Source of the DNA: Patescibacteria group bacterium
Lineage (GTDB): Bacteria > Patescibacteriota > Saccharimonadia > Saccharimonadales > 2-12-FULL-41-12
NCBI GenBank assembly: GCA_038064875.1
Contig: JBBTSC010000001.1
Location: forward strand, 571,004-635,003
Direction of reading: 5' to 3'
DNA length: 64,000 nucleotides
The translations under genes were made by a program, and so were the position numbers. A model generated the notes under the pieces. That model was not told the DNA's origin, made no database searches, and worked only from the letters and a program-made list of their open reading frames with translations. Numbering within the stretch: the first letter of the stretch is position 1; each line of letters opens with the position of its first letter. Shown one piece after another: positions 1 to 64,000 of the stretch.

Positions 1-355
1 AGCGCCTAACTACCTTATCCATGGGGCTCATAATAGCGAACAGTAGCGGATTGAGTAATTTTGTTTTTACGGTAAGTAGTGCAGACAGGACCAAACCACC
101 TGCCACAAGGAAAAACGCAGCCAGATAGTGCAGTTGGGTGGCAACAATGTAGATCCAACTAAAACCAAATAAAAAATAGAGAATTTTTAGAATAAAAACA
201 CTCTGTTTTTGGCGATAAGCCAGATTTTTTAACGTCCGGCTTTGCGCATTTTGAGAGGTATTTTGAAGTTTTGTAAGATGTACTGAGGTAATTTTTCTCT
301 CAATACCGTAAGTAAGCATCATTAGTACAAACAGTATTACCCCTAAAGCTATCAT
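1..355 (-). CDS. hypothetical integral membrane protein (only the N-terminal part is in the window)
   Basis: Own minus-strand translation from ATG (complement of 353-355): MIALGVILFVLMMLTYGIERK...FLFGFSWIYIVATQLHYLAAFFLVAGGLVLSALL. The frame stays open to position 1 and has several hydrophobic spans. It is absent from the ORF track because there is no stop inside the window. Confidence 0.4.
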   Translation of the reverse strand, partial: MIALGVILFVLMMLTYGIERKITSVHLTKLQNTSQNAQSRTLKNLAYRQKQSVFILKILYFLFGFSWIYIVATQLHYLAAFFLVAGGLVLSALLTVKTKLLNPLLFAIMSPMDKVVRR

Positions 356-451
356 GAACATATTTTACAACAAATCTGTCGTATAAAGAAGCTCTGAGGC
401 CCAGGCACACCTATGTTAAAATATAGGTATATATAAAACTTGGAGGTATAT

Positions 452-1093
452 GTGAGTAAACAGTTTTTGTTAGTAATAGTTATAGTACTGGGTCTTTTGG
501 GAGGTACACTTGTCTTGACAAAGAAGACCAGCGATAAAACCACAGGAGACACAGGTAGCACATCTGCGACTACTTCAAATAACCGCTCAGGAAATCTATC
601 TAGCAAGGTCACATTAACTGAATTTGGTGACTTTCAGTGTCCAGCTTGCAAAAGCTACTTCCCGATAGTAAAACAAGTCAAAGAAGAATATAAAGACAAG
701 ATTATCTTTGAATTCAAACATTTCCCTCTCGTACAGATCCACCCTAACGCGTTTGTAGCTTCTCGTGCAGCAGAGGCCGCTGGTAAACAAGGGAAGTTCT
801 TCGAATATCATGATTTACTATATGGCAACCAAGATTCTTGGGCTCAAGAACAAAGTCCAAATAGTTACTTTGAAGAGTTTGCGAAACAACTGGGGCTCAA
901 TGTAGACCAATTCAAGAAAGATATGATCTCAGAATCAGTTGCGAGTACTATAAATGCTGACGCAAAGTTGGCTCAAAGTATTGGAGCCAATTCTACTCCT
1001 ACCTTCGCTATAAACGGCAAGAAAATTGATAATCCCAAGAGCGTTGAAGAATTCAAAAAAGTGATCGACGAAGCTCTTAAAACTTCAAACTAA
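452..1093 (+). CDS. DsbA-like thiol:disulfide oxidoreductase, membrane-anchored
   Basis: N-terminal TM segment, thioredoxin-fold active site FGDFQCPACKSY (CPAC) and DsbA-like helical insert. The ORF track starts at TTG 440, but GGAGG at 442-446 followed by GTG 452 is the more likely start. Confidence 0.8.
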   Translation: MSKQFLLVIVIVLGLLGGTLVLTKKTSDKTTGDTGSTSATTSNNRSGNLSSKVTLTEFGDFQCPACKSYFPIVKQVKEEYKDKIIFEFKHFPLVQIHPNAFVASRAAEAAGKQGKFFEYHDLLYGNQDSWAQEQSPNSYFEEFAKQLGLNVDQFKKDMISESVASTINADAKLAQSIGANSTPTFAINGKKIDNPKSVEEFKKVIDEALKTSN

Positions 1094-1866
1094 TGTCGCT
1101 AACTACACCTGGCAGAACTAGATCGAGCGAATTCTTGATCACCGCAAACTATCCTGAGGTCTCTGCTATTGAGACTTTACTTGAGGCCACACCCAGGCCA
1201 GTCTTGATAACAGGCTGTTCGACTGAGCTAGGTGAGCTTGGCCGAACCATGTATGAATTTGGGGGGAGAATGGGTGAGCCATACATTGAAGAGAAAGAGT
1301 CATCGGAGCTAATACAGATCATTAGACCGGAAGAAAACGTTGCTGAGCAAAGTAGTAATAGTTTTGACGTTGAGCTAAGACTTCATACCGAAAATCCCCA
1401 CGAAGCTTTGGAGCCAGACTTCTTATTGATCGGGTGCACGGATAACCCCGAACAAGCAATAACGCTATTAGTGAACCCCCTTGAGGTTTTTTTAAGTTTA
1501 AACAGGTCCATTCAGCAAAGACTAACTGAGCCTAGATTTAGCACGTTAGAAGCCGGAAAATTTGCTGTGGCAGCAGGGAGAGAGCGTAAACCAATCGCTA
1601 TTGATGTACCTATCGCGACAGAATCCTTTGATGGTCAATATGACTTCCGTGTAGATTTTGAGTCAACTAGAGCAGATGGAAACTGGCAAGATGCGCTCGA
1701 TGAATTTGAGGAAGCTTGTCGTATAAAAGCTCAGGAAATATTGATAAATCCAGGTGATGTGTTAATTCTTCCTAACCATAGAGCTATCCATGGAAGAAAA
1801 AAATTTCAGACAAACCCCTCTAGTGACGAACGTCGTCGATTACTGAGAATGTTCGTTAGGGGATGA
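1093..1866 (+). CDS. Fe(II)/2-oxoglutarate dioxygenase, clavaminate-synthase-like (AsnO/VioC/TauD superfamily)
   Basis: His-x-Glu motif in LRLHTENPHEALEPDFLLIGC and a distal His in NHRAIHGRKKF, followed by a RRLLRMFV tail. This is the typical facial-triad layout of amino-acid beta-hydroxylases. The start overlaps the DsbA-like stop (TAATG). Confidence 0.5.
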   Translation: MSLTTPGRTRSSEFLITANYPEVSAIETLLEATPRPVLITGCSTELGELGRTMYEFGGRMGEPYIEEKESSELIQIIRPEENVAEQSSNSFDVELRLHTENPHEALEPDFLLIGCTDNPEQAITLLVNPLEVFLSLNRSIQQRLTEPRFSTLEAGKFAVAAGRERKPIAIDVPIATESFDGQYDFRVDFESTRADGNWQDALDEFEEACRIKAQEILINPGDVLILPNHRAIHGRKKFQTNPSSDERRRLLRMFVRG

Positions 1867-1901
1867 AATAAGTCTAGATATAAGCAACCGAGTTAATTAA
1901 A

Positions 1902-1960
1902 TTTCGAACCAGCTCTCTTACGAACAAAAAGTCCAGCCTCGCTAAAGCTGGTTCGAAACC
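1902..1960 (-). terminator. long hairpin, probable minus-strand terminator with an alternative short stem
   Basis: The 13-bp perfect arms TTTCGAACCAGCT / AGCTGGTTCGAAA enclose about 31 nt. On the minus strand the proximal CCAGC...GCTGG stem is followed by ACTTTTTG, and the full stem is followed by TTTAATTAA. Confidence 0.4.
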
Positions 1961-2215
1961 TAACTAATACATTAGGTAATTCTGCCACTTCGGACGAATA
2001 ACTCTCACTTCCAGACGCGTCTGACGAGTATTCATCACTTTTACCTTGATAGGCATTGGTTGCTCCCTTTCTCCTCGAAATTTAGCAACAAAGCTTTTTT
2101 ATTTTGTTTTTATTGTTTTTTGTTTTGCTCTTTCAAGATTTTAGCTAAATCTTTCCAGAATCTCCGAGGATATGCAGGTAGTTTAAACGAAAGCGCTTTA
2201 CCAAGTCAAGCTATT

Positions 2216-2674
2216 TTAATTTGAATTGGTAAATTTGTCACGAAAATCTTGGAGGGTTGTCTTTTTTTCTCTTCTCTTTTGGATATTACGATGTAATTTC
2301 TTAAGCGCTAGACTATCAATACTAGCTTTGTCGTGAAGTTTTTTAAATTCTTCGTCCAGCTCGTGGAGTTCTTCATCAGTTAAATCTTCCAGATCCATAA
2401 ACTCGTCTCGAGCCCGTGTCGCTCGAATCAGCTCATCTAATTTTAGTTGTACTGCCTTAGAGTCACGATTCTGAGTGTTCTGGATCAAAAACACCATCAA
2501 AAATGTGACGATAGTCGTAAAGGTATTGATAACTAATTGCCATGTATTTGAGAAATCAAACATGGGCCCACTGGCAAGCCAGACCAGAACCAGACAAAGC
2601 GCTAATAAGAAGACTGCACTTCTTCCTACGAGGATCGAAACTTGGGTTGCTATAAATCTGAAAAACTTATTCAT
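2216..2674 (-). CDS. low-affinity iron permease family membrane protein (Fet4-like small bacterial form)
   Basis: Two TM helices, then LIQNTQNRDSKAVQLKLDELIRA and an acidic/coiled C-terminus. This pattern is typical of the PF04120-like small proteins. Confidence 0.6.
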   Translation of the reverse strand: MNKFFRFIATQVSILVGRSAVFLLALCLVLVWLASGPMFDFSNTWQLVINTFTTIVTFLMVFLIQNTQNRDSKAVQLKLDELIRATRARDEFMDLEDLTDEELHELDEEFKKLHDKASIDSLALKKLHRNIQKRREKKTTLQDFRDKFTNSN

Positions 2675-2731
2675 ATACTATGATTTTACATCAATCAAAG
2701 AAAAAAGATATAATCATAAGCGATAATAGAC

Positions 2732-4423
2732 ATGCACGATAATATTTTTAATGAACTAAGTTATATCATCGCAGTTGGGGCAATTATAGCCCTGATCATG
2801 CGGTTGATTAAACAACCCCTGATTATTGGCCACATCATTACTGGTATTATCGTTGGCCCTTCACTACTTGGTCTGACAAAGTCTGAAGACATACTAGAGA
2901 CGTTCTCAAGCATTGGCGTAACACTACTGCTCTTTATCATTGGACTGGGCTTAAGCCTGCGTGTAATACGCGAGGTTGGAAAAATTGCAGCCATAGTTGG
3001 GGCCACGACCATAGCACTGACGACACTTCTCGGTTACACGGTTGGGTTATTGATCAACCTGAATAAGACCGAAGCACTGTCTATTGGTATCGCCATATCC
3101 TTTAGTAGTACTATCATTGTCCTAAAACTACTCTCTGACAAGAGGGAGCAAAGTCGTCTACACGGCAAGATTATTACTGGTATTTTGATTGTTGAGGACC
3201 TTGTTGCTGCAATTGCCCTGATGGCATTGGCAGCCAGAGGCAACGGAGCATCTTTCGACCCTGAAACACTCGGATCTCTGGCTATAAAAGGAATCCTGCT
3301 ATCCGTGCCTCTACTACTTTTTGGATCATACGTGTTGCCAAAATTCCATAAGTTGTTCGCAGGGAGCCAAGAATTCTTGTTCCTCTTCGCCATCAGCTGG
3401 GGCCTTGGGGTCGCTACCCTATTTGGCGAAGCCGGGTTTAGCCTAGAAATCGGTGCACTTATAGCCGGAATAAGCTTGGCTAGCTTGCCTTATACTCAAG
3501 AAATTAGCTCGCGACTCTTGCCACTAAGGGATTTCTTTATAGTTGTTTTCTTCATAGCTCTAGGCTCACATTTGTCGTTCCAGAACATTGCGGATTACAT
3601 GCCAATTATACTTATAATTTTCTGCTGTGTTGTGTTTGTAAAACCTCTCATCATTCTCATAACCATGGGACTTCTTGGGTATACCAAGCAAGTTAGTTTT
3701 AAGGTTGCCAATGCTTTGAGCCAAATAAGTGAATTCTCATTGATATTTTTGGCTCTTGGTTATAAGGAAGGGATTATTAGCAACAATATTATCACCATAA
3801 TAACGATAACCACCCTGATGACTATAGCTTTCTCAACCTATACTATTACGTATTCTGACCAACTCTATAAATTCCTAGAGAAGCATTTTGAACTATTTGA
3901 ACGCAAGCATCCGGTCAAAGAGCACGAACAAAGAACAAGCTACGAACTCGTCCTTTTTGGCTACCAAAAAGGCGGTAGAGAGTTTATCAATGTCTTTAAA
4001 TCAATGGGAAAGAAATTCATTGTGATCGATTATGATCCTGAAGTTATTGAAGTGCTTGACCGTCGCGGGATTGACTACCTGTATGGCGACGCAACTGACC
4101 TAGAACTTCTCAAAGAAGCTGGAATAGAAAAGAGTAAGTTGATCGTATCGACTATAACTGACCACCAAGCGAATATTTTCTTGATAAAACACCTTGAAAA
4201 GATTAACCCTGGAGCCGTTGTACTCTGTCATGCCGGGTCAGTTGCTGAAGCTGGTGAACTCTATGAAATAGGCGCTAGCTACGTGATGATGCCACACTAT
4301 ATTGGCTCTGAGAAGATCGGTGGGTTTATTAGAAGATCTGGGCTAAAGAAAAGTGAGTTCCGAAAGTATCGTGACAAGCATCTTAACTACCTACAGACTC
4401 ATTTCACAAGTCCGATTGAGTAG
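2732..4423 (+). CDS. cation:proton antiporter (CPA2/Kef-type) with C-terminal RCK/TrkA-N domain
   Basis: About 12 TM helices of Na_H_Exchanger type, followed by a Rossmann-like domain (VLFGYQKGGREF...DATDLELLKEAGIEKSKLIV). Confidence 0.85.
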   Translation: MHDNIFNELSYIIAVGAIIALIMRLIKQPLIIGHIITGIIVGPSLLGLTKSEDILETFSSIGVTLLLFIIGLGLSLRVIREVGKIAAIVGATTIALTTLLGYTVGLLINLNKTEALSIGIAISFSSTIIVLKLLSDKREQSRLHGKIITGILIVEDLVAAIALMALAARGNGASFDPETLGSLAIKGILLSVPLLLFGSYVLPKFHKLFAGSQEFLFLFAISWGLGVATLFGEAGFSLEIGALIAGISLASLPYTQEISSRLLPLRDFFIVVFFIALGSHLSFQNIADYMPIILIIFCCVVFVKPLIILITMGLLGYTKQVSFKVANALSQISEFSLIFLALGYKEGIISNNIITIITITTLMTIAFSTYTITYSDQLYKFLEKHFELFERKHPVKEHEQRTSYELVLFGYQKGGREFINVFKSMGKKFIVIDYDPEVIEVLDRRGIDYLYGDATDLELLKEAGIEKSKLIVSTITDHQANIFLIKHLEKINPGAVVLCHAGSVAEAGELYEIGASYVMMPHYIGSEKIGGFIRRSGLKKSEFRKYRDKHLNYLQTHFTSPIE

Positions 4424-4424
4424 C

Positions 4425-4943
4425 TCACAGCTCATCCGCTATAGCTTCTGAGCGAATTTGACTGGACGATATATTTTTATTTAGCTCAATGATTTGATAT
4501 TTAAAATCTGCAAATCTATATAAATCACTAAATATTTGATCAATTTCTTTTTCAAAATGGGTTCTAGTGGCGACTAAAAGCTCTACCTTTCTAGCAAGCT
4601 CTTCTAGCTTCTCCCATTGATGTATCGTCCGCAGAACATCGTCACCAATAAGCAGAGAGAGTTTGTCGCCCGGAAATAATTTATCGAGTTCTGATAGCGT
4701 ATGTTCAACACTAAAGATTTTTTGATCTAATGCGATTAGCCCTAATTTTTCTTTCCCTGATATCACCTGTTCTATATCTTTTTTTCTTTCACTTAGATTC
4801 GAGATTTTTGGTTTTTTCCTGGGCGCTTGCTCTGGCATGAAATAAACCGTATCAATTCCAAAGTCTAATGCTTTTAGTGCAAATGCCAGATGCCCCTCGT
4901 GGATTGGGTCAAAAGATCCTGGGAAAATTCCAACTTTTCTCAT
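4425..4943 (-). CDS. nadD: nicotinate-nucleotide adenylyltransferase
   Basis: GIFPGSFDPIHEGHL (HxGH cytidylyltransferase motif) and a C-terminal ISSSQIR motif. The start overlaps the upstream gene's stop (4940-4943). Confidence 0.8.
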   Translation of the reverse strand: MRKVGIFPGSFDPIHEGHLAFALKALDFGIDTVYFMPEQAPRKKPKISNLSERKKDIEQVISGKEKLGLIALDQKIFSVEHTLSELDKLFPGDKLSLLIGDDVLRTIHQWEKLEELARKVELLVATRTHFEKEIDQIFSDLYRFADFKYQIIELNKNISSSQIRSEAIADEL

Positions 4944-6469
4944 GTAACCTTGACTGACTCAGCAACAAGTTTATCTGCCTTCGGAGAATCTTTTTTGGGC
5001 TGAAAATATAAGATGTCAGCAGACTGGTCTTTCTGACCTTCTTTCTTCTTTCTGGAACCACCATTTCCTTTGTAAATTGCATTTTCACTAAATACCTTTG
5101 CTCTGCAATCCCAGCAGGAAAGACCATTGGCACATGGATCGTCAAATACAACTGCGGTACAGTGTGGGCAATTCATTCTTTTCTTTCTTCTAGCTCCTCT
5201 GCCAAATACTTCCTGTGGAGTTTGGTCTTCCTGGGATCCTGTAAGCTCCTTGAGCATTTCTGCAAAATCTATCATCCTGCCACAAGAGCTATAGGTTCGC
5301 CCTTCTTTTGCACCACCTAAGGCAAAGAGCGCCATCACATTGGCCAAGTTTTCCTGTACAGCCATTTGCGCAAATTCAGACATGTCTTGTTGTACTTCTT
5401 GTACTGAGTGGCCTTCTAGCGAACTTCTGAACATTTCTATTGAAGAATAGATTACCAGTTGGTGTAGGAGTTTTGCGTCACTGTCAGTGAATCCCGCCTT
5501 GTTACTTGCTCGCATCAAATCACTTCTAGTTTCTGAATTAAAATACTGCGAATTTGCTAAGAATGCATCGACAATTTCTTTCATTTCTGGCGTTTTCTCA
5601 CCGATTGCCAAAGAGTCGACTATCGGAAGATACATCTCTTCAAAGACTCTATCGATTGCTTCTTGATTTGCCTCTATTGTGTCCACTGTATCAATATTCT
5701 CACTTACCACTCTTCCTTCATATTCACGCCTAATTTCCAAAGCGAATTCTTTTGCCTCTTCTTCTGACATTTCTCCGGTAATCGCGTACTGTAGCCAGTT
5801 ATCTGTCGTTTCGTCTTCTGGTATTTCTACTCCGTGTTTTGCGAAAAGGTTTCTCCACCTAGTCTTATCACTCATATCAACAGAAAGAGACCCAGTCACT
5901 AATTCTCCTTCTGAACTGTAGTGATAAAGCTGTATATACGCAGTTTTCTTGCCTGGTATGTATCCTATGTTCTTCCAGAACTCTTCACCGTCACGCTCGA
6001 TCGCTTCTTCTGGCAGGAGACTAACCACAATTCTGGTGTTGTAGTCAGTTTTTCCAGCAAGCATGAGCTCAACTTGCTCTGCATTTTCAAGATCATTGCC
6101 GTCTCTTACCATTTGGTTGACCACTCTTTGATCAAAACGAGAAGCTTGCTTAGAGGACTCGAGGCCATTTTCCAGCAATTCTGTAACGGTGCTTTGCAGG
6201 TCCGCAGACATAACTTTCCCGTCTATAATTTTTCTGGTGTCGAATTTTGTAACCTGTAAAACCCCGCCGTAACTTTCATCACTACTGAGTCCTTCAAAAA
6301 CAGCACTATTAAATTCATCACGCACCTGCGTTTCATGAGCTTGAAGAACCTCAACATCAACAACAGTCTGGGTAGTTATTGCCCCTAGCCTACGTAGTGC
6401 AGAAAGAGACAAGCCATATGTCTCTGGCTGCGGAATGTTCATATTTGGTGTTTTTTGTATTGCTTCCAT
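4940..6469 (-). CDS. hypothetical cytosolic protein with C-terminal Cys-rich zinc ribbon
   Basis: A long ORF of 509 aa with an AAGGA Shine-Dalgarno upstream. It is acidic and helical, with a C-terminal NCPHCTAVVFDDPCANGLSCWDCRAKVF and a Lys-rich tail. I recognise no family. Confidence 0.6.
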   Translation of the reverse strand: MEAIQKTPNMNIPQPETYGLSLSALRRLGAITTQTVVDVEVLQAHETQVRDEFNSAVFEGLSSDESYGGVLQVTKFDTRKIIDGKVMSADLQSTVTELLENGLESSKQASRFDQRVVNQMVRDGNDLENAEQVELMLAGKTDYNTRIVVSLLPEEAIERDGEEFWKNIGYIPGKKTAYIQLYHYSSEGELVTGSLSVDMSDKTRWRNLFAKHGVEIPEDETTDNWLQYAITGEMSEEEAKEFALEIRREYEGRVVSENIDTVDTIEANQEAIDRVFEEMYLPIVDSLAIGEKTPEMKEIVDAFLANSQYFNSETRSDLMRASNKAGFTDSDAKLLHQLVIYSSIEMFRSSLEGHSVQEVQQDMSEFAQMAVQENLANVMALFALGGAKEGRTYSSCGRMIDFAEMLKELTGSQEDQTPQEVFGRGARRKKRMNCPHCTAVVFDDPCANGLSCWDCRAKVFSENAIYKGNGGSRKKKEGQKDQSADILYFQPKKDSPKADKLVAESVKVT

Positions 6470-6611
6470 GATTCCTTTTTTCGAGCACGAGACGGATCAC
6501 AGGGACTGCTCTTGCTCGAGAGACTTAAAATTAAGACAGTTGTATCGGACTATAACCGTTGCGGCACAATGAGGGAATTTCACCCTACTTCCAACTTCAA
6601 TTTATTAAGGT
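6470..6611 (-). promoter_or_regulatory. structured 5' leader with cobalamin-riboswitch-like core (candidate)
   Basis: Minus-strand RNA AGUU-GGAAGUAGGGUGAAAUUCCCUCAUUGUGCCGCAACGGUUAUAGUCCGAUAC-AACU lies at about 6596-6538. An imperfect 10-bp hairpin (6481-6523) follows, abutting the SD. Confidence 0.4.
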
Positions 6612-6617
6612 ACTTTT

Positions 6618-6647
6618 AGTATATCCCCACGCTACCTATGGGGTCAA
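6618..6647 (-). promoter_or_regulatory. sigma70-type promoter candidate for the 6469 operon
   Basis: Minus strand reads TTGACC (6647-6642), an 18-nt spacer, then TATACT (6623-6618). Confidence 0.35.
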
Positions 6648-6678
6648 AGGTACTTTTTACTACACCAGATTTGTGTGT

Positions 6679-7368
6679 TTACTTTGCTTGGAAAGATTTT
6701 AACGCATTTACTAAAAGCGTGTAATCTGCAACATTATTGTGGTCAGTATAGAGAAAGAAGTAGGTGTGCTTTTCGCCACCAGCCCCCTGGATGATTACTT
6801 TGTTGATCCCATCGATTGAACTTGTTCCGATTGCATTTCTATTGGCGTGACTGAGGTCGCATAGGAAGGATATGTTCTGCCACTTTGCCACTGTATCAGG
6901 TAGTTTCTGGTCTGCTTGTGCGTTAACATTGTTTCCTGTGCCAACAAAATTGGAACAAGTATCAGATATTTGACCAACAGAGAGTAGATTGTTGTTCGCA
7001 GACACAGGTAGAACCTTGTTCACAGCATAAGTGCTTGTGTCATAGTCACTGTAGATAACAAGATTCCTGCCATCATTATTCTTCTTTGTGCTCTTAAAGT
7101 AGTAGGCGCTCCTCTGTTCTTCCTCATCCGTTTTATACAGCTGCCAATCTCGAGGTAAAGAAATTGAGAAAGACCTCTGGTTGAAAGTAACAAGGGCCTC
7201 TCTGTCATCATTTACTCGAGTAGTTGAGAGGTCGTTGTTACTAATAACTTCTTTTGTATCTGCGAGGTAGAAAGAGTATATCCCATACCCAGCCAAGCAA
7301 AAGATTATAGCAAAAAAGATAATTATTTTTTTTCTATGTGAAGAATGTCTTCTGCCATGCGCATACAT
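6679..7368 (-). CDS. hypothetical membrane-anchored extracytoplasmic protein
   Basis: Basic N-terminus plus one TM helix (KKIIIFFAIIFCLAGYGIYSFY), then a soluble domain with no recognisable motif. Confidence 0.5.
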   Translation of the reverse strand: MYAHGRRHSSHRKKIIIFFAIIFCLAGYGIYSFYLADTKEVISNNDLSTTRVNDDREALVTFNQRSFSISLPRDWQLYKTDEEEQRSAYYFKSTKKNNDGRNLVIYSDYDTSTYAVNKVLPVSANNNLLSVGQISDTCSNFVGTGNNVNAQADQKLPDTVAKWQNISFLCDLSHANRNAIGTSSIDGINKVIIQGAGGEKHTYFFLYTDHNNVADYTLLVNALKSFQAK

Positions 7369-7407
7369 ATGACAAGTTTAGCAACAAAAGCATAACCACT
7401 TCAAATC

Positions 7408-8217
7408 TTACGAAAGTGCTAGGACCAACAATATCAGGCTCCCCAGAACAATCCTGTAATACGCGAAGAGCTTGAAGTCGTTCGTGGATACATACTTCAG
7501 TAGCCACTTAATAGCAACGAGCGCAGTTATAAAGGCTGATATGGTACCGAGAATGACTGAAATCCCGCCCCCGGTTATAGTATCTAGTTCACTATGGCCT
7601 TTTGCTAGTTTATAACCCCCAGCTAGTAGTATTATCGGTATGCTCAAGTAGAAGGAGAAGGCTGTTGCAGTAACTCTATCGAGACCACTGAGTAGGCCGC
7701 CCATGATGGTTGCTCCACTCCTAGAAACGCCTGGGATCAAAGCAACTATCTGGAATATTCCAACTTTAAATGCCTGAGAAATAGTAAGGTCATCCAGCCG
7801 AGCTTCACCAGTGTTCTTGGGAGCTTTGTGGTATACCTCAATCAGCCAAATAGCGATTCCACCCAAAATCAAAGAAATTGCCACAAGCCAAGAAACTGAA
7901 TATTCTCCGATCAGATCTTTTGCTAAAAATCCTAATATACCTGCAGGGATAGTCGCAACTATCCAATTGATCCAGAATTTATTGATATTTTTATCACCAG
8001 AGAAAATTCCAATGATTTTTTTGATTAAATCGTTCCGATAAAACCAAAGCACGGCAGCAATAGCACCCATCTGAATAACAACTGTGAAAATTTCTGCTGT
8101 ATCTTTATATCCGATCAAATCCTCAGCGACTATCAGATGGCCTGTACTAGATATTGGGAGAAATTCTGTGAGACCTTCGACAATCCCTAGTAAAATAGCT
8201 TGAAGTATTTCCATCAT
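7408..8217 (-). CDS. uppP: undecaprenyl-diphosphate phosphatase
   Basis: BacA/UppP signature LLGIVEGLTEFLPISSTGHL, a PGVSRSGATI motif and 8 TM helices. Confidence 0.9.
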   Translation of the reverse strand: MMEILQAILLGIVEGLTEFLPISSTGHLIVAEDLIGYKDTAEIFTVVIQMGAIAAVLWFYRNDLIKKIIGIFSGDKNINKFWINWIVATIPAGILGFLAKDLIGEYSVSWLVAISLILGGIAIWLIEVYHKAPKNTGEARLDDLTISQAFKVGIFQIVALIPGVSRSGATIMGGLLSGLDRVTATAFSFYLSIPIILLAGGYKLAKGHSELDTITGGGISVILGTISAFITALVAIKWLLKYVSTNDFKLFAYYRIVLGSLILLVLALS

Positions 8218-8400
8218 AACTTACGCACCATCCTTCCCTGCCAACTGGCCCAGCCAATTGTACTGAAAGGATTCTTGGCTTAAAAATAATCTTTCTTTTG
8301 CGATACTCCCTTCACTGTACTTTTGGTACAGCTCGGTCTGTTTCTCAAAGAGAAGAATATTTTGGGGCTTAAGTGCGTAAGTTATGACCATTTAAACCAA

Positions 8401-8832
8401 TTATACCCGCTTTTTAAGCTCAGACAATCTAGGAATAAAGGACTGGGCAGCTCCGGATAGATCTAATATCTTAAGCGCTCCGATCAATACATAAATATTG
8501 TCTACTTGAGTTTGACTTGGTGAATCCTCTGCTCTGCGAAACAAATACTCTATTTTATCCACAAGCCACTTCTCCTCTTCTGGTGCAACTTGATTAGTCG
8601 GCAGTGCAGGCTGACTCTTGCTTTGAACAACCTGAAGAGATCGAGCACTTCTATCGCTTTTACTCAAATAGCCCTTGGCTATTAAGTTATTTATGTGCAC
8701 CGCTACTGTCGCAACTGATGAATAATTCAGCCCACTCATCACCTCACGGTAACTCGGACCGTAACCGTGTTGCTTGATAAATCTATCAATGTAATCAAGT
8801 AACTCAAATTGTTTTTTACTCGGGCGATTCAT
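8401..8832 (-). CDS. LexA-type winged-helix DNA-binding protein lacking the S24 peptidase domain
   Basis: The N-terminus ELLDYIDRFIKQHGYGPSYREVMSGLNYSSVATVAVHINNLIAKGYL matches the LexA DNA-binding domain. The C-terminal roughly 70 aa has no Ser/Lys peptidase motifs. The start overlaps the GtrA gene's stop. Confidence 0.6.
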   Translation of the reverse strand: MNRPSKKQFELLDYIDRFIKQHGYGPSYREVMSGLNYSSVATVAVHINNLIAKGYLSKSDRSARSLQVVQSKSQPALPTNQVAPEEEKWLVDKIEYLFRRAEDSPSQTQVDNIYVLIGALKILDLSGAAQSFIPRLSELKKRV

Positions 8833-9296
8833 TTTTTTCTCTTTTTTGTCTTTTTCGTTTTCTTGGAAAAAACCCAGATTTTAAAGAATATATAGTTAAA
8901 TACTGTGAAGAAACCAGCGCTGACGAACTGTCCTATATATGGGCTGATCCCTATTTCTCTTAGCCCACCAACTATCGCTAGATCAAGAACAAAGTTGATG
9001 AACATCAATAAGTAGAATTTTTGCGCTGAGTCTTCTACGTCTTTTCGTGTAGTTTTTTTCTGAGCAAAAACCCAATACCTCTCTAGGAAGAAGTTGACTG
9101 TCGCACCGATAAAATAAGCCAGTATCTTCGCAGGCCAGAATGTAACTCCAAGGACCTTATCCAATATTGCAAAACCAATATACCCTGACCAGAACTGTGC
9201 ACCACCAGCTGCCATATATTCAGCGAACCTGACAAATTCTCGTCGGTTGACCCAGTTTTTCTTTAGCTGATTTTTGGTTTTTCTGCTTTTTGACAT
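8829..9296 (-). CDS. GtrA-family polysaccharide-synthesis membrane protein
   Basis: Four TM helices with a GtrA-like pattern (FVRFAEYMAAGGAQFWSGYIGFAIL...) and a Lys-rich tail. Confidence 0.7.
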   Translation of the reverse strand: MSKSRKTKNQLKKNWVNRREFVRFAEYMAAGGAQFWSGYIGFAILDKVLGVTFWPAKILAYFIGATVNFFLERYWVFAQKKTTRKDVEDSAQKFYLLMFINFVLDLAIVGGLREIGISPYIGQFVSAGFFTVFNYIFFKIWVFSKKTKKTKKRKK

Positions 9297-9352
9297 TTTT
9301 GTTTTTTATTTAAGCGCTTTTATCATACCACATTTAACTGATATGTCTAAGG

Positions 9353-9361
9353 TGTTATAAT
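9353..9361 (+). promoter_or_regulatory. extended -10 promoter candidate (TGTTATAAT)
   Basis: TGnTATAAT lies 11 nt upstream of ATG 9373, with no SD between them. Confidence 0.35.
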
Positions 9362-9372
9362 TCCCTAAGATT

Positions 9373-10803
9373 ATGCATAAAAACATATCAGTAATTTATT
9401 CGTTATTCTTGCTCGTTGGTGATTTTTTGGCCATTTTGTTAGCATTTATTTCAGCCTATATTATCCGCGTTAAATTTGATGATCGGCCACTCGTTGAACA
9501 AATTTCTTCAAAAGAATACTTCACAGCTATTATCTTGGTCATACCTCTGTGGATAATCACACATTTTATTATTGGTCTGTATCAAAAATCTGTTTATCAG
9601 AATCGTTTTAAAGAGCTTGGACGGCTGATTATTGGATCATTTGTCGGAATACTCCTGGTTATAGGCTGGGATTTTGTAATTGAAAAGAGTCTCTTTCCTG
9701 CTCGATTAGTACCTGTTTATGCATTATTCCTAAGCCTAGGATTCTTGATAATATTCAGAACAGTGGCAAAAATAACCAGAAAACTCTTGCTTAAAAGAGG
9801 TTATGGAAAAGTTAATACACTGATAATTAGTGGCCACAGAACTCCAGACAGCCTTATACAGCATTTTATTGATCATCAAAGCGATGAATACAAAGTTATT
9901 GGAATCGTCGGCTCAAGTAAGTATTTTGGGCGAATACCGATTTTCTCAAACTTAGAAGAGGCTATTAAGAAATTTGGGGTTGATAAGATACAGTCCATTT
10001 TACAGACCGAGCTATCTTCAGAAGCTGAAGATAATTCTGAAATCTTAGAATTTGCGCAAATGAATCATATTGCGTACCAATTTGTCCCAGGCAACAATGA
10101 AGTACTATCAGGAAAAGTTGAAATTGAGCTCGTTAGAGACGTGCCTGTTGTTTCTATACACCAAACTTCTCTACTTGGCTGGGGCCGAATAGTCAAAAGA
10201 CTTTTTGACATCTTTGTTAGCATAATACTATTGATATTATTGTCGCCACTATTTGTCTTGATCGCTCTTTTGCAGAAAATCGCAGATCCTAAAGCTAAAA
10301 TTTTCTTCCGGCAAACTCGAATCACTCGATTCAACCAAGAATTTAAACTAGTAAAATTCCGCACTGCAAAATCAAAATACAATGAACTCTCTCCTGAAGA
10401 AGCATTTACTAAAATGGGCAAGCCAGAACTCATAGAAAAATACCGCAAGAATGGTGATCAACTAGCAAATGACCCTCGTTATGGACGATTTAGTAAATTT
10501 CTTCGTAGTTCTAGCTTGGACGAGTTGCCACAATTTTGGAATGTGCTCGTTGGAGAACTCAGTCTCGTCGGTCCAAGAGCACTGATACCTAAAGAAATTG
10601 GCGCATATAACAAAAAACACCACATACTCAGTGTCAAATCTGGCATAACCGGGTTGGCTCAAGTCTCTGGACGCAAGGATATAGACTTTGAAGAACGCCG
10701 AAAGCTTGATGTGTATTATGTTCAAAATTGGAGCTTCTGGCTTGATATATCAATACTTATCAGAACAATAAGGGTAGTTGTCACAAAAAATGGCGCAAAA
10801 TAA
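9373..10803 (+). CDS. polyprenyl-phosphate sugar-phosphate transferase (WbaP/EpsB-like initiating enzyme)
   Basis: Four N-terminal TM helices, a central Rossmann-like domain and a C-terminal bacterial sugar transferase domain (KRLFDIFVSIILL...DELPQFWNVLVGELSLVGPRA). Confidence 0.85.
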   Translation: MHKNISVIYSLFLLVGDFLAILLAFISAYIIRVKFDDRPLVEQISSKEYFTAIILVIPLWIITHFIIGLYQKSVYQNRFKELGRLIIGSFVGILLVIGWDFVIEKSLFPARLVPVYALFLSLGFLIIFRTVAKITRKLLLKRGYGKVNTLIISGHRTPDSLIQHFIDHQSDEYKVIGIVGSSKYFGRIPIFSNLEEAIKKFGVDKIQSILQTELSSEAEDNSEILEFAQMNHIAYQFVPGNNEVLSGKVEIELVRDVPVVSIHQTSLLGWGRIVKRLFDIFVSIILLILLSPLFVLIALLQKIADPKAKIFFRQTRITRFNQEFKLVKFRTAKSKYNELSPEEAFTKMGKPELIEKYRKNGDQLANDPRYGRFSKFLRSSSLDELPQFWNVLVGELSLVGPRALIPKEIGAYNKKHHILSVKSGITGLAQVSGRKDIDFEERRKLDVYYVQNWSFWLDISILIRTIRVVVTKNGAK

Positions 10804-10977
10804 CCTGATTATGCCTGGGACATGCAAAATAGTTCAGAATCATTGTTCTTCCGAGCAATATGACCGAGCCGTACTGAAGTACGGTAAAAGAATATTGTCG
10901 AAGGAAAACATTGATTTCTGGACATTTAGACTACCCGGGCAAGACAAATTTGTTTTGGCTTTTCGGGGAGGTGTTGC

Positions 10978-12066
10978 ATGAGCCAGGTAGCTATTGTGTG
11001 TGATTGGCTAACCGGCAAAGGCGGTGCCGAACGCGTCGTCAAAGAGCTGGCAAATCTTTACCCCGATGCTCCGATCTACACTTCCCAGTATGATCCTGAG
11101 AGTATAGATTGGTTTGCAACCTCAGATGTACGGACTGGCTGGCTACAGAAAATATCACCGAAATTAAAGAAATTCTTGCCTGTACTACGCGCAGTTTATT
11201 TTTCTCGACTAGATCTGAGCGATTACGATCTTGTCATTTCATCAAGCGGGGCAGAGGCAAAATATATAAAAGCGAAAACCCATGTTTGCTATATGCATGC
11301 ACCTACCCACTACTATTGGGCTCGTTATGATCAGTACATGAAGCATCCTGGTTTCCCTCAAGGGCTCAATTGGTTAGCGAGACTTGGCCTGAAGCTACTT
11401 GCCGGCCCAATGCGAAAACTTGACTGGAAAAAGATGCAAGATATTGATCTTGTTATCACTAACTCTAGCTACACAAAATCTCAAATTAAGAAGTATTACG
11501 GACTAGACTCAGAAGTGGTTCACCCGCCTGTTGATCTTGATCGATTTAGTAGAGAAGAATTGAATGAAAAGCACCGAAATGGCTTTGTCGTTATCGGACG
11601 ACAAACACCATATAAAAAAGTTGATCTTGCAGTACAGTCTTGTACCAACCTAAAACTACCCCTCAATGTTATTGGCGACGGGCCGGACAACGCTAAGCTA
11701 AAGTCTATAGCTGGACCGACAATTAATTTTTATGAGAACGCTTCTGACAAAGAAATCGTTGAGCTACTGAGTCATGCGGAAGGATTTATCTTTCCGGGCG
11801 TTGATGATTTTGGAATTGTGTCTATAGAGGCTATGTCAGCAGGCACACCAGTGATTGCATTTAAAGATGGTGGGGCTTTGGACTATGTCGTACCAAACAA
11901 AACTGGTGAATTTTTTGATCAACAATCAGTGGAGTCTCTGGTCGACACTCTAGAGAACTTCAGCCCGAAGAATTATAATCACGGGTCAATCAAAAAGTTT
12001 GCTGAGCAATTCTCGTCTCTTGTCTTCCGTGATAAAATTAAGAAACTAATGAACGAAAGAATTTGA
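10978..12066 (+). CDS. glycosyltransferase family 4 (GT-B)
   Basis: GKGGAERVV at the N-terminus and a C-terminal EX7E-type motif (AEGFIFPGVDDFGIVSIEAMSAGTPVIA). The RBS GGGGAGG lies upstream. Confidence 0.8.
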   Translation: MSQVAIVCDWLTGKGGAERVVKELANLYPDAPIYTSQYDPESIDWFATSDVRTGWLQKISPKLKKFLPVLRAVYFSRLDLSDYDLVISSSGAEAKYIKAKTHVCYMHAPTHYYWARYDQYMKHPGFPQGLNWLARLGLKLLAGPMRKLDWKKMQDIDLVITNSSYTKSQIKKYYGLDSEVVHPPVDLDRFSREELNEKHRNGFVVIGRQTPYKKVDLAVQSCTNLKLPLNVIGDGPDNAKLKSIAGPTINFYENASDKEIVELLSHAEGFIFPGVDDFGIVSIEAMSAGTPVIAFKDGGALDYVVPNKTGEFFDQQSVESLVDTLENFSPKNYNHGSIKKFAEQFSSLVFRDKIKKLMNERI

Positions 12067-12073
12067 AAATTAT

Positions 12074-13897
12074 ATGTGTGGAATTGTTGGATTTGTCGGT
12101 GAAACAGATGCTCAAGAGGCAGTCTTGGCTGGACTCAAAACACTAGAATACCGAGGGTATGATTCAGCCGGAATAGCCACACTTGGGGCAAAAAAGATTG
12201 AAGTAGTCAAACAGCTAGGCGAAGTAGATAACATCAGAAAGTCTGAAAATTTTGAATCAAGTAATAAGGCAAAAAATGTCATTGGTCACACGCGCTGGGC
12301 AACTCATGGAAAGCCATCTGTATCAAACGCTCACCCGCATTTCAATAAGGACCAGACTATCTGCGTTGTTCACAATGGGATAATCGAAAATTATCAGACT
12401 ATAAAAGAAATGCTCCAAGCCCAAGGATATGAATTCATCTCTGAGACCGATACTGAAGTTATCCCCCACCTTATTGATTACAATATGCGCGTGGCCAAAG
12501 ATTTTCTCAGAGCGTTTGAACAGACTCTAAAGCAACTCAACGGCGCTTACGCTATTGCCGCCACTTCTGTGGGCGAACCCGATAAGATTTTTGTTGCCAA
12601 GCTATCAAGTCCTCTGGTTATTGGTTCTTCCGAGGGCTTCCATGCAGTTGCCTCCGATAAATCTGCCATCGTCAATCATGTTAAGGAAATAGCATACCTG
12701 GAAGATTACGATTTTGGCTATATTTCAAGTAAATCAATTGAAATAAAAAATCGTTTTAGTGACCACAGCAAGGTTGAAAAAGAATCTATTGATGAAGAAT
12801 TTGTTGATTCTGATCTTGGTGAGTATGCGCACTATTTGGAAAAGGAAATTTTTGAAGCGCCAGAGACACTTAAATTAGCATCCGCTGGTCGAGTTAGCCC
12901 CAATGGACAAGTGAAACTCGGTGGACTCGACAGCGTTCAGTCACAACTGGAACACATTGAGCGAATAGTTATAATTGCCTGCGGGACATCATATTTTGCA
13001 GGTCTCATTGGTGAATATTTGATTGAAGAAATTGCTGGCATACCAGTTGAAGTACAGCTCTCGAGCGAATTTAAGTACCGACAGGAGCCGTTCTCTAGAA
13101 GTACTGCTGTAATCGCCATATCTCAATCTGGTGAGACAGCAGACACCATAGCAGCACTTAAGAAAATGGATAACTTGGGGATTTTGAAACTCGGTATCGT
13201 TAATGCGCCAGGTTCAACTATCTCACGCATAACAGACGCAGGCGTGTATTGTCACGCTGGACCAGAATTATCCGTTGCCTCCACTAAAGCTTTTATTGCT
13301 CAAGTTACCGTGCTATCAGAGATTGCTCTTTATCTGAACAAAACCGATTCTGATCTTGCTAAATCTCTCTGCAAAGAAATTCTTGCCTTGCCTGATAAAT
13401 TAACAAACGTTTTGGCGCAAGCCGACAAGATCAAAAGTGTCGCCAAAAAATATGCTAAAAATCGAGATTTCCTCTATATTGGCAGGGGCTACTGTTTCCC
13501 AGCAGCGCTCGAAGGGGCTCTTAAACTAAAAGAGCTTTCATATATCCATGCAGAGGGCTATGCATCTGGTGAAATGAAGCACGGCCCATTGGCCATGATT
13601 GACGAGGATTTCCCTACCCTAGCTATCGCAACAAAATCAGATCTCCTTCACAAGACTATTTCTAATATTCAAGAGATCAAGGCGAGAAATGGCAAAGTCA
13701 TCGGCATAGTGACAGCAGGCGAGAAAGAAGCCAGCGAGCATTGCGATGACTTCATAGAAATACCTGAGACTATGGAACAGACTACTCCTATCCTTGTGGC
13801 TATTGTTGAACATCTCTTCGCCTACTACGTAGCTCTGGAAAACGGCAAGAACGTCGACAGGCCCCGTAACCTAGCAAAATCGGTCACGGTCGAGTAA
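12074..13897 (+). CDS. glmS: glutamine--fructose-6-phosphate aminotransferase
   Basis: MCGIVGFVG Ntn amidotransferase start, two SIS domains and a C-terminal NLAKSVTVE. Confidence 0.95.
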   Translation: MCGIVGFVGETDAQEAVLAGLKTLEYRGYDSAGIATLGAKKIEVVKQLGEVDNIRKSENFESSNKAKNVIGHTRWATHGKPSVSNAHPHFNKDQTICVVHNGIIENYQTIKEMLQAQGYEFISETDTEVIPHLIDYNMRVAKDFLRAFEQTLKQLNGAYAIAATSVGEPDKIFVAKLSSPLVIGSSEGFHAVASDKSAIVNHVKEIAYLEDYDFGYISSKSIEIKNRFSDHSKVEKESIDEEFVDSDLGEYAHYLEKEIFEAPETLKLASAGRVSPNGQVKLGGLDSVQSQLEHIERIVIIACGTSYFAGLIGEYLIEEIAGIPVEVQLSSEFKYRQEPFSRSTAVIAISQSGETADTIAALKKMDNLGILKLGIVNAPGSTISRITDAGVYCHAGPELSVASTKAFIAQVTVLSEIALYLNKTDSDLAKSLCKEILALPDKLTNVLAQADKIKSVAKKYAKNRDFLYIGRGYCFPAALEGALKLKELSYIHAEGYASGEMKHGPLAMIDEDFPTLAIATKSDLLHKTISNIQEIKARNGKVIGIVTAGEKEASEHCDDFIEIPETMEQTTPILVAIVEHLFAYYVALENGKNVDRPRNLAKSVTVE

Positions 13898-13906
13898 AAT
13901 AAGACC

Positions 13907-14803
13907 ATGCAACCAACCATAAAACCTGTACGCAAAGCTGTTATAGCAGCAGCTGGACTCGGTACAAGATTTTTACCCCAGACTAAATCTTTTCCGAAAG
14001 AAATGCTACCAATTGTCGACAAACCTGTTATCCAATACATCGTAGAGGAACTGGTTGGAGCTGGTATTGAAGACATTGTGCTTGTTACTGGATACCACAA
14101 GAGAGCTATCGAAGACCATTTTGATAAACCAAGTGCAGACTTGGTAGACAAACTCACCGAATCAGGAAAGACCAAAGAGTTAGAACTAGTAAACAGTGTT
14201 AGTAATTTAGCAAATTTTATATACATCCGTCAGAAAGGCCATCATGGCAACGGTACGCCTGTACTTAACGCTGAACATATTATTGGTAATGAGCCATTTA
14301 TTTACACCTTTGCCGATGATTTCTTTGTCGCAAGCCCATCTAGATTCAAGCAAATGGTAGATTTGTACAACCAGACCGGCGCGTCTATTGTTTCTTGTAT
14401 CAAAGCCGACAAGCCCGAAGATTATGATCGCTATGGCTATGTTAGTGGCGAGCAAACTGGTGAAGGTATCTATGATCTTAAAAGTATCGTTGAAAAACCT
14501 GGCCAAGCTAATGCCCCGTCAGATATCGCCAGCGTCAGTGGTTATCTGTTTGTCCCTGAGATATTTAGTTACCTCAACGAAGACTATGCTAATTTTGATC
14601 CAACAAAGGGTGAATTTACAACTCATGATTCAACCCAGCGAATGATCAACGACGGGCTACCATTTAAAGCCCTCGAGATCAAAAACGGAAAATACTACGA
14701 CAGCGGAAACAAACTAGAATATATAAAAACAGTCGTCGATTTTGCCCTTAAAAACCCAGAAATATCTGAAGATCTGAAGATCTATCTGAAATCACTATTG
14801 TAG
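13907..14803 (+). CDS. galU: UTP--glucose-1-phosphate uridylyltransferase
   Basis: AVIAAAGLGTRFLPQTKSFPKEMLPIVDKPVIQYIVEE is the canonical GalU N-terminus. Confidence 0.85.
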   Translation: MQPTIKPVRKAVIAAAGLGTRFLPQTKSFPKEMLPIVDKPVIQYIVEELVGAGIEDIVLVTGYHKRAIEDHFDKPSADLVDKLTESGKTKELELVNSVSNLANFIYIRQKGHHGNGTPVLNAEHIIGNEPFIYTFADDFFVASPSRFKQMVDLYNQTGASIVSCIKADKPEDYDRYGYVSGEQTGEGIYDLKSIVEKPGQANAPSDIASVSGYLFVPEIFSYLNEDYANFDPTKGEFTTHDSTQRMINDGLPFKALEIKNGKYYDSGNKLEYIKTVVDFALKNPEISEDLKIYLKSLL

Positions 14804-16582
14804 ATCAGTGATTTGATCGTCCGGTAGGCGAAATAGAGCTTCGTCTAGGCGCTTTTGGTCTAGGTAGTGCGCAATAAATCCAACTGTACGAGCATAAACA
14901 AATATCGCATTACAAAATTCGGTATCAACCAAAGCCTTAATTTGTTCCAGACTATAGCCTTCTTCCTCAGCTAGCATGTCAAGCGTCAAAGCTCCAATAA
15001 GACCATCTACATTGAGGATTAGCTGAGCTTTTTTATTAGAAGTTATTTTCTCTACCTCAAGAGCAAAATTTGTATAATCTCCAGTCTTAAATTCAGCTAA
15101 CAATTTGGTTACTCTAGGGTCTGGGCTATCCACTCGGTATTTCTTATGGCCGATTCCAGCTATATATTCTTTTTTGGAAGCAAAACGTTCTACAAAATCT
15201 TGCGGTGATTCTCCGCTCGCTACTGCCTGGAGCCAATTCTGCGCTGCCTGATTAATAGCACCACCAAAACGTGGGCCAATGGTCAAAAGCCCTGTAGCAA
15301 GTCCGGCAGTCAAGTCTCTGCCTGCTCTAGCAGTAACCATGGTGTTGACCGCACCAGATACCTGAGGACCGTGATCTACCAACAATCTTAAGCTCAGATC
15401 AAAAAATCGTGAAAACTCAGGTGATTTAGGCTCATGACCCAAGAACATACTCAAAGCCACTTGGCTCAGTGATTTGTTGCCCACAAATTCAATTAACTCT
15501 TTGCCTAGAATCCTTACATCTCCACCTTTGTCAGAAGACACATTGTTAACAAACATTGCGTGCTTTCTGTTTTCTAGATCAGATGCTTGATCATTCATAG
15601 TATTATTATCGTCCATTTGCCCCCCTTCGGCAACCGTCTCTTTAATTAATTGTTCGAAATTGCTGAAACTATCTGCAACTTTTGCTCCAACGCTTGCGAG
15701 AACTTGCCTTTTTGCTGAAGCTGTCTCTGACGGATCGTGAGCCATCGCCTTAGCATGGCCAAATTGTGGAGCATCTTCAAAACTCTCTGCTACTTTACCA
15801 GCAATATAACAAATAAGTGGCTTCGTGTTTGCTGAGTTTTTAAGTAGCTCCGCTATTTCATATTCGTCTCTTCCCCCCACCTCTCCGAAAAAGACTATCG
15901 CTTTTGTTTGTTGATCATTGAGCGCCAGGCTAACAAGATCAACTGGCTTTAATATCGGATACCGTTCTCCGCCTATAGCACCAGCGAAGGAAACACTCCC
16001 GCCAAATCCTGCAATCATGTTAATCAACTCATTGGTAACTCCTCCAGATGTTGATATAACTGCAGTAGACCCGGCTTTAGTAATCCTGGACTTAGTTATT
16101 TGGGAAGCAAGCGTTCCACCTATCGCACCGATTTTACAAACTCCCGATATCAAGAAGCCAACACTAGCTGGGCCCAGAATAAAAATGTTTTTTTGCTTTG
16201 CCAGCTCTCGTAGTTTTAGAGCATGTCTTTCTGTTACTCCCTCAGCAAAAACCATGCCACCAACAACGTTCGGCAATAATCCTATTGCCTCCTCACAAGC
16301 ACTAATTGCTCTTCGCCCAGATTGAGCTACAGCAAAAAGATCAATTTCCTCAAGAACATCTGCTGGAACTTCCTTAAGAGAAATGTATCCTGGTAGAACT
16401 ATTTCTTTTTTACCCCAGAAATAACGAAGACTTTTTCTCTGCACACCAATTATGGCCCTAATACTCGGCTGGTTTTTGCCCGATAGATAGTCAAAATCTA
16501 GAGTCGACTGAATAATACCAGGGTGATTGCCAAAGACAACGGCTCCCAGATTTTGTTTTCCCTTTAGGCCATCGATATTCAT
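14795..16582 (-). CDS. aclA: ATP-citrate lyase alpha subunit (CoA-ligase domain + citryl-CoA lyase/citrate-synthase-like domain)
   Basis: The sequence looks colinear with the C-terminal two thirds of ACLY. Matching segments are LDFDYLSGK..RYFWGKKEIVLPGY, the phospho-His loop PQFGHAKAMAHDPSETASAKRQ, DHGPQVSGAVNTMVTARAGRDL, GIGHKKYRVDSPDPRV, LILNVDGLIGAL and GFIAHYLDQKRL. Confidence 0.85.
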   Translation of the reverse strand: MNIDGLKGKQNLGAVVFGNHPGIIQSTLDFDYLSGKNQPSIRAIIGVQRKSLRYFWGKKEIVLPGYISLKEVPADVLEEIDLFAVAQSGRRAISACEEAIGLLPNVVGGMVFAEGVTERHALKLRELAKQKNIFILGPASVGFLISGVCKIGAIGGTLASQITKSRITKAGSTAVISTSGGVTNELINMIAGFGGSVSFAGAIGGERYPILKPVDLVSLALNDQQTKAIVFFGEVGGRDEYEIAELLKNSANTKPLICYIAGKVAESFEDAPQFGHAKAMAHDPSETASAKRQVLASVGAKVADSFSNFEQLIKETVAEGGQMDDNNTMNDQASDLENRKHAMFVNNVSSDKGGDVRILGKELIEFVGNKSLSQVALSMFLGHEPKSPEFSRFFDLSLRLLVDHGPQVSGAVNTMVTARAGRDLTAGLATGLLTIGPRFGGAINQAAQNWLQAVASGESPQDFVERFASKKEYIAGIGHKKYRVDSPDPRVTKLLAEFKTGDYTNFALEVEKITSNKKAQLILNVDGLIGALTLDMLAEEEGYSLEQIKALVDTEFCNAIFVYARTVGFIAHYLDQKRLDEALFRLPDDQITDLQ

Positions 16583-17745
16583 GAGTTTAGCTCCTCAATA
16601 GCAGTTTTGACAGTAGCCCCAATAGAAAGTTCTGTCCCAGAAACTTTGCTGGTCACGCCTTTACTGTCCAGAAAATCCTTCATTAACTTTAGCCCCTGCT
16701 CTTGATTTGGGCCACCTCGTCTGACTACCACTTTGATACCCTGATTTTTTAGCTCATCAATATTCTCATCAAGCGCCCTGATAACACCCTTAAAGGTCTT
16801 AGCAACATCTGTAAAGTTTGCCACACCTCCGGCAATGAGTAGCACTTTTTTCTCTGCCTTTGAGTCAAGCATCAATCTCACTACCTGTTTTGTATAGAGG
16901 TAAGTGTCCTCTTCATTTGGATTACCGCTATATTCGCCGTAATTTCCAATAATATCTTTGTCTGCCAAGCTAGCAATTTCGTCTAATATAACTACACTCG
17001 CGCCGCCGCCCGAAAGCAACAAAAACAGATTTCCGTCTGGGTTTAGCACCTTAAGAACCAGTGAAGCTGGAGTGGTTGAAGCTAGTTCCTCAATAGCATG
17101 CTCTGCAGGATGTAGCGTTTTCTTTGGAGCTCTAAAGTCTGCAGACGACCATCCCTGAGCGAAAAATTCTGCCGATGAATCAATCTCTACTGCCGCATCA
17201 AGTGGAGTGATTTTGTCACCCTGAATTACTAAAGGATTGATCTCTAGATAAGTCATTTGATTGGTCTCGAATAAATCTAGTAATTTCCTGATAACGTCTG
17301 GGTTTAGATCTGTCGTATTAGTACTGATATCACTATCAAAGCCAAACAAACAGCTCTGCAGAGTTTCTTTATTATCCTCTATGTTCACCCCGCCTTGAGA
17401 CGAATATTGCAATTCTACGCCAGCATCTGTGAGTTGCATCGCTACAAAATGTTCATCCTTTTGATCATGCTCAAAAAAGGGTTCAACTAGCCCATGACTG
17501 TAGCCTTGCTCAGCAAAATCTTTAAGGTCATCTATCACCTGCGAAGCATTGCGATTGAGTTTGACCAATCCAAACTGATTTCTTTTCTTGACGGCTTGAT
17601 CCACCTTAACAACATAGTTGCCTTCAGTTAGGCCAAGTTGTGAAATATCCTTTGATAAATCAACACTAACCCCAGTATATTCAAAGCCGAATACTTGCGA
17701 CAGTAGATTCTTCGCTCTAAATTCAGAAATTTTTACTCTAGCCAT
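16579..17745 (-). CDS. aclB: ATP-citrate lyase beta subunit (ATP-grasp / citrate-binding)
   Basis: The size (388 aa) and the N-terminus MARVKISEFRAKNLL resemble the ACLY/AclB start. It has an ATP-grasp fold with EINPLV and GGIVNFTDVA-like (GGVANFTDVAKTFKG) motifs. There is a 4-nt overlap with aclA. Confidence 0.75.
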   Translation of the reverse strand: MARVKISEFRAKNLLSQVFGFEYTGVSVDLSKDISQLGLTEGNYVVKVDQAVKKRNQFGLVKLNRNASQVIDDLKDFAEQGYSHGLVEPFFEHDQKDEHFVAMQLTDAGVELQYSSQGGVNIEDNKETLQSCLFGFDSDISTNTTDLNPDVIRKLLDLFETNQMTYLEINPLVIQGDKITPLDAAVEIDSSAEFFAQGWSSADFRAPKKTLHPAEHAIEELASTTPASLVLKVLNPDGNLFLLLSGGGASVVILDEIASLADKDIIGNYGEYSGNPNEEDTYLYTKQVVRLMLDSKAEKKVLLIAGGVANFTDVAKTFKGVIRALDENIDELKNQGIKVVVRRGGPNQEQGLKLMKDFLDSKGVTSKVSGTELSIGATVKTAIEELNS

Positions 17746-17772
17746 TGTCCAACATTATACAGCAACAGAACT

Positions 17773-19110
17773 CTAGCCTCTTATGAGAGCGAGAAGTTCA
17801 TCTCGCTTCTCAGCCATAATCTCAGGAGAACTAGCTTCGACCGTTAGACGAACCAGCGGTTCATTATCCGATGGACGTACGACACAGTGCCAATCAGGAT
17901 ATCTTATGGCTACACCAGAAATATGATTTATCTCCGCATCTGCGTATTTTTCTTCAACCTTTTTCAGCACTGCCTGTGGATCAGCTACTTTTGAGTTGAT
18001 TTCGCCAGAGAGGAAATATTTTGCTTCAAGTTCCTTGATAATTTCTGACAGTGGCTTGCCCAAGCTACTGACGTAAGCTAGCAGTGTTAATCCTGACAAA
18101 ACACCAGAGTCAGCGAACCAGAAATCTTTAAAATAAAAATGTCCGGATACTTCACCACCAAAGACAATCCCTTGTTCCTGCATCTCCTTCTTTATGTAGA
18201 CGTGTCCTGGCTTGAAAACGTGAGGAATCCCCCCGCTAGCCTTAATCATATCTGGTACGGCGTCAGAAGCCCGAACATCATATAATATTTTTTCACCGGG
18301 TTTTCGCTGAAGCTCAGCCACCCCAAGTAGTGCTGTGATCCAATCTCCCGGTATAGAAACACCACGATCATCAACCAAAAGACACCTGTCGCCATCCGGG
18401 TCAAAGATCAGACCCATATCAGCACCAACTTGCTTGACCTTGTCGCGAAGCATAGCTTGGTTCTCAAGCTGAATAATATCATTTCCGTGGTTCGGGAAAT
18501 TACCATCGGGCTCAAAGCATATTTTGATCATTTCGATAGGTAATTTTTCTGCTAATTTCTCCCACACTGGACCCTGCGCCCCGTTACTTGGGTCAACGAC
18601 AACTTTCAGTGGCTTGATCTTAGAAGGTGGAATAAATTCGAGCATGTAATCAACAAATGCTTCTTTGACTGATTCCTCAGTCACTTCACCAACGCGGTCC
18701 GCATCTTCATACGTAGCTTCCGTAACTCGTGGCATGAATTCTTTTGCCATAACAAAATTTGGCAATTTAATAACCATTTTAAAGCCATTGTATTCCGGTG
18801 GATTGTGAGAGGCCGTCACCATGATACCCGGCAACTCTTTTTTACCACATGCAAAATAAAATTCGTCTGTACAGACAATACCAATATCTATGACATCGAC
18901 TCCTGATTTAATAAACCCATTGATGACTGCTTGCTTGAACTCTGGACCACTCAGCCTGACGTCGCGACCAACAACAACTTGGCTAGGATTAACTTCTGCG
19001 ACAAAGGCCCGGGCAACTTGTTCTGCTGCAGCTTCGTCTATCTGCGAGGGCACTACTCCGCGAATGTCATAAGCCTTAAATACAGATGGATCAATATGAA
19101 AGTCTGGCAC
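17773..19110 (-). CDS. phosphomannomutase/phosphoglucomutase
   Basis: Active-site TASHNPPEYNGFK, metal loop FDPDGDR and sugar-binding GEVSGH. Confidence 0.85.
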   Translation of the reverse strand: MPDFHIDPSVFKAYDIRGVVPSQIDEAAAEQVARAFVAEVNPSQVVVGRDVRLSGPEFKQAVINGFIKSGVDVIDIGIVCTDEFYFACGKKELPGIMVTASHNPPEYNGFKMVIKLPNFVMAKEFMPRVTEATYEDADRVGEVTEESVKEAFVDYMLEFIPPSKIKPLKVVVDPSNGAQGPVWEKLAEKLPIEMIKICFEPDGNFPNHGNDIIQLENQAMLRDKVKQVGADMGLIFDPDGDRCLLVDDRGVSIPGDWITALLGVAELQRKPGEKILYDVRASDAVPDMIKASGGIPHVFKPGHVYIKKEMQEQGIVFGGEVSGHFYFKDFWFADSGVLSGLTLLAYVSSLGKPLSEIIKELEAKYFLSGEINSKVADPQAVLKKVEEKYADAEINHISGVAIRYPDWHCVVRPSDNEPLVRLTVEASSPEIMAEKRDELLALIRG

Positions 19111-20150
19111 TACTTGTCTCCTTCTTTTTGAATCTTTTTGGCGATGTCTCCAACTTTTTGGCTCAGATCTTTTCTGGCAATAACTAATCCGTCAGAGGTA
19201 TTGGAGACAACAATATTATCAAGCCCAATCACCGCGATTGGCTTGTCCTCATCATTGCGAATATAGGCATTCTGGACTTCATGTACATGGGCGTTGCCGA
19301 GAACTGCATTTCCTAGTTCGTCCTGATCGCTCACATCATGTAGATCTTTATAACTACCAACATCAACCCAGTCAAAACTTGCAGGAACCATCATAAGATC
19401 TGTCACTTTTTCTATCAACGCGTAGTCGATACTATCGCTTTCGAATCCCAAGTAAGTATCTCTGTACTGATCTGATGACACATCTTTTATTGCATTTAGA
19501 TTTGCGAGCATCTTGGAAAGTTTTGGCGATACGTCGTCTATCTCTCTCTTGAAAGTCTTGTAAGATCCCACAAAATAGCCAGCATTCCACGAATATTTAC
19601 CGCTATTTACGTATTGTTTGGCAGTAGGATAGTCTGGTTTTTCTTTGAAGCCAGCAACCTCGTATCCACCATTTTTAGCTTGCCCCTTTTCAATATAGCC
19701 AAAACCGACCGCTGGATATGTCGGCTCAACGCCGACTAGAACTATTCTGCCTGTTTCTTGAGAAATTTTATCCGCCATTTCAAATGACCGTGCAAAACCA
19801 ATATTGTCTCTGGTTTGATGGTCTGCTGACATGAATATAATTGATTCATCTTCACCATGGACTCGGTGTAGTTGATCAAGCGCCGCAATGATACAGCCTG
19901 CGGTACCTCGCCTAGCAGGCTCAATAATAAAGTTCTCTTTGGGAAGATCTGGCAACTGCTCAATGATTTCATCAGCATGACTAACTTCTGTCAAAATATA
20001 AACCTTATCAGAGAGATTCTTTGCTCGAGTATAGGTATTTTGGACCAAGCTTCGCTCACCAATAAGGTTAATAACTTGTTTGGGCTTTTCGTGCGTAGAT
20101 AATGGCCAAAGTCTTGTACCGGAACCGCCAGCGATAATTACAACTATCAT
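19110..20150 (-). CDS. manC: mannose-1-phosphate guanylyltransferase (nucleotidyltransferase domain only)
   Basis: The N-terminus [16 protein letters not shown] is typical of ManC/CpsB. There is no C-terminal cupin/PMI domain. Confidence 0.8.
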   Translation of the reverse strand: MIVVIIAGGSGTRLWPLSTHEKPKQVINLIGERSLVQNTYTRAKNLSDKVYILTEVSHADEIIEQLPDLPKENFIIEPARRGTAGCIIAALDQLHRVHGEDESIIFMSADHQTRDNIGFARSFEMADKISQETGRIVLVGVEPTYPAVGFGYIEKGQAKNGGYEVAGFKEKPDYPTAKQYVNSGKYSWNAGYFVGSYKTFKREIDDVSPKLSKMLANLNAIKDVSSDQYRDTYLGFESDSIDYALIEKVTDLMMVPASFDWVDVGSYKDLHDVSDQDELGNAVLGNAHVHEVQNAYIRNDEDKPIAVIGLDNIVVSNTSDGLVIARKDLSQKVGDIAKKIQKEGDK

Positions 20151-20158
20151 GTCATTAG

Positions 20159-21181
<1,023 letters not shown>

Positions 21182-21184
21182 TCC

Positions 21185-21736
21185 ATGCCAAAAGATCTTG
21201 CTGTCAAACCAACTCCTATACCTGGATTCTTCGAAGTTGATTTAGTTGTACACGGTGACAATCGTGGCTGGTTCAAAGAAAATTATCAAAAAGCCAAGAT
21301 GGAAGCACTCGGACTCCCTGCTTTTGAAGTAATCCAAAATAATTTTTCATATAATGCCGAAGTTGGCGTTACCAGAGGGCTTCATGCGGAGCCTTGGGAG
21401 AAATTCATTTCAGTCGCTAACGGCAAAGTATTTGGTGCCTGGGTTGATCTACGCGCTGGCGAGAGCTTTGGCCAAGTCTACACTACTGAAATCACCCCTG
21501 ATAAAGCAGTATTTGTGCCAAGGGGCGTCGCAAATGCTTACCAAACTCTAGAGCCTAATATTACCTATACCTATCTTGTGAATGCTCACTGGTCTGCGGA
21601 CGCTCAGTACCTAGCAGTTAATTTGTTCGATCCAGAGTTAGGGATTAACTGGCCAATACCAAAAGACCAGGCCATTATTTCTGAAAAGGATGAGAAAAAT
21701 CCGATGCTCAAAGACGTAACACCAATGGAATTTTAA
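21185..21736 (+). CDS. rfbC: dTDP-4-dehydrorhamnose 3,5-epimerase
   Basis: RmlC cupin motifs: HGDNRGWF, RGLHAEPWEKF, VFVPRGVANAYQTL. Confidence 0.9.
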   Translation: MPKDLAVKPTPIPGFFEVDLVVHGDNRGWFKENYQKAKMEALGLPAFEVIQNNFSYNAEVGVTRGLHAEPWEKFISVANGKVFGAWVDLRAGESFGQVYTTEITPDKAVFVPRGVANAYQTLEPNITYTYLVNAHWSADAQYLAVNLFDPELGINWPIPKDQAIISEKDEKNPMLKDVTPMEF

Positions 21737-22585
21737 GTGGACTCTTCCAAATTTTTAGTCACCGGTGCCAACGGACAACTCGGTAATGCACTCAGGGCAA
21801 AATACCCGGATGCTAAGTTCGCCGATGTCAATGAACTAGATATTACTAATTCTGAGGCAGTAAATAGTTTTGACTGGTCAGGTATTACTCATATTTTAAA
21901 TGCTGCAGCCTATACCAACGTAGACGGTGCCGAGACTAACGAAGACCTTTGTATGCGTATCAATGTTGACGGTGTTAAAAATTTGGCACAAGTAGCAAGT
22001 GAATACGAGCTAACTTTGATCCATATCTCCAGCGACTACGTCTTTGACGGCACAAAGAACAACCACACTGAGCAAGAAGAGTTCACTCCCATATCTATTT
22101 ACGGCAAAAGCAAGGCCGAAGGCGACAAGCAAGCTGAATCAACAGCAAAACATTACATACTACGCACTTCTTGGGTTATCGGCGACGGACATAATTTTGT
22201 GCGAGTCATGATAGGACTAGCTGATAAGAACATTTCACCAACTGTCGTCCATGATCAGATCGGTCGCCTTACATTCACTTCAGAGCTTGTCCGAGCAATT
22301 GACCATTTGCTACAGAACAACGCACCTTTTGGCACTTACAATATCTCAAACGACGGCGAACCAGCTAGCTGGGCGGACATAACTAGAGAAATATTTAAAG
22401 ATCTTGGCAGAGATGACCTCACTGTCACCAACACAACTACCGAAGAGTATTTTGCTGGAAAAGAGAATATTGCTCCACGCCCACTGCAAAGCACCCTAAA
22501 TCTTGATAAGATAAAGGGGATTGGTTTTGAACCAAGAGACTGGAAAGAAAATCTCAAAGAATACATAGAAGGAGAAAACTCATGA
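21737..22585 (+). CDS. rfbD: dTDP-4-dehydrorhamnose reductase
   Basis: [26 protein letters not shown]; GTG start at 21737. Confidence 0.9.
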
Positions 22586-23445
22586 AAGGCATAATACTCG
22601 CAGGCGGATCAGGCACTAGGCTCTACCCTATAACCAAAGGGGTTAGTAAACAGTTAGTTCCGATCTATGACAAGCCAATGATTTATTACCCCTTGAGCAC
22701 GCTACTGCAAGCAGGAATCAAAGATATCTTGATGATAACAACCCCCCACGACAGCCAAAATTTCAAAAATCTTCTTGGTGATGGCTCAGAAATTGGTATC
22801 AACATTCAATATGCCAGCCAACCTTCTCCTGATGGACTGGCTCAGGCGTTCATCATCGGCGAAGAATTTATCGGTGATGATAGCGTTGCCTTAGTGCTCG
22901 GCGATAATATTTTTTATGGTCACAGTTTCCAGGATCAACTCAAAGAATCTGTAAATCCAGACGGCGGTGTTGTCTTTGCTTACCCAGTGTCTGACCCTGA
23001 AAGATACGGTGTTGTCGAATTTGATGAAAATATGAAAGCTCTTTCTGTTGAGGAAAAACCAGAAAATCCCAAATCTAGTTACGCAATCACCGGGCTTTAT
23101 TTTTATGATAACGATGTAGTAGAGATCGCCAAGAACGTCAAGCCGAGCGACAGAGGCGAACTCGAAATAACCTCAGTTAATGACGAATACTTGCAGAGGG
23201 GCAAACTAAAAGTTCAGATTATGGACCGCGGTGATGCATGGCTCGACACAGGTACCTTCGGCTCAATGATGGATGCCGCGCAGTACGTAGAAGTTATCGA
23301 AAAACGAACTGGTCTTAAGATCGGCTGTATCGAAGAAATTGCTTACCAGCAGGGCTTTATCAACAAAGATCAGTTGCTTAAAATAGCTGAGCCACTCAAA
23401 AAATCTGGCTACGGACACTACCTAAAAAAATTGATTGAGAAGTAG
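22582..23445 (+). CDS. rfbA: glucose-1-phosphate thymidylyltransferase
   Basis: [18 protein letters not shown]...[17 protein letters not shown] is the canonical RmlA sequence. It shares an ATGA overlap with rfbD. Confidence 0.95.
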
Positions 23446-23446
23446 C

Positions 23447-26155
23447 ATGCAGAAGGTCTATGTACTTAGATCCACTCTTGTCCTTGCAATAATTACCTTA
23501 TTCCTAGGACTTTATAGCCCGGGTGCAGAAGCGGCTACTTTTACCGTCATAAATACCAACGATTCTGGTGCAGGCTCACTGCGACAAGCGATTATTGACG
23601 CCAATGCAACTGTTGGAACCGATAATATCAATTTCAGCATAGGCTCTGGCGCGCAACAAATTATACCTACCTCTGCCCTCCCTCCGATAACTCGTCCAGT
23701 AGTCATTGACGGAACTACCCAAACAGGTTTTAGTGGGACACCCTTAATAGAACTCAGTGGGAATGGTGCTGGAGCTGGCGCTCGTGGATTTTATGTGAGC
23801 GGGAACGGTGCAGGTAGCACGATAAAAGGTCTTATAATCAACAACTTTAGCTCACAAGGCATCTTTATTGATACAAGCTCAGTTACCATTGTTGGAAATT
23901 ACATTGGCACCAACGCCAGTGGTACTGCCGATGCTGGCAATGGTGGTGATGGAGTAGCTATATTCTCTGGCACATCTCTGGCCGACGCAAATAGTAATAT
24001 TGTCGGTGGCACCTCTGCTAGTGATCGTAATGTCATATCTGGAAATAACGAAAACGGTGTAGGTATAACTGCTCAAGACGGTGGCGATGCTTCAAGCAAC
24101 ACAGTCCATGGAAATTACGTCGGGACTAACGCCAGTGGCACTGGGTCTATCCCAAATACAGGAGATGGCATATTAATTAACCACGCTGGCGGGGCTTCTG
24201 CTACCTCAACGAACAACATAATAGGTGGCACCACCGGCACAACGCCAGATGGTGCCTGTACAGGTGCATGTAATTTAGTCTCTGGGAATACCGCAAATGG
24301 GATTGGTCTTTGGCACACTGGCGTCAGCGGAACAACTGTAGCCGGAAATTTCGTCGGGACTAACGCATTAGGAACTGGAGCAGTGGCAAATGGCAATATC
24401 GGAGTTGAAGTTAACGAGACAGCTAATAACACTGTTGGGGGCACAACACCAAGCGCCCGTAATATCCTCTCTGGCAATGGTGGTTCTGGAGTTTTCCTAA
24501 CAGGAGCTGCCGCTACGGGTAACGTCGTTGGAGGCAACTACGTTGGAACAAATAGCTCTGGAACTAGCGGAGTTGGCAATGTAAAAATGGGTATTGGCAT
24601 TGGAGCATCACCTGGAGCAGTAGGGGCAAACAGCAACACTATCGGTGGCACAACTGGCAACACTCCGGGCGGGGCATGCACCGGAAGTTGTAATCTGATA
24701 TCTGGAAATGGAGAAAACGGTATTTTTATATCTGGTACAGAGAGTTTTGGGAATCAGTTTGTCGGTAATTATATTGGAACAAATGCTAGTGGTACTGGGT
24801 CTATCGGTAACACTCTTGACGGAATTGGGCTTTTGAGTACTCCAAATACTATGATCGGTGGGAGCACAGCAAATGCCCGCAATGTTATTTCTGGAAATGG
24901 CGACAATGGAATTATAATTGTCAGCGGAGCTTCCACTGGTAACAGAATTGAAGGTAACTACATAGGATTGAATACTTCTGGCTCGAGTCTAGGGAACACA
25001 GATAGTGGCGTAGTTGTATCTTCAGCGACTGACACCGCAATACTGAGCAACAATATAGCTTTTAATGGCAAGCTCGGTATTGATCTTGATAACAACGGGA
25101 CTCCCAACCTCAATGATCCAAATGACACAGATAGTGGCGCCAACCGATTACAAAATTTCCCAAATATTTACGCTGTAAAAACTGTTGGATCAACAACTAA
25201 AATTGGCGGACAATTCAACGGGACTCCGAGTACAAATTTTCAGCTAGACTTTTTCTCAAGTGACGGCTGTAATGCTGGCGTTCCAAATAATTACGGCGAG
25301 GGGCAGAATTTTGTAGGTTCAACCTCAATCTCCACTGACATATTTGGCAATACTGCGTTTGGCTATACTGCACCTTCCGCTATCCCTGGAGGCAAATATG
25401 TAACTGCCACAGCTACAAAGAAGATAGGTTCAGCTCCAGCTGAGACCTCAGAATTTTCTCTTTGCATGTTAGTCAACTCTGCCAAACCCGCACTTACGAA
25501 TGGCGCTGGCTGGTTCTTAAAAAACGACCTAACAACTGGTCCCGCTGACAAGCAGTTCGGTTATGGCTTCCCTGCAACTCTGCTGATGTGTGCATGGGAT
25601 CCTAACCAACCAGGAGTTAAATTGCCAGTAGTTTACTCTGGTGGTGGCTGGTATATGAGAGCTAGTTATACCACAGGCACCGCTGATCTGAGTTTTTCAT
25701 ATGGTGGTCCTAGTTTCAAAGCAGTCTGTGGTGACTGGGACGGTGACGGAGTAGATACACCAGGAGTAGTCTCTACAGAAAGCCAATGGTTGCTTCGAAA
25801 TAGTAATAGTGGAGGTTCAGCGGATGCCGGGAATTTCCAATTTGGGCCCTTTTCTGTAACACCTGTAGCGGGTGATTGGGATGGAAATGGAACAGACACA
25901 ATCGGTGCGGTAACTTCTGGTAATCAATGGTACCTACGCAATAGCAATGATTCTGGCGGAGCAGACGGAGGCAGTCCTAGCTATGGTCACCTTCCAGGCT
26001 ATCCAATTGTAGGCGATTGGGATGGCAACGGTAGCGATACTATTGGTTCCGTAAACACTGGTGGAACATGGTCTATACGTAACGCCAACACCAGCGGTGC
26101 GCCAAATGGTGAATTTCAATACGGTTTCCCGGGCGCAATTCCTCTAATCTGGTAG
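23447..26155 (+). CDS. giant secreted right-handed beta-helix protein with C-terminal FG-GAP/VCBS-like GDWDG repeats
   Basis: Signal peptide (MQKVYVLRSTLVLAIITLFLGLYSPGAEAATF) and a CSLREA-like GSLRQAIIDAN motif. There are six GN(Y/F)(I/V)GTNASGTG turns alternating with N(V/L)(I/V)SGNxxNGI turns, followed by WxLRN...GDWDG(D/N)GxDTxG repeats. The ORF track's TTG 23435 overlaps rfbA, so ATG 23447 is preferred. Confidence 0.7.
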   Translation: MQKVYVLRSTLVLAIITLFLGLYSPGAEAATFTVINTNDSGAGSLRQAIIDANATVGTDNINFSIGSGAQQIIPTSALPPITRPVVIDGTTQTGFSGTPLIELSGNGAGAGARGFYVSGNGAGSTIKGLIINNFSSQGIFIDTSSVTIVGNYIGTNASGTADAGNGGDGVAIFSGTSLADANSNIVGGTSASDRNVISGNNENGVGITAQDGGDASSNTVHGNYVGTNASGTGSIPNTGDGILINHAGGASATSTNNIIGGTTGTTPDGACTGACNLVSGNTANGIGLWHTGVSGTTVAGNFVGTNALGTGAVANGNIGVEVNETANNTVGGTTPSARNILSGNGGSGVFLTGAAATGNVVGGNYVGTNSSGTSGVGNVKMGIGIGASPGAVGANSNTIGGTTGNTPGGACTGSCNLISGNGENGIFISGTESFGNQFVGNYIGTNASGTGSIGNTLDGIGLLSTPNTMIGGSTANARNVISGNGDNGIIIVSGASTGNRIEGNYIGLNTSGSSLGNTDSGVVVSSATDTAILSNNIAFNGKLGIDLDNNGTPNLNDPNDTDSGANRLQNFPNIYAVKTVGSTTKIGGQFNGTPSTNFQLDFFSSDGCNAGVPNNYGEGQNFVGSTSISTDIFGNTAFGYTAPSAIPGGKYVTATATKKIGSAPAETSEFSLCMLVNSAKPALTNGAGWFLKNDLTTGPADKQFGYGFPATLLMCAWDPNQPGVKLPVVYSGGGWYMRASYTTGTADLSFSYGGPSFKAVCGDWDGDGVDTPGVVSTESQWLLRNSNSGGSADAGNFQFGPFSVTPVAGDWDGNGTDTIGAVTSGNQWYLRNSNDSGGADGGSPSYGHLPGYPIVGDWDGNGSDTIGSVNTGGTWSIRNANTSGAPNGEFQYGFPGAIPLIW

Positions 26156-26159
26156 TGAC

Positions 26160-28907
26160 TTAGGGTAAGTCAGCGCCATTTGGCAAGAGATTGATCAGAT
26201 AATTTGATACAGATTGGTAGGGAGCATACGACTGGTATGTTGCATCACTCTGCACCCATCTCTTGTTGCCCCCGTCAACAACATATACATTTGGGCTCGT
26301 CCCTTTTATAGTTCGATTGATGTTTGATCCCGCTGGGATAAATGCCCACAGAGCATCAGATACTGTCGCTACATTGCTCCCGGTCTCCCAATTGCCTTGA
26401 ATTGTGCCATTGGTGAATAGCCTCTTTGCACCACTATCCAAAACTGAATCTCCACCACTAGCTTTTTTGATTATGTTCTTTGCTGTCACAGGACTACCGG
26501 CAGTAATATCTGAAGGCGATAGCAATAGCATCTGCCCGCCACTCTGATACCCATAATTGAAGACCTGGTCAGGTGAAGTCAGGTGATGCAGTTGCGCCCC
26601 TGCACTGTCTGCGATAAATATTCTCTGATCATTTGTATCAGTTGATCGAACAAATATTGTAAGTGGCGTGCTGGCCGTAACTCTCTGCATAAATGTATTA
26701 TTGAGTTCATTTGGTGAACTTGTTAGACCCCAGACGCCTGCTAGATCTGTGTTAAATGTCAGGTGTGATTTACCATCCCTAACCCAATAATATGAACTGC
26801 CTATTTTTACTTTTCTTGAAAGCGCACTTGAGCCTGAATATCGAGCAATGGTAGTTGCATTGACAGCATCAGGGCTACTCAAATTCCAGTCACTTGCAGT
26901 TGTAGTATCAACTGTATACTTGTTACCTCCAGCGACAGCATAATTAGTCCCGCCACTACTCAGGTAACTTCCGACATAACCACCATGAGTAAATTGCCCA
27001 AGCACATAATCAGATACTGATGTTATGCCCTCATTATTACTAAGTAGGCTGAGATCATATCCTGTTCTAACATGTCTGATACTACCTTGATCCATTAGAT
27101 AAACTGGCGCTGTCTGAAATCCTTTTAAGAAACTCGATGCTGTCTCGCCTGCTGGCAAAAGTGCCATTAGCTCTGCGCTAGGAGAATACACATTGCCAGA
27201 TGTTCTATACCCACTATCGAGACTTGTCGGGATCGTAATCTTTCGTCCATCCATCAGGTATAATTGGCCTGCAACATCAGCCTCAAAGGTATTGACTGCT
27301 CCCCCTGTAGTCAAGAGATTTATGTTACCTTGACTGACAACATTGACCTCAGGATTTGCACCAACACCCCACGCACGTATCAACTCAGGTGAACCAATTG
27401 CATGCTTCTGAGTATCTACCATATAGACTGTCGGTGAGCCGACATATCGAATGAAATGGCTTGCTTGAGCTGAAGGTGCAAGCCTATTAATTGTGAGGTC
27501 GGATACAGTTACTGGCGCGCCAGGATAAAGTGGAGCAACCCCAGCGGTTAGATACAGTTTTTGCCCTGCAACAACATTATATTGATTCAGACTTGATGCG
27601 CTTTTTGCCTTGGCAACAGATACCATAGAGCCAACTGTCGAAAGTTTTGCAGAGTATTCGCTCGACAAATCGACAATCTTCGGATTATCTCCTTCCCAAG
27701 CAGTCAGAACATCACCATTACCGTATTGGCGGAGAGTCCCGCCATCCATCATATATACAGCTAGATCATTGTATTTTCTCAGAGCATAGGAGAAGTTGCC
27801 TTGGTTAGTAGGCAATCGAGCCAGGTCCACTCCAACATCCGCAATTGCAGATGGGTTGAGACCCCAGGTGTTGAGCATCTCGGTAGAAGTTATGCGGTAG
27901 GCATTTCTACTATCCACAAAATACACATCCTGAGAGCCTGTTGGACGCATGAGTCGATCAAGCTGTCCAGAAGTTGGAATTGCCCCTAAAAATAGTCCCG
28001 TTGTTTGTGCTAGTGGCAACTGGTCTAATCCCCAAGCCCTAAGGATCTCTTCACTTGGAACGTGCCTCTTGACACCTTTTGTTACCACCCACTGCCTACC
28101 GTCACCATTATCGTTAAATGAAGTCATCAGAGAAAATCCTTCACCCGTGCTTGGGCCAAACCAATCGTTAAACATCCTCCAGAAATTTCGGTTACCATAC
28201 GCGCTACAACCATCTCCTGTGCCATATAGATTGGCCAGCGCAGCTGGATTCGGCTGATACGGCGTGTAGGTATAAAGTGCTATGGTTGCTCTGTTTTCTA
28301 TAAATACATTTGGCGCTCCGCAGGCTGTATTAGGATGGTATTGAACGTTGTTGTTACCAAGAGAAAATCCCTGATACTGTGCTGGGTCATTATTCATGAT
28401 CCTTCTGAACATTCGGGCTGCATAGTGTACCTGATTTGTGAACCCCTCATACTGGTCGTAACAACCATTTTGATTAGCATCTACTGCTACTGAAAGGCTT
28501 GAATCAGGACACCCAAAACCTGTGGCTTTAGTGTACTGTGTGGGTGTTGGCCAGGTATCTGTTACTAAAATTTGCTCTTTTTGGAGCAAGACCAACATTG
28601 TTTGTGGATTGATAGAAAATTCTTGTGATTTATCAAATATGATCTGGGCTGCACTCTTACCGTTCTGTGTATAATCTTTGAGACACGTGTATCCTGCCTG
28701 GCAAGTGCTGACCTTTGAGTTCAAAAATGCCTGGATAGAGCTTGCAGACATGCTGTTTTGGTTGGTGAAGGTTGAATCATCAATTAGCCGTCCAGGCTTG
28801 AAATCAGACGCATTGGCTGCCTGTGCAGGTGGTACGCTCACGGACAATGGACAAGCCAGGACAAGCAACAACAGCATTGATGCTTTGAGGATTCGACTAA
28901 TGTTCAT
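26160..28907 (-). CDS. giant secreted protein: conserved N-terminal domain + ~12 tandem degenerate modules
   Basis: Signal peptide MNISRILKASMLLLLVLACPLSVSVPPAQA. The start at ATG 28907 lies 1 nt after the upstream stop. The N-terminal block is SIQAFLNSK..C..CLKDY..SAAQIIFDKSQEFSINPQTMLVLLQKEQILVTD, followed by repeated xVY(L/M/V)(M/V)DxGxxRxIxS.E.L..WG modules. Confidence 0.65.
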   Translation of the reverse strand: MNISRILKASMLLLLVLACPLSVSVPPAQAANASDFKPGRLIDDSTFTNQNSMSASSIQAFLNSKVSTCQAGYTCLKDYTQNGKSAAQIIFDKSQEFSINPQTMLVLLQKEQILVTDTWPTPTQYTKATGFGCPDSSLSVAVDANQNGCYDQYEGFTNQVHYAARMFRRIMNNDPAQYQGFSLGNNNVQYHPNTACGAPNVFIENRATIALYTYTPYQPNPAALANLYGTGDGCSAYGNRNFWRMFNDWFGPSTGEGFSLMTSFNDNGDGRQWVVTKGVKRHVPSEEILRAWGLDQLPLAQTTGLFLGAIPTSGQLDRLMRPTGSQDVYFVDSRNAYRITSTEMLNTWGLNPSAIADVGVDLARLPTNQGNFSYALRKYNDLAVYMMDGGTLRQYGNGDVLTAWEGDNPKIVDLSSEYSAKLSTVGSMVSVAKAKSASSLNQYNVVAGQKLYLTAGVAPLYPGAPVTVSDLTINRLAPSAQASHFIRYVGSPTVYMVDTQKHAIGSPELIRAWGVGANPEVNVVSQGNINLLTTGGAVNTFEADVAGQLYLMDGRKITIPTSLDSGYRTSGNVYSPSAELMALLPAGETASSFLKGFQTAPVYLMDQGSIRHVRTGYDLSLLSNNEGITSVSDYVLGQFTHGGYVGSYLSSGGTNYAVAGGNKYTVDTTTASDWNLSSPDAVNATTIARYSGSSALSRKVKIGSSYYWVRDGKSHLTFNTDLAGVWGLTSSPNELNNTFMQRVTASTPLTIFVRSTDTNDQRIFIADSAGAQLHHLTSPDQVFNYGYQSGGQMLLLSPSDITAGSPVTAKNIIKKASGGDSVLDSGAKRLFTNGTIQGNWETGSNVATVSDALWAFIPAGSNINRTIKGTSPNVYVVDGGNKRWVQSDATYQSYAPYQSVSNYLINLLPNGADLP

Positions 28908-28908
28908 C

Positions 28909-29373
28909 TTAATTAACATTGAAAACCTTCTCCGCACTCGTATTACCGTTCTCGAGCTTTACTGATATAGTCCAGTCACCTTTTGTCGGGAGATCTTGCT
29001 TTGAGATACCAAAGCCTTCACACGCGTGATAAGAAGTGACTGGAACAAGTGGAGCTGTGCGACTAACAGTCTGAAAACCTTGTTTTCTAAATTCAATAAC
29101 ACAATTCCCCTGCGCAACGCCCTCGACCACCGTCCTCACATAAACCATACCGCCATCTTGGGACACATTGCTGATACTAACTTTGCCCTCTTCTTTGCTA
29201 ACTTCAGGATTTTTTACGTCAGGCAACCCACCTTCATCTTGTTTTTGCTCAGTAATAACACTGTCAGAAGAGGCAACTGGTGCGTTATCTTTTCTGGTAG
29301 AACTATAGGCTACTGCGCCGGCGATAACCGCGCAGATCAGAGGTACGATGACAAAGATAAGTTTTTTTTTCAT
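28909..29373 (-). CDS. small membrane-anchored/secreted protein
   Basis: MKKKLIFVIVPLICAVIAGAVAY anchor followed by a roughly 120 aa beta-rich domain. It lies directly upstream of the 925-aa gene. Confidence 0.5.
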   Translation of the reverse strand: MKKKLIFVIVPLICAVIAGAVAYSSTRKDNAPVASSDSVITEQKQDEGGLPDVKNPEVSKEEGKVSISNVSQDGGMVYVRTVVEGVAQGNCVIEFRKQGFQTVSRTAPLVPVTSYHACEGFGISKQDLPTKGDWTISVKLENGNTSAEKVFNVN

Positions 29374-29457
29374 ATTTTTATTTTAGCACTGAGTATCAAT
29401 ATTATATATGAAAATTTGCCAAATGTAAAGTGTTAGCGTGAGAAAACTTACTAAATT

Positions 29458-31524
29458 TTAAGGAGTGACGCTGACCGGCCAATAAACACCTGGTTCCGTA
29501 TTAGCCCATGTCTTATTTTCTGCAACGAGGCTAAAGAATTCATTGGCACTATATCCCGCCGTATTTGGTGCTTCTATCCAAAAACCAAAGGTTCCTATGG
29601 CCCCTGGGGCAACAGATGCTTCACTCAAAGTTCCTGGCCTATTACAGCTCAGCCAGGTCGAATCACAAACCGCACTGATTCTATCTCTTGGCCCACTCGT
29701 GGCTACTCGAAGTGGGAATGAGCCATTGTTATACCAAGTTTGATTTCCTGTATTTTTGGCCTTGATGACTACATAAACTCTCTGGCCCTGAGTTAGATTT
29801 GTTGTCGAAGCTGAGGTCGTCTGCTGATCGTCCGTGAAAATATGTTGAGCCGTTGGTTGCCAGCTGTATATTCTAGGGGTTACATTGATTGTCGTTGAAA
29901 GCATCAGGTTACGGCTAAACCATTCTCTGTTTTCGATCAGTAAATGGAAATGTTCTCTGTAGACGCCACCTGCCTCAGGTGCCGTTATGGTGAAAGGAAA
30001 CCGTCCTGTCTCTCCGGGTAATATTGTGTCTGTAGCTACCAGAGTCTTGCTATTATCTGGCTCGGTAACGACTTTGTGGGTAAACGAAACAGTTCTATTA
30101 ACTGCCCGCCAACTACCAGTTGTAGCAAAAGCACTGGGTCTGTCTCTAGGCTGATCAGTGCCCAGAACAACTGGGTTAGTGCCATAGTTACCCCAAGTGT
30201 TGTCACCCTCATTTTTGAGATCAAAATAAGCTTGCTTGGTATCGCCTGACTGCATACTCGTGCTAAACTCAAAATTACCGTCAAATCCTTGTCCTTGGTT
30301 GGTCAAATCTAGTCTATTGAGATTGGCCCTGGGTGCGTAGTAAATATCGCCAACTCTTCTTATATCACCAAGCCTGTCGTAGAGTTGCTGTCCTGGACAA
30401 GAAGTCTGACCAACATTACGATGACCTACGACATTAGGGCCATTTGAGCCTATACCTGAGGGATTAAAATAATACTTTGCAGATTTGAAGGCAATAATAT
30501 TGGCAACGGAATCTATCATACGATCACTTGGACGAACATTACTAAAATCACCGATAGTGGCAATGCCTGTGGTACCTCTATTATTTTGATACGCGTGTGC
30601 CCCTACTACATCTTTCTTTGTATTGTGAGCTACATTTGGGTCAAAGTATCTACCTTGAAAAATATTGCCATTTGAATCAACAACATAGTTGTACCCGATA
30701 TCTCCCCAGTCGTTAGTATATGTGTGAAATTGCCAGACGGCTCTCATGATTGCTGATGAATCACCTTGGCCCGTAACTGTATGGTGCACGACAGCTCGAT
30801 ATAGTCCTTCGTATTCTGCAGGCCAATAGTTCAACTCATTATTTATGCTCTCGTTGCCCCACCATTCTGCTCGGCTAATGATCCTTGGCCCGTCTGATCC
30901 GGCACTCGCAACTTTTGTAATGCCGGTTTTCTCAAGCACTTTTTCTACTATATTTTTCTTTGTTGGGGATGGGCCTCTGGTCGTATCTATCATTTGAATT
31001 GAAGTTTTTGCTAGATCCACTGCAGGAGATGGCTGGCCAGGCTGACCCTCTAACACCACCCTGTATTGTACTTTTTTGATGTTTTCATTGATAGCCAACA
31101 TCGCTCTGACAGGTTTTGAGTCATCTTTACGATCTTGTTGGTTTTCTGAATGTAGCCACTCTGACCAAGATTTGCCATTAAATGTCCTGATCTGTATTTC
31201 TACGCCTTCTCTGTCTTCATTTTGATTCCAAACTATTGCAGTAGCATTGGCATTTTTCTGCTCTGGTTCGAGTTCTTTTGATTCAAAGGTCAATTTTGTA
31301 TCTGTGCTTAGAACACTAGCTTCTTTGGAAACGTTCTGTCCTTCAACAATTCGGCCTTGCGTAACGTCGCTAATATTTGAAGTTATAATTTCTGTTTTTT
31401 GTGGACGCGTACTTAGAAATACTGCAAACACCAGTATAACCAGACAGCTCAAACTAGCAAAAACCTTAGTAGCTTTTTTGTGGGTGCGAAATCTGGTAGA
31501 AATATTTTTTATTTGTTTTTTCAT
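29458..31524 (-). CDS. N-acetylmuramoyl-L-alanine amidase (amidase_2/PGRP type) with N-terminal anchor and two C-terminal Ig-like (NBR1-FW-like) domains
   Basis: Core amidase motifs are IISRAEWWG, AVVHHTV, WGDIGYNYVVDSNGNIFQGR, VGAHAYQNNRGTTGIATIGDF and VVGHRNVGQTSCPG. Two C-terminal repeats of about 120 aa follow (N.G.NTW....PRDR.S....W...PGE...F.F...AP). Confidence 0.8.
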   Translation of the reverse strand: MKKQIKNISTRFRTHKKATKVFASLSCLVILVFAVFLSTRPQKTEIITSNISDVTQGRIVEGQNVSKEASVLSTDTKLTFESKELEPEQKNANATAIVWNQNEDREGVEIQIRTFNGKSWSEWLHSENQQDRKDDSKPVRAMLAINENIKKVQYRVVLEGQPGQPSPAVDLAKTSIQMIDTTRGPSPTKKNIVEKVLEKTGITKVASAGSDGPRIISRAEWWGNESINNELNYWPAEYEGLYRAVVHHTVTGQGDSSAIMRAVWQFHTYTNDWGDIGYNYVVDSNGNIFQGRYFDPNVAHNTKKDVVGAHAYQNNRGTTGIATIGDFSNVRPSDRMIDSVANIIAFKSAKYYFNPSGIGSNGPNVVGHRNVGQTSCPGQQLYDRLGDIRRVGDIYYAPRANLNRLDLTNQGQGFDGNFEFSTSMQSGDTKQAYFDLKNEGDNTWGNYGTNPVVLGTDQPRDRPSAFATTGSWRAVNRTVSFTHKVVTEPDNSKTLVATDTILPGETGRFPFTITAPEAGGVYREHFHLLIENREWFSRNLMLSTTINVTPRIYSWQPTAQHIFTDDQQTTSASTTNLTQGQRVYVVIKAKNTGNQTWYNNGSFPLRVATSGPRDRISAVCDSTWLSCNRPGTLSEASVAPGAIGTFGFWIEAPNTAGYSANEFFSLVAENKTWANTEPGVYWPVSVTP

Positions 31525-31623
31525 GTTTATATTGTGCTAACAACATCATTATATAACTTTTCGCTCTCGTATTAAAGAAAGCCCCTCAACTAAAATTTGC
31601 CAGATACAGAGAATCCATGTTCT

Positions 31624-31652
31624 TTGACAAAATAGCATAATTCTGTCATTAT
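31624..31652 (+). promoter_or_regulatory. sigma70 promoter, leaderless transcript candidate
   Basis: TTGACA (31624-31629), a 17-nt spacer, then TGTCATTAT (extended -10, 31644-31652). ATG 31659 lies 6 nt downstream. Confidence 0.45.
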
Positions 31653-31658
31653 GTGGCT

Positions 31659-32243
31659 ATGAAGAGTTTAGATTCTGGGTCTCCTACTCCAGAAGAGATT
31701 GGCAAATTAACAGCTGAGCAAAAAGCAGTTGTTGCTTCTGAATATCTAAAAGGTGTTGAGCCAGGTTTCCTGCCCCTCCCTTTATTTAAAGAGTTATCTC
31801 GGCTGATGGTGATCAACACTGTTGAGCTAGTACTTTTGCAACCCGAAGATGATATAAGAGTATTACTAACCAAACGACCACCGACAGATCCATGGTGGGC
31901 AAATCAACTTCATATACCTGGCAGTGTGACCCTGCCGACTGACTCCGTTGAGGGTGATGATGATTTCACTGGCACTCTGAATCGTATACTCGAAGATGAG
32001 CTAGCCGGTGCTATAGAAATTGTCGGCAATGTTAACTTTTTAGAGCCACAGAGAAGAATCGGCCCCAGAGGTCACGAGGTAACCACTATCCATTGGGCAG
32101 GAGCTTCTGTCGATGAATCATTGTTGCCGAATTCCGCAAGACTATTAACACTAGAAGACTTGCAGTCTTATCAACCAGAAGCTATCGTTGACGGGACAAT
32201 TCAAACAGTCGAACGGGCTGTCCAAGCCTACGAGAACACTTGA
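31659..32243 (+). CDS. NUDIX-fold-like protein with degenerate Nudix box
   Basis: LLTKRPPTDPWWANQLHIPGSV...GTLNRILEDELAG resembles W.LPGG...REL.EE.G only loosely. The ORF track starts at GTG 31653; ATG 31659 fits the promoter geometry better. Confidence 0.4.
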   Translation: MKSLDSGSPTPEEIGKLTAEQKAVVASEYLKGVEPGFLPLPLFKELSRLMVINTVELVLLQPEDDIRVLLTKRPPTDPWWANQLHIPGSVTLPTDSVEGDDDFTGTLNRILEDELAGAIEIVGNVNFLEPQRRIGPRGHEVTTIHWAGASVDESLLPNSARLLTLEDLQSYQPEAIVDGTIQTVERAVQAYENT

Positions 32244-32247
32244 ACAA

Positions 32248-33363
32248 TTACTGCTCTTTGATACCTTTTTTTATAACATCTACGATTAATTCAATATAAT
32301 CAGCGTTCATCTCTTCTATAACAGGTAGAGACAATATACTATTCTCAACCTCTTCCGTATTCTGCAGAGAAAAGGAAGTTATCGATTTTTCAGTTATTAC
32401 TGGAATTTTATGTAGTGTTGGCGAATAATACGCTCTCGCTTGGACTCCAGCGTCGTGAAGCGCATGGAAAATCTTTTCCTTGTTTGGGACAGTCACTGAT
32501 ATAAATGCGCCTGTAGATAAAAGTACATTTTCCTGGAACTGTACGTCTTCTGTAGATAGCAGATCCTGGTATTTATTTATTATGCTTCTTCTAAGTTCAA
32601 GCCTATCAGCATATGATTCTAGTTGTCTGAGACCTATAGCACAACTCAGTTCCTGCAGTTTGGCATTTGTCCCGATCATACCGACTGTGCGATCATCGTT
32701 AAAGCCAAAATTCTGCATTTTCCGAAGTTTATCTATCAACTCTTTGCTTTTACTCACTATTAATCCGCCTTCTCCTATGGCAAAAGGTTTGGTCGCATGA
32801 AATGAAAAGACTTCGCAATCACCACGACCGCCAAGAAATTCACCATCACTATATTTCGAGCCAAATCCAGCTGCTGAGTCTATTATCAGAGGAATTTGTT
32901 TGCTTTGTGCTAGATCTTCCCACTTATCAATAGCTTTGTTGCCCACGCCAAATACATTTGGCAGTATAATTCCGGCGACATCTGTCGACTCCTTGTCAAT
33001 AAACTCTTTTGCTTGAGTGATCGAAGGTTGCCAAGAATCTTTTTCAATATCAATGAACACCGGTACAAGCCCGCTATTTATGACTACTTCTGCAACGGCA
33101 GCAAAGGTAAATGAAGGTATAATTACGTATTTTTTGTCCGGATTAGCCAGAGTTCTTAGAGCAATCTCCAGACCGAGCGTACAGTTCGCAACAGTTGTGC
33201 CATGTAAATCTTTACCGAGAAATTCGGTGGCTTTTATTGATAGTTCTCTCTCGTATGGGCCAAAATTAGTGAACCAGTTTGAGGCAATTATTTTTTTGTA
33301 ATCTTCTGCCATAACCTCAGGAGCCGGAAATACTGGCTTGATAAAAGGTATCTTATATTGCAT
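32248..33363 (-). CDS. DegT/DnrJ/EryC1-family PLP-dependent sugar aminotransferase
   Basis: IPFIKPVFP start, DSAAGFGS, and the PLP lysine context FSFHATKPFAIGEGG. The likely start is ATG 33363, 32 codons inside the track ORF, overlapping the upstream stop by 11 nt. Confidence 0.85.
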   Translation of the reverse strand: MQYKIPFIKPVFPAPEVMAEDYKKIIASNWFTNFGPYERELSIKATEFLGKDLHGTTVANCTLGLEIALRTLANPDKKYVIIPSFTFAAVAEVVINSGLVPVFIDIEKDSWQPSITQAKEFIDKESTDVAGIILPNVFGVGNKAIDKWEDLAQSKQIPLIIDSAAGFGSKYSDGEFLGGRGDCEVFSFHATKPFAIGEGGLIVSKSKELIDKLRKMQNFGFNDDRTVGMIGTNAKLQELSCAIGLRQLESYADRLELRRSIINKYQDLLSTEDVQFQENVLLSTGAFISVTVPNKEKIFHALHDAGVQARAYYSPTLHKIPVITEKSITSFSLQNTEEVENSILSLPVIEEMNADYIELIVDVIKKGIKEQ

Positions 33364-33976
33364 CGAGCCAGCCATCATTTTTAGAGACCATCTTGGCGGG
33401 CACACCCACGTACACAGAGTTTTCTTCCTCAATATCCTCGATGACAACCGCGCCAGCACCTATAACCGCACCGGGAGCGATTTTCACGCCATTTTTTATT
33501 GTTGCACCAATCCCTACAAATACTCCGTTACCGATAGTTGCCTTGCCGCCGATATGAACACCAGGGGCAAGCGTTGCGTAGTCACCAATAATCGTGTCGT
33601 GTCCTACGGTGCAACCGGTGTTGATCAAAACATGCTCGCCAACCTTTATATCAGTCGTGAGCACTGATCCAGACGCTACCAAAGTTCCAACTCCTATTTC
33701 TGTCCGAGATCCAACATCCGCATTTGCAGAAACAAGTTTGGCGTAATTGTTACCTGACCACAGATCAATAAGCTTCTTTTTAAGACGTGGCGCGCCCGCG
33801 GCGGAGAAAATAGGTGTTTGTTCTTGTTCTTCTGTAGGACTTGAGATATCTATAAGATTATCTCCATCTCCAAGATAATCTACTTCCACAGCTCGAAATT
33901 CCACTTTTAAATCAGGGAAAAAAGACTCTGTCTCGTTAGCTTGACCACCGTTTCCTAATAATCCGATACTGTTCAT
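33353..33976 (-). CDS. PglD/NeuD-like sugar N-acetyltransferase (left-handed beta-helix)
   Basis: N-terminal Rossmann-like IGLLGNGGQANE and C-terminal hexapeptide repeats (IGDYATLAPGVHIGGKATIGNGVFVGIGATI). The preferred start is ATG 33976, preceded by TAAAAT and 7 nt. Confidence 0.8.
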   Translation of the reverse strand: MNSIGLLGNGGQANETESFFPDLKVEFRAVEVDYLGDGDNLIDISSPTEEQEQTPIFSAAGAPRLKKKLIDLWSGNNYAKLVSANADVGSRTEIGVGTLVASGSVLTTDIKVGEHVLINTGCTVGHDTIIGDYATLAPGVHIGGKATIGNGVFVGIGATIKNGVKIAPGAVIGAGAVVIEDIEEENSVYVGVPAKMVSKNDGWLDAI

Positions 33977-34106
33977 TGCTAACATTTTACCGCATTTAGG
34001 GCTAATCAAGTAAGTAGTTCCGAAAAGTACCGCCCTAATGTACTTGTCAGATAAGCGCTTTTTGTTTACTAATATTAGTTGAATTTGCCCTCTTGTTGGT
34101 AAAATA

Positions 34107-35354
34107 ATGGTAAATATGCAGAATAATCAAAGATTAATTGTATTTTTAATACCTCCGCAAAAACTTGTTAACGGTGGAATAATGTCGATATTTTCAATTG
34201 CTAGAATCAGCAGACAGTTCAAAGATATTCATAAATCTGAAGTTTTACTTGCTACTTATCCTGGCGAAAAGAGCTATGGCAAGAACGATTTATTTAAAAA
34301 TAACGAAACGATTTATTCATTTGATGAAATAGTAAAAAGAGGCCCCCCGCAGTCGCTTCAAATTCATATACCAGAGTACGCTTCACATGACGTGTTCCAG
34401 GGTCTCAAAAAATATGAAGATTACCTGAGATCAATACCTGAGCTGAGCATCAACATAATGAACCAAAACATCTGGCTGATGCAGGATCCTGCTGATGTAG
34501 CGAACTGGTTCTCTCTAACGCCTGATGTAACGCAGACGATTGCCCACAAAAAGACAGCAACCCAGGAAATTGCCAATTTGTATAACTTGCCGAGTCAACA
34601 TTTGTCTGTTTTTATAGACCCGAGCCAATACAAATGGCTAGACTACGACAAAAAGGAAGACTTGATTGTACTCTCACCAGACGCCCCAGACGAAAAAGCT
34701 GAAATCGTCGACAAGATCACCAAGGCATTTCCAAGCTACAAAGTTGTCACGGTGCAGAACATGACCTACGAGGATTACAAAAGCCTTATGAGCAGAGCAA
34801 AATATACTATAACTTTCGGGGAAGGTTTTGATGGTTATTACATCGAGTCTTTCCTCTGTGGCGGTATTGCTTTTGCTGTATATAATGAGGGCTTTTTCCC
34901 AGACAAAGAATTCTCAAAATTTGAAAATTTATATTCTAGCTACAAAGATATGTCCGCCAAGATTATCCAGGATATCAAAGATCTCGACCGTAAAAATTAT
35001 GAAAAAATCGTCAAAAAGAACTTCGACAAGATAACAAAACTCTATGATTTTTCAAATTACACCAAAAACATAAAAGATTTCTATGAGAAAAAATATCATT
35101 TCGTGCCTGACCATGGCAGTTCTAAGATTTTAGCCGGTAAGATATTGCAAGCCAAAGATAAAATTATTGCTGAACAAAACGCCATCATTGCTCACAGAGA
35201 CAACCTGCTAGAACACAAAGACCGGGTTATCGCTCAAAAAGTAGAAGCCATATCCGAAAGAGACAAGACTATTGATAGCATGATTAATTCCAACAGCTGG
35301 AAAGTTACAAAACCCCTTCGCAAGATCTCAGACAGTCTGAACAAAGATAAATAA
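34107..35354 (+). CDS. divergent GT-B-like protein (EX7E motif) with C-terminal coiled coil and SNSWKVTKPLRK tail
   Basis: FGEGFDGYYIESFLCGGIAF contains E-x7-E. Residues from about 345 to 400 form heptad-like repeats (IIAEQNAIIAHRDNLLEHKDRVIAQKVEAISERDKTI). The terminal SxSW(K/R)xTxPLR motif is one I have seen at the ends of O-antigen-locus enzymes. ATG 34116 is an alternative start. Confidence 0.55.
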   Translation: MVNMQNNQRLIVFLIPPQKLVNGGIMSIFSIARISRQFKDIHKSEVLLATYPGEKSYGKNDLFKNNETIYSFDEIVKRGPPQSLQIHIPEYASHDVFQGLKKYEDYLRSIPELSINIMNQNIWLMQDPADVANWFSLTPDVTQTIAHKKTATQEIANLYNLPSQHLSVFIDPSQYKWLDYDKKEDLIVLSPDAPDEKAEIVDKITKAFPSYKVVTVQNMTYEDYKSLMSRAKYTITFGEGFDGYYIESFLCGGIAFAVYNEGFFPDKEFSKFENLYSSYKDMSAKIIQDIKDLDRKNYEKIVKKNFDKITKLYDFSNYTKNIKDFYEKKYHFVPDHGSSKILAGKILQAKDKIIAEQNAIIAHRDNLLEHKDRVIAQKVEAISERDKTIDSMINSNSWKVTKPLRKISDSLNKDK

Positions 35355-36587
35355 CTATTTTTTAGTATTCTTGGTCTCGAGCCATTCACCCTGCAGGTAG
35401 AAATCACCGTCTTGATAAATTGAACTATCGATTATCGTTATCTGTGGCGTGTCGTCAGTATACGTTTGGTCAATAATATCTATTAAATCTGGAGAGTAGC
35501 CCTCTGTGTAGATTCCGACTCCTACACTATATTCATCTTTAACGAGTTGTCCTGCCTGAACTTTGCATCGAAGCGTGTGACGCCCCACTGGCAATTTGTA
35601 ATTTTCAAGACCAAGATGCTCATTTGAATTTATCCCCGCCATATAGACACCGCTAGACCTGACAAAGAATAGATTGATTTGGAAAGCCACCGATTTGCTG
35701 ACTTCTATGTCTACATCTGCTACGATCTCATCTTTTATAGAAAATCGCTTGCTTGCCTTTCCGCCAGATTTAATCTTTATGTCTTTTATCTGAATACTCG
35801 GATTCTTAGGCCTCTCAAGTTTTTTAGATTTTGTAGAACCAGATTGATCCTCCGTATTGGCTAGCTCGTAGCGTAAGGCAATTTCCCTCGGTGTACCAAT
35901 ATCAACGATCTCGCCGTCTTGAATCATCAGAGCCCGATCACAATATTCCTGCACAGCACCCATATCATGAGTCACAAACACTACTGTCTTGCCTAATGCT
36001 TTAATGTCTCTGAAGATCTTGAAGCATTTTCTTTGGAAATTAGCGTCACCAACTGCCAGAACTTCGTCGATCAAAAGAATATCTGTCTTTGCACGTATAG
36101 CAATAGAAAATGCCAAACGGACTTGCATGCCGGACGAATAGTTTTTGAGCTTTTGATCCATAAACTTTTCTATCTCTGCAAATGCCACGATCTCGTCATA
36201 CATAGCATCCATGTCTTTTCGGGAAAAGCCGAGGAGCGCGCCGTTAAGAAATACATTCTCGCGTCCAGTAAGTTCAGGGTTGAATCCAACTCCGAGCTCG
36301 ATAAACGGAGTTAATTTACCATTTATCTTTATCAGACCACGATCCGGACTGTAGATACCAGCAAGTAGCTTGAGCAAGGTGCTTTTACCGCTACCATTAC
36401 GGCCAACTATCCCAAAAAATTCACCCTCTTTTATATCAAAAGATACATTGTTGAGAACCTTCTGTTGCTCGAAAGTACGCTTTGACCGGAAGATATTAAC
36501 AAAGGCATTCTTTACCGAACCTTGCTTTTCATGAGGAAGCTTAAATGATTTGCTGATACTCTCAACGCTGATCATTACATCTTTCAT
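35355..36587 (-). CDS. wzt: polysaccharide/teichoic-acid export ABC transporter ATP-binding protein with C-terminal glycan-binding-type extension
   Basis: Walker A GRNGSGKST, signature YSSGMQVRLAF, Walker B ILLIDEVLAVGD, plus about 160 extra C-terminal residues (Wzt_C-like). Confidence 0.9.
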   Translation of the reverse strand: MKDVMISVESISKSFKLPHEKQGSVKNAFVNIFRSKRTFEQQKVLNNVSFDIKEGEFFGIVGRNGSGKSTLLKLLAGIYSPDRGLIKINGKLTPFIELGVGFNPELTGRENVFLNGALLGFSRKDMDAMYDEIVAFAEIEKFMDQKLKNYSSGMQVRLAFSIAIRAKTDILLIDEVLAVGDANFQRKCFKIFRDIKALGKTVVFVTHDMGAVQEYCDRALMIQDGEIVDIGTPREIALRYELANTEDQSGSTKSKKLERPKNPSIQIKDIKIKSGGKASKRFSIKDEIVADVDIEVSKSVAFQINLFFVRSSGVYMAGINSNEHLGLENYKLPVGRHTLRCKVQAGQLVKDEYSVGVGIYTEGYSPDLIDIIDQTYTDDTPQITIIDSSIYQDGDFYLQGEWLETKNTKK

Positions 36588-37397
36588 CTACAAATTCTCC
36601 GCAAACGATTTAGCATTTTTTCTAAAATAAAGCACCCCACCGATAAGTACAAATATGCAGATACCGACCGGGATAATGCGGTAGTAAGCGTGCCCAAAAA
36701 CTTGAGTTGTTGTCAGTGTCTGGTGAGTTACTAAGGCGTAGCGACCATCTTGTATCGCTTGAGCTACTGGATTGATCAACAATATTTTTTGATAATCTAC
36801 GTTAGTTATCAGTGTCAAAGGATACAGTATCGGTGTTACGTAAAATCCTGCCTGCAAAACTAATTCCCAAATATAACTTATGTCTCGGTACTTCACAAAA
36901 GATGCTGACAAGAAAAGAGCAAGCCCAAGACCAAAGATATAGATTTCTATAAGTACTAGCGGGAACCACAAACTTGTTTCTAATAGATCGACTTTGTTGA
37001 AATACATAAATACAAGCACAACCAATAGGTTAAGTCCGAGATTTATGATCGCAGATACACTAGTAGAAAGCACAATTATCCAGCGCGGAATCCGAATTTT
37101 ACGGATCAGATCACCCCGACCAACAACAGAGCCAAGACCCTGACTAGTAATATCAGCAAAAAAGGTCCACAGCACAATTCCCAAAAGCAAATATATCGGG
37201 AAATGTGGCACATCACCGCCCAGTCGCAGGAACTTTACAAAGACAATATAGAGGATCAAGAACATCACAAGAGGCCGAAGCAACGACCATGCATAACCCA
37301 GTATTGAACCCTGATAACGTAATTTAAATTCGGTTCTAACTAATTCTCCGAGTAATACTTTGTTCTCTTTTGAAAAAACTTTTTTAAGTTTATTCAT
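36588..37397 (-). CDS. wzm: ABC-2 type polysaccharide export permease
   Basis: Six TM helices and an ABC-2 N-terminal pattern (LVRTEFKLRYQGSILGYAWSLLRPL). It abuts wzt with no gap. Confidence 0.85.
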   Translation of the reverse strand: MNKLKKVFSKENKVLLGELVRTEFKLRYQGSILGYAWSLLRPLVMFLILYIVFVKFLRLGGDVPHFPIYLLLGIVLWTFFADITSQGLGSVVGRGDLIRKIRIPRWIIVLSTSVSAIINLGLNLLVVLVFMYFNKVDLLETSLWFPLVLIEIYIFGLGLALFLSASFVKYRDISYIWELVLQAGFYVTPILYPLTLITNVDYQKILLINPVAQAIQDGRYALVTHQTLTTTQVFGHAYYRIIPVGICIFVLIGGVLYFRKNAKSFAENL

Positions 37398-39445
37398 TAT
37401 TTAACCTCGTCAAAGAATTTCTTTGCCTTATTTGTCACCGCATCCCAGCGATAATCTTTAACCGTCTCGAGCGCTTCTTTGGCTAGTCTGTCTCTGAGTT
37501 TTTTGTCGTTCATAAGTTTTTTGATCGCCTTTTTGACGCCTTCTGCGTCATCTTGTTCTACCATCAAACAGTTCTTGCCGTCAAAACAAAATCCTCTGTT
37601 ACCATGCGAATCTGTACAAATGACAGGGCAGCCGGCTGCCATTGCTTCCAGTATTGGCAGACAAAATCCTTCGTGACGAGAAGTCTGAACAAATATTGTT
37701 GCCTTGTTATAAAGCTCGTTGACTTCTTCGTTAGAGGGTTTGGTGAAATATTCAATTTTAGAATCTCTCTTAGCAAGTTCTGGCTGAAAACCAAACAGCC
37801 ACATATTTGGGCGCTCCTCGCCGAGCGCCTCCCAACCTTTGTAGGTCATCTCGAAGTTTTTCTGGAAGAATGTCCTACCTACGGCCAACAGCACGTTATC
37901 TTCTCTGTTTGTGCCTTTAATAACCTTATTTGTCTCATAGTCATAGCCACAAGGCACGATAGTCGCATCCAACCCAATAGCTTTTATCTCATCAAGGTTA
38001 TACGGAGAAATTGTTATGTTTCTGAACTCCTTACGATAACACGCTACAACCGCTGACTGCGCCAACATATCATCAGGGTAAAACCACGTCTCATATTCTG
38101 AGATGAAGTAGACTGGTATACCTTTTGTAACGGATGAGAGCCAGACAGGAAATGCAGTTTCCCACCACGTAGCCACCTTGATAGCTTCTTCTAAACTTAG
38201 CGCATTGATCAACCGTTCATAATTTTTGAAAGTTCTTATTTTTAGCCCCTCTTCAACTGGCCAGACTGGGTTGTGCCGATCAAGCCCCCAGACCTCAACC
38301 TCAAATCCTGATATATGTAAACGATTCGCCAGCTCAAATATATTCTTGATGCCTCCGCTCAAGCCGAATGACTGGAGAACAAAAATAATTTTTCTCTGGC
38401 CCTTGTCATTGGTAACGTTTCGTTTGTCGAACCAATCTCCCCATTTCTCCCAAAAGTAATCCAGTGACTGCTTTTCTTTGTCTGAAATAACTTTGTTCTT
38501 AGTACGTGTGGCAGATTCTAGGTGAGTGAGCGTCGCAGATGGGAAATAAAGCGTCCGGTAGCCGGCTTCCCAGGCCCTAAGACACCAGTCCATATCTTCA
38601 AAAGTAAATTCAAATTTATCATCAAGCGTGCCAATATAATTGATCAATTCTCGCTTAACATACATGCACGCTCCGGTGGTTGCTAGCACATACTGCGGGA
38701 TGTTCGCAGGCCCGTAATTTGCATCTTTGAACCGATAATAATGATCAAACCACTCTGGAGAATCAGTGTTTCTATGTGCTCCCGCGCTCTGGATACGTCC
38801 GTCCGCATACAGTAGTTTCGGCCCCACAATTCCTGTATCTACGCCAAATTCGTATGCTCCATATTGAAGTGCATCTACCCAACCTTCGTGGGCAAGCGTA
38901 TCACTGTTGAGCAGAATAATATCGTGCTTTTTATTCGTAGCGTCTATGCCAGAATTGACTGCTTTTGAGAATCCACCGTTTTTGTCACGAAAAACCACAC
39001 TGACTTGGTCATTTTCAAGCTCTTTCAGCTTTTTTCGGTGTGCTGGCTGACAATAATCATCAACGACAATTACTTTGACCAGTTCAGGATCAGTCGTTGC
39101 CCTGATGCTCTCCAGACATGGCACAAGCACATCAAGATCGTTGTAGCTAGGAATAACCACGTCAACTGGCTTACCCTTAGTTTTGTACCAATGAATAATC
39201 TCGTTTTGATCAACTCCGCTCACAAGTCCATTTGGAAAATGTAGGTTCTGCCCAGACTTATCGTAAATCCTACCACCTTCTTCCTTAAGTCGCCGAAGTG
39301 TTCGCCTAAGACCGTTCTTTCTAATGCTCTTTATAGATAATTTGAAAATCTGAAAGATGTTTTTTCCTTTGTATGTGAACTCGCCACGAAGCAACTTCTT
39401 GATCAAACTCTTAAATAGAAATAGTAAGATTATAATTTTTTTCAT
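37397..39445 (-). CDS. bifunctional glycosyltransferase (N-terminal GT2 + C-terminal GT4)
   Basis: GT2: VDVVIPSYNDLDVLVPCLESI...VIVVDDYC...LLNSD. GT4: SRHEGFCLPILEAMAAGCPVICTD. Confidence 0.8.
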   Translation of the reverse strand: MKKIIILLFLFKSLIKKLLRGEFTYKGKNIFQIFKLSIKSIRKNGLRRTLRRLKEEGGRIYDKSGQNLHFPNGLVSGVDQNEIIHWYKTKGKPVDVVIPSYNDLDVLVPCLESIRATTDPELVKVIVVDDYCQPAHRKKLKELENDQVSVVFRDKNGGFSKAVNSGIDATNKKHDIILLNSDTLAHEGWVDALQYGAYEFGVDTGIVGPKLLYADGRIQSAGAHRNTDSPEWFDHYYRFKDANYGPANIPQYVLATTGACMYVKRELINYIGTLDDKFEFTFEDMDWCLRAWEAGYRTLYFPSATLTHLESATRTKNKVISDKEKQSLDYFWEKWGDWFDKRNVTNDKGQRKIIFVLQSFGLSGGIKNIFELANRLHISGFEVEVWGLDRHNPVWPVEEGLKIRTFKNYERLINALSLEEAIKVATWWETAFPVWLSSVTKGIPVYFISEYETWFYPDDMLAQSAVVACYRKEFRNITISPYNLDEIKAIGLDATIVPCGYDYETNKVIKGTNREDNVLLAVGRTFFQKNFEMTYKGWEALGEERPNMWLFGFQPELAKRDSKIEYFTKPSNEEVNELYNKATIFVQTSRHEGFCLPILEAMAAGCPVICTDSHGNRGFCFDGKNCLMVEQDDAEGVKKAIKKLMNDKKLRDRLAKEALETVKDYRWDAVTNKAKKFFDEVK

Positions 39446-39542
39446 GCTTAATTAACGTACCACTTCAGTTATTAAATTTTTGCTCGCAACAATCTTTTTC
39501 ATAGAAATAAACTCATTCCATTATAAAATACAAGGAAGTATT

Positions 39543-40544
39543 ATGAAAGTTGCAATTGTCATCCCAAATCTAAATGGAGAGAAATATCTCCAAGACTCTA
39601 TAGATTCACTTCTTTCACAAACACAACAACACACTATCATAGTTGTAGATAATGCATCTACCGACAACTCCTCTAAAATCATCAAATCCAACAAAGACGT
39701 TATATTACTTGAGAACAAAGAAAACCTCGGATTTGCCGGTGGCGTTAATACCGGAATTCGCTACGCGCTGGACAATGATTTCGAGGCAATAGCGCTGTTC
39801 AACAACGATGCGATTGCTGAGCCAACTTGGCTCGAAGAGCTCGTCAAAGTCATGGTGAGTGGCGAAAAGATAGGTATCGTCGCCTGCTATTTCCAGAAAA
39901 TCGACAAAAAGCACATCGACAGCACCGGCGACCTCTACACAATCTGGGGCTTGCCGTACCCGCGTGACCGTGACCAGAAAGTCACAGACGTCACCCGGGA
40001 CAAATTAGAGCCAGTCTTTGGAGCTAGCGGTGGCGCTAGTCTATACCGAAGTTCTATGCTCAGAGACATTGGCATATTTGACGAAGATTTCTTTGCCTAC
40101 TACGAAGACGTTGATATCTCTTTCCGTGCGCAACTCAAGGGCTACAAAATCATGTTTGCCCCAAAGTCTGTAGCTTTTCATATCCAGGGGGCCACAGCCA
40201 CAAAAATCTCTGGGTTTGCTACATACCAGACGTTCAAGAATTTTCCACTTGTGGTCATCAAAAATGTTCCAGCAGGGATGTTATTTCAAGTCTTACCACG
40301 ATTTTGGCTTGCCTATTTGTCGATATTTGTCAGCTCATCATTAAAGGGGGGGTTTGTACCCGCCATCAGCGGTTGGTGGGCGTCAGTTAGACTAACCCCG
40401 AAAAAGCTCCGCGCCAGAAAGCAAATCCAGAAAAATGCTACTGTAACCAACGATTATATTCGCTCAATAATAGTGCACGATCTCCCGCCAAATGCCACAA
40501 AACTTCGCAAACTGCGCACCATTTTCACCCTCGGTCTACGCTGA
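39543..40544 (+). CDS. glycosyltransferase family 2 (rhamnosyltransferase-like)
   Basis: VAIVIPNLNGEKYLQDSIDSLLSQT..IIVVDNASTDNS..FAGGVN..FNNDA..YEDVDISFR. The RBS AAGGAAG precedes ATG 39543; the track ORF starts earlier at 39480. Confidence 0.8.
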   Translation: MKVAIVIPNLNGEKYLQDSIDSLLSQTQQHTIIVVDNASTDNSSKIIKSNKDVILLENKENLGFAGGVNTGIRYALDNDFEAIALFNNDAIAEPTWLEELVKVMVSGEKIGIVACYFQKIDKKHIDSTGDLYTIWGLPYPRDRDQKVTDVTRDKLEPVFGASGGASLYRSSMLRDIGIFDEDFFAYYEDVDISFRAQLKGYKIMFAPKSVAFHIQGATATKISGFATYQTFKNFPLVVIKNVPAGMLFQVLPRFWLAYLSIFVSSSLKGGFVPAISGWWASVRLTPKKLRARKQIQKNATVTNDYIRSIIVHDLPPNATKLRKLRTIFTLGLR

Positions 40545-40581
40545 TACAACTTCTGTGAGTCTTGGGTGTCGTTTAATTGTT

Positions 40582-40590
40582 TGCTAAACT
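40582..40590 (+). promoter_or_regulatory. extended -10-like element (TGCTAAACT), leaderless candidate
   Basis: TGCTAAACT is followed by 7 nt and then ATG 40598, with no SD. Confidence 0.35.
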
Positions 40591-40597
40591 GTTAGTG

Positions 40598-41518
40598 ATG
40601 CGTTTACTTATCACTGGAGTCACTGGTTTTGTCGGCACAAATCTCTTAGACGAATGTGTCCGAAATAAAATTGAGGTGGTTGGAGTTAGCCACACCCCGA
40701 TCAGTAAAGAAATTTCCTCAAAACTTTCAAAAGGTTACCAGATAGACATGACTAAAAAATCCGAGATGGCAAAGCTAGATCTTGCCAAGATAGACGGTGT
40801 TATACATTTAGCAGGATTGGCAGCCGTGGGGCCTTCTTTTGAAAAACCTGCCCTGTACGTACAGGCGAACACAGCGATGTTGATTAACCTCTGTGAGACA
40901 GCCATTGCTCAGCGAAAAAAACACCTCCGCATCATCAACGTCAGCTCTGGAGCCACCTACAGCTCTGACCAGCCGATGCCTTTGAGCGAATCGGCTAAAT
41001 TAGCCTATTCTTCACCGTATTCTGTTAGCAAAATTGCTTGTGAGCATTTGGGCGAATACTACCGCACCAGAAATCTAGATGTTATCAACGTACGTCCTTT
41101 TAACCACGTCGGCCCATCACAACTAACAGGATTTATCATCCCTGATTTATATGAACAACTTTCAAAGAACAAATCTGGTAAAGAGATTATTGTCGGTAAC
41201 CTCGACTCAAAGCGTGACTATACTGACGTCAGAGATGTTGCAAAAGCCTATCTCTCTCTACTGAAGACAAAGAATCTCAGTTCAACACTCTACAACATCT
41301 GTAGTGGTAAATCATACAGTGGTAAAGAAATCTTGGGTAAAATTTGTGAAGCTCTGGAGATCAAAACTCCAAAGACTAAAATTGACTACGGTAAATTCCG
41401 CCCTAACGATGCACCAGATATAGTCGGTAGCTCCGCCAAAATCCGCAAAGACACTGGCTGGAAGCCAGAAATAGATCTACAGACTTCTATCAGCGATTTT
41501 ATTGCTAGTCAGAAATAA
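40598..41518 (+). CDS. rmd: NAD(P)-dependent sugar epimerase/reductase, probably GDP-4-keto-6-deoxy-D-mannose reductase
   Basis: LLITGVTGFVGTNL, SSGATYS, YSVSKIACEHL (YxxxK). Its size and its convergent position next to gmd suggest an Rmd-type enzyme, but a GDP-fucose-synthase-like or other SDR cannot be excluded. Confidence 0.55.
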   Translation: MRLLITGVTGFVGTNLLDECVRNKIEVVGVSHTPISKEISSKLSKGYQIDMTKKSEMAKLDLAKIDGVIHLAGLAAVGPSFEKPALYVQANTAMLINLCETAIAQRKKHLRIINVSSGATYSSDQPMPLSESAKLAYSSPYSVSKIACEHLGEYYRTRNLDVINVRPFNHVGPSQLTGFIIPDLYEQLSKNKSGKEIIVGNLDSKRDYTDVRDVAKAYLSLLKTKNLSSTLYNICSGKSYSGKEILGKICEALEIKTPKTKIDYGKFRPNDAPDIVGSSAKIRKDTGWKPEIDLQTSISDFIASQK

Positions 41519-41520
41519 TA

Positions 41521-42507
41521 TTATTTGTCTGCTTCAACTTTAAGGTCGTGAGCGACCATCAATTTTACAAGCCCCGGAAAATCAACTTTTCGCTTCCAGC
41601 CAAGGACTTTTTCTGCCTTTGATGGATCACCAAGTAGCAAATCTACCTCTGCAGGACGCATAAATTTAGGATCTTGTTTTACGTATGGCTTCCAGTCGTC
41701 GATACCGATTTCTTTGAACGCAAGATCTAGGAATTCTTCGATAGAATGCGTCTCTCCTGTGGCTAGAACATAATCATCAGGCTCATCCTGTTGCAACATC
41801 AGCCACATGCCTTCTACATAGTCACCAGCATATCCCCAATCTCTCTGTGGCCATAGATCGCCCAGTACTAACTCCTTTTGCTTGCCCAGCTTGATCCGAG
41901 CCACTGCGTTACTGATCTTTCGTGTGACGAATTCTACACCACGTCTGTCACCCTCGTGATTAAATAGTATCCCACAAGATGCGTGTATCCCGTAGCTTTC
42001 GCGGTAGTTCTTGGTTATCCAGTGAGCATAAAGTTTTGCCACGCCGTACGGACTCCTCGGGTGGAAGACGGACTCCTCGTTATAGCCTTTTTCTGGTCGG
42101 TTGTAGTCTAGCCCACCGTACATCTCAGATGTAGATGCTTGGTAAAATCGCACTTTCTTTTCACGCCCAGTCAGACGGATAGCTTCTAGAAAATTAAGCA
42201 CGCCTACCGCAGTAACGTCAGCAGTCAGCTGTGGTGCCTTGAATGAATAACCAACGTGGCTGATTGCTGCCAAGTTGTACACTTCGTCAGGGTTAGATGT
42301 CTCGAGTGCTCGCACCAATGATGAAGTGTCCAGCAGATCTGCTTCTATCAGCTTTACGTAAGGGAATTCTTCTTCGACTTCTCGCTTTTTGGGGTTGTGC
42401 TGTCCGCGGATGATGGCAAATATCTCGTAGTCTTTGCTGTGCAAGAGCTCCGCTAGATGCCCTCCGTCTTGTCCTGTAATTCCTGTAATTAAAGCTGTCT
42501 TGGTCAT
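41521..42507 (-). CDS. gmd: GDP-mannose 4,6-dehydratase
   Basis: ALITGITGQDGGHLAELL, STSEMYG, YGVAKLYAHW, NHEGDRRG: canonical Gmd motifs. Confidence 0.95.
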   Translation of the reverse strand: MTKTALITGITGQDGGHLAELLHSKDYEIFAIIRGQHNPKKREVEEEFPYVKLIEADLLDTSSLVRALETSNPDEVYNLAAISHVGYSFKAPQLTADVTAVGVLNFLEAIRLTGREKKVRFYQASTSEMYGGLDYNRPEKGYNEESVFHPRSPYGVAKLYAHWITKNYRESYGIHASCGILFNHEGDRRGVEFVTRKISNAVARIKLGKQKELVLGDLWPQRDWGYAGDYVEGMWLMLQQDEPDDYVLATGETHSIEEFLDLAFKEIGIDDWKPYVKQDPKFMRPAEVDLLLGDPSKAEKVLGWKRKVDFPGLVKLMVAHDLKVEADK

Positions 42508-42542
42508 TGTTCTCCCTATTTATTATCGAAAGTATTCACCCT

Positions 42543-43850
42543 TTATTTTATAACAATAGTTTTGTCTTCCCAAAATTTAATCCCGATAAGTATGAATACA
42601 CTGGCGACAACTGCCTCGTTGGACCAAATATGCAGGAACATGTTGATCACTATAAGCCCTGCCAGTACAGAGAAAAATATCTCACGCTCTGGTGAGCTTG
42701 ATTTTCTCAGCTCTTGGAACACGAGTGCTAGGAATGCTAGGAATAACAACAGACCGATCACACCTACTTCATAACCAATCTGCACAAAATAGTTTTCGGT
42801 CAATATACCTTTGTTGTGTATCGCCACCAGCCCTGCTGTCCCGGGGCCGTGCCCTGACGGCTGATCTGCTATGCCATCTATCCCCTTTTGCAAGTATGAT
42901 GCATGCAGAGAATTAGAATCTTCTAGCTTGGTGTTCTCGTCACTATGGACCAATATATTCTGCACCACATATTGGTCACGGAGCGCATACGCACCAAAAC
43001 TCAGTATCAGCACCAGACCAATTATTATATATTTGTACTTGTTCAAATATTTTAAGATTTCTTTTTTATGGGTGAGCCCTGAATAGACTGCCAAGGCTAT
43101 CGCTGTAGCCAACCACGCTCCTCTAGAAAATGTCAGGAATAATATAAGAAGATGTAGTAGCAACACTCCGCTGAGCATCATTTTTTTACTAGTTTTCCAG
43201 TTTTTGATCAGTAAATTCACTAACAAGAGTATTGGCAATATTAGAAATGCCCCTAGTGAGTTGGGGTCACGGATAGTCGACATCACTCGTGGTAGATCAG
43301 GCTTGTCGTCTATGAAAAAGGCTGGCTTGACTCCTCGTTCTACCGAGTAGCCAAAGTGCGTCATCACGTCTTTAGGCAATATCCACTGTAGTAGTGCCAC
43401 TACACAGACTATGGTAGATACTATCAGCAGATATTTGATGAAATCCGTCTGAATCTTTTTCTGAGCTACTTTGTTCTTTGCTAGTAGCACCAGATTGTAG
43501 CCGATTATCACATACCAGATTATCCGTGTGTTATATATTGTTGCCAGTAGCCCTGTCGTATTTGGCTGATCTGTAGTCAGTAGCAAAGACAAATGTAGAA
43601 ATGTGTATGACAGTAACAGTGCCCAGAGCATGTAGAACAATCTGTTAGCTTTTTTTGCATATAGCACCAGCCCAGAACCAAATATCAGAATTCCCCAAGC
43701 AAAGATATCCTTACCAATCTTCCACCAATCCAAATGCCCCGTAAAAGTACTCAGCCACTGGCTCAGGAAGATATGGAAAGACATATAGACAAAGAGCCCA
43801 ATCACCGCATATTTATAATAAGTATTCAATTTCTCAATCACTACACCCAT
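42543..43850 (-). CDS. O-antigen ligase/polymerase-family (Wzy_C) membrane protein
   Basis: About 11 TM helices, FSRGAWLATAIALAVY (Wzy_C-like motif), and a periplasmic-type loop with H/R residues. Confidence 0.7.
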   Translation of the reverse strand: MGVVIEKLNTYYKYAVIGLFVYMSFHIFLSQWLSTFTGHLDWWKIGKDIFAWGILIFGSGLVLYAKKANRLFYMLWALLLSYTFLHLSLLLTTDQPNTTGLLATIYNTRIIWYVIIGYNLVLLAKNKVAQKKIQTDFIKYLLIVSTIVCVVALLQWILPKDVMTHFGYSVERGVKPAFFIDDKPDLPRVMSTIRDPNSLGAFLILPILLLVNLLIKNWKTSKKMMLSGVLLLHLLILFLTFSRGAWLATAIALAVYSGLTHKKEILKYLNKYKYIIIGLVLILSFGAYALRDQYVVQNILVHSDENTKLEDSNSLHASYLQKGIDGIADQPSGHGPGTAGLVAIHNKGILTENYFVQIGYEVGVIGLLLFLAFLALVFQELRKSSSPEREIFFSVLAGLIVINMFLHIWSNEAVVASVFILIGIKFWEDKTIVIK

Positions 43851-43878
43851 TATCTCACAATAACTAGTTCAATTGACT

Positions 43879-44370
43879 TTAAAAGTGTGGCTTCCTGGCT
43901 CTATTAGCGCAACTTATTATCAAATATGGATGCTTTGGTTCATTCTCAGGCGCATTTACAATTGAACCCTCTTCTTTACCTTGATCGTTTTTATAAAAAA
44001 CATCACACCTTGAGACATCTTTCGGCAAATTTGTTTCTACTGATACATAGTCAATGTTTCTTGACAGTATTATTTCTGTTGAAACCTGGCACCATAACTT
44101 CCCGTCATCAGATGGCCCTTGTTCTGCCATAAAGCAAGTATTTTTTGTATTCTCTGCTACTCTTCTGTCTCCTATAGTCTTATTGAAGCTATCTACTAAA
44201 GATTTTTTTTCTTTCTCTAGATTTTGGAATTTTCTCTCATCGATTTTGTCCAATACCAGAGTACCCAAAATTGCAAGAATAGATATTGCAAGTATTGTCA
44301 TAAAAATGAAAACTACTCTTCTATCAACTATTTGTTGATTTTTTTTTGTCTTAGTTGATTTTTTCCTCAT
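43879..44370 (-). CDS. small N-terminally anchored 4-Cys protein (paralog of 47269-47795)
   Basis: Lys-rich N-terminus, one TM helix, four Cys, and a C-terminal ISCANRARKPHF. It shares an ATGA overlap with the upstream SGNH gene. Confidence 0.5.
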   Translation of the reverse strand: MRKKSTKTKKNQQIVDRRVVFIFMTILAISILAILGTLVLDKIDERKFQNLEKEKKSLVDSFNKTIGDRRVAENTKNTCFMAEQGPSDDGKLWCQVSTEIILSRNIDYVSVETNLPKDVSRCDVFYKNDQGKEEGSIVNAPENEPKHPYLIISCANRARKPHF

Positions 44371-47177
44371 ATTACTCTTGCCTTTGCTATTTTTATTGCA
44401 GTCACTATTATTATAACAATAGGTATGAGAACTAAGATATAATTATTTTTTTGTACTTCTATTTTATGAGTTTTATTATGTGTGGATGATCCATTATTAA
44501 AATTGTTTATTAAGTTTGAGCTAGCTTGAGGGTCATTAAATAACAGATTTATCCCCTGATCCGTTATTGTGCTGGTCAAACTCGTTGCAAATGAAAGGCC
44601 AGCTACATTAGATATGTCTGCTGAAAATTGTAGAAATTCATCACCTCTGGTGTCAGACAATCTGCTTCCTACTGTCGATGTTTGTTGAGCAGATGAAATT
44701 TGAGGTGGTTCAGAGATGAATCCATCGCAAGCGTCATCTACTCCGTCTTTGTCGTAATCAATGCCTGAATCTGGGACAAAACCACACTTCTCTTGATCAT
44801 CTGACGTATTATTACCATTGATGTCTCCTTCTGCCCCTGTTATGAATATGTGCTGGTAGTACTCTTGAGATTCTCCAGCGATATTCTTTGCGTAAGCATG
44901 GATTTCGTGTGGTCCTGGTAATAATTTGTTTTTTATATCGATTGTTATGGCTAAGTTACCGCTACTGTCTGCGTAAAATGTTCCTAGGTCGACAGGCTTT
45001 GATTGTGCCTCTAGTTTTACAGCCGAGTTTGGCTTAAGCCCATCTAATATTATATTGGTGGATTCTTGTCGGCTGTCTTCAGCTATCATTTGTTTTTGCT
45101 TCATTGCGAGAGGAAATGCCTGTGTTGATTCTGCGTTCTTTGATTTAATATAATCTGTGGTTTCAGCCCCAAAATAAGAAGTTGTGGGCTCAGGAATCTT
45201 ACCTTTCTTTGCATCACACACCGCATGATCTGGTTGTGCTGGGCATGTTACAAAAGACGCGGGGTCATTATTCGTTATCTGCAGAATTCGATCTCTAATA
45301 AGTGGTTGAGCATTTTGGTTGGGGTGAAAGGACTCATTGCCAAGACCTAACCTCTCCTGAACTATCACTTTACCCCCAGAATACCCACTTACCCAAACGC
45401 CTTTGTCATCACCAAAAGTTACGCCATTTACAACCATCTGTGAATCTGGCACGCCACTGCAAAGGTTCCTAGTCTGTAGAGTATCCTCTATATCTAGGTA
45501 ATAGACACCTGCGTCTGTGGCTGCAGATCGAATAACTTGGTTCATGTACTTTACACTGTGATGAACAAATTCGCGCTCTTGGTCATTGAGATGCACATTG
45601 TTACCACAGTTTCCGTCCTCACCTCGCACAAATTGTGGATAGCCCATAACGTAGATCTTTGTCTCACCATCGGTTTTATCTTTTAGGGTTTCATATGTTT
45701 CTTTTAAGATTTTATATTGATCTGCAATCTCTCTGGCAACACCAGCTCTGACTGTTGGATTATCTGCATACTTACAAGTGTCTGGTACAAGCGCCTTATA
45801 GTCATTTGTTACACAAGCGCTTAGTTTTTGCAAGAAATCAACGTCATTGCCACCAATAGATATAGTGACAAAAGAAGGCTTCTGCCCTTCAAAAGACTTA
45901 ATCTGCACTTTACTGCCAGCTATATTACTGTTTGTTTTAGGATACTGTATTTTTTTCTCTATATTGTCGGTTTCTGCACCACTGCAGGCAACGCTGTGAA
46001 ATTCTTTATTGTCTAGGAACTGACTCAGAAGATATGGGTAGCTTCTTTTGCTCTGATGGCATTTGTTTACATCCGTATCTGTACCTTCCTCATACCAACT
46101 ATTGCCGTCCATCTCGCCTTCTCCGCTAGCAAATGAGTCCCCCATAGCGATATAGCTGGTTGACTCTGGCACATAACCTGCCGTATTCAGTATCACTTTC
46201 TTGCTAATTCGAACTTTAGACGCAGGATTATAATCAGTCATTATTCCATAAATCGACTTGTCGTTGTCTGCAAACCTGATACCGCTCAAGCCCCAGAAAT
46301 TAGTGAATTGTGACTTCACTGTAGGCCTAATATCTTTAGGGTTTTTACATCCTGTGGCTACGTTATTGTAAGCTTTGATCTGTTTCACCGTGCAACCGTT
46401 TAAGTCATATATGTTTAGTGGTCCACCCTCGAAATTACTGACTATGACCGTGTTGCCGTCATTACTTATTCCCATCTGTGGAGTTGGGTCATAGCCTTGC
46501 CCATAATTGTAGGTTTGTGTAGAAAATAAAAGCAATTCCTCTGTATCAACATTTATCCTGACGAAGCCAACAAAAGGAACCTCTGCCACTATATACTTAC
46601 CGTTTGGAGAAAAGTTAAAAGAATTATATCTAAATGGAATTGTTTGATTTTGGTCATTTTTGAAGACATTTGAAGGAGATGTCACTTCATAAGTTCCCTC
46701 AAGTGGGTTGCTTGAGTTAGCGGCTGTAAATGTGCCAATTGACGACAAGCTATCCTCTATGGCAAAAGATAGTCCGTTTTGAATTCCGCGAACAACTATA
46801 ACTTTACTACTTTTAGGAATTCCTATGACACCTGCTGATCCCTTTATCTTGTACGCATATCCAGCCTCAACATATCCTCCACCCACACCACTAATGCCAC
46901 AAATGTCTACTGACAATAATCTCGGGTTTTTGCTAGGCTTATTGTCCTTATCGGTATAACTGTAGTACTGCCAAGGTGAAGTCACGCAAGTTCTTGGTGT
47001 TTTAACATCTTCGCTTGTCGCATCTCGACCTACAGTGAGTCCTGGATTCGCACTTATCCAAGAGTTGGTTTCTGCTACTACACTTGTTTTGTCAGACTGA
47101 AGCAAAAAGAAACTTAGCAGAATAAGCAAACTTGCTAGGCACAAAGTTTTGATTTTTAGTTTTCCTGCAATTTTCAC
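44367..47177 (-). CDS. large secreted SGNH/GDSL hydrolase with PD40/TolB-like N-terminal region and C-terminal TM anchor
   Basis: Signal peptide; SPNGKYIV / SNDGNTVIV PD40-like strands; GDSL block YIAMGDSFASGEG; block III SIGGNDV; block V ESFHPN. There is an Asp-rich Ca-binding-like DYDKDGVDDACD and a terminal YILVLIPIVIIIVTAIKIA helix. Confidence 0.7.
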   Translation of the reverse strand: MKIAGKLKIKTLCLASLLILLSFFLLQSDKTSVVAETNSWISANPGLTVGRDATSEDVKTPRTCVTSPWQYYSYTDKDNKPSKNPRLLSVDICGISGVGGGYVEAGYAYKIKGSAGVIGIPKSSKVIVVRGIQNGLSFAIEDSLSSIGTFTAANSSNPLEGTYEVTSPSNVFKNDQNQTIPFRYNSFNFSPNGKYIVAEVPFVGFVRINVDTEELLLFSTQTYNYGQGYDPTPQMGISNDGNTVIVSNFEGGPLNIYDLNGCTVKQIKAYNNVATGCKNPKDIRPTVKSQFTNFWGLSGIRFADNDKSIYGIMTDYNPASKVRISKKVILNTAGYVPESTSYIAMGDSFASGEGEMDGNSWYEEGTDTDVNKCHQSKRSYPYLLSQFLDNKEFHSVACSGAETDNIEKKIQYPKTNSNIAGSKVQIKSFEGQKPSFVTISIGGNDVDFLQKLSACVTNDYKALVPDTCKYADNPTVRAGVAREIADQYKILKETYETLKDKTDGETKIYVMGYPQFVRGEDGNCGNNVHLNDQEREFVHHSVKYMNQVIRSAATDAGVYYLDIEDTLQTRNLCSGVPDSQMVVNGVTFGDDKGVWVSGYSGGKVIVQERLGLGNESFHPNQNAQPLIRDRILQITNNDPASFVTCPAQPDHAVCDAKKGKIPEPTTSYFGAETTDYIKSKNAESTQAFPLAMKQKQMIAEDSRQESTNIILDGLKPNSAVKLEAQSKPVDLGTFYADSSGNLAITIDIKNKLLPGPHEIHAYAKNIAGESQEYYQHIFITGAEGDINGNNTSDDQEKCGFVPDSGIDYDKDGVDDACDGFISEPPQISSAQQTSTVGSRLSDTRGDEFLQFSADISNVAGLSFATSLTSTITDQGINLLFNDPQASSNLINNFNNGSSTHNKTHKIEVQKNNYILVLIPIVIIIVTAIKIAKARVI

Positions 47178-47252
47178 ACCTAACCCCGCAATTGTCTATA
47201 GGGTCAATTATACTATCTGGTCAGCGTTTTCTCCTAGACATTTACACGCTTA

Positions 47253-47261
47253 TGCTACAAT
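47253..47261 (+). promoter_or_regulatory. extended -10 promoter (TGCTACAAT), leaderless candidate
   Basis: TGCTACAAT is followed by 7 nt and then ATG 47269. Confidence 0.4.
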
Positions 47262-47268
47262 TTTATTG

Positions 47269-47795
47269 ATGGCAAAAAAAAGCAAAATAGTAGCAAAAAG
47301 TTTTCCTTTTGGTTTCTTGTTCTATTAACTATTATCCTTCTTGTCCTCGTACTTAAGGCTGGTTCTGGGTATATAGCAAACACCAACGACAAATCAAAGT
47401 TTAAAAAAGTTGAACAAGGTGTTCTAGCTGTTAGAAATAATCTCGAAAAGAATCGAACTCAGCCTGCTACTGTAGATAGGTCTTGCCAACAAGCTGTTGA
47501 GAAATATGGAGGTGGATATTGGGTGTGTTCAAGTGGAATAAATAGCGCAAACCATACATCTCTTGATGTATTCAACTCAGATCTGCAGAATTTTAGAAAT
47601 TCGATATTGGGATCGGCTCATTTTCATTCAGAAAAAATTATAGAGGAAAATAATGATGATTCACAAAAACATGTACGTTATTCTTATTATTCAGTAGCTA
47701 CCAATAAAGAGTGCGGGTTAACCGCGATTTATTCTGATGCCCAGAAAGTAATCTCTTTCGGATGTCAAATGAGGGTTAGCAAGCCGTTATTTTAA
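47269..47795 (+). pseudogene. anchored 4-Cys protein gene interrupted by a frameshift in an A8 tract (or expressed by slippage)
   Basis: ATG 47269 reads MAKK into the A8 run at 47274-47281 and stops about 20 codons after the ATG. The -1 frame is open from 47238 to 47795 with no ATG/GTG/TTG before 47523. That frame encodes KKKQNSSKKFSFWFLVLLTIILLVLVL..., a Lys-rich stretch plus a TM helix, then a domain paralogous to 43879-44370. Confidence 0.5.
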
Positions 47796-47868
47796 TTTGG
47801 GGCTCTAGCTTAAATATACAAAAAGAGGTTATGAATAAATATTTGAACACTTGCTCTATAATTAGAGC

Positions 47869-48963
47869 ATGTCGAAGCATGTTGTTATTGATGCACGGAT
47901 ACGGAAAGCCTCTAGCGGACGGCCTATTGAGCGACTTCTGGACAATATCGAGTCGCTGGATACGGAGAACAAATATACTATTTTGCTATCAAAGGGCGAC
48001 AACTGGCGAGCAAAGGCAGATAATTTCAGCGTACGGATCGTCAATTACAAACAATTCTCTCTAAATCCTCTGGAGCAAATCGGCTTTGCGTGGTTACTCT
48101 ACAAGCTGAAGCCTGATGTTGCTTTCTTTTCTATGACGCAGTATCCTCTGCTGTATTTTGGCAAGATAGTTGTCTTTACCCACGACTTGTCGATGTTCCG
48201 ATGGGCGCATCAGGGTAATTCAAACAAATTTGTCCACGGCATCAAAATGCTGGGCTACAAACTGCTCTTTTGGGCGGGGCATAAAAAAGCCAGCAAGATC
48301 ATCGTGCCTACCAAATTCGTAGAGCAAGATCTCATACAGTACCAGCCATTTACCAAAGACAAAATTGTCCAAATATATGAGGCTGTGGATTTGCCAAAGC
48401 AATTTTCTCCCAAAAAGCCGGCTATCCAGGCAAAGAAATTTATATTTTTTGTGGGCAATGCTTTTCCGCACAAAAATCTCTACCGTCTGATAGACGCCTT
48501 CGCGCTAATAAAAGACAAATATCCAGAACTCAGCCTGATCCTTGCGGGCAAGGAAGATTATTATTACAAAAACATCAAAAAGTACGTAGCCCAGAACAAT
48601 ATTAAAAACATAGAAATCACCGGATTTGTTACTGACTCAGAGCTTCATTGGCTCTACCAAAATGCTGAATTCTTTATCTACCCGTCTCTTTCTGAAGGAT
48701 TTGGCATACCACCCCTTGAGGCCATGGCCAACGACTGTGCCGTCGCGACCAGCAATGCTTCTTGTATACCAGAGGTCTGCGGAGACGCCGCCGAATACTT
48801 TGACCCAAATAGTGAGAACTCTATCGCCGGAAGTATCGAGAAGCTGATGGAAAGCCCAAGAACACGAACAGAACTGATCTCTAAAGGTCAAAAACAAATC
48901 AAAAAGTACTCGTGGACCAAGATGTCTGAGGGAATAGTCAACACCATCCAAAAGCTTCTCTAA
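47869..48963 (+). CDS. glycosyltransferase family 4 (mannosyl/rhamnosyltransferase-like)
   Basis: C-terminal PSLSEGFGIPPLEAMANDCAVATSNASCIPEVCGDAAEYFDP (EX7E). TATAAT (47857-47862) lies 6 nt before the ATG. Confidence 0.85.
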   Translation: MSKHVVIDARIRKASSGRPIERLLDNIESLDTENKYTILLSKGDNWRAKADNFSVRIVNYKQFSLNPLEQIGFAWLLYKLKPDVAFFSMTQYPLLYFGKIVVFTHDLSMFRWAHQGNSNKFVHGIKMLGYKLLFWAGHKKASKIIVPTKFVEQDLIQYQPFTKDKIVQIYEAVDLPKQFSPKKPAIQAKKFIFFVGNAFPHKNLYRLIDAFALIKDKYPELSLILAGKEDYYYKNIKKYVAQNNIKNIEITGFVTDSELHWLYQNAEFFIYPSLSEGFGIPPLEAMANDCAVATSNASCIPEVCGDAAEYFDPNSENSIAGSIEKLMESPRTRTELISKGQKQIKKYSWTKMSEGIVNTIQKLL

Positions 48964-49010
48964 ATTAACCCTGGTGATATCTTGCTTATGGTTTATAATT
49001 AAATACTAGA

Positions 49011-50603
49011 ATGAGGTGGTATAACCCAATCGCGCAGAACAAATCTGCAAAGAAGGACGAATCCGGCTACAGTCTTGTGGAGCTGGTGATAGGTCTAACT
49101 ATCTTTGCCATGGTCGCCCTAGCACTAATAGGACTGTTTACTGCGCTGGTGCAAAGCTCTCTGCTAATAAAGCGTAAATCTGTGGCGCTAACACTAGCCA
49201 CCAACCAAATGGAATACTTAAAATCTCTTCCTTATAACAGCCTGGTTATTGCTGGTGGGAGTATCTATGGCACCGCGCCTCTCCCTGCCAATACATACAA
49301 TACGGTCAATGGAGTAACTTACCGCACCAATACTAGCATCAACTATGTCGACGATGCCTATGATGGCTGTGGATCATATGGAACACCAGCCCTGAAAGCC
49401 CTCTACTGCAAAAACCAACCAGCGCCAACAGGAGCACCAGCAACCGACACCAACCCAGCCGACTACAAGATAGTTCATGTCGTGGTCTATAACAGCGCCA
49501 ACGTCCCGTACGCAGAGGTCGATACCCAAATATCGGCCCGGGTAGCAGAGACCGCAAGTACTACGGGAGCGCTATTTGTCACGGTGATCGACGACAACGG
49601 CAATCCTGTTAGTGGCGCGAATATCAACGTCGTGAACTCAACTCTAACACCGAACGTTAATCTCAACGACTCTTCTGATGCCAACGGAGTGGCAATATTT
49701 TATAACCTACCACCAGATACCACAGGATACGACTACACTGTCACTGCATCCAAAAGTGGCTATTCGACTCTGAGCACAATAAAGCCATTTGGATCACTAA
49801 CCCCTACGTATCCAAGCCAAAATATTTTCTCCCAGCTGTCGTCTTATGTGACCCTGGTCATAAAACCTATGGTCACCAACAGCCTGATTGTTGAAGCCAC
49901 AGATACTTCCGGCAATCCGATAGCGAGTTTGCGAGTAAGCGCCAAAGGTGGGTACAAAAAATACACTTCCACAACCAACACCGAATATTACTATAATAAC
50001 TTTGATCCGACTGATGTCAGAGCCACAACTGGTGGTGATGGAGTGGCAACCTTCTCTAGCTTGACACCTGGTGAGTATATCTTCTGTGACGGTAGCGGTA
50101 GTGGCTGTAGAATCGGCAATAACAACTATTATCTAGTGGCTGCATTGCCGTATAGTGGGTCAAACTCATTTAACCCAGTAAATGTACCGTCTGTCCCCAT
50201 TGGATCAACACCTAACCCTGTATTCAACTACAGCGGTAATGACTACGTCCAAAAAGTCCGTTTGATGTTCTCAACTGACTCTTCTTTCCCAAGCATATCG
50301 ACCATCACACCAGACGAAGCATCTATCGCAAACGATAATTTGAGCGCCTTTGAATTCCAAATAGACGGCAAGGGTATCCCTTGCTCTGCTTCTGCTGGGG
50401 CTTGTGCAACCACTGTAAGAATACTTCAAGGTGGATCTACGTACACCGCTTCTTGTACTGGTACAGCTGACACCCATATGGATTGCACTGTGAACATGTC
50501 TGGGGCAACCGCAGGATTAACCCAGCTCCAGATAGTGGTGGGATCAAAAACCCTAACTGTTCCTGCTGGTTCTATGATGGGAGGCATCAATGTCACTCCT
50601 TAG
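49011..50603 (+). CDS. large type IV pilin-like protein (prepilin N-terminus + two carboxypeptidase-regulatory-like beta-sandwich domains)
   Basis: Prepilin motif KDESG/YSLVELVIGLTIFAMVALALIGLF (Gly-1, Glu+5). The CarboxypepD_reg-like segments are FVTVIDDNGNPVSGANINV...YTVTASKSGY and IVEATDTSGNPIASLRVSA...GVATFSSLTPGEYIF. Confidence 0.75.
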   Translation: MRWYNPIAQNKSAKKDESGYSLVELVIGLTIFAMVALALIGLFTALVQSSLLIKRKSVALTLATNQMEYLKSLPYNSLVIAGGSIYGTAPLPANTYNTVNGVTYRTNTSINYVDDAYDGCGSYGTPALKALYCKNQPAPTGAPATDTNPADYKIVHVVVYNSANVPYAEVDTQISARVAETASTTGALFVTVIDDNGNPVSGANINVVNSTLTPNVNLNDSSDANGVAIFYNLPPDTTGYDYTVTASKSGYSTLSTIKPFGSLTPTYPSQNIFSQLSSYVTLVIKPMVTNSLIVEATDTSGNPIASLRVSAKGGYKKYTSTTNTEYYYNNFDPTDVRATTGGDGVATFSSLTPGEYIFCDGSGSGCRIGNNNYYLVAALPYSGSNSFNPVNVPSVPIGSTPNPVFNYSGNDYVQKVRLMFSTDSSFPSISTITPDEASIANDNLSAFEFQIDGKGIPCSASAGACATTVRILQGGSTYTASCTGTADTHMDCTVNMSGATAGLTQLQIVVGSKTLTVPAGSMMGGINVTP

Positions 50604-51207
50604 AACTAACAAGATACGTAAGGTCGAGGCTGGATTCTCGCTGATAGAATTAGTAATTGCGATGACTTTGATCGGTATTATCACTACTATTCTCTACACT
50701 GTATTTAACAACAACTTCAGTCAATTTATGGCGTTGCAGACAAACAATGTCAAACACGGCGAGCTATCTACACAGAGCCAGCGCATGGGCAGTCTGATCC
50801 GCGGACTGACTGATATCACAGCTGCCACATCGTCTGAACTAACATTTTACGCATACCTATCGCCACGGGATGACACAGTTTCTTTGATTCGGTACTACAA
50901 GAGCACCGACGGAACTAAGTTGCATGCAGACGTAACGCCGATGTCAGCGAATCCTCCAACAGGCACACCGATCACTTCAGATCAAAAAACGATCACCCTG
51001 CTTGATAACTTCTACACTGTAAGTGGAGTTAACTTATTTACTTATCTAGATTCAGCTGGCAACACCCTGACCACACCAATAACTGACCTGCGAACAATCA
51101 AGGGCGTCAAAACAACCCTGGCAGTAGCAAACACGGTACCTGTAATAACTGGCAACGAGACCGTGTCTGTCCAAGTGTCACTTCGTAACAGAAAGAGTAA
51201 TCTATGA
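50590..51207 (+). CDS. type IV minor pilin / pseudopilin
   Basis: Prepilin cleavage/methylation motif VEAG/FSLIELVIAMTLIGIITTILY. It overlaps the upstream gene. Confidence 0.75.
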   Translation: MSLLRTNKIRKVEAGFSLIELVIAMTLIGIITTILYTVFNNNFSQFMALQTNNVKHGELSTQSQRMGSLIRGLTDITAATSSELTFYAYLSPRDDTVSLIRYYKSTDGTKLHADVTPMSANPPTGTPITSDQKTITLLDNFYTVSGVNLFTYLDSAGNTLTTPITDLRTIKGVKTTLAVANTVPVITGNETVSVQVSLRNRKSNL

Positions 51208-52796
51208 AAAATATAAAAAGGCTTCTTGAGGATTCAACTACCGGATTCATCATCCCGACAGTTCTGAGCATGATCTTGGCACTGACTATAATTTCTACCT
51301 CAGCTGCGCTGATAATTGACTCAAACTTGGGTATTGGAGATAACAACATAAAGCGTCAGCAGGCGTTCAATATTGCTGAGGCCGGGCTGAATTATTACCT
51401 GTGGCATTTGAGCCATAACGGTACAGACTACAAAGACGGGCAATCAACGCCTACTACGCCTGATGCAACCTTGGGCTACGGCCCCTATGTACATGATTAT
51501 TATGACGACAATGCTAAAAAAGTAGGCACATACACTCTATGGATCAAACCCCAGGGCGGGGGCTCTACGGTGGTAAAAATTCGCTCAATCGGTGAAGAGC
51601 TAAAATCGCATACTAAAAGAACTTTGGAGGCAGAGATAGGTTCGCCTTCATACGCCAGCTATAGCGTAACTTCAGACAGCGCCCTTTGGTTTGGGGCAAA
51701 CGAGTCCGCAACTGGCCCTGTTCACTCAAATGTTGGTGTTCGTATGGACGGAGCGAGTAGCTCTGACGTCACTAGCGCAAATGCTACATATGTGCCTCCT
51801 GGTGCAAATGGTGGAGACGGAGCGAGCCATCCAGGCGTTTGGTGTCATAGCTCAATCACAACTCCTGTAAACTGTGCGACGAGATCAAAGGCTGACTGGC
51901 AATACCCAGTTCCTTCGATTGATTTCAACCAAGTTACCACAGGTCTATGTACCATGAAGCGTACCGCCTTTGCCGACTACGCAGCCACTTCTGCACTAGC
52001 AACTCAAGCTAATGCTTGTACCCAAGTGCCGACAACCAGAACTAACGCATATTTGCCACAAAGAGCTACCAACGGATCTTACAACCAGACTCGGGGCTGG
52101 GAGATAGATCTTAACAGCAACAATACGTATAACCTGTACCAAGTGAATGGTGAGAACGATCAAGCAGCCAACTACACCGCCGCACTGACACGCGTGCTTA
52201 CTGCTTCAAATATTGCTATCCCTCCTTCTGGGGTCATATTTGCTGAAGACAACGTCTGGGTACGGACAACTGCTGGATTCAACGGAAGAGTAACTATCGG
52301 AGCAGGACGTTTGGCGACTAATTCAAATGCTCAGATTATGATCGCTGACGATATGCAATATGCTGTCAAAAACGGAACGATTGCTATTGGCCTAGTAGCA
52401 GAAGGTAACGTGTCAATTGCCCCATACGCACCTCCACAGTCTGGATCGTTTACTTTCGAAGTCAATGCAGCTATCGTCTCACAGAGCGGTAATGTTCTAT
52501 ATCCTAGCACCTATAGAACCAACTCTAGTCGTTGCACACTAGGCTGGGTGAATAGCAACCAAATCTTCTCTTTCTACGGCTCTGTGGCAACACGTCAGAC
52601 ATGGACATGGACATGGATCAGAGGAAGTTCTTGTGCTAACGCTGTGTATAGTGCGTCAGATGGAGGCTATATCTCTGGCATCTCACACAACAATACTGAG
52701 TATGATTACAGCCTATCTTATACCCCTCCTCCAAGTTTCCCAATAACTAGTAGTTACAATATCTTGTCTTGGCGTGAAGTGTTAACGACGCCTTAA
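51204..52796 (+). CDS. PilX-like pilus-associated protein (large)
   Basis: Hydrophobic N-terminus TGFIIPTVLSMILALTIISTSAAL lacking Glu+5, followed by QQAFNIAEAGLNYYLWHL, which is typical of the PilX N-terminal domain. It shares an ATGA overlap with the upstream pilin gene. Confidence 0.55.
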   Translation: MKNIKRLLEDSTTGFIIPTVLSMILALTIISTSAALIIDSNLGIGDNNIKRQQAFNIAEAGLNYYLWHLSHNGTDYKDGQSTPTTPDATLGYGPYVHDYYDDNAKKVGTYTLWIKPQGGGSTVVKIRSIGEELKSHTKRTLEAEIGSPSYASYSVTSDSALWFGANESATGPVHSNVGVRMDGASSSDVTSANATYVPPGANGGDGASHPGVWCHSSITTPVNCATRSKADWQYPVPSIDFNQVTTGLCTMKRTAFADYAATSALATQANACTQVPTTRTNAYLPQRATNGSYNQTRGWEIDLNSNNTYNLYQVNGENDQAANYTAALTRVLTASNIAIPPSGVIFAEDNVWVRTTAGFNGRVTIGAGRLATNSNAQIMIADDMQYAVKNGTIAIGLVAEGNVSIAPYAPPQSGSFTFEVNAAIVSQSGNVLYPSTYRTNSSRCTLGWVNSNQIFSFYGSVATRQTWTWTWIRGSSCANAVYSASDGGYISGISHNNTEYDYSLSYTPPPSFPITSSYNILSWREVLTTP

Positions 52797-52802
52797 GGGA
52801 AT

Positions 52803-53267
52803 TTATTCTTTGGCTTCTGGCACACGAAGTACGATATGACGATCTCGCCCAACACCTTCTGACTCGGTAGAAAGACCGTGCTCACTAGCAACCTTGTGCA
52901 CTGTGCGCCTGTCGGCAGCATTCATTGGCTTGAGATGCATTTCTTTGTTGTCTTCTTTAACCTTTTCGATCCACTCCATAGCAGTCTCTTTAAGGCGATC
53001 TGCTCGCTGTTTTTTATAGTCGGCAACGTCGATATTTACTCTTGAGATTTCGTGTCCGGTACTGCGAAGCGCGTTACTCACTAAGAACTGAAAAGCGTGC
53101 ACTGTCTCTCCGCGATTACCAATCAAGAATCCATTCAAATGAGTTGAAGGGATGTTGAGCTCAATAACCTCGTCTTCACTATTTGTCGCATGTACATCTG
53201 TGTTCAGCCCAAAAAAGGACAACAAGTCTTCAAGATATTTTTTTGCGTATAGTATTGATTCTTCCAT
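52803..53267 (-). CDS. jag: Jag/KhpB-type RNA-binding protein (KH + R3H)
   Basis: KH-like LIGNRGETVHAFQFLV, R3H-like MNAADRRTVHKVASEHGLSTESEG, and a conserved position next to yidC. Confidence 0.85.
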   Translation of the reverse strand: MEESILYAKKYLEDLLSFFGLNTDVHATNSEDEVIELNIPSTHLNGFLIGNRGETVHAFQFLVSNALRSTGHEISRVNIDVADYKKQRADRLKETAMEWIEKVKEDNKEMHLKPMNAADRRTVHKVASEHGLSTESEGVGRDRHIVLRVPEAKE

Positions 53268-53333
53268 GAGCTTACCCGCTTTCTTTGCTACATTCTAGCA
53301 AAGATTGTGCCTGGTATAAAGATCTGAGGAAAT

Positions 53334-54230
53334 CTATTTTCTCTTTTTTTTCTTAGCTTTTGTTTTTTTGGCTTTTGTTGATTTCTTTGGCTTTGGTTCA
53401 TCTGGAAGTTCTGCTTCTTCTTCCATTTCTTCTTGGTCTTGGTCAAGCACATGCTTTTGCTGAAAGTAGCCAACTACCGTAGTTGTCAAAATATAAAGAG
53501 TTAGTGCAGACGGGATGTTAATAGAGAATACAACAGTTATGATCGGCAGGACTTTGACCATCATCTGACCAATAGCACCGTTAACATCACCTTGATCTAC
53601 GGTTGTGCCACTGGCTGCTGATTTCATGATATCCGATAATTTCTTTGCATCTTTAGCGTCGCTAACCATTAATTTACTTTGTCTGTACTGTGCATAACCA
53701 GCGATAAGCGCCAAAATTATAGCTGGAAGATATATTCCCTTTGCGCTGATTCCAGCCCCGGACAAGTCTACCGCACCTATAAATTCGTGGCTGAACTTTG
53801 TTATGTCGCCTGCTAGTTCCTGAATATATGGCAAGTTCCTGATCGGTTCATAAGAGAAGTTCACGAGTGTATTTGGGTCATTGATAAGCCTTAGAACTGC
53901 TTGATAAAGACCAATAAATATCGGTATTTGAATTATTAGTGTCAGGATAGTTGTGGCAGGCTTGATGCCATACTCTTTATATAGTTCCATCTGGAGTCTA
54001 GCTTCTTTTTGACGGTCGCCACTTGCTTGTTTTTTAATAGCCTTTAGTTGTGGCTGAAGTTTTTTTATGAGTTTTGCTTGATGAAGTTGTTTCTTTAGAA
54101 TAGGCCAAAGCGCCAATCGAATCATAAGTGTAAAGATGATAATCGCTACACCGAGATCATGCCCAGGCAGAACTGCGTAGATAAATTCTAATACATTAAA
54201 AACCGGTTGTACTATGTAGTCATCAAACAT
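53334..54230 (-). CDS. yidC: membrane protein insertase YidC (short, monoderm-type, Lys-rich tail)
   Basis: IIIFTLMIRLALWPL, KLQPQLKAIKKQ, MELYKEYGIKP, and a C-terminal KKSTKAKKTKAKKKKRK. Confidence 0.9.
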   Translation of the reverse strand: MFDDYIVQPVFNVLEFIYAVLPGHDLGVAIIIFTLMIRLALWPILKKQLHQAKLIKKLQPQLKAIKKQASGDRQKEARLQMELYKEYGIKPATTILTLIIQIPIFIGLYQAVLRLINDPNTLVNFSYEPIRNLPYIQELAGDITKFSHEFIGAVDLSGAGISAKGIYLPAIILALIAGYAQYRQSKLMVSDAKDAKKLSDIMKSAASGTTVDQGDVNGAIGQMMVKVLPIITVVFSINIPSALTLYILTTTVVGYFQQKHVLDQDQEEMEEEAELPDEPKPKKSTKAKKTKAKKKKRK

Positions 54231-54250
54231 TTTAGAATATTATACCTCAG

Positions 54251-54613
54251 TTATTTGCTTTTACCTACGCCTGTGGGTGGTTTAACTTTGGCAAATGCTT
54301 CTTTTAGTTGTTTCTGCAACGTCTCGCTTGGCACGCCGGAAAGCCCTTCATCAAATACGGTTAGCATAATATCGTATTCATATGTTGCCGGGACATTGAG
54401 ACGGACCCATTCATACAGCCTTCTTCTTATTCGGTTGCGAACAACGGCTGTTTTTGCCGTTTTCTTGCTAACAACAATTGCTACCTTGAAGTCACTTTTT
54501 GGCTTTTTTGGCTTGTATCTCAGTTGAAATTCTTTGGTACGAATAACTGAGGCATTATTATACATACCGACAATATTCTTTCTGCCGTGAAATCTATTTT
54601 TTGCTGAGATCAT
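54251..54613 (-). CDS. rnpA: ribonuclease P protein component
   Basis: Basic 120-aa protein with the KKTAKTAVVRNRIRRRL (RNR motif), located between rpmH and yidC. Confidence 0.85.
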   Translation of the reverse strand: MISAKNRFHGRKNIVGMYNNASVIRTKEFQLRYKPKKPKSDFKVAIVVSKKTAKTAVVRNRIRRRLYEWVRLNVPATYEYDIMLTVFDEGLSGVPSETLQKQLKEAFAKVKPPTGVGKSK

Positions 54614-54636
54614 GATTCCCCTGAATCCTTTCGGGA

Positions 54637-54774
54637 TTAGTGGGTCAAACGAGCGCGACCTTTATTTCGACGACTGTTCAAAACACGCCTACCAGCTTTG
54701 GTAGTCATTCTTTTGAAAAATCCGTGCACGCGTGATCGTTTTCTCTTTTTTGGTTGATATGTTCTTTTAGGCAT
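54637..54774 (-). CDS. rpmH: 50S ribosomal protein L34
   Basis: Own translation gives [45 protein letters not shown] (45 aa), the canonical L34. It is too short to appear in the ORF track. Confidence 0.95.
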
Positions 54775-54852
54775 AACTTTAGTACCTCACTATACCAATT
54801 ATGCCTCATCTGGTCAACAGATTTGGCGTTTGGCTAAAAATGTTGTTTGTTG

Positions 54853-54970
54853 TTTTCCACTCAACACCCCCACTTCTCCACATATTTTAAGGTGTTGTTT
54901 ATTTATGTGGATAACTTTTGGTCTTTTTTGGTGGTTTTTTCTTTGCTGTTGTTTTTTTGGCTGTGGAAAA
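54853..54970. promoter_or_regulatory. DnaA-box cluster (oriC part 1 / dnaA promoter region)
   Basis: Perfect TGTGGATAA (complement of TTATCCACA) at 54906-54914. One-mismatch boxes are TTCTCCACA at 54874-54882 and TGTGGAAAA at 54962-54970. A two-mismatch box TTTTCCACT is at 54853-54861. T-rich tracts lie between the boxes. Confidence 0.7.
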
Positions 54971-55024
54971 CTTTCATTTAATTGTTTATGATGTGTGTAG
55001 AGTAAGTTTATTTGAGGGGAAAAA

Positions 55025-56380
55025 TTGGATACAGAGCTTTTGTGGAAGACCGTTTTAGGTGAAATTGAGTTAAGTGTCTCTAAGGGCAACTTTGTAACTT
55101 GGTTCAAAAATACACGTTTAGTGAGCGTTAATGACCAGGCTGTTGTTATAGGTGTACCGAACGTTTTTATCCAAAACCAATTAGAAAAACGGTTTAAAGA
55201 AATGTTAGTTGAAATAATCCAAAAAAACGGTGTTTCTGACCCTAAAATTTCTTTTCAAAACCTGCCGGTAAGTCAGACGAGAAAAGATGATGAAGTTGTT
55301 GTGCTCACCCACACAGCCAACGCTCCCTCTGCCAAACCCCAGACAGTCGACGGAATTACACACTCATATAGAGCGGGTATAAATACTCGTTATACCTTCG
55401 ATAATTTTGTGGTTGGTGGAAGTAACGAGCTTGCATATGCTGCTTGCCAAGGTGTGGCAACCAATCCTGGAAGCAAATATAACCCTTTATTCCTTTACGG
55501 TGGTGTGGGAATAGGTAAAACACACTTGATCCAGGCTGTTGGTAATGAAATTATTAAAAACAACCCAAATGCACAGGTCGTATATATTTCTACAGAACAA
55601 TTTGTCCAAGAATTCTTAGACGCAATCCGGTACAAAAAAAATACGGACTTTGCAGGATATTATCGTGGTGCTGATGTTCTTATCGTTGATGACATCCAGT
55701 TCATTGCAGGCAAAGAAAAAACCCAAGAAGAGTTTTTCCATACATTTAACGCCCTACACCAAGCCAACAAACAAATTATCATGAGTAGTGATAGGCACCC
55801 GGGTGATATACCAACATTATCTGAGAGACTCCAGTCCAGGTTCGGTTGGGGTATGGCAATTGATATGTATGCGCCTGATTTTGAGACGCGTTGTGCAATA
55901 ATTAGCCAGAAATCCTCAGCAAGTGGCTTTGATTTCTCCGCTGAGCTTGTTGAGTATTTAGCTGGTGTTATCAAAAATAACATTCGTGAACTTGAAGGAA
56001 TTATCAATCAAATTGTCGCATTTTGTGAAATGCGCGAGATTGAGCCCTCTGTGGAAATGGCGAAAGCTTTATTTGGGAAACTAGGTGGCCGCCCAAGGCA
56101 CTTTTCTCCCAAAAGAGTTATCGACGTTGTTGCAAACCGATATTCGGTGAGTGTTGAGGACATTTTAAGCCCAAAGCGGGACAAGGATATTGTTTTCCCA
56201 AGACATATAGCTATGTTTATTTTGCGGGATGAATTACACTTGAGTTTCCCGAAAATTGCTGTGGCGCTTGGTCGAAAAGACCACACCACGGCCATACATT
56301 CTGTAGAGAAAATAGCCAGGGAATTATCCCTTGACCCGCGCTTGAAGTCTGAGGTTGAGGAAATTAGGGGGTTACTCTAA
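55025..56380 (+). CDS. dnaA: chromosomal replication initiator DnaA
   Basis: WKTVLGEIELSVSKGNFVTWF, Walker A GGVGIGKTHL, LIVDDIQF, sensor SDRHP, and C-terminal HTH KDHTTAIHSVEKI. TTG start with GAGGGGA SD. Confidence 0.97.
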   Translation: MDTELLWKTVLGEIELSVSKGNFVTWFKNTRLVSVNDQAVVIGVPNVFIQNQLEKRFKEMLVEIIQKNGVSDPKISFQNLPVSQTRKDDEVVVLTHTANAPSAKPQTVDGITHSYRAGINTRYTFDNFVVGGSNELAYAACQGVATNPGSKYNPLFLYGGVGIGKTHLIQAVGNEIIKNNPNAQVVYISTEQFVQEFLDAIRYKKNTDFAGYYRGADVLIVDDIQFIAGKEKTQEEFFHTFNALHQANKQIIMSSDRHPGDIPTLSERLQSRFGWGMAIDMYAPDFETRCAIISQKSSASGFDFSAELVEYLAGVIKNNIRELEGIINQIVAFCEMREIEPSVEMAKALFGKLGGRPRHFSPKRVIDVVANRYSVSVEDILSPKRDKDIVFPRHIAMFILRDELHLSFPKIAVALGRKDHTTAIHSVEKIARELSLDPRLKSEVEEIRGLL

Positions 56381-56604
56381 GATGAATCAACTATGTGGTT
56401 ATGTTGTGGGCTGTGCTGTGCAAAACTTTTTTGTTAAAAACTTATCCCCATTCCGCCCAGTTGTTTTTACACAGGTTTTTACTAACTCTTTTTCTCTTTT
56501 TTCCATTTTTCAAGGTGTTAATTTTTCTTTCCCACAGTTTCAACAGGGCTTATTACTAAAACATTTTAATCTTTCATTTAATACTATTAATAAGGACGGT
56601 ATTT
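56381..56604. promoter_or_regulatory. dnaA-dnaN spacer with degenerate DnaA boxes and AT-rich stretch (possible oriC part 2 / DUE)
   Basis: Contains TTATCCCCA (1 mismatch), and TGTGGTTAT and TTTCCCACA (2 mismatches each). An AT-rich run, AAAACATTTTAATCTTTCATTTAATACTATTAATAAGG, precedes dnaN. Confidence 0.4.
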
Positions 56605-57696
56605 ATGCGATTCACAGTATCAATTAAAAAGTTTTCCCAGGCGCTTGGTGTGGTTGCACGTGTTGCTAATTCAAGGGCAAGCCTACCCATTCTCTCAAAT
56701 GTTTTAATCAAAGCAGAAAAAAACAGGGTGTATGTATCAGCAACAAACCTCAATATCGCCAGCCAAATATTTATTGGCTCAAAGGTTGAAAAAGACGGAG
56801 CGGTAACAATCCCAGCAAGATTACTACAAGAATACATTAGCGCACTAGACGGAGACACAGTTGATATTGAGGTAAAAGATAATAAAACAAACATCTCAAC
56901 AGATCTACACAAAACGGTTATAAACGGCGTCGACGCAAGTGAGTTTCCGGAAATGCCAGAAATTAGCAACGAGAGCTCTTGGGAAATTCCATCAACACTT
57001 CTAAAAAAATACTTTAGCGCAACAATTGTTTGCGCAAGCACAGACGATACAAAGCCAATACTCAATAGCGTGTACGTATTTAGTGAAAAAAACCAAACAA
57101 TTTTTGCTGCAACCGATGGGTATAGACTGGCAGAACAGAAAGCCAACAATAAATCTCCACAACCAATAAAACTTATAATCCCATCCAACTCAGTGGCAGA
57201 ACTAATAAGAGTTCTACCAGATGATGAAACAGATGTGATAATAAAAACCAACGAACAACTAGCTGAATTCAACTTTGGCGACACAAAGATAATAACCAGA
57301 CTTATTGACGGTAGCTTCCCTGACTACAAAAACCTTATCCCTAAAGACTTTGTAAATAGCGCAAAACTAGGCAGGCAAGAGCTTGCCAACACAACAAAAC
57401 TTGCTGGGCTTTTTGCCAGAGATACATCAGGCAGTATTAATATCACCACAGATGAAAAAAACCAAACATTAGGCATTAAGACTATCGCCAGCCAAACTGG
57501 GCAAAACGAATCAACCGTTCCAGCAGAGGTTGTTGGCACGTCTGACATAACGATCAATGCAAGATATATAAATGACGCACTTGGACAGATTGGCTCAGAG
57601 CAGGCAGAAATTTCGTTTAACGAAAAACTCCAACCCTGTGTTATTAAAGGAGATGACCCGAACTATCTCCAGGTTATAATGCCCCTCAAGTCGTAG
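56605..57696 (+). CDS. dnaN: DNA polymerase III beta sliding clamp
   Basis: MRFTVSIKKFSQALGVVARVANSRASLPILSNVLI, ATDGYRLA, and a three-domain length. Confidence 0.95.
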   Translation: MRFTVSIKKFSQALGVVARVANSRASLPILSNVLIKAEKNRVYVSATNLNIASQIFIGSKVEKDGAVTIPARLLQEYISALDGDTVDIEVKDNKTNISTDLHKTVINGVDASEFPEMPEISNESSWEIPSTLLKKYFSATIVCASTDDTKPILNSVYVFSEKNQTIFAATDGYRLAEQKANNKSPQPIKLIIPSNSVAELIRVLPDDETDVIIKTNEQLAEFNFGDTKIITRLIDGSFPDYKNLIPKDFVNSAKLGRQELANTTKLAGLFARDTSGSINITTDEKNQTLGIKTIASQTGQNESTVPAEVVGTSDITINARYINDALGQIGSEQAEISFNEKLQPCVIKGDDPNYLQVIMPLKS

Positions 57697-57725
57697 TAGA
57701 CGGGCCAAGGCGTTATAATATAAAC

Positions 57726-58742
57726 ATGACAATAACGAACTTAAGGTTGGTAAATTTTCGCTGTTTTGACGACCAAGCTTTTGATTTTAGTGAAAATATA
57801 AATATCATTATCGGCCCAAATGCCATAGGAAAAACAAGTCTCATCGAGGCAATTTATATAGTCAATAATGGCAAAAGTTTTAGGCAAGACGATAATATTA
57901 TCCAAGAAAACAAGACCTGGGCACGAATAGACACCCACCTCTCAAACAACAAATACCAAACAGTCAAAATTAATGGCGGCGATAAACTATATGAAACAGA
58001 CCTATCAGAAGAAGAATCTCGCCATACCAGCATATTGTTCGAGCCCAACGAGCTTTTTTTGTTTTATCAAAACCCGGGTGATCGAAGAACATATATCGAT
58101 AAGAGAATAGCCAGCCAAGACATAGGATATGAGAAAACCCTCAATGATTACAAAAAAATACTTTTTCAGCGAAACAACCTTCTTAAAAACAAACGAAGCC
58201 TCAAAGAAACAATTTTTGTTTGGGATGTCCGGCTAGCAGAAACAGCAAAAACCATTGTCGAAAAAAGAGAAAACTACATTAAAAAAATAGACGAGAGTTT
58301 AACAGATACCTATCGCCAAATCTCAGCACAAAAAGAAACGATCAATATAGACTATACAAGCAATGTGCCCCTAGGAGATAACTATACCTCAAATTTACTC
58401 AAAGCGCTGACAAACAATATAGATAAAGATATGCAACTAGGACACACAAGCTATGGTCCACATAGAGATGACATTGTCTTCACTATTTCTGGCAAAGGGT
58501 TAAAACATACTGCGTCTAGGGGGGAGATTAGAAGCATAATGCTAGCGATGAAAAAAATTGAAGCTGAGGGACATAAAACAAAACCAGTTATTTTACTCGA
58601 CGATGTATTTAGTGAGCTTGATAGCAAAAGGCGACAAAAAATAGTAAAACTTTTTAAAGACTACCAAGTATTCATAACAACCACAGAGGCAGATCTGGTC
58701 ATTAACAAACTTCGTATCGCCCACAAAACAATAGTCTTTTAA
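57726..58742 (+). CDS. recF: DNA replication/repair protein RecF
   Basis: L.L.NFR.F start, Walker A GPNAIGKTSLIEAI, signature SRGEIRSIMLAMK, Walker B ILLDDVFSELD. Confidence 0.9.
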   Translation: MTITNLRLVNFRCFDDQAFDFSENINIIIGPNAIGKTSLIEAIYIVNNGKSFRQDDNIIQENKTWARIDTHLSNNKYQTVKINGGDKLYETDLSEEESRHTSILFEPNELFLFYQNPGDRRTYIDKRIASQDIGYEKTLNDYKKILFQRNNLLKNKRSLKETIFVWDVRLAETAKTIVEKRENYIKKIDESLTDTYRQISAQKETINIDYTSNVPLGDNYTSNLLKALTNNIDKDMQLGHTSYGPHRDDIVFTISGKGLKHTASRGEIRSIMLAMKKIEAEGHKTKPVILLDDVFSELDSKRRQKIVKLFKDYQVFITTTEADLVINKLRIAHKTIVF

Positions 58743-58750
58743 AGTATTAT

Positions 58751-60292
58751 CTATTCTAAAACGTTAGATATTGAGTATTTACTGCGGTCAATTCCAGAAG
58801 AAGAAATCAAGGAATTGATCTTGTCTGTACTCTCTTTTAGTTTCTCAGGATTATAGCGCTGAATATTGAGTGCAGGATCATAGACAAATTCATTAAGGCT
58901 TGGAGATATGAAAACATCTTTTTTGTATACAGATATGTCCTTTATGCTTTCATCGCTCAGAAGCTTTGCAATTTTTTTGTCGATACTGTCGTCGTTGGTT
59001 TTTGAAGGATCAATTAAGAGAGCCGAAGTTCCAGCCTTTTCACTGATAGTACATACTACATATTTATCACCCGCAATCGTAAAACCACAGTAGCCACCAC
59101 CTTCAGCAAAGGAGTAGTATAGCGAACCATTTAAGCTGGTTTGATCAAGGACAACTAATCCTTTGTCAGTTACGATATTAATCTTGCCGTTGCTGGCTAC
59201 AACCTTTTCTGCACCAGGGAAAGACACAACAAGTTTTGCCTTGTTCCCACTAACCTCGTATATATCAAGTATGTGATTATTTATAAGACAAATTCGATTT
59301 TCTCCACAAATAACGCCCGAGGTATAGACTTTATTGAGTTTTACAGCCTGTTTGCTTTTCAAAAATACAAATTCACTTTCTCCCTTCAGAACTTCTTGTC
59401 GTTTTTCCTTAGAATCTCCGGATAGACCAAGATCTGCCCCCTCCTCGGAGCTGTTAAAAAGACCCCCAAACTCATCACCAAATATAGAGAATTCCACCGG
59501 GTTGCTATATGCCAACGAAGATTTTATTTGTCCAATTTCAGACCCATCTTCATCCAAGGGGCTAAAGAATTTAATATTCGAAAAATCCTTACTATAAACA
59601 ATATAACCATCTTTATATGCAACAGCATGTGGGCTTGTTTTGCTATCGATACCTTGCAGATCAAGTCTGCTGTCAAACGAAAGTGATTGATCAATGTTGT
59701 ATAACTCAACACCACTGCTGCCACTGTGGCCGTCAGGGTCAACAACAAAAGCCCTTGGTTTTCCTTGAACAGTAATAATGTCTCTCAGATTGAGATATGG
59801 TGGTTCGGCTTCAGAGACGACGCTTGTCGGGGTGTCAGCGTTAGCGGGTTGATGTGCTTTAAGCCCACCCGGCTCACTACAATCAAAAGAATATAGAAGA
59901 TCTTGGCTATAATTCATGCAAAAACCTGGCTCATCGCCAACAAACTCACGTGATTTTTCAGGCTCAATACTCAATTCCACAGATGAAGTCTTTAGCCAGC
60001 CACCGACTTTAACGAGTTTTATAGAACTACTCTCACCCGACTGCACGGCAACGAAATAAGCACCCTTTTTTAGTCGTTTTTTTGTTTGCGTAGCCTCTGA
60101 CTCAATTTCTGAGGAAGAGCTGTTGCCAGAGAATGAATAGGTGTAAATACTGTTACTATTTGAGCCATTTTCTACCTTTACATCTACCGATCCTGTGTTC
60201 GCAAACCAAATTAGCGAGTAGATAATACCTATGAGTAGTGACAGAGCTACGACTGTAGTGATAATTCTGCGTCTCAACATCAGTTTGTACAT
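58751..60292 (-). CDS. hypothetical N-terminally anchored extracytoplasmic protein
   Basis: TM helix IITTVVALSLLIGIIYSLIWF, then a beta-rich domain of about 480 aa. It is the last gene of the overlapping lytic operon. Confidence 0.5.
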   Translation of the reverse strand: MYKLMLRRRIITTVVALSLLIGIIYSLIWFANTGSVDVKVENGSNSNSIYTYSFSGNSSSSEIESEATQTKKRLKKGAYFVAVQSGESSSIKLVKVGGWLKTSSVELSIEPEKSREFVGDEPGFCMNYSQDLLYSFDCSEPGGLKAHQPANADTPTSVVSEAEPPYLNLRDIITVQGKPRAFVVDPDGHSGSSGVELYNIDQSLSFDSRLDLQGIDSKTSPHAVAYKDGYIVYSKDFSNIKFFSPLDEDGSEIGQIKSSLAYSNPVEFSIFGDEFGGLFNSSEEGADLGLSGDSKEKRQEVLKGESEFVFLKSKQAVKLNKVYTSGVICGENRICLINNHILDIYEVSGNKAKLVVSFPGAEKVVASNGKINIVTDKGLVVLDQTSLNGSLYYSFAEGGGYCGFTIAGDKYVVCTISEKAGTSALLIDPSKTNDDSIDKKIAKLLSDESIKDISVYKKDVFISPSLNEFVYDPALNIQRYNPEKLKESTDKINSLISSSGIDRSKYSISNVLE

Positions 60293-62010
60293 CCTGACCC
60301 AGATAAGGATTTTATGCTTGGCACTGGCTTACCTTCGCCAATGGCTTTGAGTAATTCTTGTGGGCATTTCTTTGCCCCTTTATATTCCAAATCAAAGTGT
60401 AAGTGAGCACCAAAACTATGCCCTGTATTGTCAGACAGCATCAACAATTGTCCAGCCACAACATTCTCCCCAACCTTTACTTTTACGCTCCCAGGAGTAC
60501 CATGGAAATACCCATACAGTATATCACCGTCTTTCACGAAGACGCTTGTGCCTGCTCCTCCACCATAGCCACTGTTAGTCATAGACGCGACGGTTCCTTT
60601 CCCTACAGCAAAAATTTTGGTGCCTGAAGGAACCGGGATGTCGGCAGCTGGGTAATCATGATGAGGCTTAGTGAACCAATCTTTGTTGCTGGTAAAGAAT
60701 CGTTTAGGAACCGGCAAGCTGAATTCTCCGTTAGTCTCATTACCCTCTTCTGCATTGGCGCAATTACCATCTCCAGAAACCGCGTCTGATGTCCCAGCAA
60801 CCCCACCACCATTTGACCCAAAATCAGTCAACGCCTGTTTGGCGTGTCTTAGACGCTCAGGGACACTGGCTGATTGATCGGCAGGTCTTTCAAACCCAGG
60901 GTGTTTTCCACCTGCTTGTGTGTCGCCCTGAAAGGCCAAAACAGCCTCTCTTATATCTGTAGTTTTCTTTAGGTCATCGCCCGCTGCTTTTTCGGGCAGA
61001 GGTCCTTTACCCGCAAGCTGATTAGCTAGAAATCTCAACTGCACCTCAATGTTGTTTGGATTTTTCTTGGCTTCCCTTGTAGGGTTAATGAATTTTGAGC
61101 CAGGTGTCCATTGCACAATGCCCCAACCTATATCTCCTGAGACCTGAGAAGCCGGAGTTTTTTTACCAGGAGGAGTCCCCTGCAGTCGTTGTGGTTCGAC
61201 CCCAGATTCAACCATCATATTGCCAATAATCGCAGCAGCCTGAAAGGGCTTATATCCGATAGACACAAAAAAATTGTAGGCTTTTTCTCTATCGTTTGCT
61301 CCAGAAATAGACCCGGTTGTATACCCGCTTGCCGGGCAACACTGGGCTGCGGAGTCGCTATCTTCAGAAGAATCAACTTCCGCAGAACCATTAACCGGAG
61401 TTACAGGAGTTGAATTTGCGACACCTCTAATTTTTACTTTTGTATTCCCATAAGGCAGGTCTAATAGGTCGGCGGTTTGTCTCCAGACATCAATATCTGA
61501 TGCCCCGGCTGGTCCGTTATCAACCACTTTTGCAACAATAGACTTATCTTTATATGTAACCTCAATTTTGGTGCCATACGGCAGACTTCCTAGAGCGGAA
61601 TTACCATGCATTTCAGCCAGAGCGGTTTGACCCTTCAAGGCCTTATCGGCTTCGTCTACTGGCCCTCCTTCGATCCCACCCAAGTATTCTACGTAGTTAC
61701 CGTCTTTATCCTTGGCGCCGTTCGTTCCATACACAGTCGCCTGAGCATCTCTGCCTGCCTCTGGGATGTTGCCAACTCTCTTATACGTTCTCCCTTCAGT
61801 TGAAGTCGTTCCGCTGGCTTCTTCGCTTTCCACCGCTGAAGCACTGCTACAAACATCGATATCGTAGTAGTAAATGCCGGAGTCGTAGATTTGTTTCTGT
61901 TTTTCGGAAAGGCCAAAAACAGGCCTTACGTCTACGCCAAGCATCACAACAATTAACAAAATAGCAAAGCAGGACTGAATCAATTTGAAATAAGCGCTAT
62001 TCTTTAACAC
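60280..62010 (-). CDS. three-module peptidoglycan hydrolase (RlpA/3D-like DPBB + phage-tail-lysozyme-like + M23 peptidase)
   Basis: DPBB-like YGTKIEVTYKDKSIVAKVVDNGPAGASDIDVW. Lysozyme-like FQAAAIIGNMMVESGVEP...GWGIVQWT. M23 motifs HHDYPAADI and GHSFGAHLHFDL. It has an N-terminal TM helix or signal sequence. Confidence 0.75.
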   Translation of the reverse strand: MLKNSAYFKLIQSCFAILLIVVMLGVDVRPVFGLSEKQKQIYDSGIYYYDIDVCSSASAVESEEASGTTSTEGRTYKRVGNIPEAGRDAQATVYGTNGAKDKDGNYVEYLGGIEGGPVDEADKALKGQTALAEMHGNSALGSLPYGTKIEVTYKDKSIVAKVVDNGPAGASDIDVWRQTADLLDLPYGNTKVKIRGVANSTPVTPVNGSAEVDSSEDSDSAAQCCPASGYTTGSISGANDREKAYNFFVSIGYKPFQAAAIIGNMMVESGVEPQRLQGTPPGKKTPASQVSGDIGWGIVQWTPGSKFINPTREAKKNPNNIEVQLRFLANQLAGKGPLPEKAAGDDLKKTTDIREAVLAFQGDTQAGGKHPGFERPADQSASVPERLRHAKQALTDFGSNGGGVAGTSDAVSGDGNCANAEEGNETNGEFSLPVPKRFFTSNKDWFTKPHHDYPAADIPVPSGTKIFAVGKGTVASMTNSGYGGGAGTSVFVKDGDILYGYFHGTPGSVKVKVGENVVAGQLLMLSDNTGHSFGAHLHFDLEYKGAKKCPQELLKAIGEGKPVPSIKSLSGSGCTN

Positions 62011-64000
62011 GTTTTATAACCTCGTTGAAATAATAATTATCGATATCATCCTTGCCCCCAGCACCTGGACACTTATTATATTCTAAGTGAGCGTGTATGC
62101 CTTCAACATCTCCACAACTGACAGCCCCTTCAACCTTTATATCGTACTTTTTCATCAAATACTTAACTGTCTTTACAACTGCCTCAAATTTCTCCGGATA
62201 CTTTTCAATCCCATCTTTACCAAACTCTTTTGGCCCGCCTTCAATCTCTATACCGATAGTCGTTTTGTTGGCGCCAATGGCGTGGTAGGTCAAATCATTC
62301 AAATTCCTTGTGAGCTGATAGACTTCACCCTGAGATGTAATTCCCAGTTGCACAGAACAACCGCCAGACCCACAGCTCGGATTGCTCTCCAAGGCATCGA
62401 CTAACGGACGGATCCCCTTGCCATACTGTGAACCCCACCAGTGCAAGGTGATGCCTTTAACAGGAGAAACTTTACCCCCAGGTGTGTGCATGGAAGAATC
62501 AAGCTTTTTTATTTCAAAACCAGCATCATCTGCACTGTCTCCAGTTGACTCAGCTTGCGCACTTTGACTGCCTGATATCTCTTGGCAGGCTTCATCATTG
62601 CCCTCGTAACAAGCATTAGCGAGCAGTGTATTAAATGTCAGTACATAAAATCTAAACTGTAGATAAGCTTCACTTTTATCTGTACATTCAGCACTTTTTG
62701 TATCTTTGATTGTAGGATCTTCAGATTCAATAGAAGTTATATCATAACTCGACGGATCAATTGTTGCCCCGAAACATTTCTTCCCTCGATCAACATAATC
62801 AGGATGAGCTGGCATGATATTTTTAACCACATCTTCAGCATTCTGGAAAGGGTTTTGGAGTTTTTTGTTGGCGAGCTCCGCATTAGTAAAACCAATGTCA
62901 TCTACTGGGTAAGGGTATGTATTCTCAGCTGCATAAGCTCTTGTGAAGAATAGGTTTGAAAAGAGTGCACCAGGCTGGCTTAGTACACTTGCTAGACCTT
63001 CACTTGAGACATTGGAGGAATTAATGAGGCTACCAAAAACAGACTTCGTGTCATATATGTTAAAGACTCTGTTGGCAAATCCTGTAGCCCTAAAGTCTTC
63101 CATTTCTGCTTCCTCTACAGACTTGAAGTTGTCCGCAGTTTCACTGCTACTAAGTTCTCTGCCTCCATTTGACGCCCCCATTGCCCGTGAAGCCAACCGA
63201 CCACCAAAGTTTGAAGCGTTCCCTCGATCCCCCCCAATCGGTATTGGATTTTGGGGATTACCAGTCAACCAGTCAACTAGCTGATTTTGGATAATAGGTC
63301 CAGCTACTATACCTGCCACGGTTCCGACAACAGCACTAATCACCCCACCGCTCGCCACACCAATAATTGTCGTGGCTACCATGCCTGCCGTACTGCACGA
63401 GGCGTTAGCAACGCTACCAACAGCGCCTTCATTGATGAAATCGAAAGGTGATCCTTGACCCATCTTCTTCATTGTGTCAGTAGGCTCAGTGCCACCTGAT
63501 GACCCAGTGTGGGCTTTATTTGTTGCAGCTCCAGCGTAACTAGATTTTTTACCACTTGAGTCAATCCCCCTCAGCTGTTTTTTATAGTAGCCAACCTGGA
63601 CCATATCAATATCGTCACCTGATTTGAGTTGTGAACCAATACTAATCATTGAACCAAAAATTCGGATAAGGGGCATCTTAATTTTCTTTTCAGTCGTGGT
63701 CGCAGATGAGTCTGCCAAAGTTTTTACCATACAGATCACACCAACAGCGCTTGCTCCACCGACTGCCACTTTTGCGCCCGTGCTCCCCGCAAATTTTTCA
63801 AGATTACTTTGTCTTTCACTTTCCGCCCCTTCTGCGATTTCTTCTGCGTCTCGGGCCAGCTCAAGAGCAGTATCTACAGCATTATCAGCCGATGATTTGT
63901 TTGCTTCGTTCTCTTCCGGAGTTTTATCTGGGTCATCTTTGGCTCCATTATTTGCCGAGGGCTCTACTTGTTCTCCGTTGACGACATAATTTTTCTCCTT
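61997..64000 (-). CDS. large membrane protein with C-terminal amidase_2-type peptidoglycan amidase (N-terminus beyond window)
   Basis: The C-terminus has ITLHWWG, YHAIGANKTTIGIEIEG and GIHAHLEYNKCPG (His/His/Cys Zn-site pattern). There is a Gly-rich TM block, VATTIIGVASGGVISAVVGTVAGIVAGPI. My translation shows the frame stays open for all 77 codons from 63770 to 64000 (KEKNYVVNGEQVEPS...), so the track's GTG 63769 is not the true start. Confidence 0.7.
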   Translation of the reverse strand, partial: KEKNYVVNGEQVEPSANNGAKDDPDKTPEENEANKSSADNAVDTALELARDAEEIAEGAESERQSNLEKFAGSTGAKVAVGGASAVGVICMVKTLADSSATTTEKKIKMPLIRIFGSMISIGSQLKSGDDIDMVQVGYYKKQLRGIDSSGKKSSYAGAATNKAHTGSSGGTEPTDTMKKMGQGSPFDFINEGAVGSVANASCSTAGMVATTIIGVASGGVISAVVGTVAGIVAGPIIQNQLVDWLTGNPQNPIPIGGDRGNASNFGGRLASRAMGASNGGRELSSSETADNFKSVEEAEMEDFRATGFANRVFNIYDTKSVFGSLINSSNVSSEGLASVLSQPGALFSNLFFTRAYAAENTYPYPVDDIGFTNAELANKKLQNPFQNAEDVVKNIMPAHPDYVDRGKKCFGATIDPSSYDITSIESEDPTIKDTKSAECTDKSEAYLQFRFYVLTFNTLLANACYEGNDEACQEISGSQSAQAESTGDSADDAGFEIKKLDSSMHTPGGKVSPVKGITLHWWGSQYGKGIRPLVDALESNPSCGSGGCSVQLGITSQGEVYQLTRNLNDLTYHAIGANKTTIGIEIEGGPKEFGKDGIEKYPEKFEAVVKTVKYLMKKYDIKVEGAVSCGDVEGIHAHLEYNKCPGAGGKDDIDNYYFNEVIKRVKE

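Follow-up and report, generated by a model that had tools for sequence, protein, structure and literature searches.

The human ATP-citrate lyase (ACL), ACLY (P53396; PDB 6HXH, 6UUZ, 6POE and others), is a single fused chain of about 1,100 aa with a regulatory linker (residues 426-486), and its catalytic centre is described as comprising G281-283, S308, F347, E599, S663 and G664-665 (PMC11365397; PMC10115795). The archaeal ACLY-A/ACLY-B of M. concilii (Methanosaeta/Methanothrix; PDB 6HXI / 6ZNW) is of the same type, divided into two subunits of 421 and 631 aa. Chlorobium limicola AclB/AclA (PDB 6HXJ), of the reductive TCA (rTCA) type, also has two subunits and serves autotrophic CO2 fixation together with rTCA partner enzymes. 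An ATP-grasp/CoA-ligase core and a swinging phosphohistidine loop are shared by succinyl-CoA synthetase (SCS) and by the citryl-CoA synthetase (CCS) of Hydrogenobacter, which is accompanied by a citryl-CoA lyase (CCL) (PDB 6HXQ, 6HXP).

Within the CPR (Patescibacteria), a two-gene ACL was described in a Gracilibacterium (BD1-5) by Sieber et al. in 2019; it reportedly carries the canonical GHAGA loop that serves as ACL diagnostic, is most similar to archaeal proteins and was inferred to be a lateral transfer from archaea, ACL being "rarely detected in CPR" (PMC6851277). The use of scavenged citrate by such enzymes has already been proposed (PMC6851277; PMC12577380), and aclAB is reported to be enriched in Saccharimonadia MAGs of the Hainich aquifer (PMC12577380). 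We analysed here an ACL-like gene pair from a Saccharibacteria-like Patescibacteria MAG of the same groundwater, within a stretch of 64,000 nucleotides called hereafter the window.

The gene pair encodes an apparently intact ACLY-type enzyme

The two ORFs of 388 and 595 codons are present on the minus strand as initially annotated (Table 1). They have 4 nt (ATGA) in common, and a GAGGAG Shine-Dalgarno sequence precedes the large-subunit start. The domain check proposed for the pair was carried out with Pfam: the small subunit matched Citrate_bind (182 bits) and Citrate_synth_N (102.6 bits, cut-off 83), and the large one Ligase_CoA, Succ_CoA_lig and Citrate_synt (profile positions 138-355, the C-terminal two-thirds). 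NCBIfam contained no model naming the ACL protein of the window.

Table 1. Coordinates of the features in the window.
Feature	Position	Strand	Domains or remarks
glmS	12074..13897	+	Pfam GATase_6/7 + SIS
galU	13907..14803	+	Pfam NTP_transferase
ACL large subunit (AclA / ACLY-B-like), 595 aa	14795..16582	-	CoA-binding, CoA-ligase, phosphohistidine loop, citrate-synthase-homology module
Phosphohistidine loop core G275-H276-A277-K278-A279 (GHAKA)	15746..15760	-	translation
Lys278 codon	15749..15751	-	replaces second Gly of GHAGA
ACL small subunit (AclB / ACLY-A-like), 388 aa	16579..17745	-	ATP-grasp + citrate-binding domains
Glu187, small subunit, ATP-grasp strand LDAAVEID	17185..17187	-	Lys/Arg in most GHAG-type ACLs (human K220)
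PMM (phosphomannomutase/phosphoglucomutase)	17773..19110	-	Pfam PGM_PMM I-IV
manC	19110..20150	-	Pfam NTP_transferase + ManC_GMP_beta-helix
DegT-family sugar aminotransferase	32248..33459	-	Pfam DegT_DnrJ_EryC1, 266 bits
NeuD/PglB/VioB-family (PglD-like) hexapeptide sugar N-acetyltransferase	33353..34009	-	Pfam Hexapep

Both subunits are colinear with human ACLY, as had been claimed: residues 12-592 of the large subunit align with 497-1092 of the human protein (E 7e-104) and residues 39-382 of the small subunit with 50-418 (E 8e-60), the regulatory linker being absent from the window proteins. M. concilii ACLY-B follows just behind for the large subunit (5e-103), and M. concilii ACLY-A (6hxi_A) is the best solved-structure match of the small one (1e-62); both matches are nearly full length and the domain order is identical, although the archaeal subunits are longer. 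Judged from these alignments, the ACLY matches of both subunits are far above chance, and the pair is apparently an intact two-subunit ATP-citrate lyase of the ACLY type.

We also considered a placement of the pair with CCS or SCS, the case that the initial annotation had named as fatal to its identification. The CCS subunits (4e-16 and 2e-10) and SCS alpha (about 1e-20) matched far more weakly than ACLY, and the NCBIfam SCS and CCL models scored far under their cut-offs. Moreover, unlike in CCS/CCL and SCS, the citrate-synthase-homology (CSH) module, which corresponds to citryl-CoA lyase and is homologous to Hydrogenobacter CCL, is fused C-terminally onto the ligase alpha-type part of the 595-aa subunit.

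The motifs quoted in support of the identification were all found (LDFDY, DHGPQVSGAVNTMVTARAGRDL, GIGHKKYRVDSPDPRV, LILNVDGLIG, GFIAHYLDQKRL), except that the His-loop string had been miswritten: it reads FGHAKAMAHDPSETASAK, with PSETA in place of ASETA, and the pattern given was two positions short.

The mapped catalytic residues are conserved

Residues E114, H276, H404, H479, D526, R565 and R585 of the large subunit correspond to human E599, H760, H900, H975, D1026, R1065 and R1085, and all seven are invariant in our alignment (A1). Identity with the human enzyme extends to G281-283, S308, N346/F347/T348, R379 and S663-G665, and every counterpart of the published centre residues, as well as that of H760, is invariant among the relatives that carry the loop lysine described below (the Lys clade). 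The same holds for the counterparts of human H900, H975, D1026, R1065 and R1085, which we take to be catalytic and to which a 2019 ACLY structure paper reportedly assigns such a role. In the small subunit, the residues in common with fused GHAG-type ACLYs include K47, K53, R55, E168, N170, D183, G246-G248, N268-G274, N310-F311-T312 and R342-R343. By alignment, then, all the mapped citrate-binding, ATP-grasp, CoA-ligase and lyase residues are conserved.

From homology with the human and M. concilii enzymes, we infer the following course of reaction. The ATP-grasp domain of the 388-aa subunit would bind Mg-ATP, and the swinging loop of the 595-aa subunit would bring His276 to the ATP site, where it would be phosphorylated. 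The loop would then return and the phosphoryl group pass to citrate held in the citrate-binding domain (N310/T312/R343), giving citryl phosphate, which CoA would attack to form citryl-CoA. Cleavage of the latter into acetyl-CoA and oxaloacetate would involve E114 and the CSH module (H404, H479, D526).

A lysine in the phosphohistidine loop and a glutamate in the partner subunit

The GHAKA loop that had been noted in place of the usual GHAGA was borne out by translation. Lys278 aligns with human Gly762, two residues after the catalytic histidine. A word-index search returned 2,367 matches at E<=1e-20, and a Lys was found at this position in 120/120 of the best 120 (105 GHAKA, 14 GHAKS and 1 GHSKA), as well as in all 80 genome loci studied, encoded by AAA in 52 and by AAG in 28. 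In contrast, 32 of the 33 GHAG-type relatives have Gly there; a 619/631-aa cluster of M. concilii-like size (P0136) reads GHAGA. The lysine beside the catalytic His is thus, on these alignments, the mark of a clade within a superfamily that almost always has Gly, and departs from the diagnostic loop of the Gracilibacterium ACL. ACL in CPR was itself reported in 2019 and 2025; no description of this Lys signature was found in the literature.

The loop lysine is accompanied by other changes. Nine positions of the large subunit and five of the small one are clade-specific with respect to GHAG-type ACLs, and R91, A153, Q161, P213, Y482 and E581 of the large subunit and E187 of the small subunit co-vary with Lys278. 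Glu187 (positions 17179-17199(-) translate to DAAVEID) is found in 95% of 75 Lys-clade partner subunits; the equivalent residue is Lys in human and M. concilii ACLY and in 10/16 fused forms, and Arg in the partners of P0130, P0131, P0132 and P0133. As read from the aligned sequences, Glu187 is a clade-specific charge reversal that goes with the Gly-to-Lys change of the loop, and both residues are clade-defining and under purifying selection, for which the constancy of Lys278 across two different codons speaks. Their effect would most likely, if speculatively, be an altered docking of the loop or an altered stabilisation of the phosphoryl group.

Such changes could also reflect a novel function in the Lys clade, whose members would differ from a standard ATP-citrate lyase in substrate, phosphoryl donor or regulation. 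R91 (human S577) and K278 bring positive charge near the CoA/phosphohistidine region, and human R976-V977-K978 is replaced by Lys480-Lys481-Tyr482 in the region of the CSH module, where a mutant with human R976 changed to Glu is predicted to destabilise non-productive CoA binding (PMC10115795); the number of clade-specific positions and the silence of NCBIfam would fit as well. We nevertheless regard a new function as unlikely, given the conservation of every mapped residue and the strength of the Citrate_bind match. One lineage nested in the clade (P0123) has moreover regained Gly but retains the remaining clade-specific residues, a sign that the lysine does not entail an altered chemistry.

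The Lys variant forms a large CPR clade

In a neighbour-joining tree with simple distance correction, the Lys clade, including the nested reversion P0123, was monophyletic in 192/200 bootstraps (96%), the outgroup being P0192, chosen as a Chlorobium/rTCA-type representative and presumably an rTCA-type AclA by its KFGHAGAKEG loop. The named sequences among the best 120 of the 2,367 matches were Patescibacteria, Saccharibacteria or Levybacteria. Relatives are encoded in 341 species-representative genomes, mostly named Saccharibacteria and Levybacteria, and the clade thus covers hundreds of CPR species, in contrast to the rarity reported with the Gracilibacterium enzyme. In 77 of the 78 loci with room for it, the small-subunit gene immediately precedes the large-subunit gene in the same orientation.

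The initial annotation had implied that an ACL was out of place in such a host and might have come by horizontal transfer. A recent acquisition, or a binning or assembly contaminant of the MAG, would agree with the archaeal and eukaryotic affiliation of the closest solved relatives and with the lateral origin proposed for the Gracilibacterium ACL (PMC6851277). We consider it very improbable. The GC content of the ACL genes (0.42) is that of the flanking windows; the overlapping ORFs belong to a contiguous operon-like array; the identical protein occurs on 5 contigs, the longest of 765,891 bp; a 79% identical homolog in Saccharibacteria RIFCSPHIGHO2_12_FULL_41_12 shares the galU, glmS, GT4 and sugar-transferase flank; and the tree separates Saccharibacteria-labelled from Levybacteria-labelled loci. 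These observations place any transfer before the diversification of the CPR groups, and the idea of an oddity fails since the genes have the GC of their flanks and belong to a CPR-wide clade. Vertical inheritance of the Lys variant within CPR is a component of the overall explanation given below, which we hold as a whole with moderate confidence.

ACL being the classic rTCA marker, the pair might be the citrate-cleaving step of an rTCA cycle supporting autotrophy, as in Chlorobi, Nitrospirae and Campylobacterota, and a GHAG-type relative (P0132, locus L087) does lie beside aconitase and two IDH-family genes. When used as queries, however, this aconitase and these IDH genes had no match in the window and the 80 related loci (1.53 Mb in total), and no rTCA partner enzymes surround the Lys-clade genes. 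The C. limicola enzyme, alike in overall two-subunit architecture and chemistry, is far more distant (1e-62 for the large and 6e-36 for the small subunit, against 1e-103 and 1e-62 for ACLY), in agreement with the tree, and CPR and Saccharibacteria genomes are without a TCA cycle (PMC6031116; PMC12114108). An rTCA role is therefore the least probable of the readings that we weighed, and the earlier comparison with rTCA bacteria is not relevant to an enzyme of the ACLY (eukaryote/archaeon-like) and not the Chlorobium type.

Gene context points to acetyl-CoA supply for the envelope

In the window, the ACL pair lies inside a surface/envelope-polysaccharide locus spanning about 9-48 kb, with galU, PMM, manC and glmS as neighbours, as had been described. 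It is co-directional with manC and PMM, which lie upstream, and the junctions from manC through PMM and the small subunit to the large subunit are of -1, +27 and -4 nt. As scans for promoters and terminators did no better than chance, it is from this spacing that we regard the four genes as probably one transcription unit. galU is convergent with the large-subunit gene, 9 nt of their 3' ends being shared. The best NCBIfam models remained under their cut-offs for PMM/PGM (405 bits, cut-off 618) and galU (TIGR01099, 256 bits, cut-off 326.8), and slightly so for the PglD-like N-acetyltransferase (TIGR03570, 150.7 bits, cut-off 160.8), which is located about 16 kb from the pair in the same large locus. 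With the adjoining DegT-family gene, the latter is, by its domains, a predicted acetyl-CoA consumer in the ACL locus.

The sugar-nucleotide surroundings, true of the window, recur among the 80 related loci only in the Saccharibacteria-type branch. Over all these loci, the recurrent neighbours are murB, Ddl, GlmS, rml/GMD genes and sugar acetyltransferases. murB lies downstream of the pair on the same strand in 36/80 loci. In 21 of these no other ORF comes between them, and the gap measures -22 to +106 nt in 19 of the 21; the MurB enzyme itself uses no acetyl-CoA. Ddl is beside the pair in 4 loci. Acetyl-CoA-forming enzymes adjoin it in 11/80 loci and OFOR in 2 more; Tdh-Kbl is adjacent in 6-8 and an acetate-CoA ligase (Acs) passing the equivalog cut-off in 3, so that ACL is not always the only possible source of acetyl-CoA in the clade. 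Such context counts are not phylogenetically independent of one another, and in small CPR genomes a large fraction of the genes serves the envelope.

Outside the Saccharibacteria-type branch, the pair thus stands beside murB, Tdh-Kbl, Acs or Ddl, and it is never beside aconitase or IDH in the 80 loci, which supports a supply of acetyl-CoA for the envelope. The host is a tiny CPR bacterium and, as had been proposed, metabolically reduced, and published Saccharibacteria genomes encode neither PDH nor PFOR and hardly any TCA enzymes (PMC6031116); from this literature on relatives, its lineage would generally lack pyruvate dehydrogenase, PFOR and the TCA cycle. Taking gene context and published CPR genomics together, ACL probably makes acetyl-CoA for envelope sugars. 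We favour, with moderate confidence, the explanation that the pair is a working heteromeric ACLY-type ATP-citrate lyase of the CPR Lys clade, which would act outside any rTCA cycle and form acetyl-CoA from scavenged citrate, mainly to N-acetylate the amino sugars of the envelope, in peptidoglycan and in surface polysaccharide. This role had been suggested initially for the amino sugars; it gains from the context over 80 loci, but neither the window nor the set of recurrent neighbours yielded a citrate transporter.

With an overall reaction that lies close to equilibrium, ACL could also run predominantly backwards and conserve ATP as a citrate synthase, converting acetyl-CoA, oxaloacetate, ADP and phosphate into citrate, CoA and ATP. 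The gain would be either ATP by substrate-level phosphorylation or citrate itself, with acetyl-CoA coming from Tdh-Kbl, Acs or OFOR, whose genes beside the pair could feed ACL instead of running parallel to it. Cleavage of citryl-CoA by ACLY can proceed in both directions (PMC10115795), and the balance of phosphoryl transfer might be displaced by the Lys and Glu substitutions at the loop that carries it out. Yet no aconitase or IDH to consume citrate is found nearby in the 80 loci, no oxaloacetate source was identified, the prevailing neighbours serve envelope biosynthesis, which in the end depends on acetyl-CoA, and CPR bacteria normally obtain ATP from acetyl-phosphate or acetyl-CoA through acetate kinase (PMC6031116). 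We thus judge the reverse direction improbable, a little more so than a new function, and keep the cleavage of scavenged citrate as the preferred reading. An envelope context is also met outside the Lys clade: in one GHAGA-type locus (L083), a polysaccharide operon contains the pair downstream of a DegT fusion and a hexapeptide acetyltransferase.

A predicted ATP-citrate lyase of the ACLY type

The two ORFs that the initial annotation had read as the subunits of an ATP-citrate lyase (ACL) are present where it had placed them, on the minus strand, with products of 388 and 595 aa. The stop codon of the small-subunit gene overlaps the start of the large-subunit gene (ATGA), and a GAGGAG lies upstream of that start. 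The motifs quoted in that annotation were all found, once the His-loop string had been corrected to FGHAKAMAHDPSETASAK. In a Pfam search of the kind that it had suggested, the small subunit carries Citrate_synth_N, an ACL-specific ATP-grasp domain (102.6 bits, cut-off 83), and Citrate_bind (182 bits, cut-off 26.8), and the large subunit carries Ligase_CoA, Succ_CoA_lig and the C-terminal two-thirds of a citrate synthase fold (Citrate_synt, 79.7 bits, residues 361-585, profile positions 138-355 of 357). Ligase and lyase modules are thus fused on a single 595-aa chain.

Positions of the ACL genes and of other features in the window
Feature	Position	Strand	Remark
TauD/clavaminate-synthase-like Fe(II)/2-oxoglutarate dioxygenase	1093-1866	+	Pfam TauD, E 6.5e-11
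NadD-like nicotinate-nucleotide adenylyltransferase	4425-4943	-	
Soluble ORF	4940-6469	-	509 aa
AdoCbl-II (B12) riboswitch	6531-6608	-	43.2 bits, gathering score 36.5
ACL large subunit	14795..16582	-	595 aa
GHAKA codons	15746..15760	-	
ACL small subunit	16579..17745	-	388 aa
ORF with N-terminal hydrophobic segment	23435-26155	+	about 900 aa
ORF with N-terminal hydrophobic segment	26160-28937	-	about 900 aa
yidC	53334-54230	-	
dnaA	55025-56380	+	
dnaN	56605-57696	+	
recF	57726-58742	+	

In a search of solved structures, the large subunit aligned end-to-end with human ACLY 497-1092 (E 7e-104) and matched ACLY-B of Methanosaeta concilii (E 5e-103), while the small subunit matched M. concilii ACLY-A (E 1e-62) and human ACLY 50-418 (E 8e-60). 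The Chlorobium subunits were weaker matches (6hxj_B, E 1e-62, for the large one and 6hxj_A, E 6e-36, for the small one), and citryl-CoA synthetase, succinyl-CoA synthetase and citrate synthases were weaker still. The rTCA frame in which the pair had originally been set, that of the AclAB of Chlorobi, Campylobacterota and Nitrospirota, therefore fails, since the affinity is to the ACLY type and not to that of Chlorobium (1e-62 / 6e-36 versus 1e-103 / 1e-62 for the ACLY-type chains). A separate citryl-CoA synthetase plus citryl-CoA lyase system is ruled out by the presence of Ligase_CoA and Citrate_synt on one chain.

No NCBIfam model was at or above its cut-off for the ACL proteins. Succinyl-CoA synthetase was rejected with 107.5 bits for the alpha model (cut-off 336) and 55.6 bits for the beta model (cut-off 375.55), and citrate/2-methylcitrate synthase with a best score of 54.9 bits (cut-off 421) and only profile positions 138-355 of 357 covered. 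Large subunits are nonetheless named 'citrate/2-methylcitrate synthase' or 'succinyl-CoA synthetase alpha subunit' in databases. The former name is a mis-annotation, given the partial domain and a score far under the cut-off, and it was deposited because no NCBIfam model attains its cut-off.

Domains and ACLY-colinear alignments agree with the enzyme first proposed: at the sequence level the fold of the pair is clear, and its assignment as a putative heteromeric ATP-citrate lyase of the ACLY type (EC 2.3.3.8) is well supported. M. concilii ACLY-A/B and human ACLY are the closest characterised relatives, with identical domain order and mapped catalytic residues. The subunits encoded in the window are shorter than those of M. 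concilii (388 and 595 aa against 421 and 631 aa), and they differ from human ACLY in being two chains, in missing the eukaryotic linker and at clade-specific positions.

Conservation of the catalytic residues

Residue correspondences were taken from HMMER alignments and conservation was checked in two alignments, A1 being that of large-subunit homologs. Residues 12-315 of the large subunit align with human ACLY 497-799. The catalytic centre of human ACLY comprises G281-283, S308, F347, E599, S663 and G664-665 (PMC11365397; PMC10115795), whose counterparts (G246-248, S273, F311, E114, S179 and G180-181) are all invariant or shared-invariant. The ATP-grasp residues K47, K53, R55, E168, N170 and D183 are retained in the small subunit and are, like its N310, T312 and R343, common to ACLYs of the GHAG type (relatives with Gly in the loop). 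Catalytic roles are presumed, after the structure papers, for human H900, H975, D1026, R1065, R1085, N346/T348 and R379. Nothing in these sequences suggests a decayed enzyme, and the sole active-site departure is Lys278, which replaces human Gly762 so that the loop reads GHAKA.

Residues of the ACL subunits and their human ACLY counterparts (group-distinguishing: conserved within Lys-clade and GHAG-type sequences and different between them)
Residue	Subunit	Human ACLY	Remark
Gly246-248	small	G281-283	
Ser273	small	S308	
Asn310-Phe311-Thr312	small	N346-F347-T348	
Arg343	small	R379	
Glu114	large	E599	
Ser179-Gly180-Gly181	large	S663-G665	
His276	large	H760	invariant
His404	large	H900	invariant in A1
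His479	large	H975	invariant in A1
Asp526	large	D1026	invariant in A1
Arg565	large	R1065	invariant in A1
Arg585	large	R1085	invariant in A1
R91	large	S577	group-distinguishing
F112	large	I597	group-distinguishing
A153	large	N638	group-distinguishing
Q161	large	N645	group-distinguishing
P213	large	F697	group-distinguishing
K278	large	G762	group-distinguishing
S387	large		group-distinguishing
Y482	large	K978	group-distinguishing
E581	large	Q1081	group-distinguishing; CSH module

A lysine in the His loop as clade signature

GHAGA around the catalytic His has been described as diagnostic of ACL (PMC6851277). This signature is absent from the ACL of the window; because it is a motif-level and not a domain-level feature, we took GHAKA as a defining variant and not as excluding the pair from the family. 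The remark of the initial annotation on GHAKA turns out to be its most informative part, since the reading of the loop was confirmed and Lys occurs throughout the closest homologs. Of 2,367 matches (E<=1e-20), the best 120 (49-100% identity) all have Lys after His-Ala, the loop being GHAKA in 105, GHAKS in 14 and GHSKA in 1. In the best 80 loci of a genome scan the codon is AAA 52 times and AAG 28 times, and the use of both indicates that the residue is maintained at the protein level. By comparison, 32 of 33 GHAG-type relatives have Gly.

We then searched 50%-identity cluster representatives exhaustively for distant relatives of the large subunit. Lys-bearing representatives were found down to about 44% identity, and Gly was present in the more distant matches, among them fused proteins of ~1,000-1,100 aa, presumably of the eukaryotic type, and two-subunit forms, one of which bears the label of a DPANN archaeon. 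Other rare departures among ACLY-like proteins were GHAAA (P0141) and GHAWA (P0165), so the second Gly varies occasionally outside the Lys clade as well and is no absolute requirement in this family. In a neighbour-joining tree (Kimura-corrected distances, 200 bootstraps) with P0192, presumably a representative of the Chlorobium type, as outgroup, the Lys sequences formed one clade in 192 of 200 bootstraps together with a nested GHAGA sequence, P0123. The nearest outgroups were two-subunit GHAGA forms, one cluster of which includes a Saccharibacteria-labelled protein. The Lys signature marks a large CPR subfamily of ACLY, apparently one not described before.

P0123 (L081, 1663-3477) is a reversion to Gly: it is nested within the Lys clade, and its GGC codon is two changes from AAR. 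It keeps the other clade-specific positions and amounts to a natural 'K278G' variant.

Positions that changed along with the lysine

When 123 Lys-clade large subunits were compared with 33 GHAG-type sequences, nine positions were found to be conserved within each group yet different between the groups. Among small-subunit positions, Glu187 in the ATP-grasp strand LDAAVEID shows the clearest change of charge: Glu is present in 95% of 75 Lys-clade partners, whereas the equivalent residue is Lys in human ACLY, in M. concilii and in 10 of the 16 fused forms. Of the GHAG-type relatives examined, the nearest four have partners with Arg at this site. The His760 loop of the human enzyme is mobile, flapping from the ATP pocket to the citrate pocket and back, and becomes ordered only on phosphorylation (PMC11365397, PMC10115795). 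Since the loop moves between these pockets, Lys278 and Glu187 could form a charge-swapped docking contact, a proposal drawn from one evolutionary transition in the sequences. Strict co-evolution of the two residues was rejected, because the partner of the revertant P0123 still has Glu187; they are consequently not obligatorily coupled. No compensating acidic residue was found near the loop in the large subunit, the only new acidic position being E581 in the CSH module.

A more far-reaching proposal, which we hold to be rather unlikely, is that the CPR Lys clade would form a branch that differs in mechanism from the rest of the NDP-forming acyl-CoA synthetase / ACLY superfamily and in which a Lys278-Glu187 docking pair, charge-swapped relative to the Gly and Lys/Arg of the other ACLs examined, alters how the loop engages the nucleotide site, and that the enzyme would also be the principal, oxygen-insensitive source of the acetyl-CoA with which hundreds of CPR species build their cell walls. 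If this were true, these species would depend on host- or community-derived citrate, a concrete nutritional requirement for their cultivation.

Whatever the mechanism, an invariant Lys for the second Gly, combined with a charge reversal in the ATP-grasp subunit, amounts to an experiment of nature with the swinging phosphohistidine loop of the ACLY/SCS superfamily.

Distribution in CPR

An identical protein is annotated in a 'Patescibacteria group bacterium' MAG, and the closest homolog among the matches listed (79% identity) is from Candidatus Saccharibacteria RIFCSPHIGHO2_12_FULL_41_12. When a single genome of each GTDB species was scanned, 341 genomes were found to encode a relative, the best 80 of which were labelled Saccharibacteria/Saccharimonadia, Levybacteria, Woesebacteria or Magasanikbacteria or had placeholder-like bin names. 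Of the 78 loci with room for it, 77 have the small-subunit gene immediately upstream and in the same orientation. This number of genomes and the near-constant pairing point to an established two-gene unit widespread in CPR and not to an isolated acquisition. The suggestion of horizontal transfer thus finds no footing, the GC content across the ACL genes (0.42) being moreover the same as that of the flanks.

Many MAGs with a CPR-type ACL and CPR-like neighbours (loci L005, L009, L012, L013, L015 and others) were deposited as 'uncultured Gammaproteobacteria bacterium', which looks like a placeholder or a wrong taxonomic label.

Gene context and possible physiological role

The ACL genes of the window stand at the distal end of an array, manC-pmm-aclB-aclA, whose genes all run in one direction with junctions of -1, +27 and -4 nt, on which glmS-galU converge from one side and from which rmlBCDA diverge on the other. 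The array lies inside an envelope-polysaccharide locus (roughly 9-48 kb in window coordinates) that encodes a priming sugar transferase, several glycosyltransferases, a DegT aminotransferase, a NeuD/PglB/VioB-family N-acetyltransferase, an ABC-2 exporter, a GDP-mannose dehydratase and a Wzy-like protein. The PglD-like acetyltransferase mentioned in the initial annotation is indeed in the locus, but about 16 kb from the ACL genes. A promoter and terminator scan of 13.5-20.6 kb remained at or below chance (13 versus 14.4 and 4 versus 5.8 expected from shuffled sequence).

Between rmlA and an Amidase_2 protein lie two convergent ORFs (23435-26155 and 26160-28937), which have no Pfam or NCBIfam match and probably encode secreted or surface proteins.

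The idea that this sugar-nucleotide context is general to the clade was rejected, as each neighbour occurs in 4-9 of the 80 loci and any of them in about 18; where these neighbours recur, it is mainly within the Saccharibacteria-type branch of the ACL tree. All associations counted over these loci are phylogenetically non-independent. In the branch of the Levybacteria type, a co-oriented murB comes after aclB-aclA in 36 of 80 loci. No other ORF intervenes in 21 of the 36, with gaps of -22 to +106 nt in 19, and the order aclBA-murB holds although the upstream flank varies (EF-G, GreA and others). MurB itself does not use acetyl-CoA. In the same branch, genes for L-threonine dehydrogenase (Tdh) and a Kbl-family glycine C-acetyltransferase, which together convert threonine into glycine and acetyl-CoA, adjoin ACL in 6-8 loci, and some genomes have the order tdh-kbl-aclB-aclA-murB on one strand, which looks like an 'acetyl-CoA supply' gene cluster. 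Also in this branch, ACL is adjoined by an acetate-CoA ligase above the equivalog cut-off (3 loci), a D-Ala-D-Ala ligase (4 loci) and a GNAT acetyltransferase (4 loci), and a 2-oxoacid:ferredoxin oxidoreductase is encoded 1-3 kb away in 2 loci.

A Tdh-Kbl-like pair was seen beside ACL in L028, L035, L038, L040 and L059 (upstream of aclB), in L030, and in L050 and L070.

Among the relatives with Gly, L083 (6040-11755; GHAGA) has its ACL pair directly after a DegT fusion and a hexapeptide acetyltransferase gene in a one-strand polysaccharide operon, and L087 (1-9797; GHAG-type) has ACL beside aconitase, two IDH-family genes and a homocitrate-synthase-like gene. The aconitase and IDH of L087, used as queries, matched nothing in the 1.53 Mb that the window and the 80 Lys-clade loci make up. 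The GHAG-type locus L085 (383-6104) has an archaeal context (PcrB, Rpr2) and adjoins a 2-oxoacid:ferredoxin oxidoreductase; its small-subunit gene appears to be truncated or in pieces, with a Citrate_bind fragment of 93 aa.

Starr et al. (PMC6031116) report that neither pyruvate dehydrogenase nor PFOR, and essentially no TCA genes, are present in a soil Saccharibacterium or in six further Saccharibacteria with complete genomes. The most economical, unproven interpretation is that ACL would work on its own to supply envelope biosynthesis with acetyl-CoA; it would be fuelled by citrate from outside, with oxaloacetate as a by-product. The original proposal of acetyl-CoA for N-acetylation gains independent support from gene context, but no citrate transporter was seen in the window or among the recurrent neighbours.

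Relation to earlier reports

ACL in CPR is already on record. A two-subunit enzyme 'rarely detected in CPR' was described in a Gracilibacterium by Sieber et al. (PMC6851277), who cited GHAGA in support of the annotation and proposed the same scavenged-citrate role as considered here, and a 2025 study of Hainich CPR MAGs named aclAB among the genes enriched in Saccharimonadia and took the analysis no further (PMC12577380). The Lys-for-Gly signature, the size of the clade and its linkage to murB, Tdh-Kbl or Acs were not found described in the literature covered, which is incomplete. According to PMC6031116, published Saccharibacteria genomes have no route from pyruvate to acetyl-CoA; these organisms nevertheless build peptidoglycan and N-acetylated surface sugars. 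A conserved ACL tied to envelope genes and to other acetyl-CoA-forming genes would concretely explain this in a large part of CPR, and would suggest citrate as a cultivation supplement. In annotation practice, motif checks demanding GHAGA would reject Lys-clade ACLs, and metagenome surveys that infer rTCA carbon fixation from ACL would miscount them.

Other features of the window

The presence of yidC, dnaA, dnaN and recF (53334-58742) places the window at the chromosomal replication-origin region. The AdoCbl-II riboswitch is directly upstream of the 509-aa ORF, which it would control and for which no Pfam or NCBIfam match and no TM segment was predicted, and which is followed by the NadD-like gene. 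The TauD-like protein has weak similarity to arginine and enduracididine hydroxylases. Saccharimonadia have been reported as adapted to oxic conditions (PMC12577380), and an oxygen-dependent enzyme of this kind in a CPR genome fits that report.

Follow-up and report, generated by a model that had tools for sequence, protein, structure and literature searches.

A putative lysozyme-like protein family in rhamnose wall-polysaccharide loci of Saccharibacteria

On a contig of Saccharibacteria from Hainich groundwater, four genes for exported or membrane-anchored proteins (which we will call P1 to P4) lie between rmlA and amino-sugar genes. Are these genes an inserted island of host- or prey-surface factors, or do they act on the producer's own wall? 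Saccharibacteria lead an epibiotic life, with the envelope as its interface. To our knowledge, almost nothing is known about how Saccharibacteria, or the Candidate Phyla Radiation (CPR) that includes them, build and remodel this envelope.

Four exported or anchored proteins in a glycopolymer locus

In the window (the stretch of 64,000 nucleotides that we analyzed), the glycopolymer locus spans about 9.4 to 47 kb. Its genes include those for a priming Bac_transf protein, glycosyltransferases, GlmS, PGM, ManC, RmlABCD, the exporter Wzm/Wzt, and a Wzy_C protein. The part around P1–P4 is laid out as follows, with the basis of each assignment in parentheses:

20186..23445, + strand: operon rmlB-rmlC-rmlD-rmlA, for dTDP-rhamnose synthesis (Pfam matches, gene list)
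23447..26155, + strand: P1, 902 amino acids (open reading frame and translation)
26160..28919, - strand: P2, 919 amino acids as called on the source contig (open reading frame and translation)
28909..29373, - strand: P3, 154 amino acids (open reading frame and translation)
29401..29429, - strand: promoter-like site TTTACA-17-TATAAT within the 84 nt that separate P4 from P3, with 11/12 matches (consensus match only)
29458..31524, - strand: P4, 688 amino acids (open reading frame and translation)
31653..35354: variable block from P4 to the exporter, with a NUDIX gene (+), a DegT aminotransferase (-), a hexapeptide acyltransferase (-), and orf415, which has no annotation (+) (Pfam)
35355..39445, - strand: bifunctional GT2+GT4 glycosyltransferase (682 amino acids), Wzm (ABC-2 permease), and Wzt (ATPase) (gene table, synteny)

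The four genes are real, and their homologues number in the hundreds to thousands. NCBIfam has no family for any of them, and we found no paralogues of them within the window. A sequence-only reading of this DNA had described large exported or anchored proteins between rmlA and the amino-sugar genes, flanked by rmlBCDA upstream and by the NUDIX, DegT, and hexapeptide transferase genes downstream, and this description holds. It also held that none of the four is a biosynthetic enzyme of the pathway, and indeed none matches any cytoplasmic biosynthetic enzyme family. Some of its lengths and junctions need adjusting. It gave P1 903 amino acids by counting the stop codon. Its 915 amino acids for P2, and its gap of 1 nt between P3 and P2, are right if the second ATG of P2 (28907) is used; with the ATG at 28919, as called, P2 has 919 amino acids and overlaps the stop codon of P3 by 11 nt. 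The ATG at 28919 has a Shine-Dalgarno sequence (GGAGAAGG) 7 nt upstream, and the 11-nt overlap is identical in a relative (L082). The stop codons of the convergent genes P1 and P2 are 4 nt apart (26155/26160), as it had described. In the junction sequence, just 1 nt separates the stop codon of rmlA (23443-23445) from the start of P1.

Promoter-like sites are modestly in excess in the region (37, versus a mean of 28.0 and a standard deviation of 5.4 in shuffled sequence; positions were noted only for two sites in intergenic gaps). A scan for terminators gave counts no higher than in shuffled sequence.

The domains of the three large proteins are:

~aa 30-560 of P1, + strand: putative right-handed beta-helix region, rich in Gly/Asn (sub-threshold PF13229; PF13229 or PF05048 on homologues)
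25487-26152, + strand: ~aa 681-902 of P1, four FG-GAP-like 'GDWDGxG' repeats (sub-threshold PF13517)
26160..28133, - strand: aa 263-919 of P2 and the stop codon, repeat region (AlphaFold model, repeat register, Foldseek)
28134..28817, - strand: aa 35-262 of P2, N-terminal domain (P2N), Cys-rich and mainly helical (AlphaFold, Foldseek, alignments A1-A3)
28818..28919, - strand: aa 1-34 of P2, signal peptide, with cleavage predicted after AQA
29461-30267, - strand: aa 420-543 and 553-688 of P4, pair of Nbr1-FW domains (PF16158, E = 5e-9, 37 bits versus a cut-off of 28)
30388-30795, - strand: aa 244-379 of P4, Amidase_2 (PF01510, E = 1.6e-14, 54.8 bits versus a cut-off of 26)

The export signals were read directly from the sequence. 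Cleavable signal peptides of the Sec type are seen in P1 (aa 1-29, 23447-23533, with cleavage predicted between SPGAEA and AT) and in P2 (between PPAQA and AN), and P3 and P4 have one N-terminal hydrophobic anchor each. In P1, the signal peptide is followed by the putative beta-helix region, a middle region, and the four repeats. The beta-helix assignment, which the sequence-only reading had also made, falls below the cut-off in the window's own copy (13.2 bits against PF13229, with a cut-off of 25.9), and orthologues have precomputed matches to PF13229 or PF05048. P2 comprises the signal peptide, P2N (a Cys-rich domain of 230 amino acids), and some 12 repeats of the type found in EccB. In P3, the membrane anchor is followed by a low-complexity linker and a C-terminal domain of ~85 amino acids with Cys and a GxW motif. 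P4 consists of its signal anchor, a region at aa 45-240, Amidase_2, and the two Nbr1-FW (N_BRCA1_IG) domains. For both P1 and P2, searches against the sequences of solved structures, with the single sequence and with a family profile, found nothing relevant. We also asked if the C-terminal repeats of P1 resemble a PLL/Tectonin-CHAP protein from a related locus (L091), but there is no similarity.

Conservation and gene context in relatives

The sequence-only reading saw P1–P4 as an island that splits the glycopolymer locus, and it suggested comparing their composition to that of the flanks. By composition, the four genes are indistinguishable from the other 46 open reading frames. Their GC3 is 0.357-0.387, versus 0.392 ± 0.049 for the others (n = 46), and their RSCU distances (0.29-0.34 for the three large genes and 0.61 for the short P3) are within the range for open reading frames of similar size.

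Gene context points the same way. In all seven Saccharimonadales contexts that we examined, P3 is directly upstream of the P2 orthologue, and the P3-P2 pair lies in a glycosyltransferase-Wzm-Wzt exporter locus, usually at its 3' end. The genes for GT2+GT4, Wzm, and Wzt are the conserved upstream part of an operon that ends, in relatives, with P3-P2; in two of these (L088 and L091), P3-P2 shares the exporter's strand and comes directly at the end of its operon. In three further species (L003-L005), a full-length P2 adjoins the exporter. P3 homologues are 19-38% identical (alignment A4). P1 follows rmlA or lies within the glycopolymer locus in 6/8 contexts and is outside the locus in the other two. 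It is directly 3' of rmlA in L085, L086, and L090, with one small open reading frame in between in L082. Members of the P1 family are 49-72% identical over their full length, more than would be expected of a typical, rapidly evolving adhesin.

P4 is different: it is absent from all nine of the related loci that we fetched by gene context (L082-L091). The block of NUDIX, DegT, hexapeptide transferase, and orf415 is also variable: L086, L088, L090, and L091 have a different block or none, and L082 keeps part of it. So the variability among relatives that was expected of an island is seen for P4, which is patchy, but not for P1, P2, or P3, which are present in the locus. Given GC3, codon usage, and synteny, we reject a foreign island. 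Three of the four genes are long-standing members of the rhamnose wall-polysaccharide locus, and the inserted genes are rather P4 and those for NUDIX, DegT, the hexapeptide transferase, and orf415, between Wzt and P3.

The association with exporters extends to another phylum. Humidisolicoccus flavus (Microbacteriaceae), which is cultured and free-living, encodes a 933-aa homologue of P2 with the same architecture at the same position of the locus (glycosyltransferase-Wzm-Wzt-GT2-P2), with Wzy_C genes nearby. Because such full-length homologues exist in cultured Microbacteriaceae, the function of P2 can be tested without culturing a CPR organism. Among loci with full flanks, an ABC-2 exporter lies no more than 10 kb from the P2N gene in 17/21 actinobacterial loci and 20/27 CPR loci (37/48 in total). 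For paralogous P2N genes, the link is at the level of the locus (the median distance is ~4 kb) and not of the operon. P2N, a catalytic-looking family, is tied genomically to rhamnose wall-polysaccharide exporters in Saccharibacteria and in the phylum of their usual hosts. P2N is about as similar to actinobacterial copies (46% identity) as to other CPR copies (47%), while the identity of the neighboring Wzm falls from 50% (CPR) to 30% (actinobacterial). These values are compatible with an exchange of P2N between epibiont and host. In a crude neighbor-joining tree, most actinobacterial P2N nest within the CPR diversity; since the tree has no support values, we treat this as a lead only.

The N-terminal domain and the repeats of P2

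P2N does not match any model in Pfam or NCBIfam, and ten of its homologues also lack a Pfam match that covers the N-terminal domain. We found no sequence similarity to glycoside hydrolase (GH) families (Pfam Glucosaminidase, SLT, or related models), and a profile search against the sequences in PDB gave nothing relevant. Nor are there homologues in phage or plasmid collections, so P2N is not a recognizable phage endolysin domain, and we discarded an origin from a prophage or plasmid. Since none of these sequence comparisons gives a relative, we infer hydrolase activity at the level of the fold.

The AlphaFold model of P2N has a pLDDT of 89.7 and a pTM of 0.88. Of its top 50 Foldseek matches in PDB, 47 are enzymes of the lysozyme superfamily or phage virion proteins, which presumably carry lytic domains. 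Nearly all of the structural neighbors, including the best ones, are in GH73 (AtlE of Staphylococcus aureus with a probability of 0.97, Acp of Clostridium perfringens, pneumococcal LytB, and Atl) and in GH23 (g-lysozyme, MltC/E/F, Slt, and Tse3), along with SltB from GH103. None of the matches to lysozyme-family structures is individually significant (the best E values are 0.02-0.04, with TM-scores of 0.25-0.43). Matches in BFVD, an independent viral library, are of the same classes (phage lysins or transglycosylases).

The invariant motifs of P2N are LLQKEQ (which includes E115), CPD, and YTPYQP. E115 is invariant in alignments of 26, 20, and 25 sequences (A1-A3), and in the model it is at the end of helix 76-87. 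We take the catalytic glutamate of GH23 and GH73 to lie at the end of a helix as well. P2N also has six conserved cysteines (three pairs), and a DsbA-like protein is encoded within the window. Elsewhere, P2N occurs in fusions with EccB-like repeats, LGFP, FW, VCBS, ricin, DUF5648, or CARDB; being swapped among wall-binding modules, it resembles the catalytic domains of autolysins. The family is large; clustering it at 50% identity gives about 3,900 clusters.

Based on the model, then, P2N is probably an enzyme that cuts the wall as lysozymes do but is of a new kind. Like the GH73 and GH23 enzymes, it appears to be a helical lysozyme-type domain with a glutamate at the end of a helix, in modular proteins with wall-binding repeats. 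In contrast to them, it has three conserved pairs of cysteines and the CPD and YTPYQP motifs, which we do not recognize from either family, and it shares no sequence similarity with them. If the fold is misleading, P2N is still a conserved family of wall-polysaccharide loci and is worth a structure.

The rest of P2 is about 12 tandem repeats of ~55 amino acids, each with three strands and a helix, and most of this region is modeled with pLDDT above 90. Foldseek matches the repeats to EccB1, EccB3, and EccB5 (E = 2.5e-6 to 2e-3), so the EccB-type repeat fold is present. PF05108 is precomputed, below threshold, on 24 among the 120 P2 homologues listed. EccB belongs to the ESX type VII secretion systems of mycobacteria (PDB 4kk7, 7nps), and P2 would share its location in the wall compartment of an envelope that is monoderm or of the actinobacterial type. 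But EccB has an N-terminal transmembrane helix, and its four repeats surround a central domain, while P2 has ~12 tandem repeats and a cleaved signal peptide, and P2 lacks the overall shape of EccB (TM-score 0.07-0.16). Since only the repeat fold is shared, we rejected the idea that P2 is an EccB component. Among the annotated open reading frames of the window, we saw no type VII secretion families (EccC, EccD, or WXG100). The periplasmic repeats of EccB have been likened to the wall-binding protein PlyCB, although according to the same paper, binding has not been demonstrated experimentally (PMC4769845).

Proposed role and its alternatives

We propose that these proteins form the extracytoplasmic, wall-acting part of a locus for an ABC-transporter-dependent, rhamnose-containing wall glycopolymer, as an autolysin module; we give this a probability of roughly 0.55. 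P3 and P2 would be co-transcribed and translationally coupled, and P2 would be exported by Sec. The ~12 repeats would hold P2 in the wall by binding either peptidoglycan or the rhamnose polymer made by the neighboring genes. P2N, with E115 as the proposed catalytic acid, would cleave glycan strands of the sacculus, so that wall bearing the glycopolymer could be inserted, remodeled, or turned over. P3, with its membrane anchor, may be a partner of P2 that positions it or restrains it. P1 would be a secreted beta-helix protein that is coupled to rmlA, and its most likely task is to bind or trim the polysaccharide; of our assignments for P1–P4, we are least certain of this one.

The gene for the candidate hydrolase is inside a rhamnose-polysaccharide cluster. 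The precedent is EpaU (AtlE) of Enterococcus faecalis, an autolysin that is encoded inside the cluster for the EPA rhamnopolysaccharide and binds that polymer (PMC13343894). By analogy, P2 would also join a catalytic domain to wall-binding repeats, and we suggest the same logic for it: as in EpaU, the repeats would recognize the cluster's own polymer, and the protein would remodel the wall. The parts differ: we detect no relation between P2N and EpaU, which is an N-acetylmuramidase, and EccB-type repeats are not related to the wall-binding domain of EpaU. Also, EpaU is in the variable part of its cluster, while P3-P2 is the conserved end of an exporter operon and is common to two phyla. And unlike for EpaU, for P2 we infer both the activity and the binding of the polymer.

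Alternatively, P2N might act on the glycopolymer or on a lipid-linked precursor instead of on peptidoglycan, to set chain length or to release or transfer the polymer. P2N would then be an endoglycosidase or a transglycosylase and a true late-stage enzyme of the pathway. The lysozyme fold also supports transglycosylation chemistry, full-length P2 orthologues are coupled to Wzm/Wzt at the operon level, the link between P2N and exporters holds in two phyla, and there is no LCP-type ligase among the window's annotated open reading frames. Still, we think this rather unlikely. With the exception of one GH23 chitinase, the structural neighbors of P2N are all active on peptidoglycan, and many paralogues are several kb from the exporter. 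Furthermore, P2N remains ~46-47% identical across lineages with differing sets of glycosyltransferases, which fits better with an invariant substrate such as peptidoglycan.

A broader form of our proposal is unlikely as a whole. It would make P3-P2 a near-obligatory extracytoplasmic component of the assembly of Wzm/Wzt-exported wall polysaccharides in Saccharibacteria and Micrococcales, with a lysozyme-fold family that opens or re-ligates peptidoglycan so that the polymer can be threaded through and attached. P3-P2 could then partner with LCP ligases or substitute for them, and the catalytic domain may also have been exchanged between epibiont and actinobacterial host.

It is quite improbable that P1, P2, or both are S-layer-like coat proteins that sit non-covalently on the glycopolymer and have no catalytic role. 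In Firmicutes, S-layer or Cwp genes are found beside loci for secondary wall polymers; beta-helix/CASH domains occur in surface-layer proteins of archaea; and groundwater CPR cells have been reported with S-layers. P1 and P2 would suit such a coat in being large, secreted, rich in repeats, and encoded with a polymer. (We found nothing specific in the literature about S-layer or beta-helix proteins of Saccharibacteria.) But the invariant, polar glutamate motif of P2N and its conserved, apparently cleft-type fold are typical of enzymes, the swapping of P2N among many binding modules is that of a catalytic domain, and the conservation of P1 across the order is unusual for an S-layer protein.

The least probable reading is that these are adhesins directed at a host or prey, or lytic enzymes for the wall of an actinobacterial host, and that they may have been acquired from the host. 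Cultivated Saccharibacteria are epibionts of Actinobacteria, and both the identities of P2N and Wzm and the nesting of actinobacterial P2N in the crude tree are compatible with transfer between host and epibiont. Attachment by TM7x is blocked by rhamnose and depends on the host's wall polysaccharide (PMC11623550). In S. epibionticum, essential envelope proteins with glycan-binding domains were proposed to target the host; the Tn-seq data name essential VCBS and FnIII envelope proteins, none of which we could map to P1 or P2 (PMC10633639). Against this reading, the same protein is at the same position of the locus in free-living Actinobacteria, the membrane that anchors P3 and P4 is that of the producer itself, P3-P2 belongs to the operon of the exporter that the producer uses, composition gives no sign of recent acquisition, and conservation is high instead of showing diversifying variability. 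The sequence-only reading had offered two roles for these proteins, and the full-length P2 homologue of H. flavus disfavors the first of these, a host- or prey-surface factor. Conservation in free-living relatives, which it had named as evidence against its view, is largely what we see for P2. Its second suggestion, wall-remodeling machinery that is co-regulated with the cell's own surface glycan, is the one that the evidence favors. More generally, the annotation of CPR genomes should not, by default, take large secreted proteins in glycan loci for islands of host interaction.

Within the autolysin module that we propose, P4 would be a lineage-specific addition: a membrane-tethered, zinc-dependent MurNAc-L-Ala amidase that is targeted by its two FW domains. 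P4 had been read as an amidase from the start, and the Amidase_2 match is above Pfam's threshold. The sequence of P4 retains the HH...H...C pattern ('VVHHTV' and 'GHRNVGQTSCPG'), which we take to be the zinc ligands of Amidase_2. Like the Amidase_2 autolysins (of the PGRP or T7-lysozyme type), P4 has the His/His/Cys pattern and a catalytic domain followed by targeting repeats; it differs in that the targeting module is an Nbr1-FW pair and in that a helical anchor and a 200-aa region precede the amidase. In at least 11 other loci of Saccharibacteria, the same FW module follows the putative catalytic domain P2N, to which it is fused directly.

The four proteins and their locus

The window lies on a 239-kb contig assembled from a metagenome of Hainich groundwater collected on a 0.1-µm filter (ENA ERZ1292627), and the names on homologues of its proteins are Candidatus Saccharibacteria or Saccharimonadales. 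Four exported or anchored proteins, P1–P4, are encoded between rmlA and the amino-sugar genes:

23447..26155, + strand: P1, ORF of 902 aa
26160..28919, − strand: P2, ORF of 919 aa (915 aa from the second ATG)
28909..29373, − strand: P3, ORF of 154 aa
29458..31524, − strand: P4, ORF of 688 aa

ORF calls confirmed the four genes described by the sequence-only reading, and the junctions are as tight as it claimed. The stop codons of P1 and P2 are 4 nt apart. The start of P2 overlaps the end of P3 by 11 nt, with a GGAGAAGG site ahead of the P2 start; if the second ATG is used, then P2 begins 1 nt after the stop of P3. The P1 ATG is also just 1 nt beyond the rmlA stop. From reading the sequences, P1 and P2 each start with a classical Sec signal peptide; the N-terminus of P3 and of P4 is a single hydrophobic anchor.

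Pfam scans and the gene table placed these proteins in a single long wall-glycopolymer locus (~9.4 to 47 kb of the window), in this order:

UppP, GtrA, Bac_transf priming transferase, GT4, GlmS, nucleotidyltransferase
ATP-citrate-lyase-like pair, PGM/PMM, ManC, RmlBCDA
P1, P2, P3, P4
NUDIX, DegT, hexapeptide acyltransferase, an unannotated 415-aa ORF (orf415)
Wzt and Wzm (ATPase and permease of an ABC-2 exporter), 682-aa GT2+GT4 enzyme, GT2, two epimerases, Wzy_C protein
163-aa ORF with a 936-aa GDSL/SGNH protein, further GT4

Pilin genes and then dnaA follow. Given the known roles of Rml, Wzm/Wzt, and phosphoglycosyl transferases, we take the locus to be an ABC-transporter-dependent pathway for a rhamnose-containing polymer.

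The sequence-only reading viewed P1–P4 as an island that splits this locus. We dropped this idea, as neither composition nor gene order in relatives fits it. The GC content at third codon positions (GC3) is 0.357–0.387 for P1–P4 versus 0.392 ± 0.049 for the other 46 ORFs in the window, and in codon usage (RSCU distances) they are no more extreme than other ORFs of comparable length. The total GC of P1 is slightly higher, but its GC3 is not raised, so this plausibly reflects its Gly/Ala-rich composition. By sequence comparison, P1 and P2 are members of large families that are conserved over their full length: a homologue search with P2 gave over 3,300 matches, with orthologues of ~900–950 aa, and P1 has orthologues of ~880–915 aa at 47–72% identity (including GII36_05735 from Ca. 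Mycosynbacter amalyticus). In related loci, with orthology of P1–P4 checked by tblastn, we found these arrangements:

L086: rmlBCDA-P1, converging with GT682-Wzm-Wzt-methyltransferase-P3-P2 (the window's layout without P4, NUDIX, DegT, hexapeptide transferase, or orf415)
L090: rmlB-NUDIX-rmlC-rmlD-rmlA, then P1, P3, P2, and GT on one strand, converging with 288aa-Wzt-Wzm-GT698
L084 and L085: DUF2142, then P1, P3, P2, then Wzt-Wzm-GT698
L082: GT-Wzm-Wzt, orf415, DegT, ATP-grasp, methyltransferase, P3, P2, P1, then rmlADCB
L088: GT-Wzm-Wzt-methyltransferase-P3-P2, P1 absent
L091: GT-Wzm-Wzt-WsaF-P3-P2, P1 absent
L083: P1 amid NUDIX, rml, GtrA, and DUF2142 genes
L087 and L089: P1 elsewhere (in L087, next to a class A PBP)

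The exporter locus includes P3-P2 in all seven contexts, and P1 is in the glycopolymer locus in six of eight. Full-length P2 is also directly 3' of the exporter in three further species representatives (L003–L005). P4 was found by tblastn in none of the nine related loci. Among P1–P4, patchy presence in relatives is thus confined to P4, and the variable part of the window is the block from P4 to orf415, inserted between Wzt and P3.

The N-terminal domain of P2

An AlphaFold model of all of P2 (pLDDT 85) has a helical N-terminal domain followed by ~12 repeats of ~55 aa. In Foldseek searches of PDB, the repeats match the ESX secretion proteins EccB1, EccB3, and EccB5 (E = 2.5e-6 to 2e-3); the likeness is at the level of the repeat alone (TM-scores 0.07–0.16). 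The repeats of EccB1 were likened to the wall-binding protein PlyCB, and peptidoglycan binding was suggested without experimental support (PMC4769845).

The Cys-rich N-terminal domain (P2N, aa 35–262) has no match in Pfam or NCBIfam and no sequence relative in PDB, even by profile search. Its named homologues are all "hypothetical" or are labelled after their repeats. The family is large (3,910 clusters at 50% identity, E ≤ 1e-3), and its invariant columns include K-E in LLQKEQ, C-P-D, YTPY-P, and four cysteines; another two cysteines are present in at least 90% of sequences. When P2N was modelled by itself (pLDDT 89.7, pTM 0.88), lysozyme-superfamily enzymes, or phage virion proteins that carry lytic domains, made up 47 of the top 50 matches in PDB. 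The matches include members of GH73 (AtlE, Acp, LytB, Atl), GH103 (SltB), and GH23 (goose lysozyme, MltC/E/F, Slt, Tse3, and phage lysins). A viral structure library independently gave SLT/GEWL transglycosylases, glucosaminidases, and tail lysins. Since each match is weak (E ≥ 0.02, TM ≤ 0.43), we consider a lysozyme-like fold to be probable, not proven. In GH23 and GH73, the catalytic glutamate is at the end of a helix; the invariant Glu115 of P2N is at the end of a helix in the model.

P2N is fused to EccB-type repeats, LGFP repeats, FW repeats, or VCBS, ricin, DUF5648, or CARDB modules. Such architectures are what one sees for a catalytic domain with swappable wall-targeting modules. Separately, three proteins of 800–1,100 aa (P0021, P0361, and P0362) match P2N in 6–8 stretches, so a single polypeptide may carry this putative catalytic domain several times in tandem.

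With an alignment of the P2 family as the query, a scan of species genomes in GTDB gave 80 loci. In most of them, the match is confined to the N-terminal 230 aa (P2N), and 25 of the 80 are from Actinobacteria (Microbacteriaceae, Demequina, and Isoptericola). Where the flanks extend the full 10 kb, 17/21 actinobacterial loci and 20/27 loci from the Candidate Phyla Radiation (CPR) have an ABC-2 exporter no more than 10 kb from the P2N gene. The median distance is ~4 kb, and Rml genes are also frequent nearby. For genomes of 1–4 Mb with a handful of such exporters, we estimate that chance would give a few percent. P2N is an uncharacterised and probably catalytic domain family whose genomic link to Wzm/Wzt exporters is conserved in two phyla.

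Proposed roles and alternatives

The best-supported reading, to which we give a probability of about 55%, is that these proteins are a wall-remodelling module encoded alongside the wall polysaccharide of the cell itself. P2 would be a secreted glycosidase with a lysozyme fold whose repeats retain it in the wall; P3 would be its anchored partner, P4 an accessory amidase, and P1 a β-helix protein directed at the polymer. The nearest known parallel is EpaU of E. faecalis: the gene for this autolysin is part of the EPA rhamnopolysaccharide cluster, and its wall-binding domain recognizes EPA (PMC13343894). The region would then be ordinary in kind, with autolysins in a wall-polysaccharide locus. 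The sequence-only reading had offered remodelling co-regulated with the cell's own glycan as one option, and the presence of P3-P2 in the exporter locus of relatives, along with the homologue in Humidisolicoccus flavus (below), favors it.

P3 belongs to a fast-evolving family (19–38% identity) with an anchor, a linker, and a small Cys-containing domain. In the contexts we examined, it is invariably directly upstream of P2. P3 may act as a partner of P2, or regulate it, from the membrane to which it is tethered. P4 has an Amidase_2 domain and two Nbr1-FW domains (Pfam). The same type of FW module directly follows P2N, in 2–4 copies, in at least 11 other Saccharibacteria (L009, L018, L032, L035, L039, L046, L047, L050, L055, L064, and L076), and genes for P4-like amidases adjoin P2N genes in L055, L063, and L076. 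(L055 is from a bin named H51, as is the window's source sample, Hain_H51.)

P1 appears to be a secreted Gly/Asn-rich β-helix with four FG-GAP-like repeats: the Pfam matches are sub-threshold in the window's copy and above threshold in orthologues. Sequence and family-profile searches found no relative of P1 in PDB. Given the class of fold and the coupling to rmlA, we guess that P1 binds or trims polysaccharide; this is the weakest part of our account.

We also considered that P2N might be a late enzyme of the pathway with the polymer as its substrate, which seems unlikely. That P1 and/or P2 form a structural surface coat is an improbable alternative.

Finally, P1–P4 could be used against a host, as the sequence-only reading suggested. 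Attachment of Saccharibacteria depends on a rhamnose polysaccharide of the host (PMC11623550). Furthermore, the median identity of P2N to the window's copy is 46% in Actinobacteria and 47% in CPR (L002–L081), while that of the neighboring Wzm falls from 50% in CPR to 30% in Actinobacteria (59% to 46% for Wzt), and actinobacterial P2N are mostly nested within CPR diversity in a crude neighbor-joining tree without support values. This may reflect gene transfer between the phyla of epibiont and host, or a plateau of constrained positions. However, when the two are compared genome by genome, P1 shows higher conservation than P2 (for example, 63% versus 37% in L086 and 49% versus 32% in L084), which argues against a rapidly diversifying adhesin. 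Also, the cultured actinobacterium H. flavus, which is free-living, retains a P2 homologue at the equivalent position: GT(1068 aa)-Wzm-Wzt(Wzt_C)-GT2-[933-aa protein], then an epimerase and two Wzy_C genes. This 933-aa homologue shares the layout of P2, with signal peptide, P2N, and repeats of the same kind (37% identity over aa 4–404, with the repeats aligning beyond). The sequence-only reading had named strict conservation in free-living relatives as refuting evidence, and this homologue speaks largely against a host-interaction factor, at least for P2, and we consider use against a host to be the least probable of these explanations.

Other genes in these loci

The ATP-citrate-lyase / succinyl-CoA-ligase-like gene pair (14795..17745, − strand; Citrate_bind, Citrate_synth_N, Ligase_CoA, and Citrate_synt domains) also adjoins the locus in L090 (22476..) and L091 (1871..3789). 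It is odd given the reduced central metabolism, and it might supply acyl groups for decorating the polymer.

The locus has a second pair of a small ORF and a giant exported protein (43879..44370 and 44367..47177, − strand). The genes for the 163-aa ORF and the 936-aa GDSL/SGNH hydrolase overlap by 4 nt; the 163-aa ORF has no Pfam match and no similarity to P3. The locus is likewise flanked by a large GDSL protein in L088 (909 aa) and in L089.

orf415 (34107..35354, + strand) adjoins Wzt on the opposite strand. It has no match in Pfam or NCBIfam and is kept in L082 (51% identity) and L019 (48%). The longest ORFs for DegT (32248..33459) and the hexapeptide transferase (33353..34009), both on the − strand, share 107 nt. 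Gene calling on the source contig placed both starts further downstream (376 and 210 aa), which leaves these start coordinates uncertain.

NUDIX genes recur inside or beside rml or glycopolymer genes: in the window (31653..32243, + strand), in L083 (7103..8725, three in tandem), in L090 (7146..7670, between rmlB and rmlC), and in L089 (12945..13469). Loci of this kind also encode other pairings of a wall enzyme with a lectin: L091 has a CHAP peptidase fused to a PLL/Tectonin-type β-propeller (16016..17440, − strand), and a P2N protein from an Agromyces genome (L024, 9962..12958) carries a PLL domain.

The type IV pilin-like genes directly after the locus (49011..52796 and 55025..58742, + strand) have the N_methyl motif, and one has a CarboxypepD_reg/SpaA-like domain. 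Beyond them are Jag, YidC, dnaA, dnaN, and recF, which puts the whole envelope locus ~10–45 kb from the presumed replication origin.

What the first reader, a model, noticed from the sequence alone, without database searches (positions are those of the whole stretch)
47238..47795. Poly(A)8 frameshift separating the start codon from the body of an anchored 4-Cys protein gene
ATG 47269 sits 7 nt after an extended -10 box, which fits a leaderless start. It reads MAKK into the A8 run at 47274-47281 and terminates about 20 codons after the ATG. The -1 frame is open from 47238 to 47795 but contains no ATG, GTG or TTG until 47523. It nevertheless encodes a textbook Lys-rich N-terminus and TM helix (KKKQNSSKKFSFWFLVLLTIILLVLVL) followed by the conserved domain. 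One extra A (A9) or a -1 slip on the A-run would fuse everything into a protein of about 175 aa. This could be a phase-variable surface protein, programmed transcriptional or ribosomal slippage, a young pseudogene, or a homopolymer sequencing error.
Basis: seen in the sequence. Interest (0 to 1): 0.55.

Follow-up and report, generated by a model that had tools for sequence, protein, structure and literature searches.

The report
Real one-base frameshift in surface-protein gene
In this groundwater Patescibacteria strain, a run of nine A's just after the start codon of a small membrane-anchored protein gene has lost one A and knocked the gene out of frame; this is a genuine, recent mutation of a well-known, ordinary kind, not a sequencing error and not a programmed recoding signal.

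Summary
ATG 47269 reads MAKK into an A8 run (47274-47281) and stops after 19 codons. The -1 frame carries the rest of a 175-aa protein.

An A9 version of the same gene exists. It encodes a protein identical to the predicted fusion, in at least 8 other assemblies representing at least 5 haplotypes (97.4-99.6% nucleotide identity to the window).

The A8 allele was recovered in at least 3 separate assemblies of Hainich well H51 groundwater: separate Illumina libraries and two assemblers, all 100% identical to the window. A sequencing error is therefore very unlikely.

Across about 31 kb aligned between the A8 strain and one A9 strain, this is the only frame-breaking indel and the only homopolymer length difference. 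The gene carries no other change, so the mutation is recent.

All 8 distant homologues are single ORFs with the same basic N-terminus, TM helix and four invariant Cys. Their A-runs are short or interrupted, and no frameshift-stimulating RNA structure is present. Programmed recoding is therefore not supported.

The best reading is a lineage-specific A9-to-A8 slippage mutation giving an OFF or leaky allele. Reversible phase variation is not excluded, but there is no evidence for it at the consensus level.

The parts
47253..47261 (+). Extended -10 promoter element TGCTACAAT, ending 7 nt before the ATG (leaderless-type start; inferred)
   Evidence: Sequence. A -10-like hexamer lies 5-9 nt upstream of the start in 11/53 window genes, against 5.6% of all ATGs. 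The homologue locus L021 has TATAAT + 7 nt + ATG. The simple two-hexamer scan did not list it because there is no -35 at 16-18 nt.
47269..47271 (+). ATG start codon of the ancestral 175-aa gene
   Evidence: In the A9 contigs shown (L001-L007, L012) the gene called from this ATG translates to P0001.
47274..47281 (+). A8 homopolymer run (A9 in all other strains): site of the 1-bp deletion. It also forms an A_AAA_AAA slippery heptamer in the ATG frame.
   Evidence: It is the only indel in L002-L007 compared with the window.
47269..47328 (+). Truncated reading frame of the A8 allele: MAKKSKIVAKSFPFGFLFY, then stop
47301..47354 (+). Coding region (-1 frame) for the hydrophobic TM / signal-anchor helix FSFWFLVLLTIILLVLVL (residues 12-29 of the 175-aa protein)
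   Evidence: hydropathy; helix in the AlphaFold model; conserved in all homologues.
47358..47795 (+). Coding region (-1 frame) for the extracytoplasmic domain with four invariant Cys (C73, C87, C149, C166), the KYGGGYW motif and the C-terminal KPLF, plus the stop codon
   Evidence: Alignment A1; models with pLDDT 82 and 75; weak Mog1/PsbP/DUF1795/DcrB-like fold matches.
47523..47795 (+). 90-aa GTG ORF that gene callers report on A8 contigs. It is an annotation artefact of the frameshift: it lacks the anchor and C73. The SD-like GGAGGTG before it simply encodes the conserved Gly-Gly-Gly.
   Evidence: P0012 is in the same 90% cluster as P0001.
44367..47177 (-). Divergently transcribed 936-aa GDSL/SGNH-hydrolase-like surface protein. 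The pairing is conserved in the 38%-identical homologue locus.
   Evidence: Pfam PF13472/PF00657; synteny in L021-L023.

Best explanation
This is a genuine DNA-level, lineage-specific one-base deletion (A9 to A8) caused by replication slippage in a lysine-codon homopolymer just after the start codon.

The gene is a small orphan. It encodes an N-terminally membrane-anchored protein that probably contains disulfides and faces the cell surface. It lies in the genome of a groundwater Patescibacteria bacterium (the family's one named member is a Saccharibacteria protein) from Hainich well H51.

In this strain, ribosomes starting at ATG 47269 (probably on a leaderless mRNA) make a 19-residue peptide and stop. 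The anchor and ectodomain are no longer translated in frame, so the allele is OFF or strongly reduced.

A small amount of full-length protein may still arise by unprogrammed slippage. RNA polymerase could insert one extra A in the A8 run, or the ribosome could slip -1 on A_AAA_AAA. Either event gives exactly the ancestral 175-aa sequence.

Shown: the allele is real and reproducible, A9 is ancestral and in frame, the change is recent, and the protein family is real.

Inferred: loss of function, the leaderless start, leaky rescue, and the surface location.
For: 1. The A9 allele encodes P0001, which is 100% identical to the predicted fusion. It occurs in 7 contigs from 7 samples, and an eighth is inferred from the 215-aa product P0013, whose DNA was not fetched. 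At least 5 haplotypes carry A9. The window haplotype has 12 private SNPs in 2860 bp, so A8 is the derived state.
2. A8 was found in ERZ1292627 (Hain_H51_01um_R2, 239-kb contig, 16x coverage), ERZ1292641 (Hain_H51_02um_R1) and the Logan assembly of ERR3858130. All are 100% identical to the window. The Hain_ contig names match the Hainich study's separate NextSeq 500 libraries, each assembled on its own with metaSPAdes (PMC8672522).
3. Across about 31 kb aligned to the A9 strain GCA_964349495.1, the tract is the only frame-breaking indel and the only homopolymer length difference. The T9 runs at 29362 and 44339 and the T8 run at 44203 are identical.
4. The gene plus its upstream spacer shows 0-1 SNP against the A9 strains, so there has been no secondary decay.
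5. All homologues (P0002-5, P0008-11) are single ORFs of 161-184 aa with a basic N-terminus, a TM helix and 4 invariant Cys.
6. Sense-strand A7-A9 runs are a general compositional feature here: 36 of the 41 runs of 7 or more A/T in the window, including runs in dnaA, dnaN and yidC. This is the only one out of frame.
7. Such 5' poly(A) frameshift alleles are documented. L. monocytogenes inlA has A7 in frame and A6 giving an 8-aa product (PMC2831843).
Against: - Raw reads could not be inspected, so a minority A9 subpopulation in H51 (switching) cannot be excluded.
- All A8 assemblies appear to come from one well (shown for two by the contig names) and probably one campaign, so they are independent as libraries but not as populations.
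- The absence of any other lesion fits a recent null allele, but it fits a maintained ON/OFF switch equally well.
- Loss of function is inferred, not measured.
- A8 is close to the run length at which RNA polymerase slippage becomes efficient (PMC5009743 and PMC5574713), so expression could be higher than 'off'.
Confidence: 0.74

Rival explanations
1. Contingency locus. The A-run is a selected, reversible ON/OFF switch (slipped-strand phase variation) for a surface protein, like Mycoplasma hominis vaa. The H51 population is currently in the OFF phase.
For: - The tract lies at codons 2-5 of a probably surface-anchored protein, next to cell-envelope glycan and pilin genes.
- ON (A9) and OFF (A8) alleles both exist in nature with no other lesion.
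- M. hominis vaa switches at a 5' poly-A run of 8 (ON) versus 7 or 9 (OFF), at 1e-3 to 1e-4 (PMC524362).
- 5' poly(A) tracts have been proposed as general switches (PMC2831843).
Against: - Allele and haplotype are perfectly linked. Every A8 contig is 100% identical to the window and every A9 contig is a different haplotype. No strain background shows both lengths.
- The tract is not conserved in the family: A5 in P0002 loci and A3GA7 in P0004 loci.
- A8/A9 runs are equally present in housekeeping genes and are invariant between strains. The tract looks like a by-product of AAA codon usage for a Lys-rich N-terminus.
Confidence: 0.16
2. Programmed recoding. The A8 gene is normally expressed through efficient -1 ribosomal frameshifting on A_AAA_AAA or programmed transcriptional slippage, as in dnaX, mxiE or tssM.
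For: - A perfect X_XXY_YYZ heptamer lies in the ATG frame, and a -1 slip gives exactly the ancestral protein (sequence).
- RNA polymerase inserts single A's in A-runs at rates that rise exponentially with run length (PMC5574713).
- An A11 run rescues C. rodentium tssM at 20-25% (PMC4256274).
Against: - The out-of-frame arrangement is confined to one haplotype. All other strains and all homologues are in frame.
- No downstream RNA structure is present: MFE -17.8 kcal/mol against a shuffle mean of -19.7, z = +0.68.
- There is no room for an upstream SD-like stimulator, because the run starts 5 nt after the probable 5' end.
- A8 is shorter than the 9-11 runs of the documented cases.
Confidence: 0.04
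3. Homopolymer sequencing or assembly error. The real genome has A9.
For: Homopolymers are the classic site of indel errors. All A8 assemblies appear to come from one sequencing project and platform.
Against: - A8 is reproduced in at least 3 assemblies from separate libraries and by two assemblers (metaSPAdes and Logan).
- Illumina chemistry has low indel error at 8-9-mers.
- T9 and A8 runs elsewhere in the same contigs are in frame and identical to those in other strains.
- There are no other indels in coding sequence across about 31 kb.
Confidence: 0.05

Closest known systems
Listeria monocytogenes inlA 5' poly(A) tract alleles (A7 in frame; A6 gives an 8-aa truncated InlA) - Orsi, Bowen & Wiedmann 2010, PMC2831843
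   Same: A poly(A) run a few codons after the start of a surface-protein gene. Natural strains carry either the in-frame allele or the allele one A shorter, which gives a very short peptide. Some lineages have an interrupted run instead, as the homologues here do (A3GA7, A5).
   Different: Here the run is A9/A8 in an uncultivated Patescibacteria bacterium. No reversion frequency has been measured, the protein is an orphan of unknown function, and the mRNA is probably leaderless.
Mycoplasma hominis vaa adhesin phase variation (5' poly-A: 8 = ON, 7 or 9 = OFF; 1e-3 to 1e-4) - Zhang & Wise 1997, as cited in PMC524362
   Same: A small-genome, host-dependent, AT-rich bacterium with a poly-A run of 8-9 in the 5' end of a membrane-anchored surface protein gene, where a change of one A toggles the frame.
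   Different: Switching within clones was demonstrated for vaa. Here each allele is tied to its own haplotype, and no within-population variation could be examined.
Adventitious transcriptional slippage that rescues frameshifted genes at poly(A) runs (Buchnera/Blochmannia; C. rodentium tssM A11) - PMC5009743, PMC5574713, PMC4256274
   Same: A frameshifted gene whose frame would be restored by RNA polymerase adding one A in a homopolymeric A run.
   Different: The run is only 8 nt, so expected slippage is lower. The frameshift is not conserved between strains, and no RNA data are available.
dnaX-type programmed -1 ribosomal frameshifting (A_AAA_AAG plus an upstream SD-like element and a downstream hairpin); own knowledge and PMC5009743
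   Same: An A_AAA_AAA heptamer in the zero frame permits tandem -1 re-pairing of tRNA-Lys.
   Different: No stimulators are present. The site is at codons 3-4, directly after initiation. It is not conserved.

Membership tests
Homopolymeric-tract phase-variable (contingency) gene | Mononucleotide run inside the 5' coding region, so that a change of one base switches the reading frame | tested here: met
   A8 at codons 2-5. A9 gives the 175-aa ORF and A8 gives a 19-aa peptide.
Homopolymeric-tract phase-variable (contingency) gene | Tract-length polymorphism among close relatives, with the ORF otherwise intact | tested here: met
   A8 in the window and L008-L011; A9 in L001-L007 and L012. There are 0-1 SNPs across 47178-47795.
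Homopolymeric-tract phase-variable (contingency) gene | Reversible switching: both lengths on the same strain background or within one population | tested here: inconclusive
   At the consensus level each allele is confined to its own haplotype. Read-level heterogeneity cannot be tested with these tools.
Homopolymeric-tract phase-variable (contingency) gene | Tract maintained or enriched specifically in the variable gene, rather than being a generic compositional feature | tested here: not met
   Homologues have A5 or A3GA7. In the window, 36 of 41 runs of 7 or more are sense-strand A in coding sequence, including dnaA, dnaN and yidC. The A9/T9 runs at 29362 and 44339 are invariant between strains.
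Programmed -1 ribosomal frameshift site | Slippery heptamer X_XXY_YYZ in the zero frame | tested here: met
   A_AAA_AAA at 47274-47280 in the ATG frame.
Programmed -1 ribosomal frameshift site | Stimulatory element (downstream hairpin or pseudoknot, or upstream SD-like sequence) | tested here: not met
   Folding 47269-47400 gives z = +0.68 against shuffles, and 156/200 shuffles fold at least as well. Only 5 nt lie between the ATG and the run.
Programmed recoding (ribosomal or transcriptional) | Out-of-frame arrangement conserved among orthologues | tested here: not met
   All other strains are A9 and in frame, and all homologues are single ORFs.
Programmed transcriptional slippage | Heterogeneous run length in the mRNA relative to the DNA | not testable with these tools
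   Needs RNA-seq or RT-PCR amplicons. Hainich metatranscriptomes exist (PMC12960796 abstract).
Frameshifted pseudogene | ORF disrupted relative to intact orthologues | tested here: met
Frameshifted pseudogene | Further degenerative changes (extra stops, indels, relaxed constraint) | tested here: not met
   There is no other difference from the A9 alleles in 527 bp. If it is a pseudogene, it is very young.
Orphan anchored 4-Cys protein family (P0001-P0005, P0008-P0011; no Pfam or NCBIfam model) | 161-184 aa; basic N-terminus plus one TM helix; four invariant Cys; F45 and K79 invariant | tested here: met
   Alignment A1; HMMER E-values from 4e-22 to 1e-4; no Pfam or NCBIfam hit.
Mog1/PsbP/DUF1795(Eag)/DcrB-like fold | Structural similarity at fold level (TM-score 0.5 or above, significant E-value) | tested here: inconclusive

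The most novel reading that the evidence does not exclude
The A9/A8 run is a working contingency switch. A groundwater Patescibacteria (probably Saccharibacteria-type) episymbiont would reversibly turn a disulfide-bonded, membrane-anchored surface protein on and off by slipped-strand mispairing. The protein is paired with a large GDSL/SGNH-hydrolase-like surface protein in an envelope-glycan/pilus locus. Low-level transcriptional slippage on a leaderless mRNA would act as a second, non-genetic layer. I found no description of homopolymer ON/OFF phase variation in CPR bacteria in two literature checks, so this may be the first.
Probability: 0.13. Interest if true: 0.5.

Novelty: new member of a known kind. 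Interest (0 to 1): 0.25.

Why it matters
Practically, gene callers turn this locus into a spurious 90-aa protein (P0012). The correct annotation is a frameshifted allele of a 175-aa anchored protein, and the A9 allele should serve as the reference.

Biologically, it gives a clean natural ON/OFF pair for an uncharacterised, very rare surface-protein family. That family has only about 9 clusters among billions of proteins and no relative in 185,579 GTDB species representatives. The organisms cannot be genetically manipulated, so strains with and without the protein could be compared in situ.

It also shows that lysine-codon A-runs are mutational weak points in these AT-rich, reduced genomes. If read-level data showed switching, it would extend simple-repeat phase variation to CPR bacteria. 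As it stands, the phenomenon is ordinary.

Tried and rejected
- Exact-pattern scans across the tract with a variable gap found nothing in GTDB genome contigs or JGI metagenome contigs.
- Profile-based locus searches found no relative in GTDB representatives and only the already known P0002 contig in JGI.
- Pfam and NCBIfam gave no family for the protein.
- Rfam at E <= 1 over 46500-48500 gave only a sub-threshold lysM-Actino hit inside the glycosyltransferase gene.
- RNA folding downstream of the run showed no structure.
- No paralogue was found in the window by tblastn.
- The zero-SNP status of the gene looked like special nucleotide-level conservation. I rejected this because SNPs between strains are strongly mosaic, with several other SNP-free blocks of about 1 kb.
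- An in-frame ATT at 47265 could in principle start the -1 frame. I rejected this because it lies only 3 nt after the -10 box, upstream of the expected transcription start, and has no SD sequence.
- The internal GTG 47523 is not a real start. It would remove the anchor and C73, and no homologue starts there.
- An accession-number literature search for the A9 samples returned nothing, so I do not know where they come from.

Full report
**1. Observation**

- TGCTACAAT (47253-47261) is an extended -10 motif.
- Seven bases later comes ATG 47269, then GCA, then eight A's (47274-47281).
- The ATG frame reads MAKKSKIVAKSFPFGFLFY and stops at 47326-47328.
- The -1 frame is open from 47238 to the TAA at 47793-47795. 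Its first ATG/GTG/TTG is GTG 47523.
- That frame encodes a Lys-rich segment, a strongly hydrophobic helix (Kyte-Doolittle maximum 2.65 over residues 11-29 of the fused protein) and a domain with four Cys.

**2. The fused gene exists elsewhere**

I built the A9 fusion by hand and searched the 5.8-billion-cluster protein collection.
- It returned P0001, 175 aa, 100% identical over the full length.
- P0001 is encoded on contigs from 7 samples: GCA_964349495.1, SRR33557406, ERZ27247817, ERZ27247828, ERR3094302, SRR22388217 and ERR3094294.
- In all seven the run is A9 and the surrounding 120 bases are identical to the window.
- An eighth A9 contig is represented by P0013, the same gene called from an upstream TTG.
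- These contigs are 97.4-99.6% identical to the window. In L002-L007 the single gap in the alignment is the missing A.

**3. The A8 allele is reproducible**

The exact-protein look-up for A9 cannot find A8 contigs, so I looked up the 90-aa GTG product that a gene caller would report on an A8 contig.
- It is on record on 5 contigs, and 3 were shown: ERZ1292627 (Hain_H51_01um_R2, 239 kb, coverage 16), ERZ1292641 (Hain_H51_02um_R1) and the Logan assembly of ERR3858130.
- All three carry A8 and are 100% identical to the window over 1.7-20 kb.
- The contig names match the Hainich Critical Zone Exploratory data set: groundwater filter fractions sequenced as separate libraries on an Illumina NextSeq 500 (2x150). 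Each library was assembled on its own with metaSPAdes 3.13 (PMC8672522).
- So A8 is the consensus in separate libraries and under two different assemblers.
- In the same contigs, the T9 runs at 29362 and 44339 and the A8/T8 runs in dnaA, yidC and other genes are in frame.
- A sequencing or assembly artefact is therefore very unlikely.

**4. How special is the difference?**

I aligned about 31 kb of the A9 strain GCA_964349495.1 (L001 + L026) to the window.
- The alignment has about 700 SNPs but very few indels.
- One cluster of indels lies in the spacer at 31581-31671.
- A compensated +1/-1 pair, 7 nt apart, lies in the Wzy_C-like gene (43145/43152).
- The only other indel is the A-run.
- No other homopolymer differs in length.
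- The gene and its upstream spacer (47178-47795) show 0-1 SNP against every A9 contig. This is not special conservation, because SNPs are mosaic and other SNP-free blocks of about 1 kb exist.
- It does mean the frameshifted copy has not decayed further, so the event is recent or reversible.
- In a shared 2860-bp region the window haplotype has 12 private SNPs, while A9 occurs on at least 5 distinct haplotypes. With in-frame homologues as outgroup, A9 is ancestral and A8 derived.

**5. The protein**

- A full HMMER scan of 1.84 billion representatives found only 7 credible relatives. A profile search added one more.
- All are 161-184 aa. All have a basic N-terminus, one TM helix and four invariant Cys at C73, C87, C149 and C166.
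- The closest relatives also share a KYGGGYW motif and a C-terminal KPLF.
- One relative is annotated as a hypothetical protein of a Candidatus Saccharibacteria genome.
- The window's own proteins are on record as 'MAG: Patescibacteria group bacterium'.
- There is no Pfam or NCBIfam family.
- No relative was found in 185,579 GTDB species representatives.
- The AlphaFold models (pLDDT 82 full length, 75 ectodomain) show a long N-terminal helix followed by a beta-beta-alpha-beta-beta-beta-beta domain.
- Foldseek against the PDB repeatedly ranks EagT6/SciW/PA94 (DUF1795), PsbP and DcrB first. TM-scores are only 0.30-0.47 and E-values are 1.6e-3 or worse, so the fold assignment is tentative.
- The gene lies in a cell-envelope neighbourhood near oriC. 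This includes rhamnose biosynthesis genes, glycosyltransferases, an ABC-2 exporter, a Wzy_C-like protein and pilin-like proteins.
- It is divergently paired with a 936-aa GDSL/SGNH-hydrolase-like protein. That pairing is kept in the 38%-identical homologue locus.
- I infer an extracytoplasmic, disulfide-stabilised accessory protein, possibly working with that hydrolase. This is inference only.

**6. Start site**

- A -10-like hexamer 5-9 nt upstream of the start codon occurs at 11 of 53 window genes, against 5.6% of all ATGs.
- The P0002 homologue has TATAAT + 7 nt + ATG.
This is inferred, not shown.

**7. Mechanism and rivals**

Programmed recoding is not supported.
- The out-of-frame state is confined to one haplotype.
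- Homologues have short or interrupted runs: A5, and A3GA7.
- The 132 nt from the ATG fold no better than shuffled sequence (z = +0.68).

Unprogrammed rescue remains plausible.
- Single-A insertions by RNA polymerase dominate in A/T runs and rise exponentially with run length (PMC5574713).
- Such slippage is efficient at 9 A/T (PMC5009743).
- A -1 slip on A_AAA_AAA would give the same protein.

True phase variation, as in M. hominis vaa (PMC524362), cannot be excluded without reads. Three points argue against a selected switch:
- allele and haplotype are strictly linked;
- equally long runs in neighbouring and housekeeping genes do not vary;
- the run is not conserved in the family.

The closest documented parallel is the inlA 5' poly(A) A7/A6 polymorphism of L. 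monocytogenes (PMC2831843).

**8. Verdict**

This is a real, recent, strain-specific A9-to-A8 frameshift allele of an orphan anchored surface-protein gene. It is a new example of a well-known kind of event. It is useful for annotation and as a natural knock-out, but not surprising. I rate interest at 0.25.

Noticed in passing
window: starts at 17745(-), 20150(-), 29373(-), 39445(-), 47869(+), 57726(+) and others: Many genes have a TATAAT-like -10 box 5-9 nt upstream of the ATG and no Shine-Dalgarno sequence: 11/53 genes against 5.6% of all ATGs. This suggests leaderless mRNAs are common in this Patescibacteria genome.
   Followed up: partly
window 43145-43152, in the Wzy_C-like gene 42543-43850(-): Compared with strain GCA_964349495.1 there is a +1/-1 indel pair 7 nt apart. 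It is a compensated frameshift that changes 2-3 codons.
   Followed up: no
window 42269-52795 and 18909-39379, against L001/L002/L026: Divergence between strains is strongly mosaic. SNP-free blocks of about 1 kb alternate with blocks of more than 7-12% divergence (for example, 37 SNPs in 43501-43800). This suggests frequent recombination among co-existing strains.
   Followed up: partly
window 31581-31671: The spacer between the divergent genes 29458-31524(-) and 31653-32243(+) carries 7 small indels relative to three other strains. It is the only indel-rich spot in 31 kb.
   Followed up: no
window 28909-29373(-), run at 29362-29370; also 43879-44370(-), run at 44339-44347: Two other small genes have A9 runs (sense strand) at codons 2 and 8. 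The first also has TGnTAAAAT + 6 nt + ATG. The architecture is the same as the finding, but both are in frame and invariant between strains, so they serve as internal controls.
   Followed up: yes
window 44367-47177(-) and L021 2089-4983(-): A large GDSL/SGNH-hydrolase-like protein (936 or 964 aa) with a C-terminal hydrophobic tail is divergently paired with the 4-Cys protein gene in two species that are only 38% identical in the small protein. This hints at a functional link.
   Followed up: partly
L032 (ERZ1292641) against window 29466: A low-coverage (3x) Hainich contig differs from the window by 12 SNPs and one 1-bp deletion near the end of gene 29458-31524(-). This could be a second minor strain in well H51 or low-coverage noise.
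   Followed up: no
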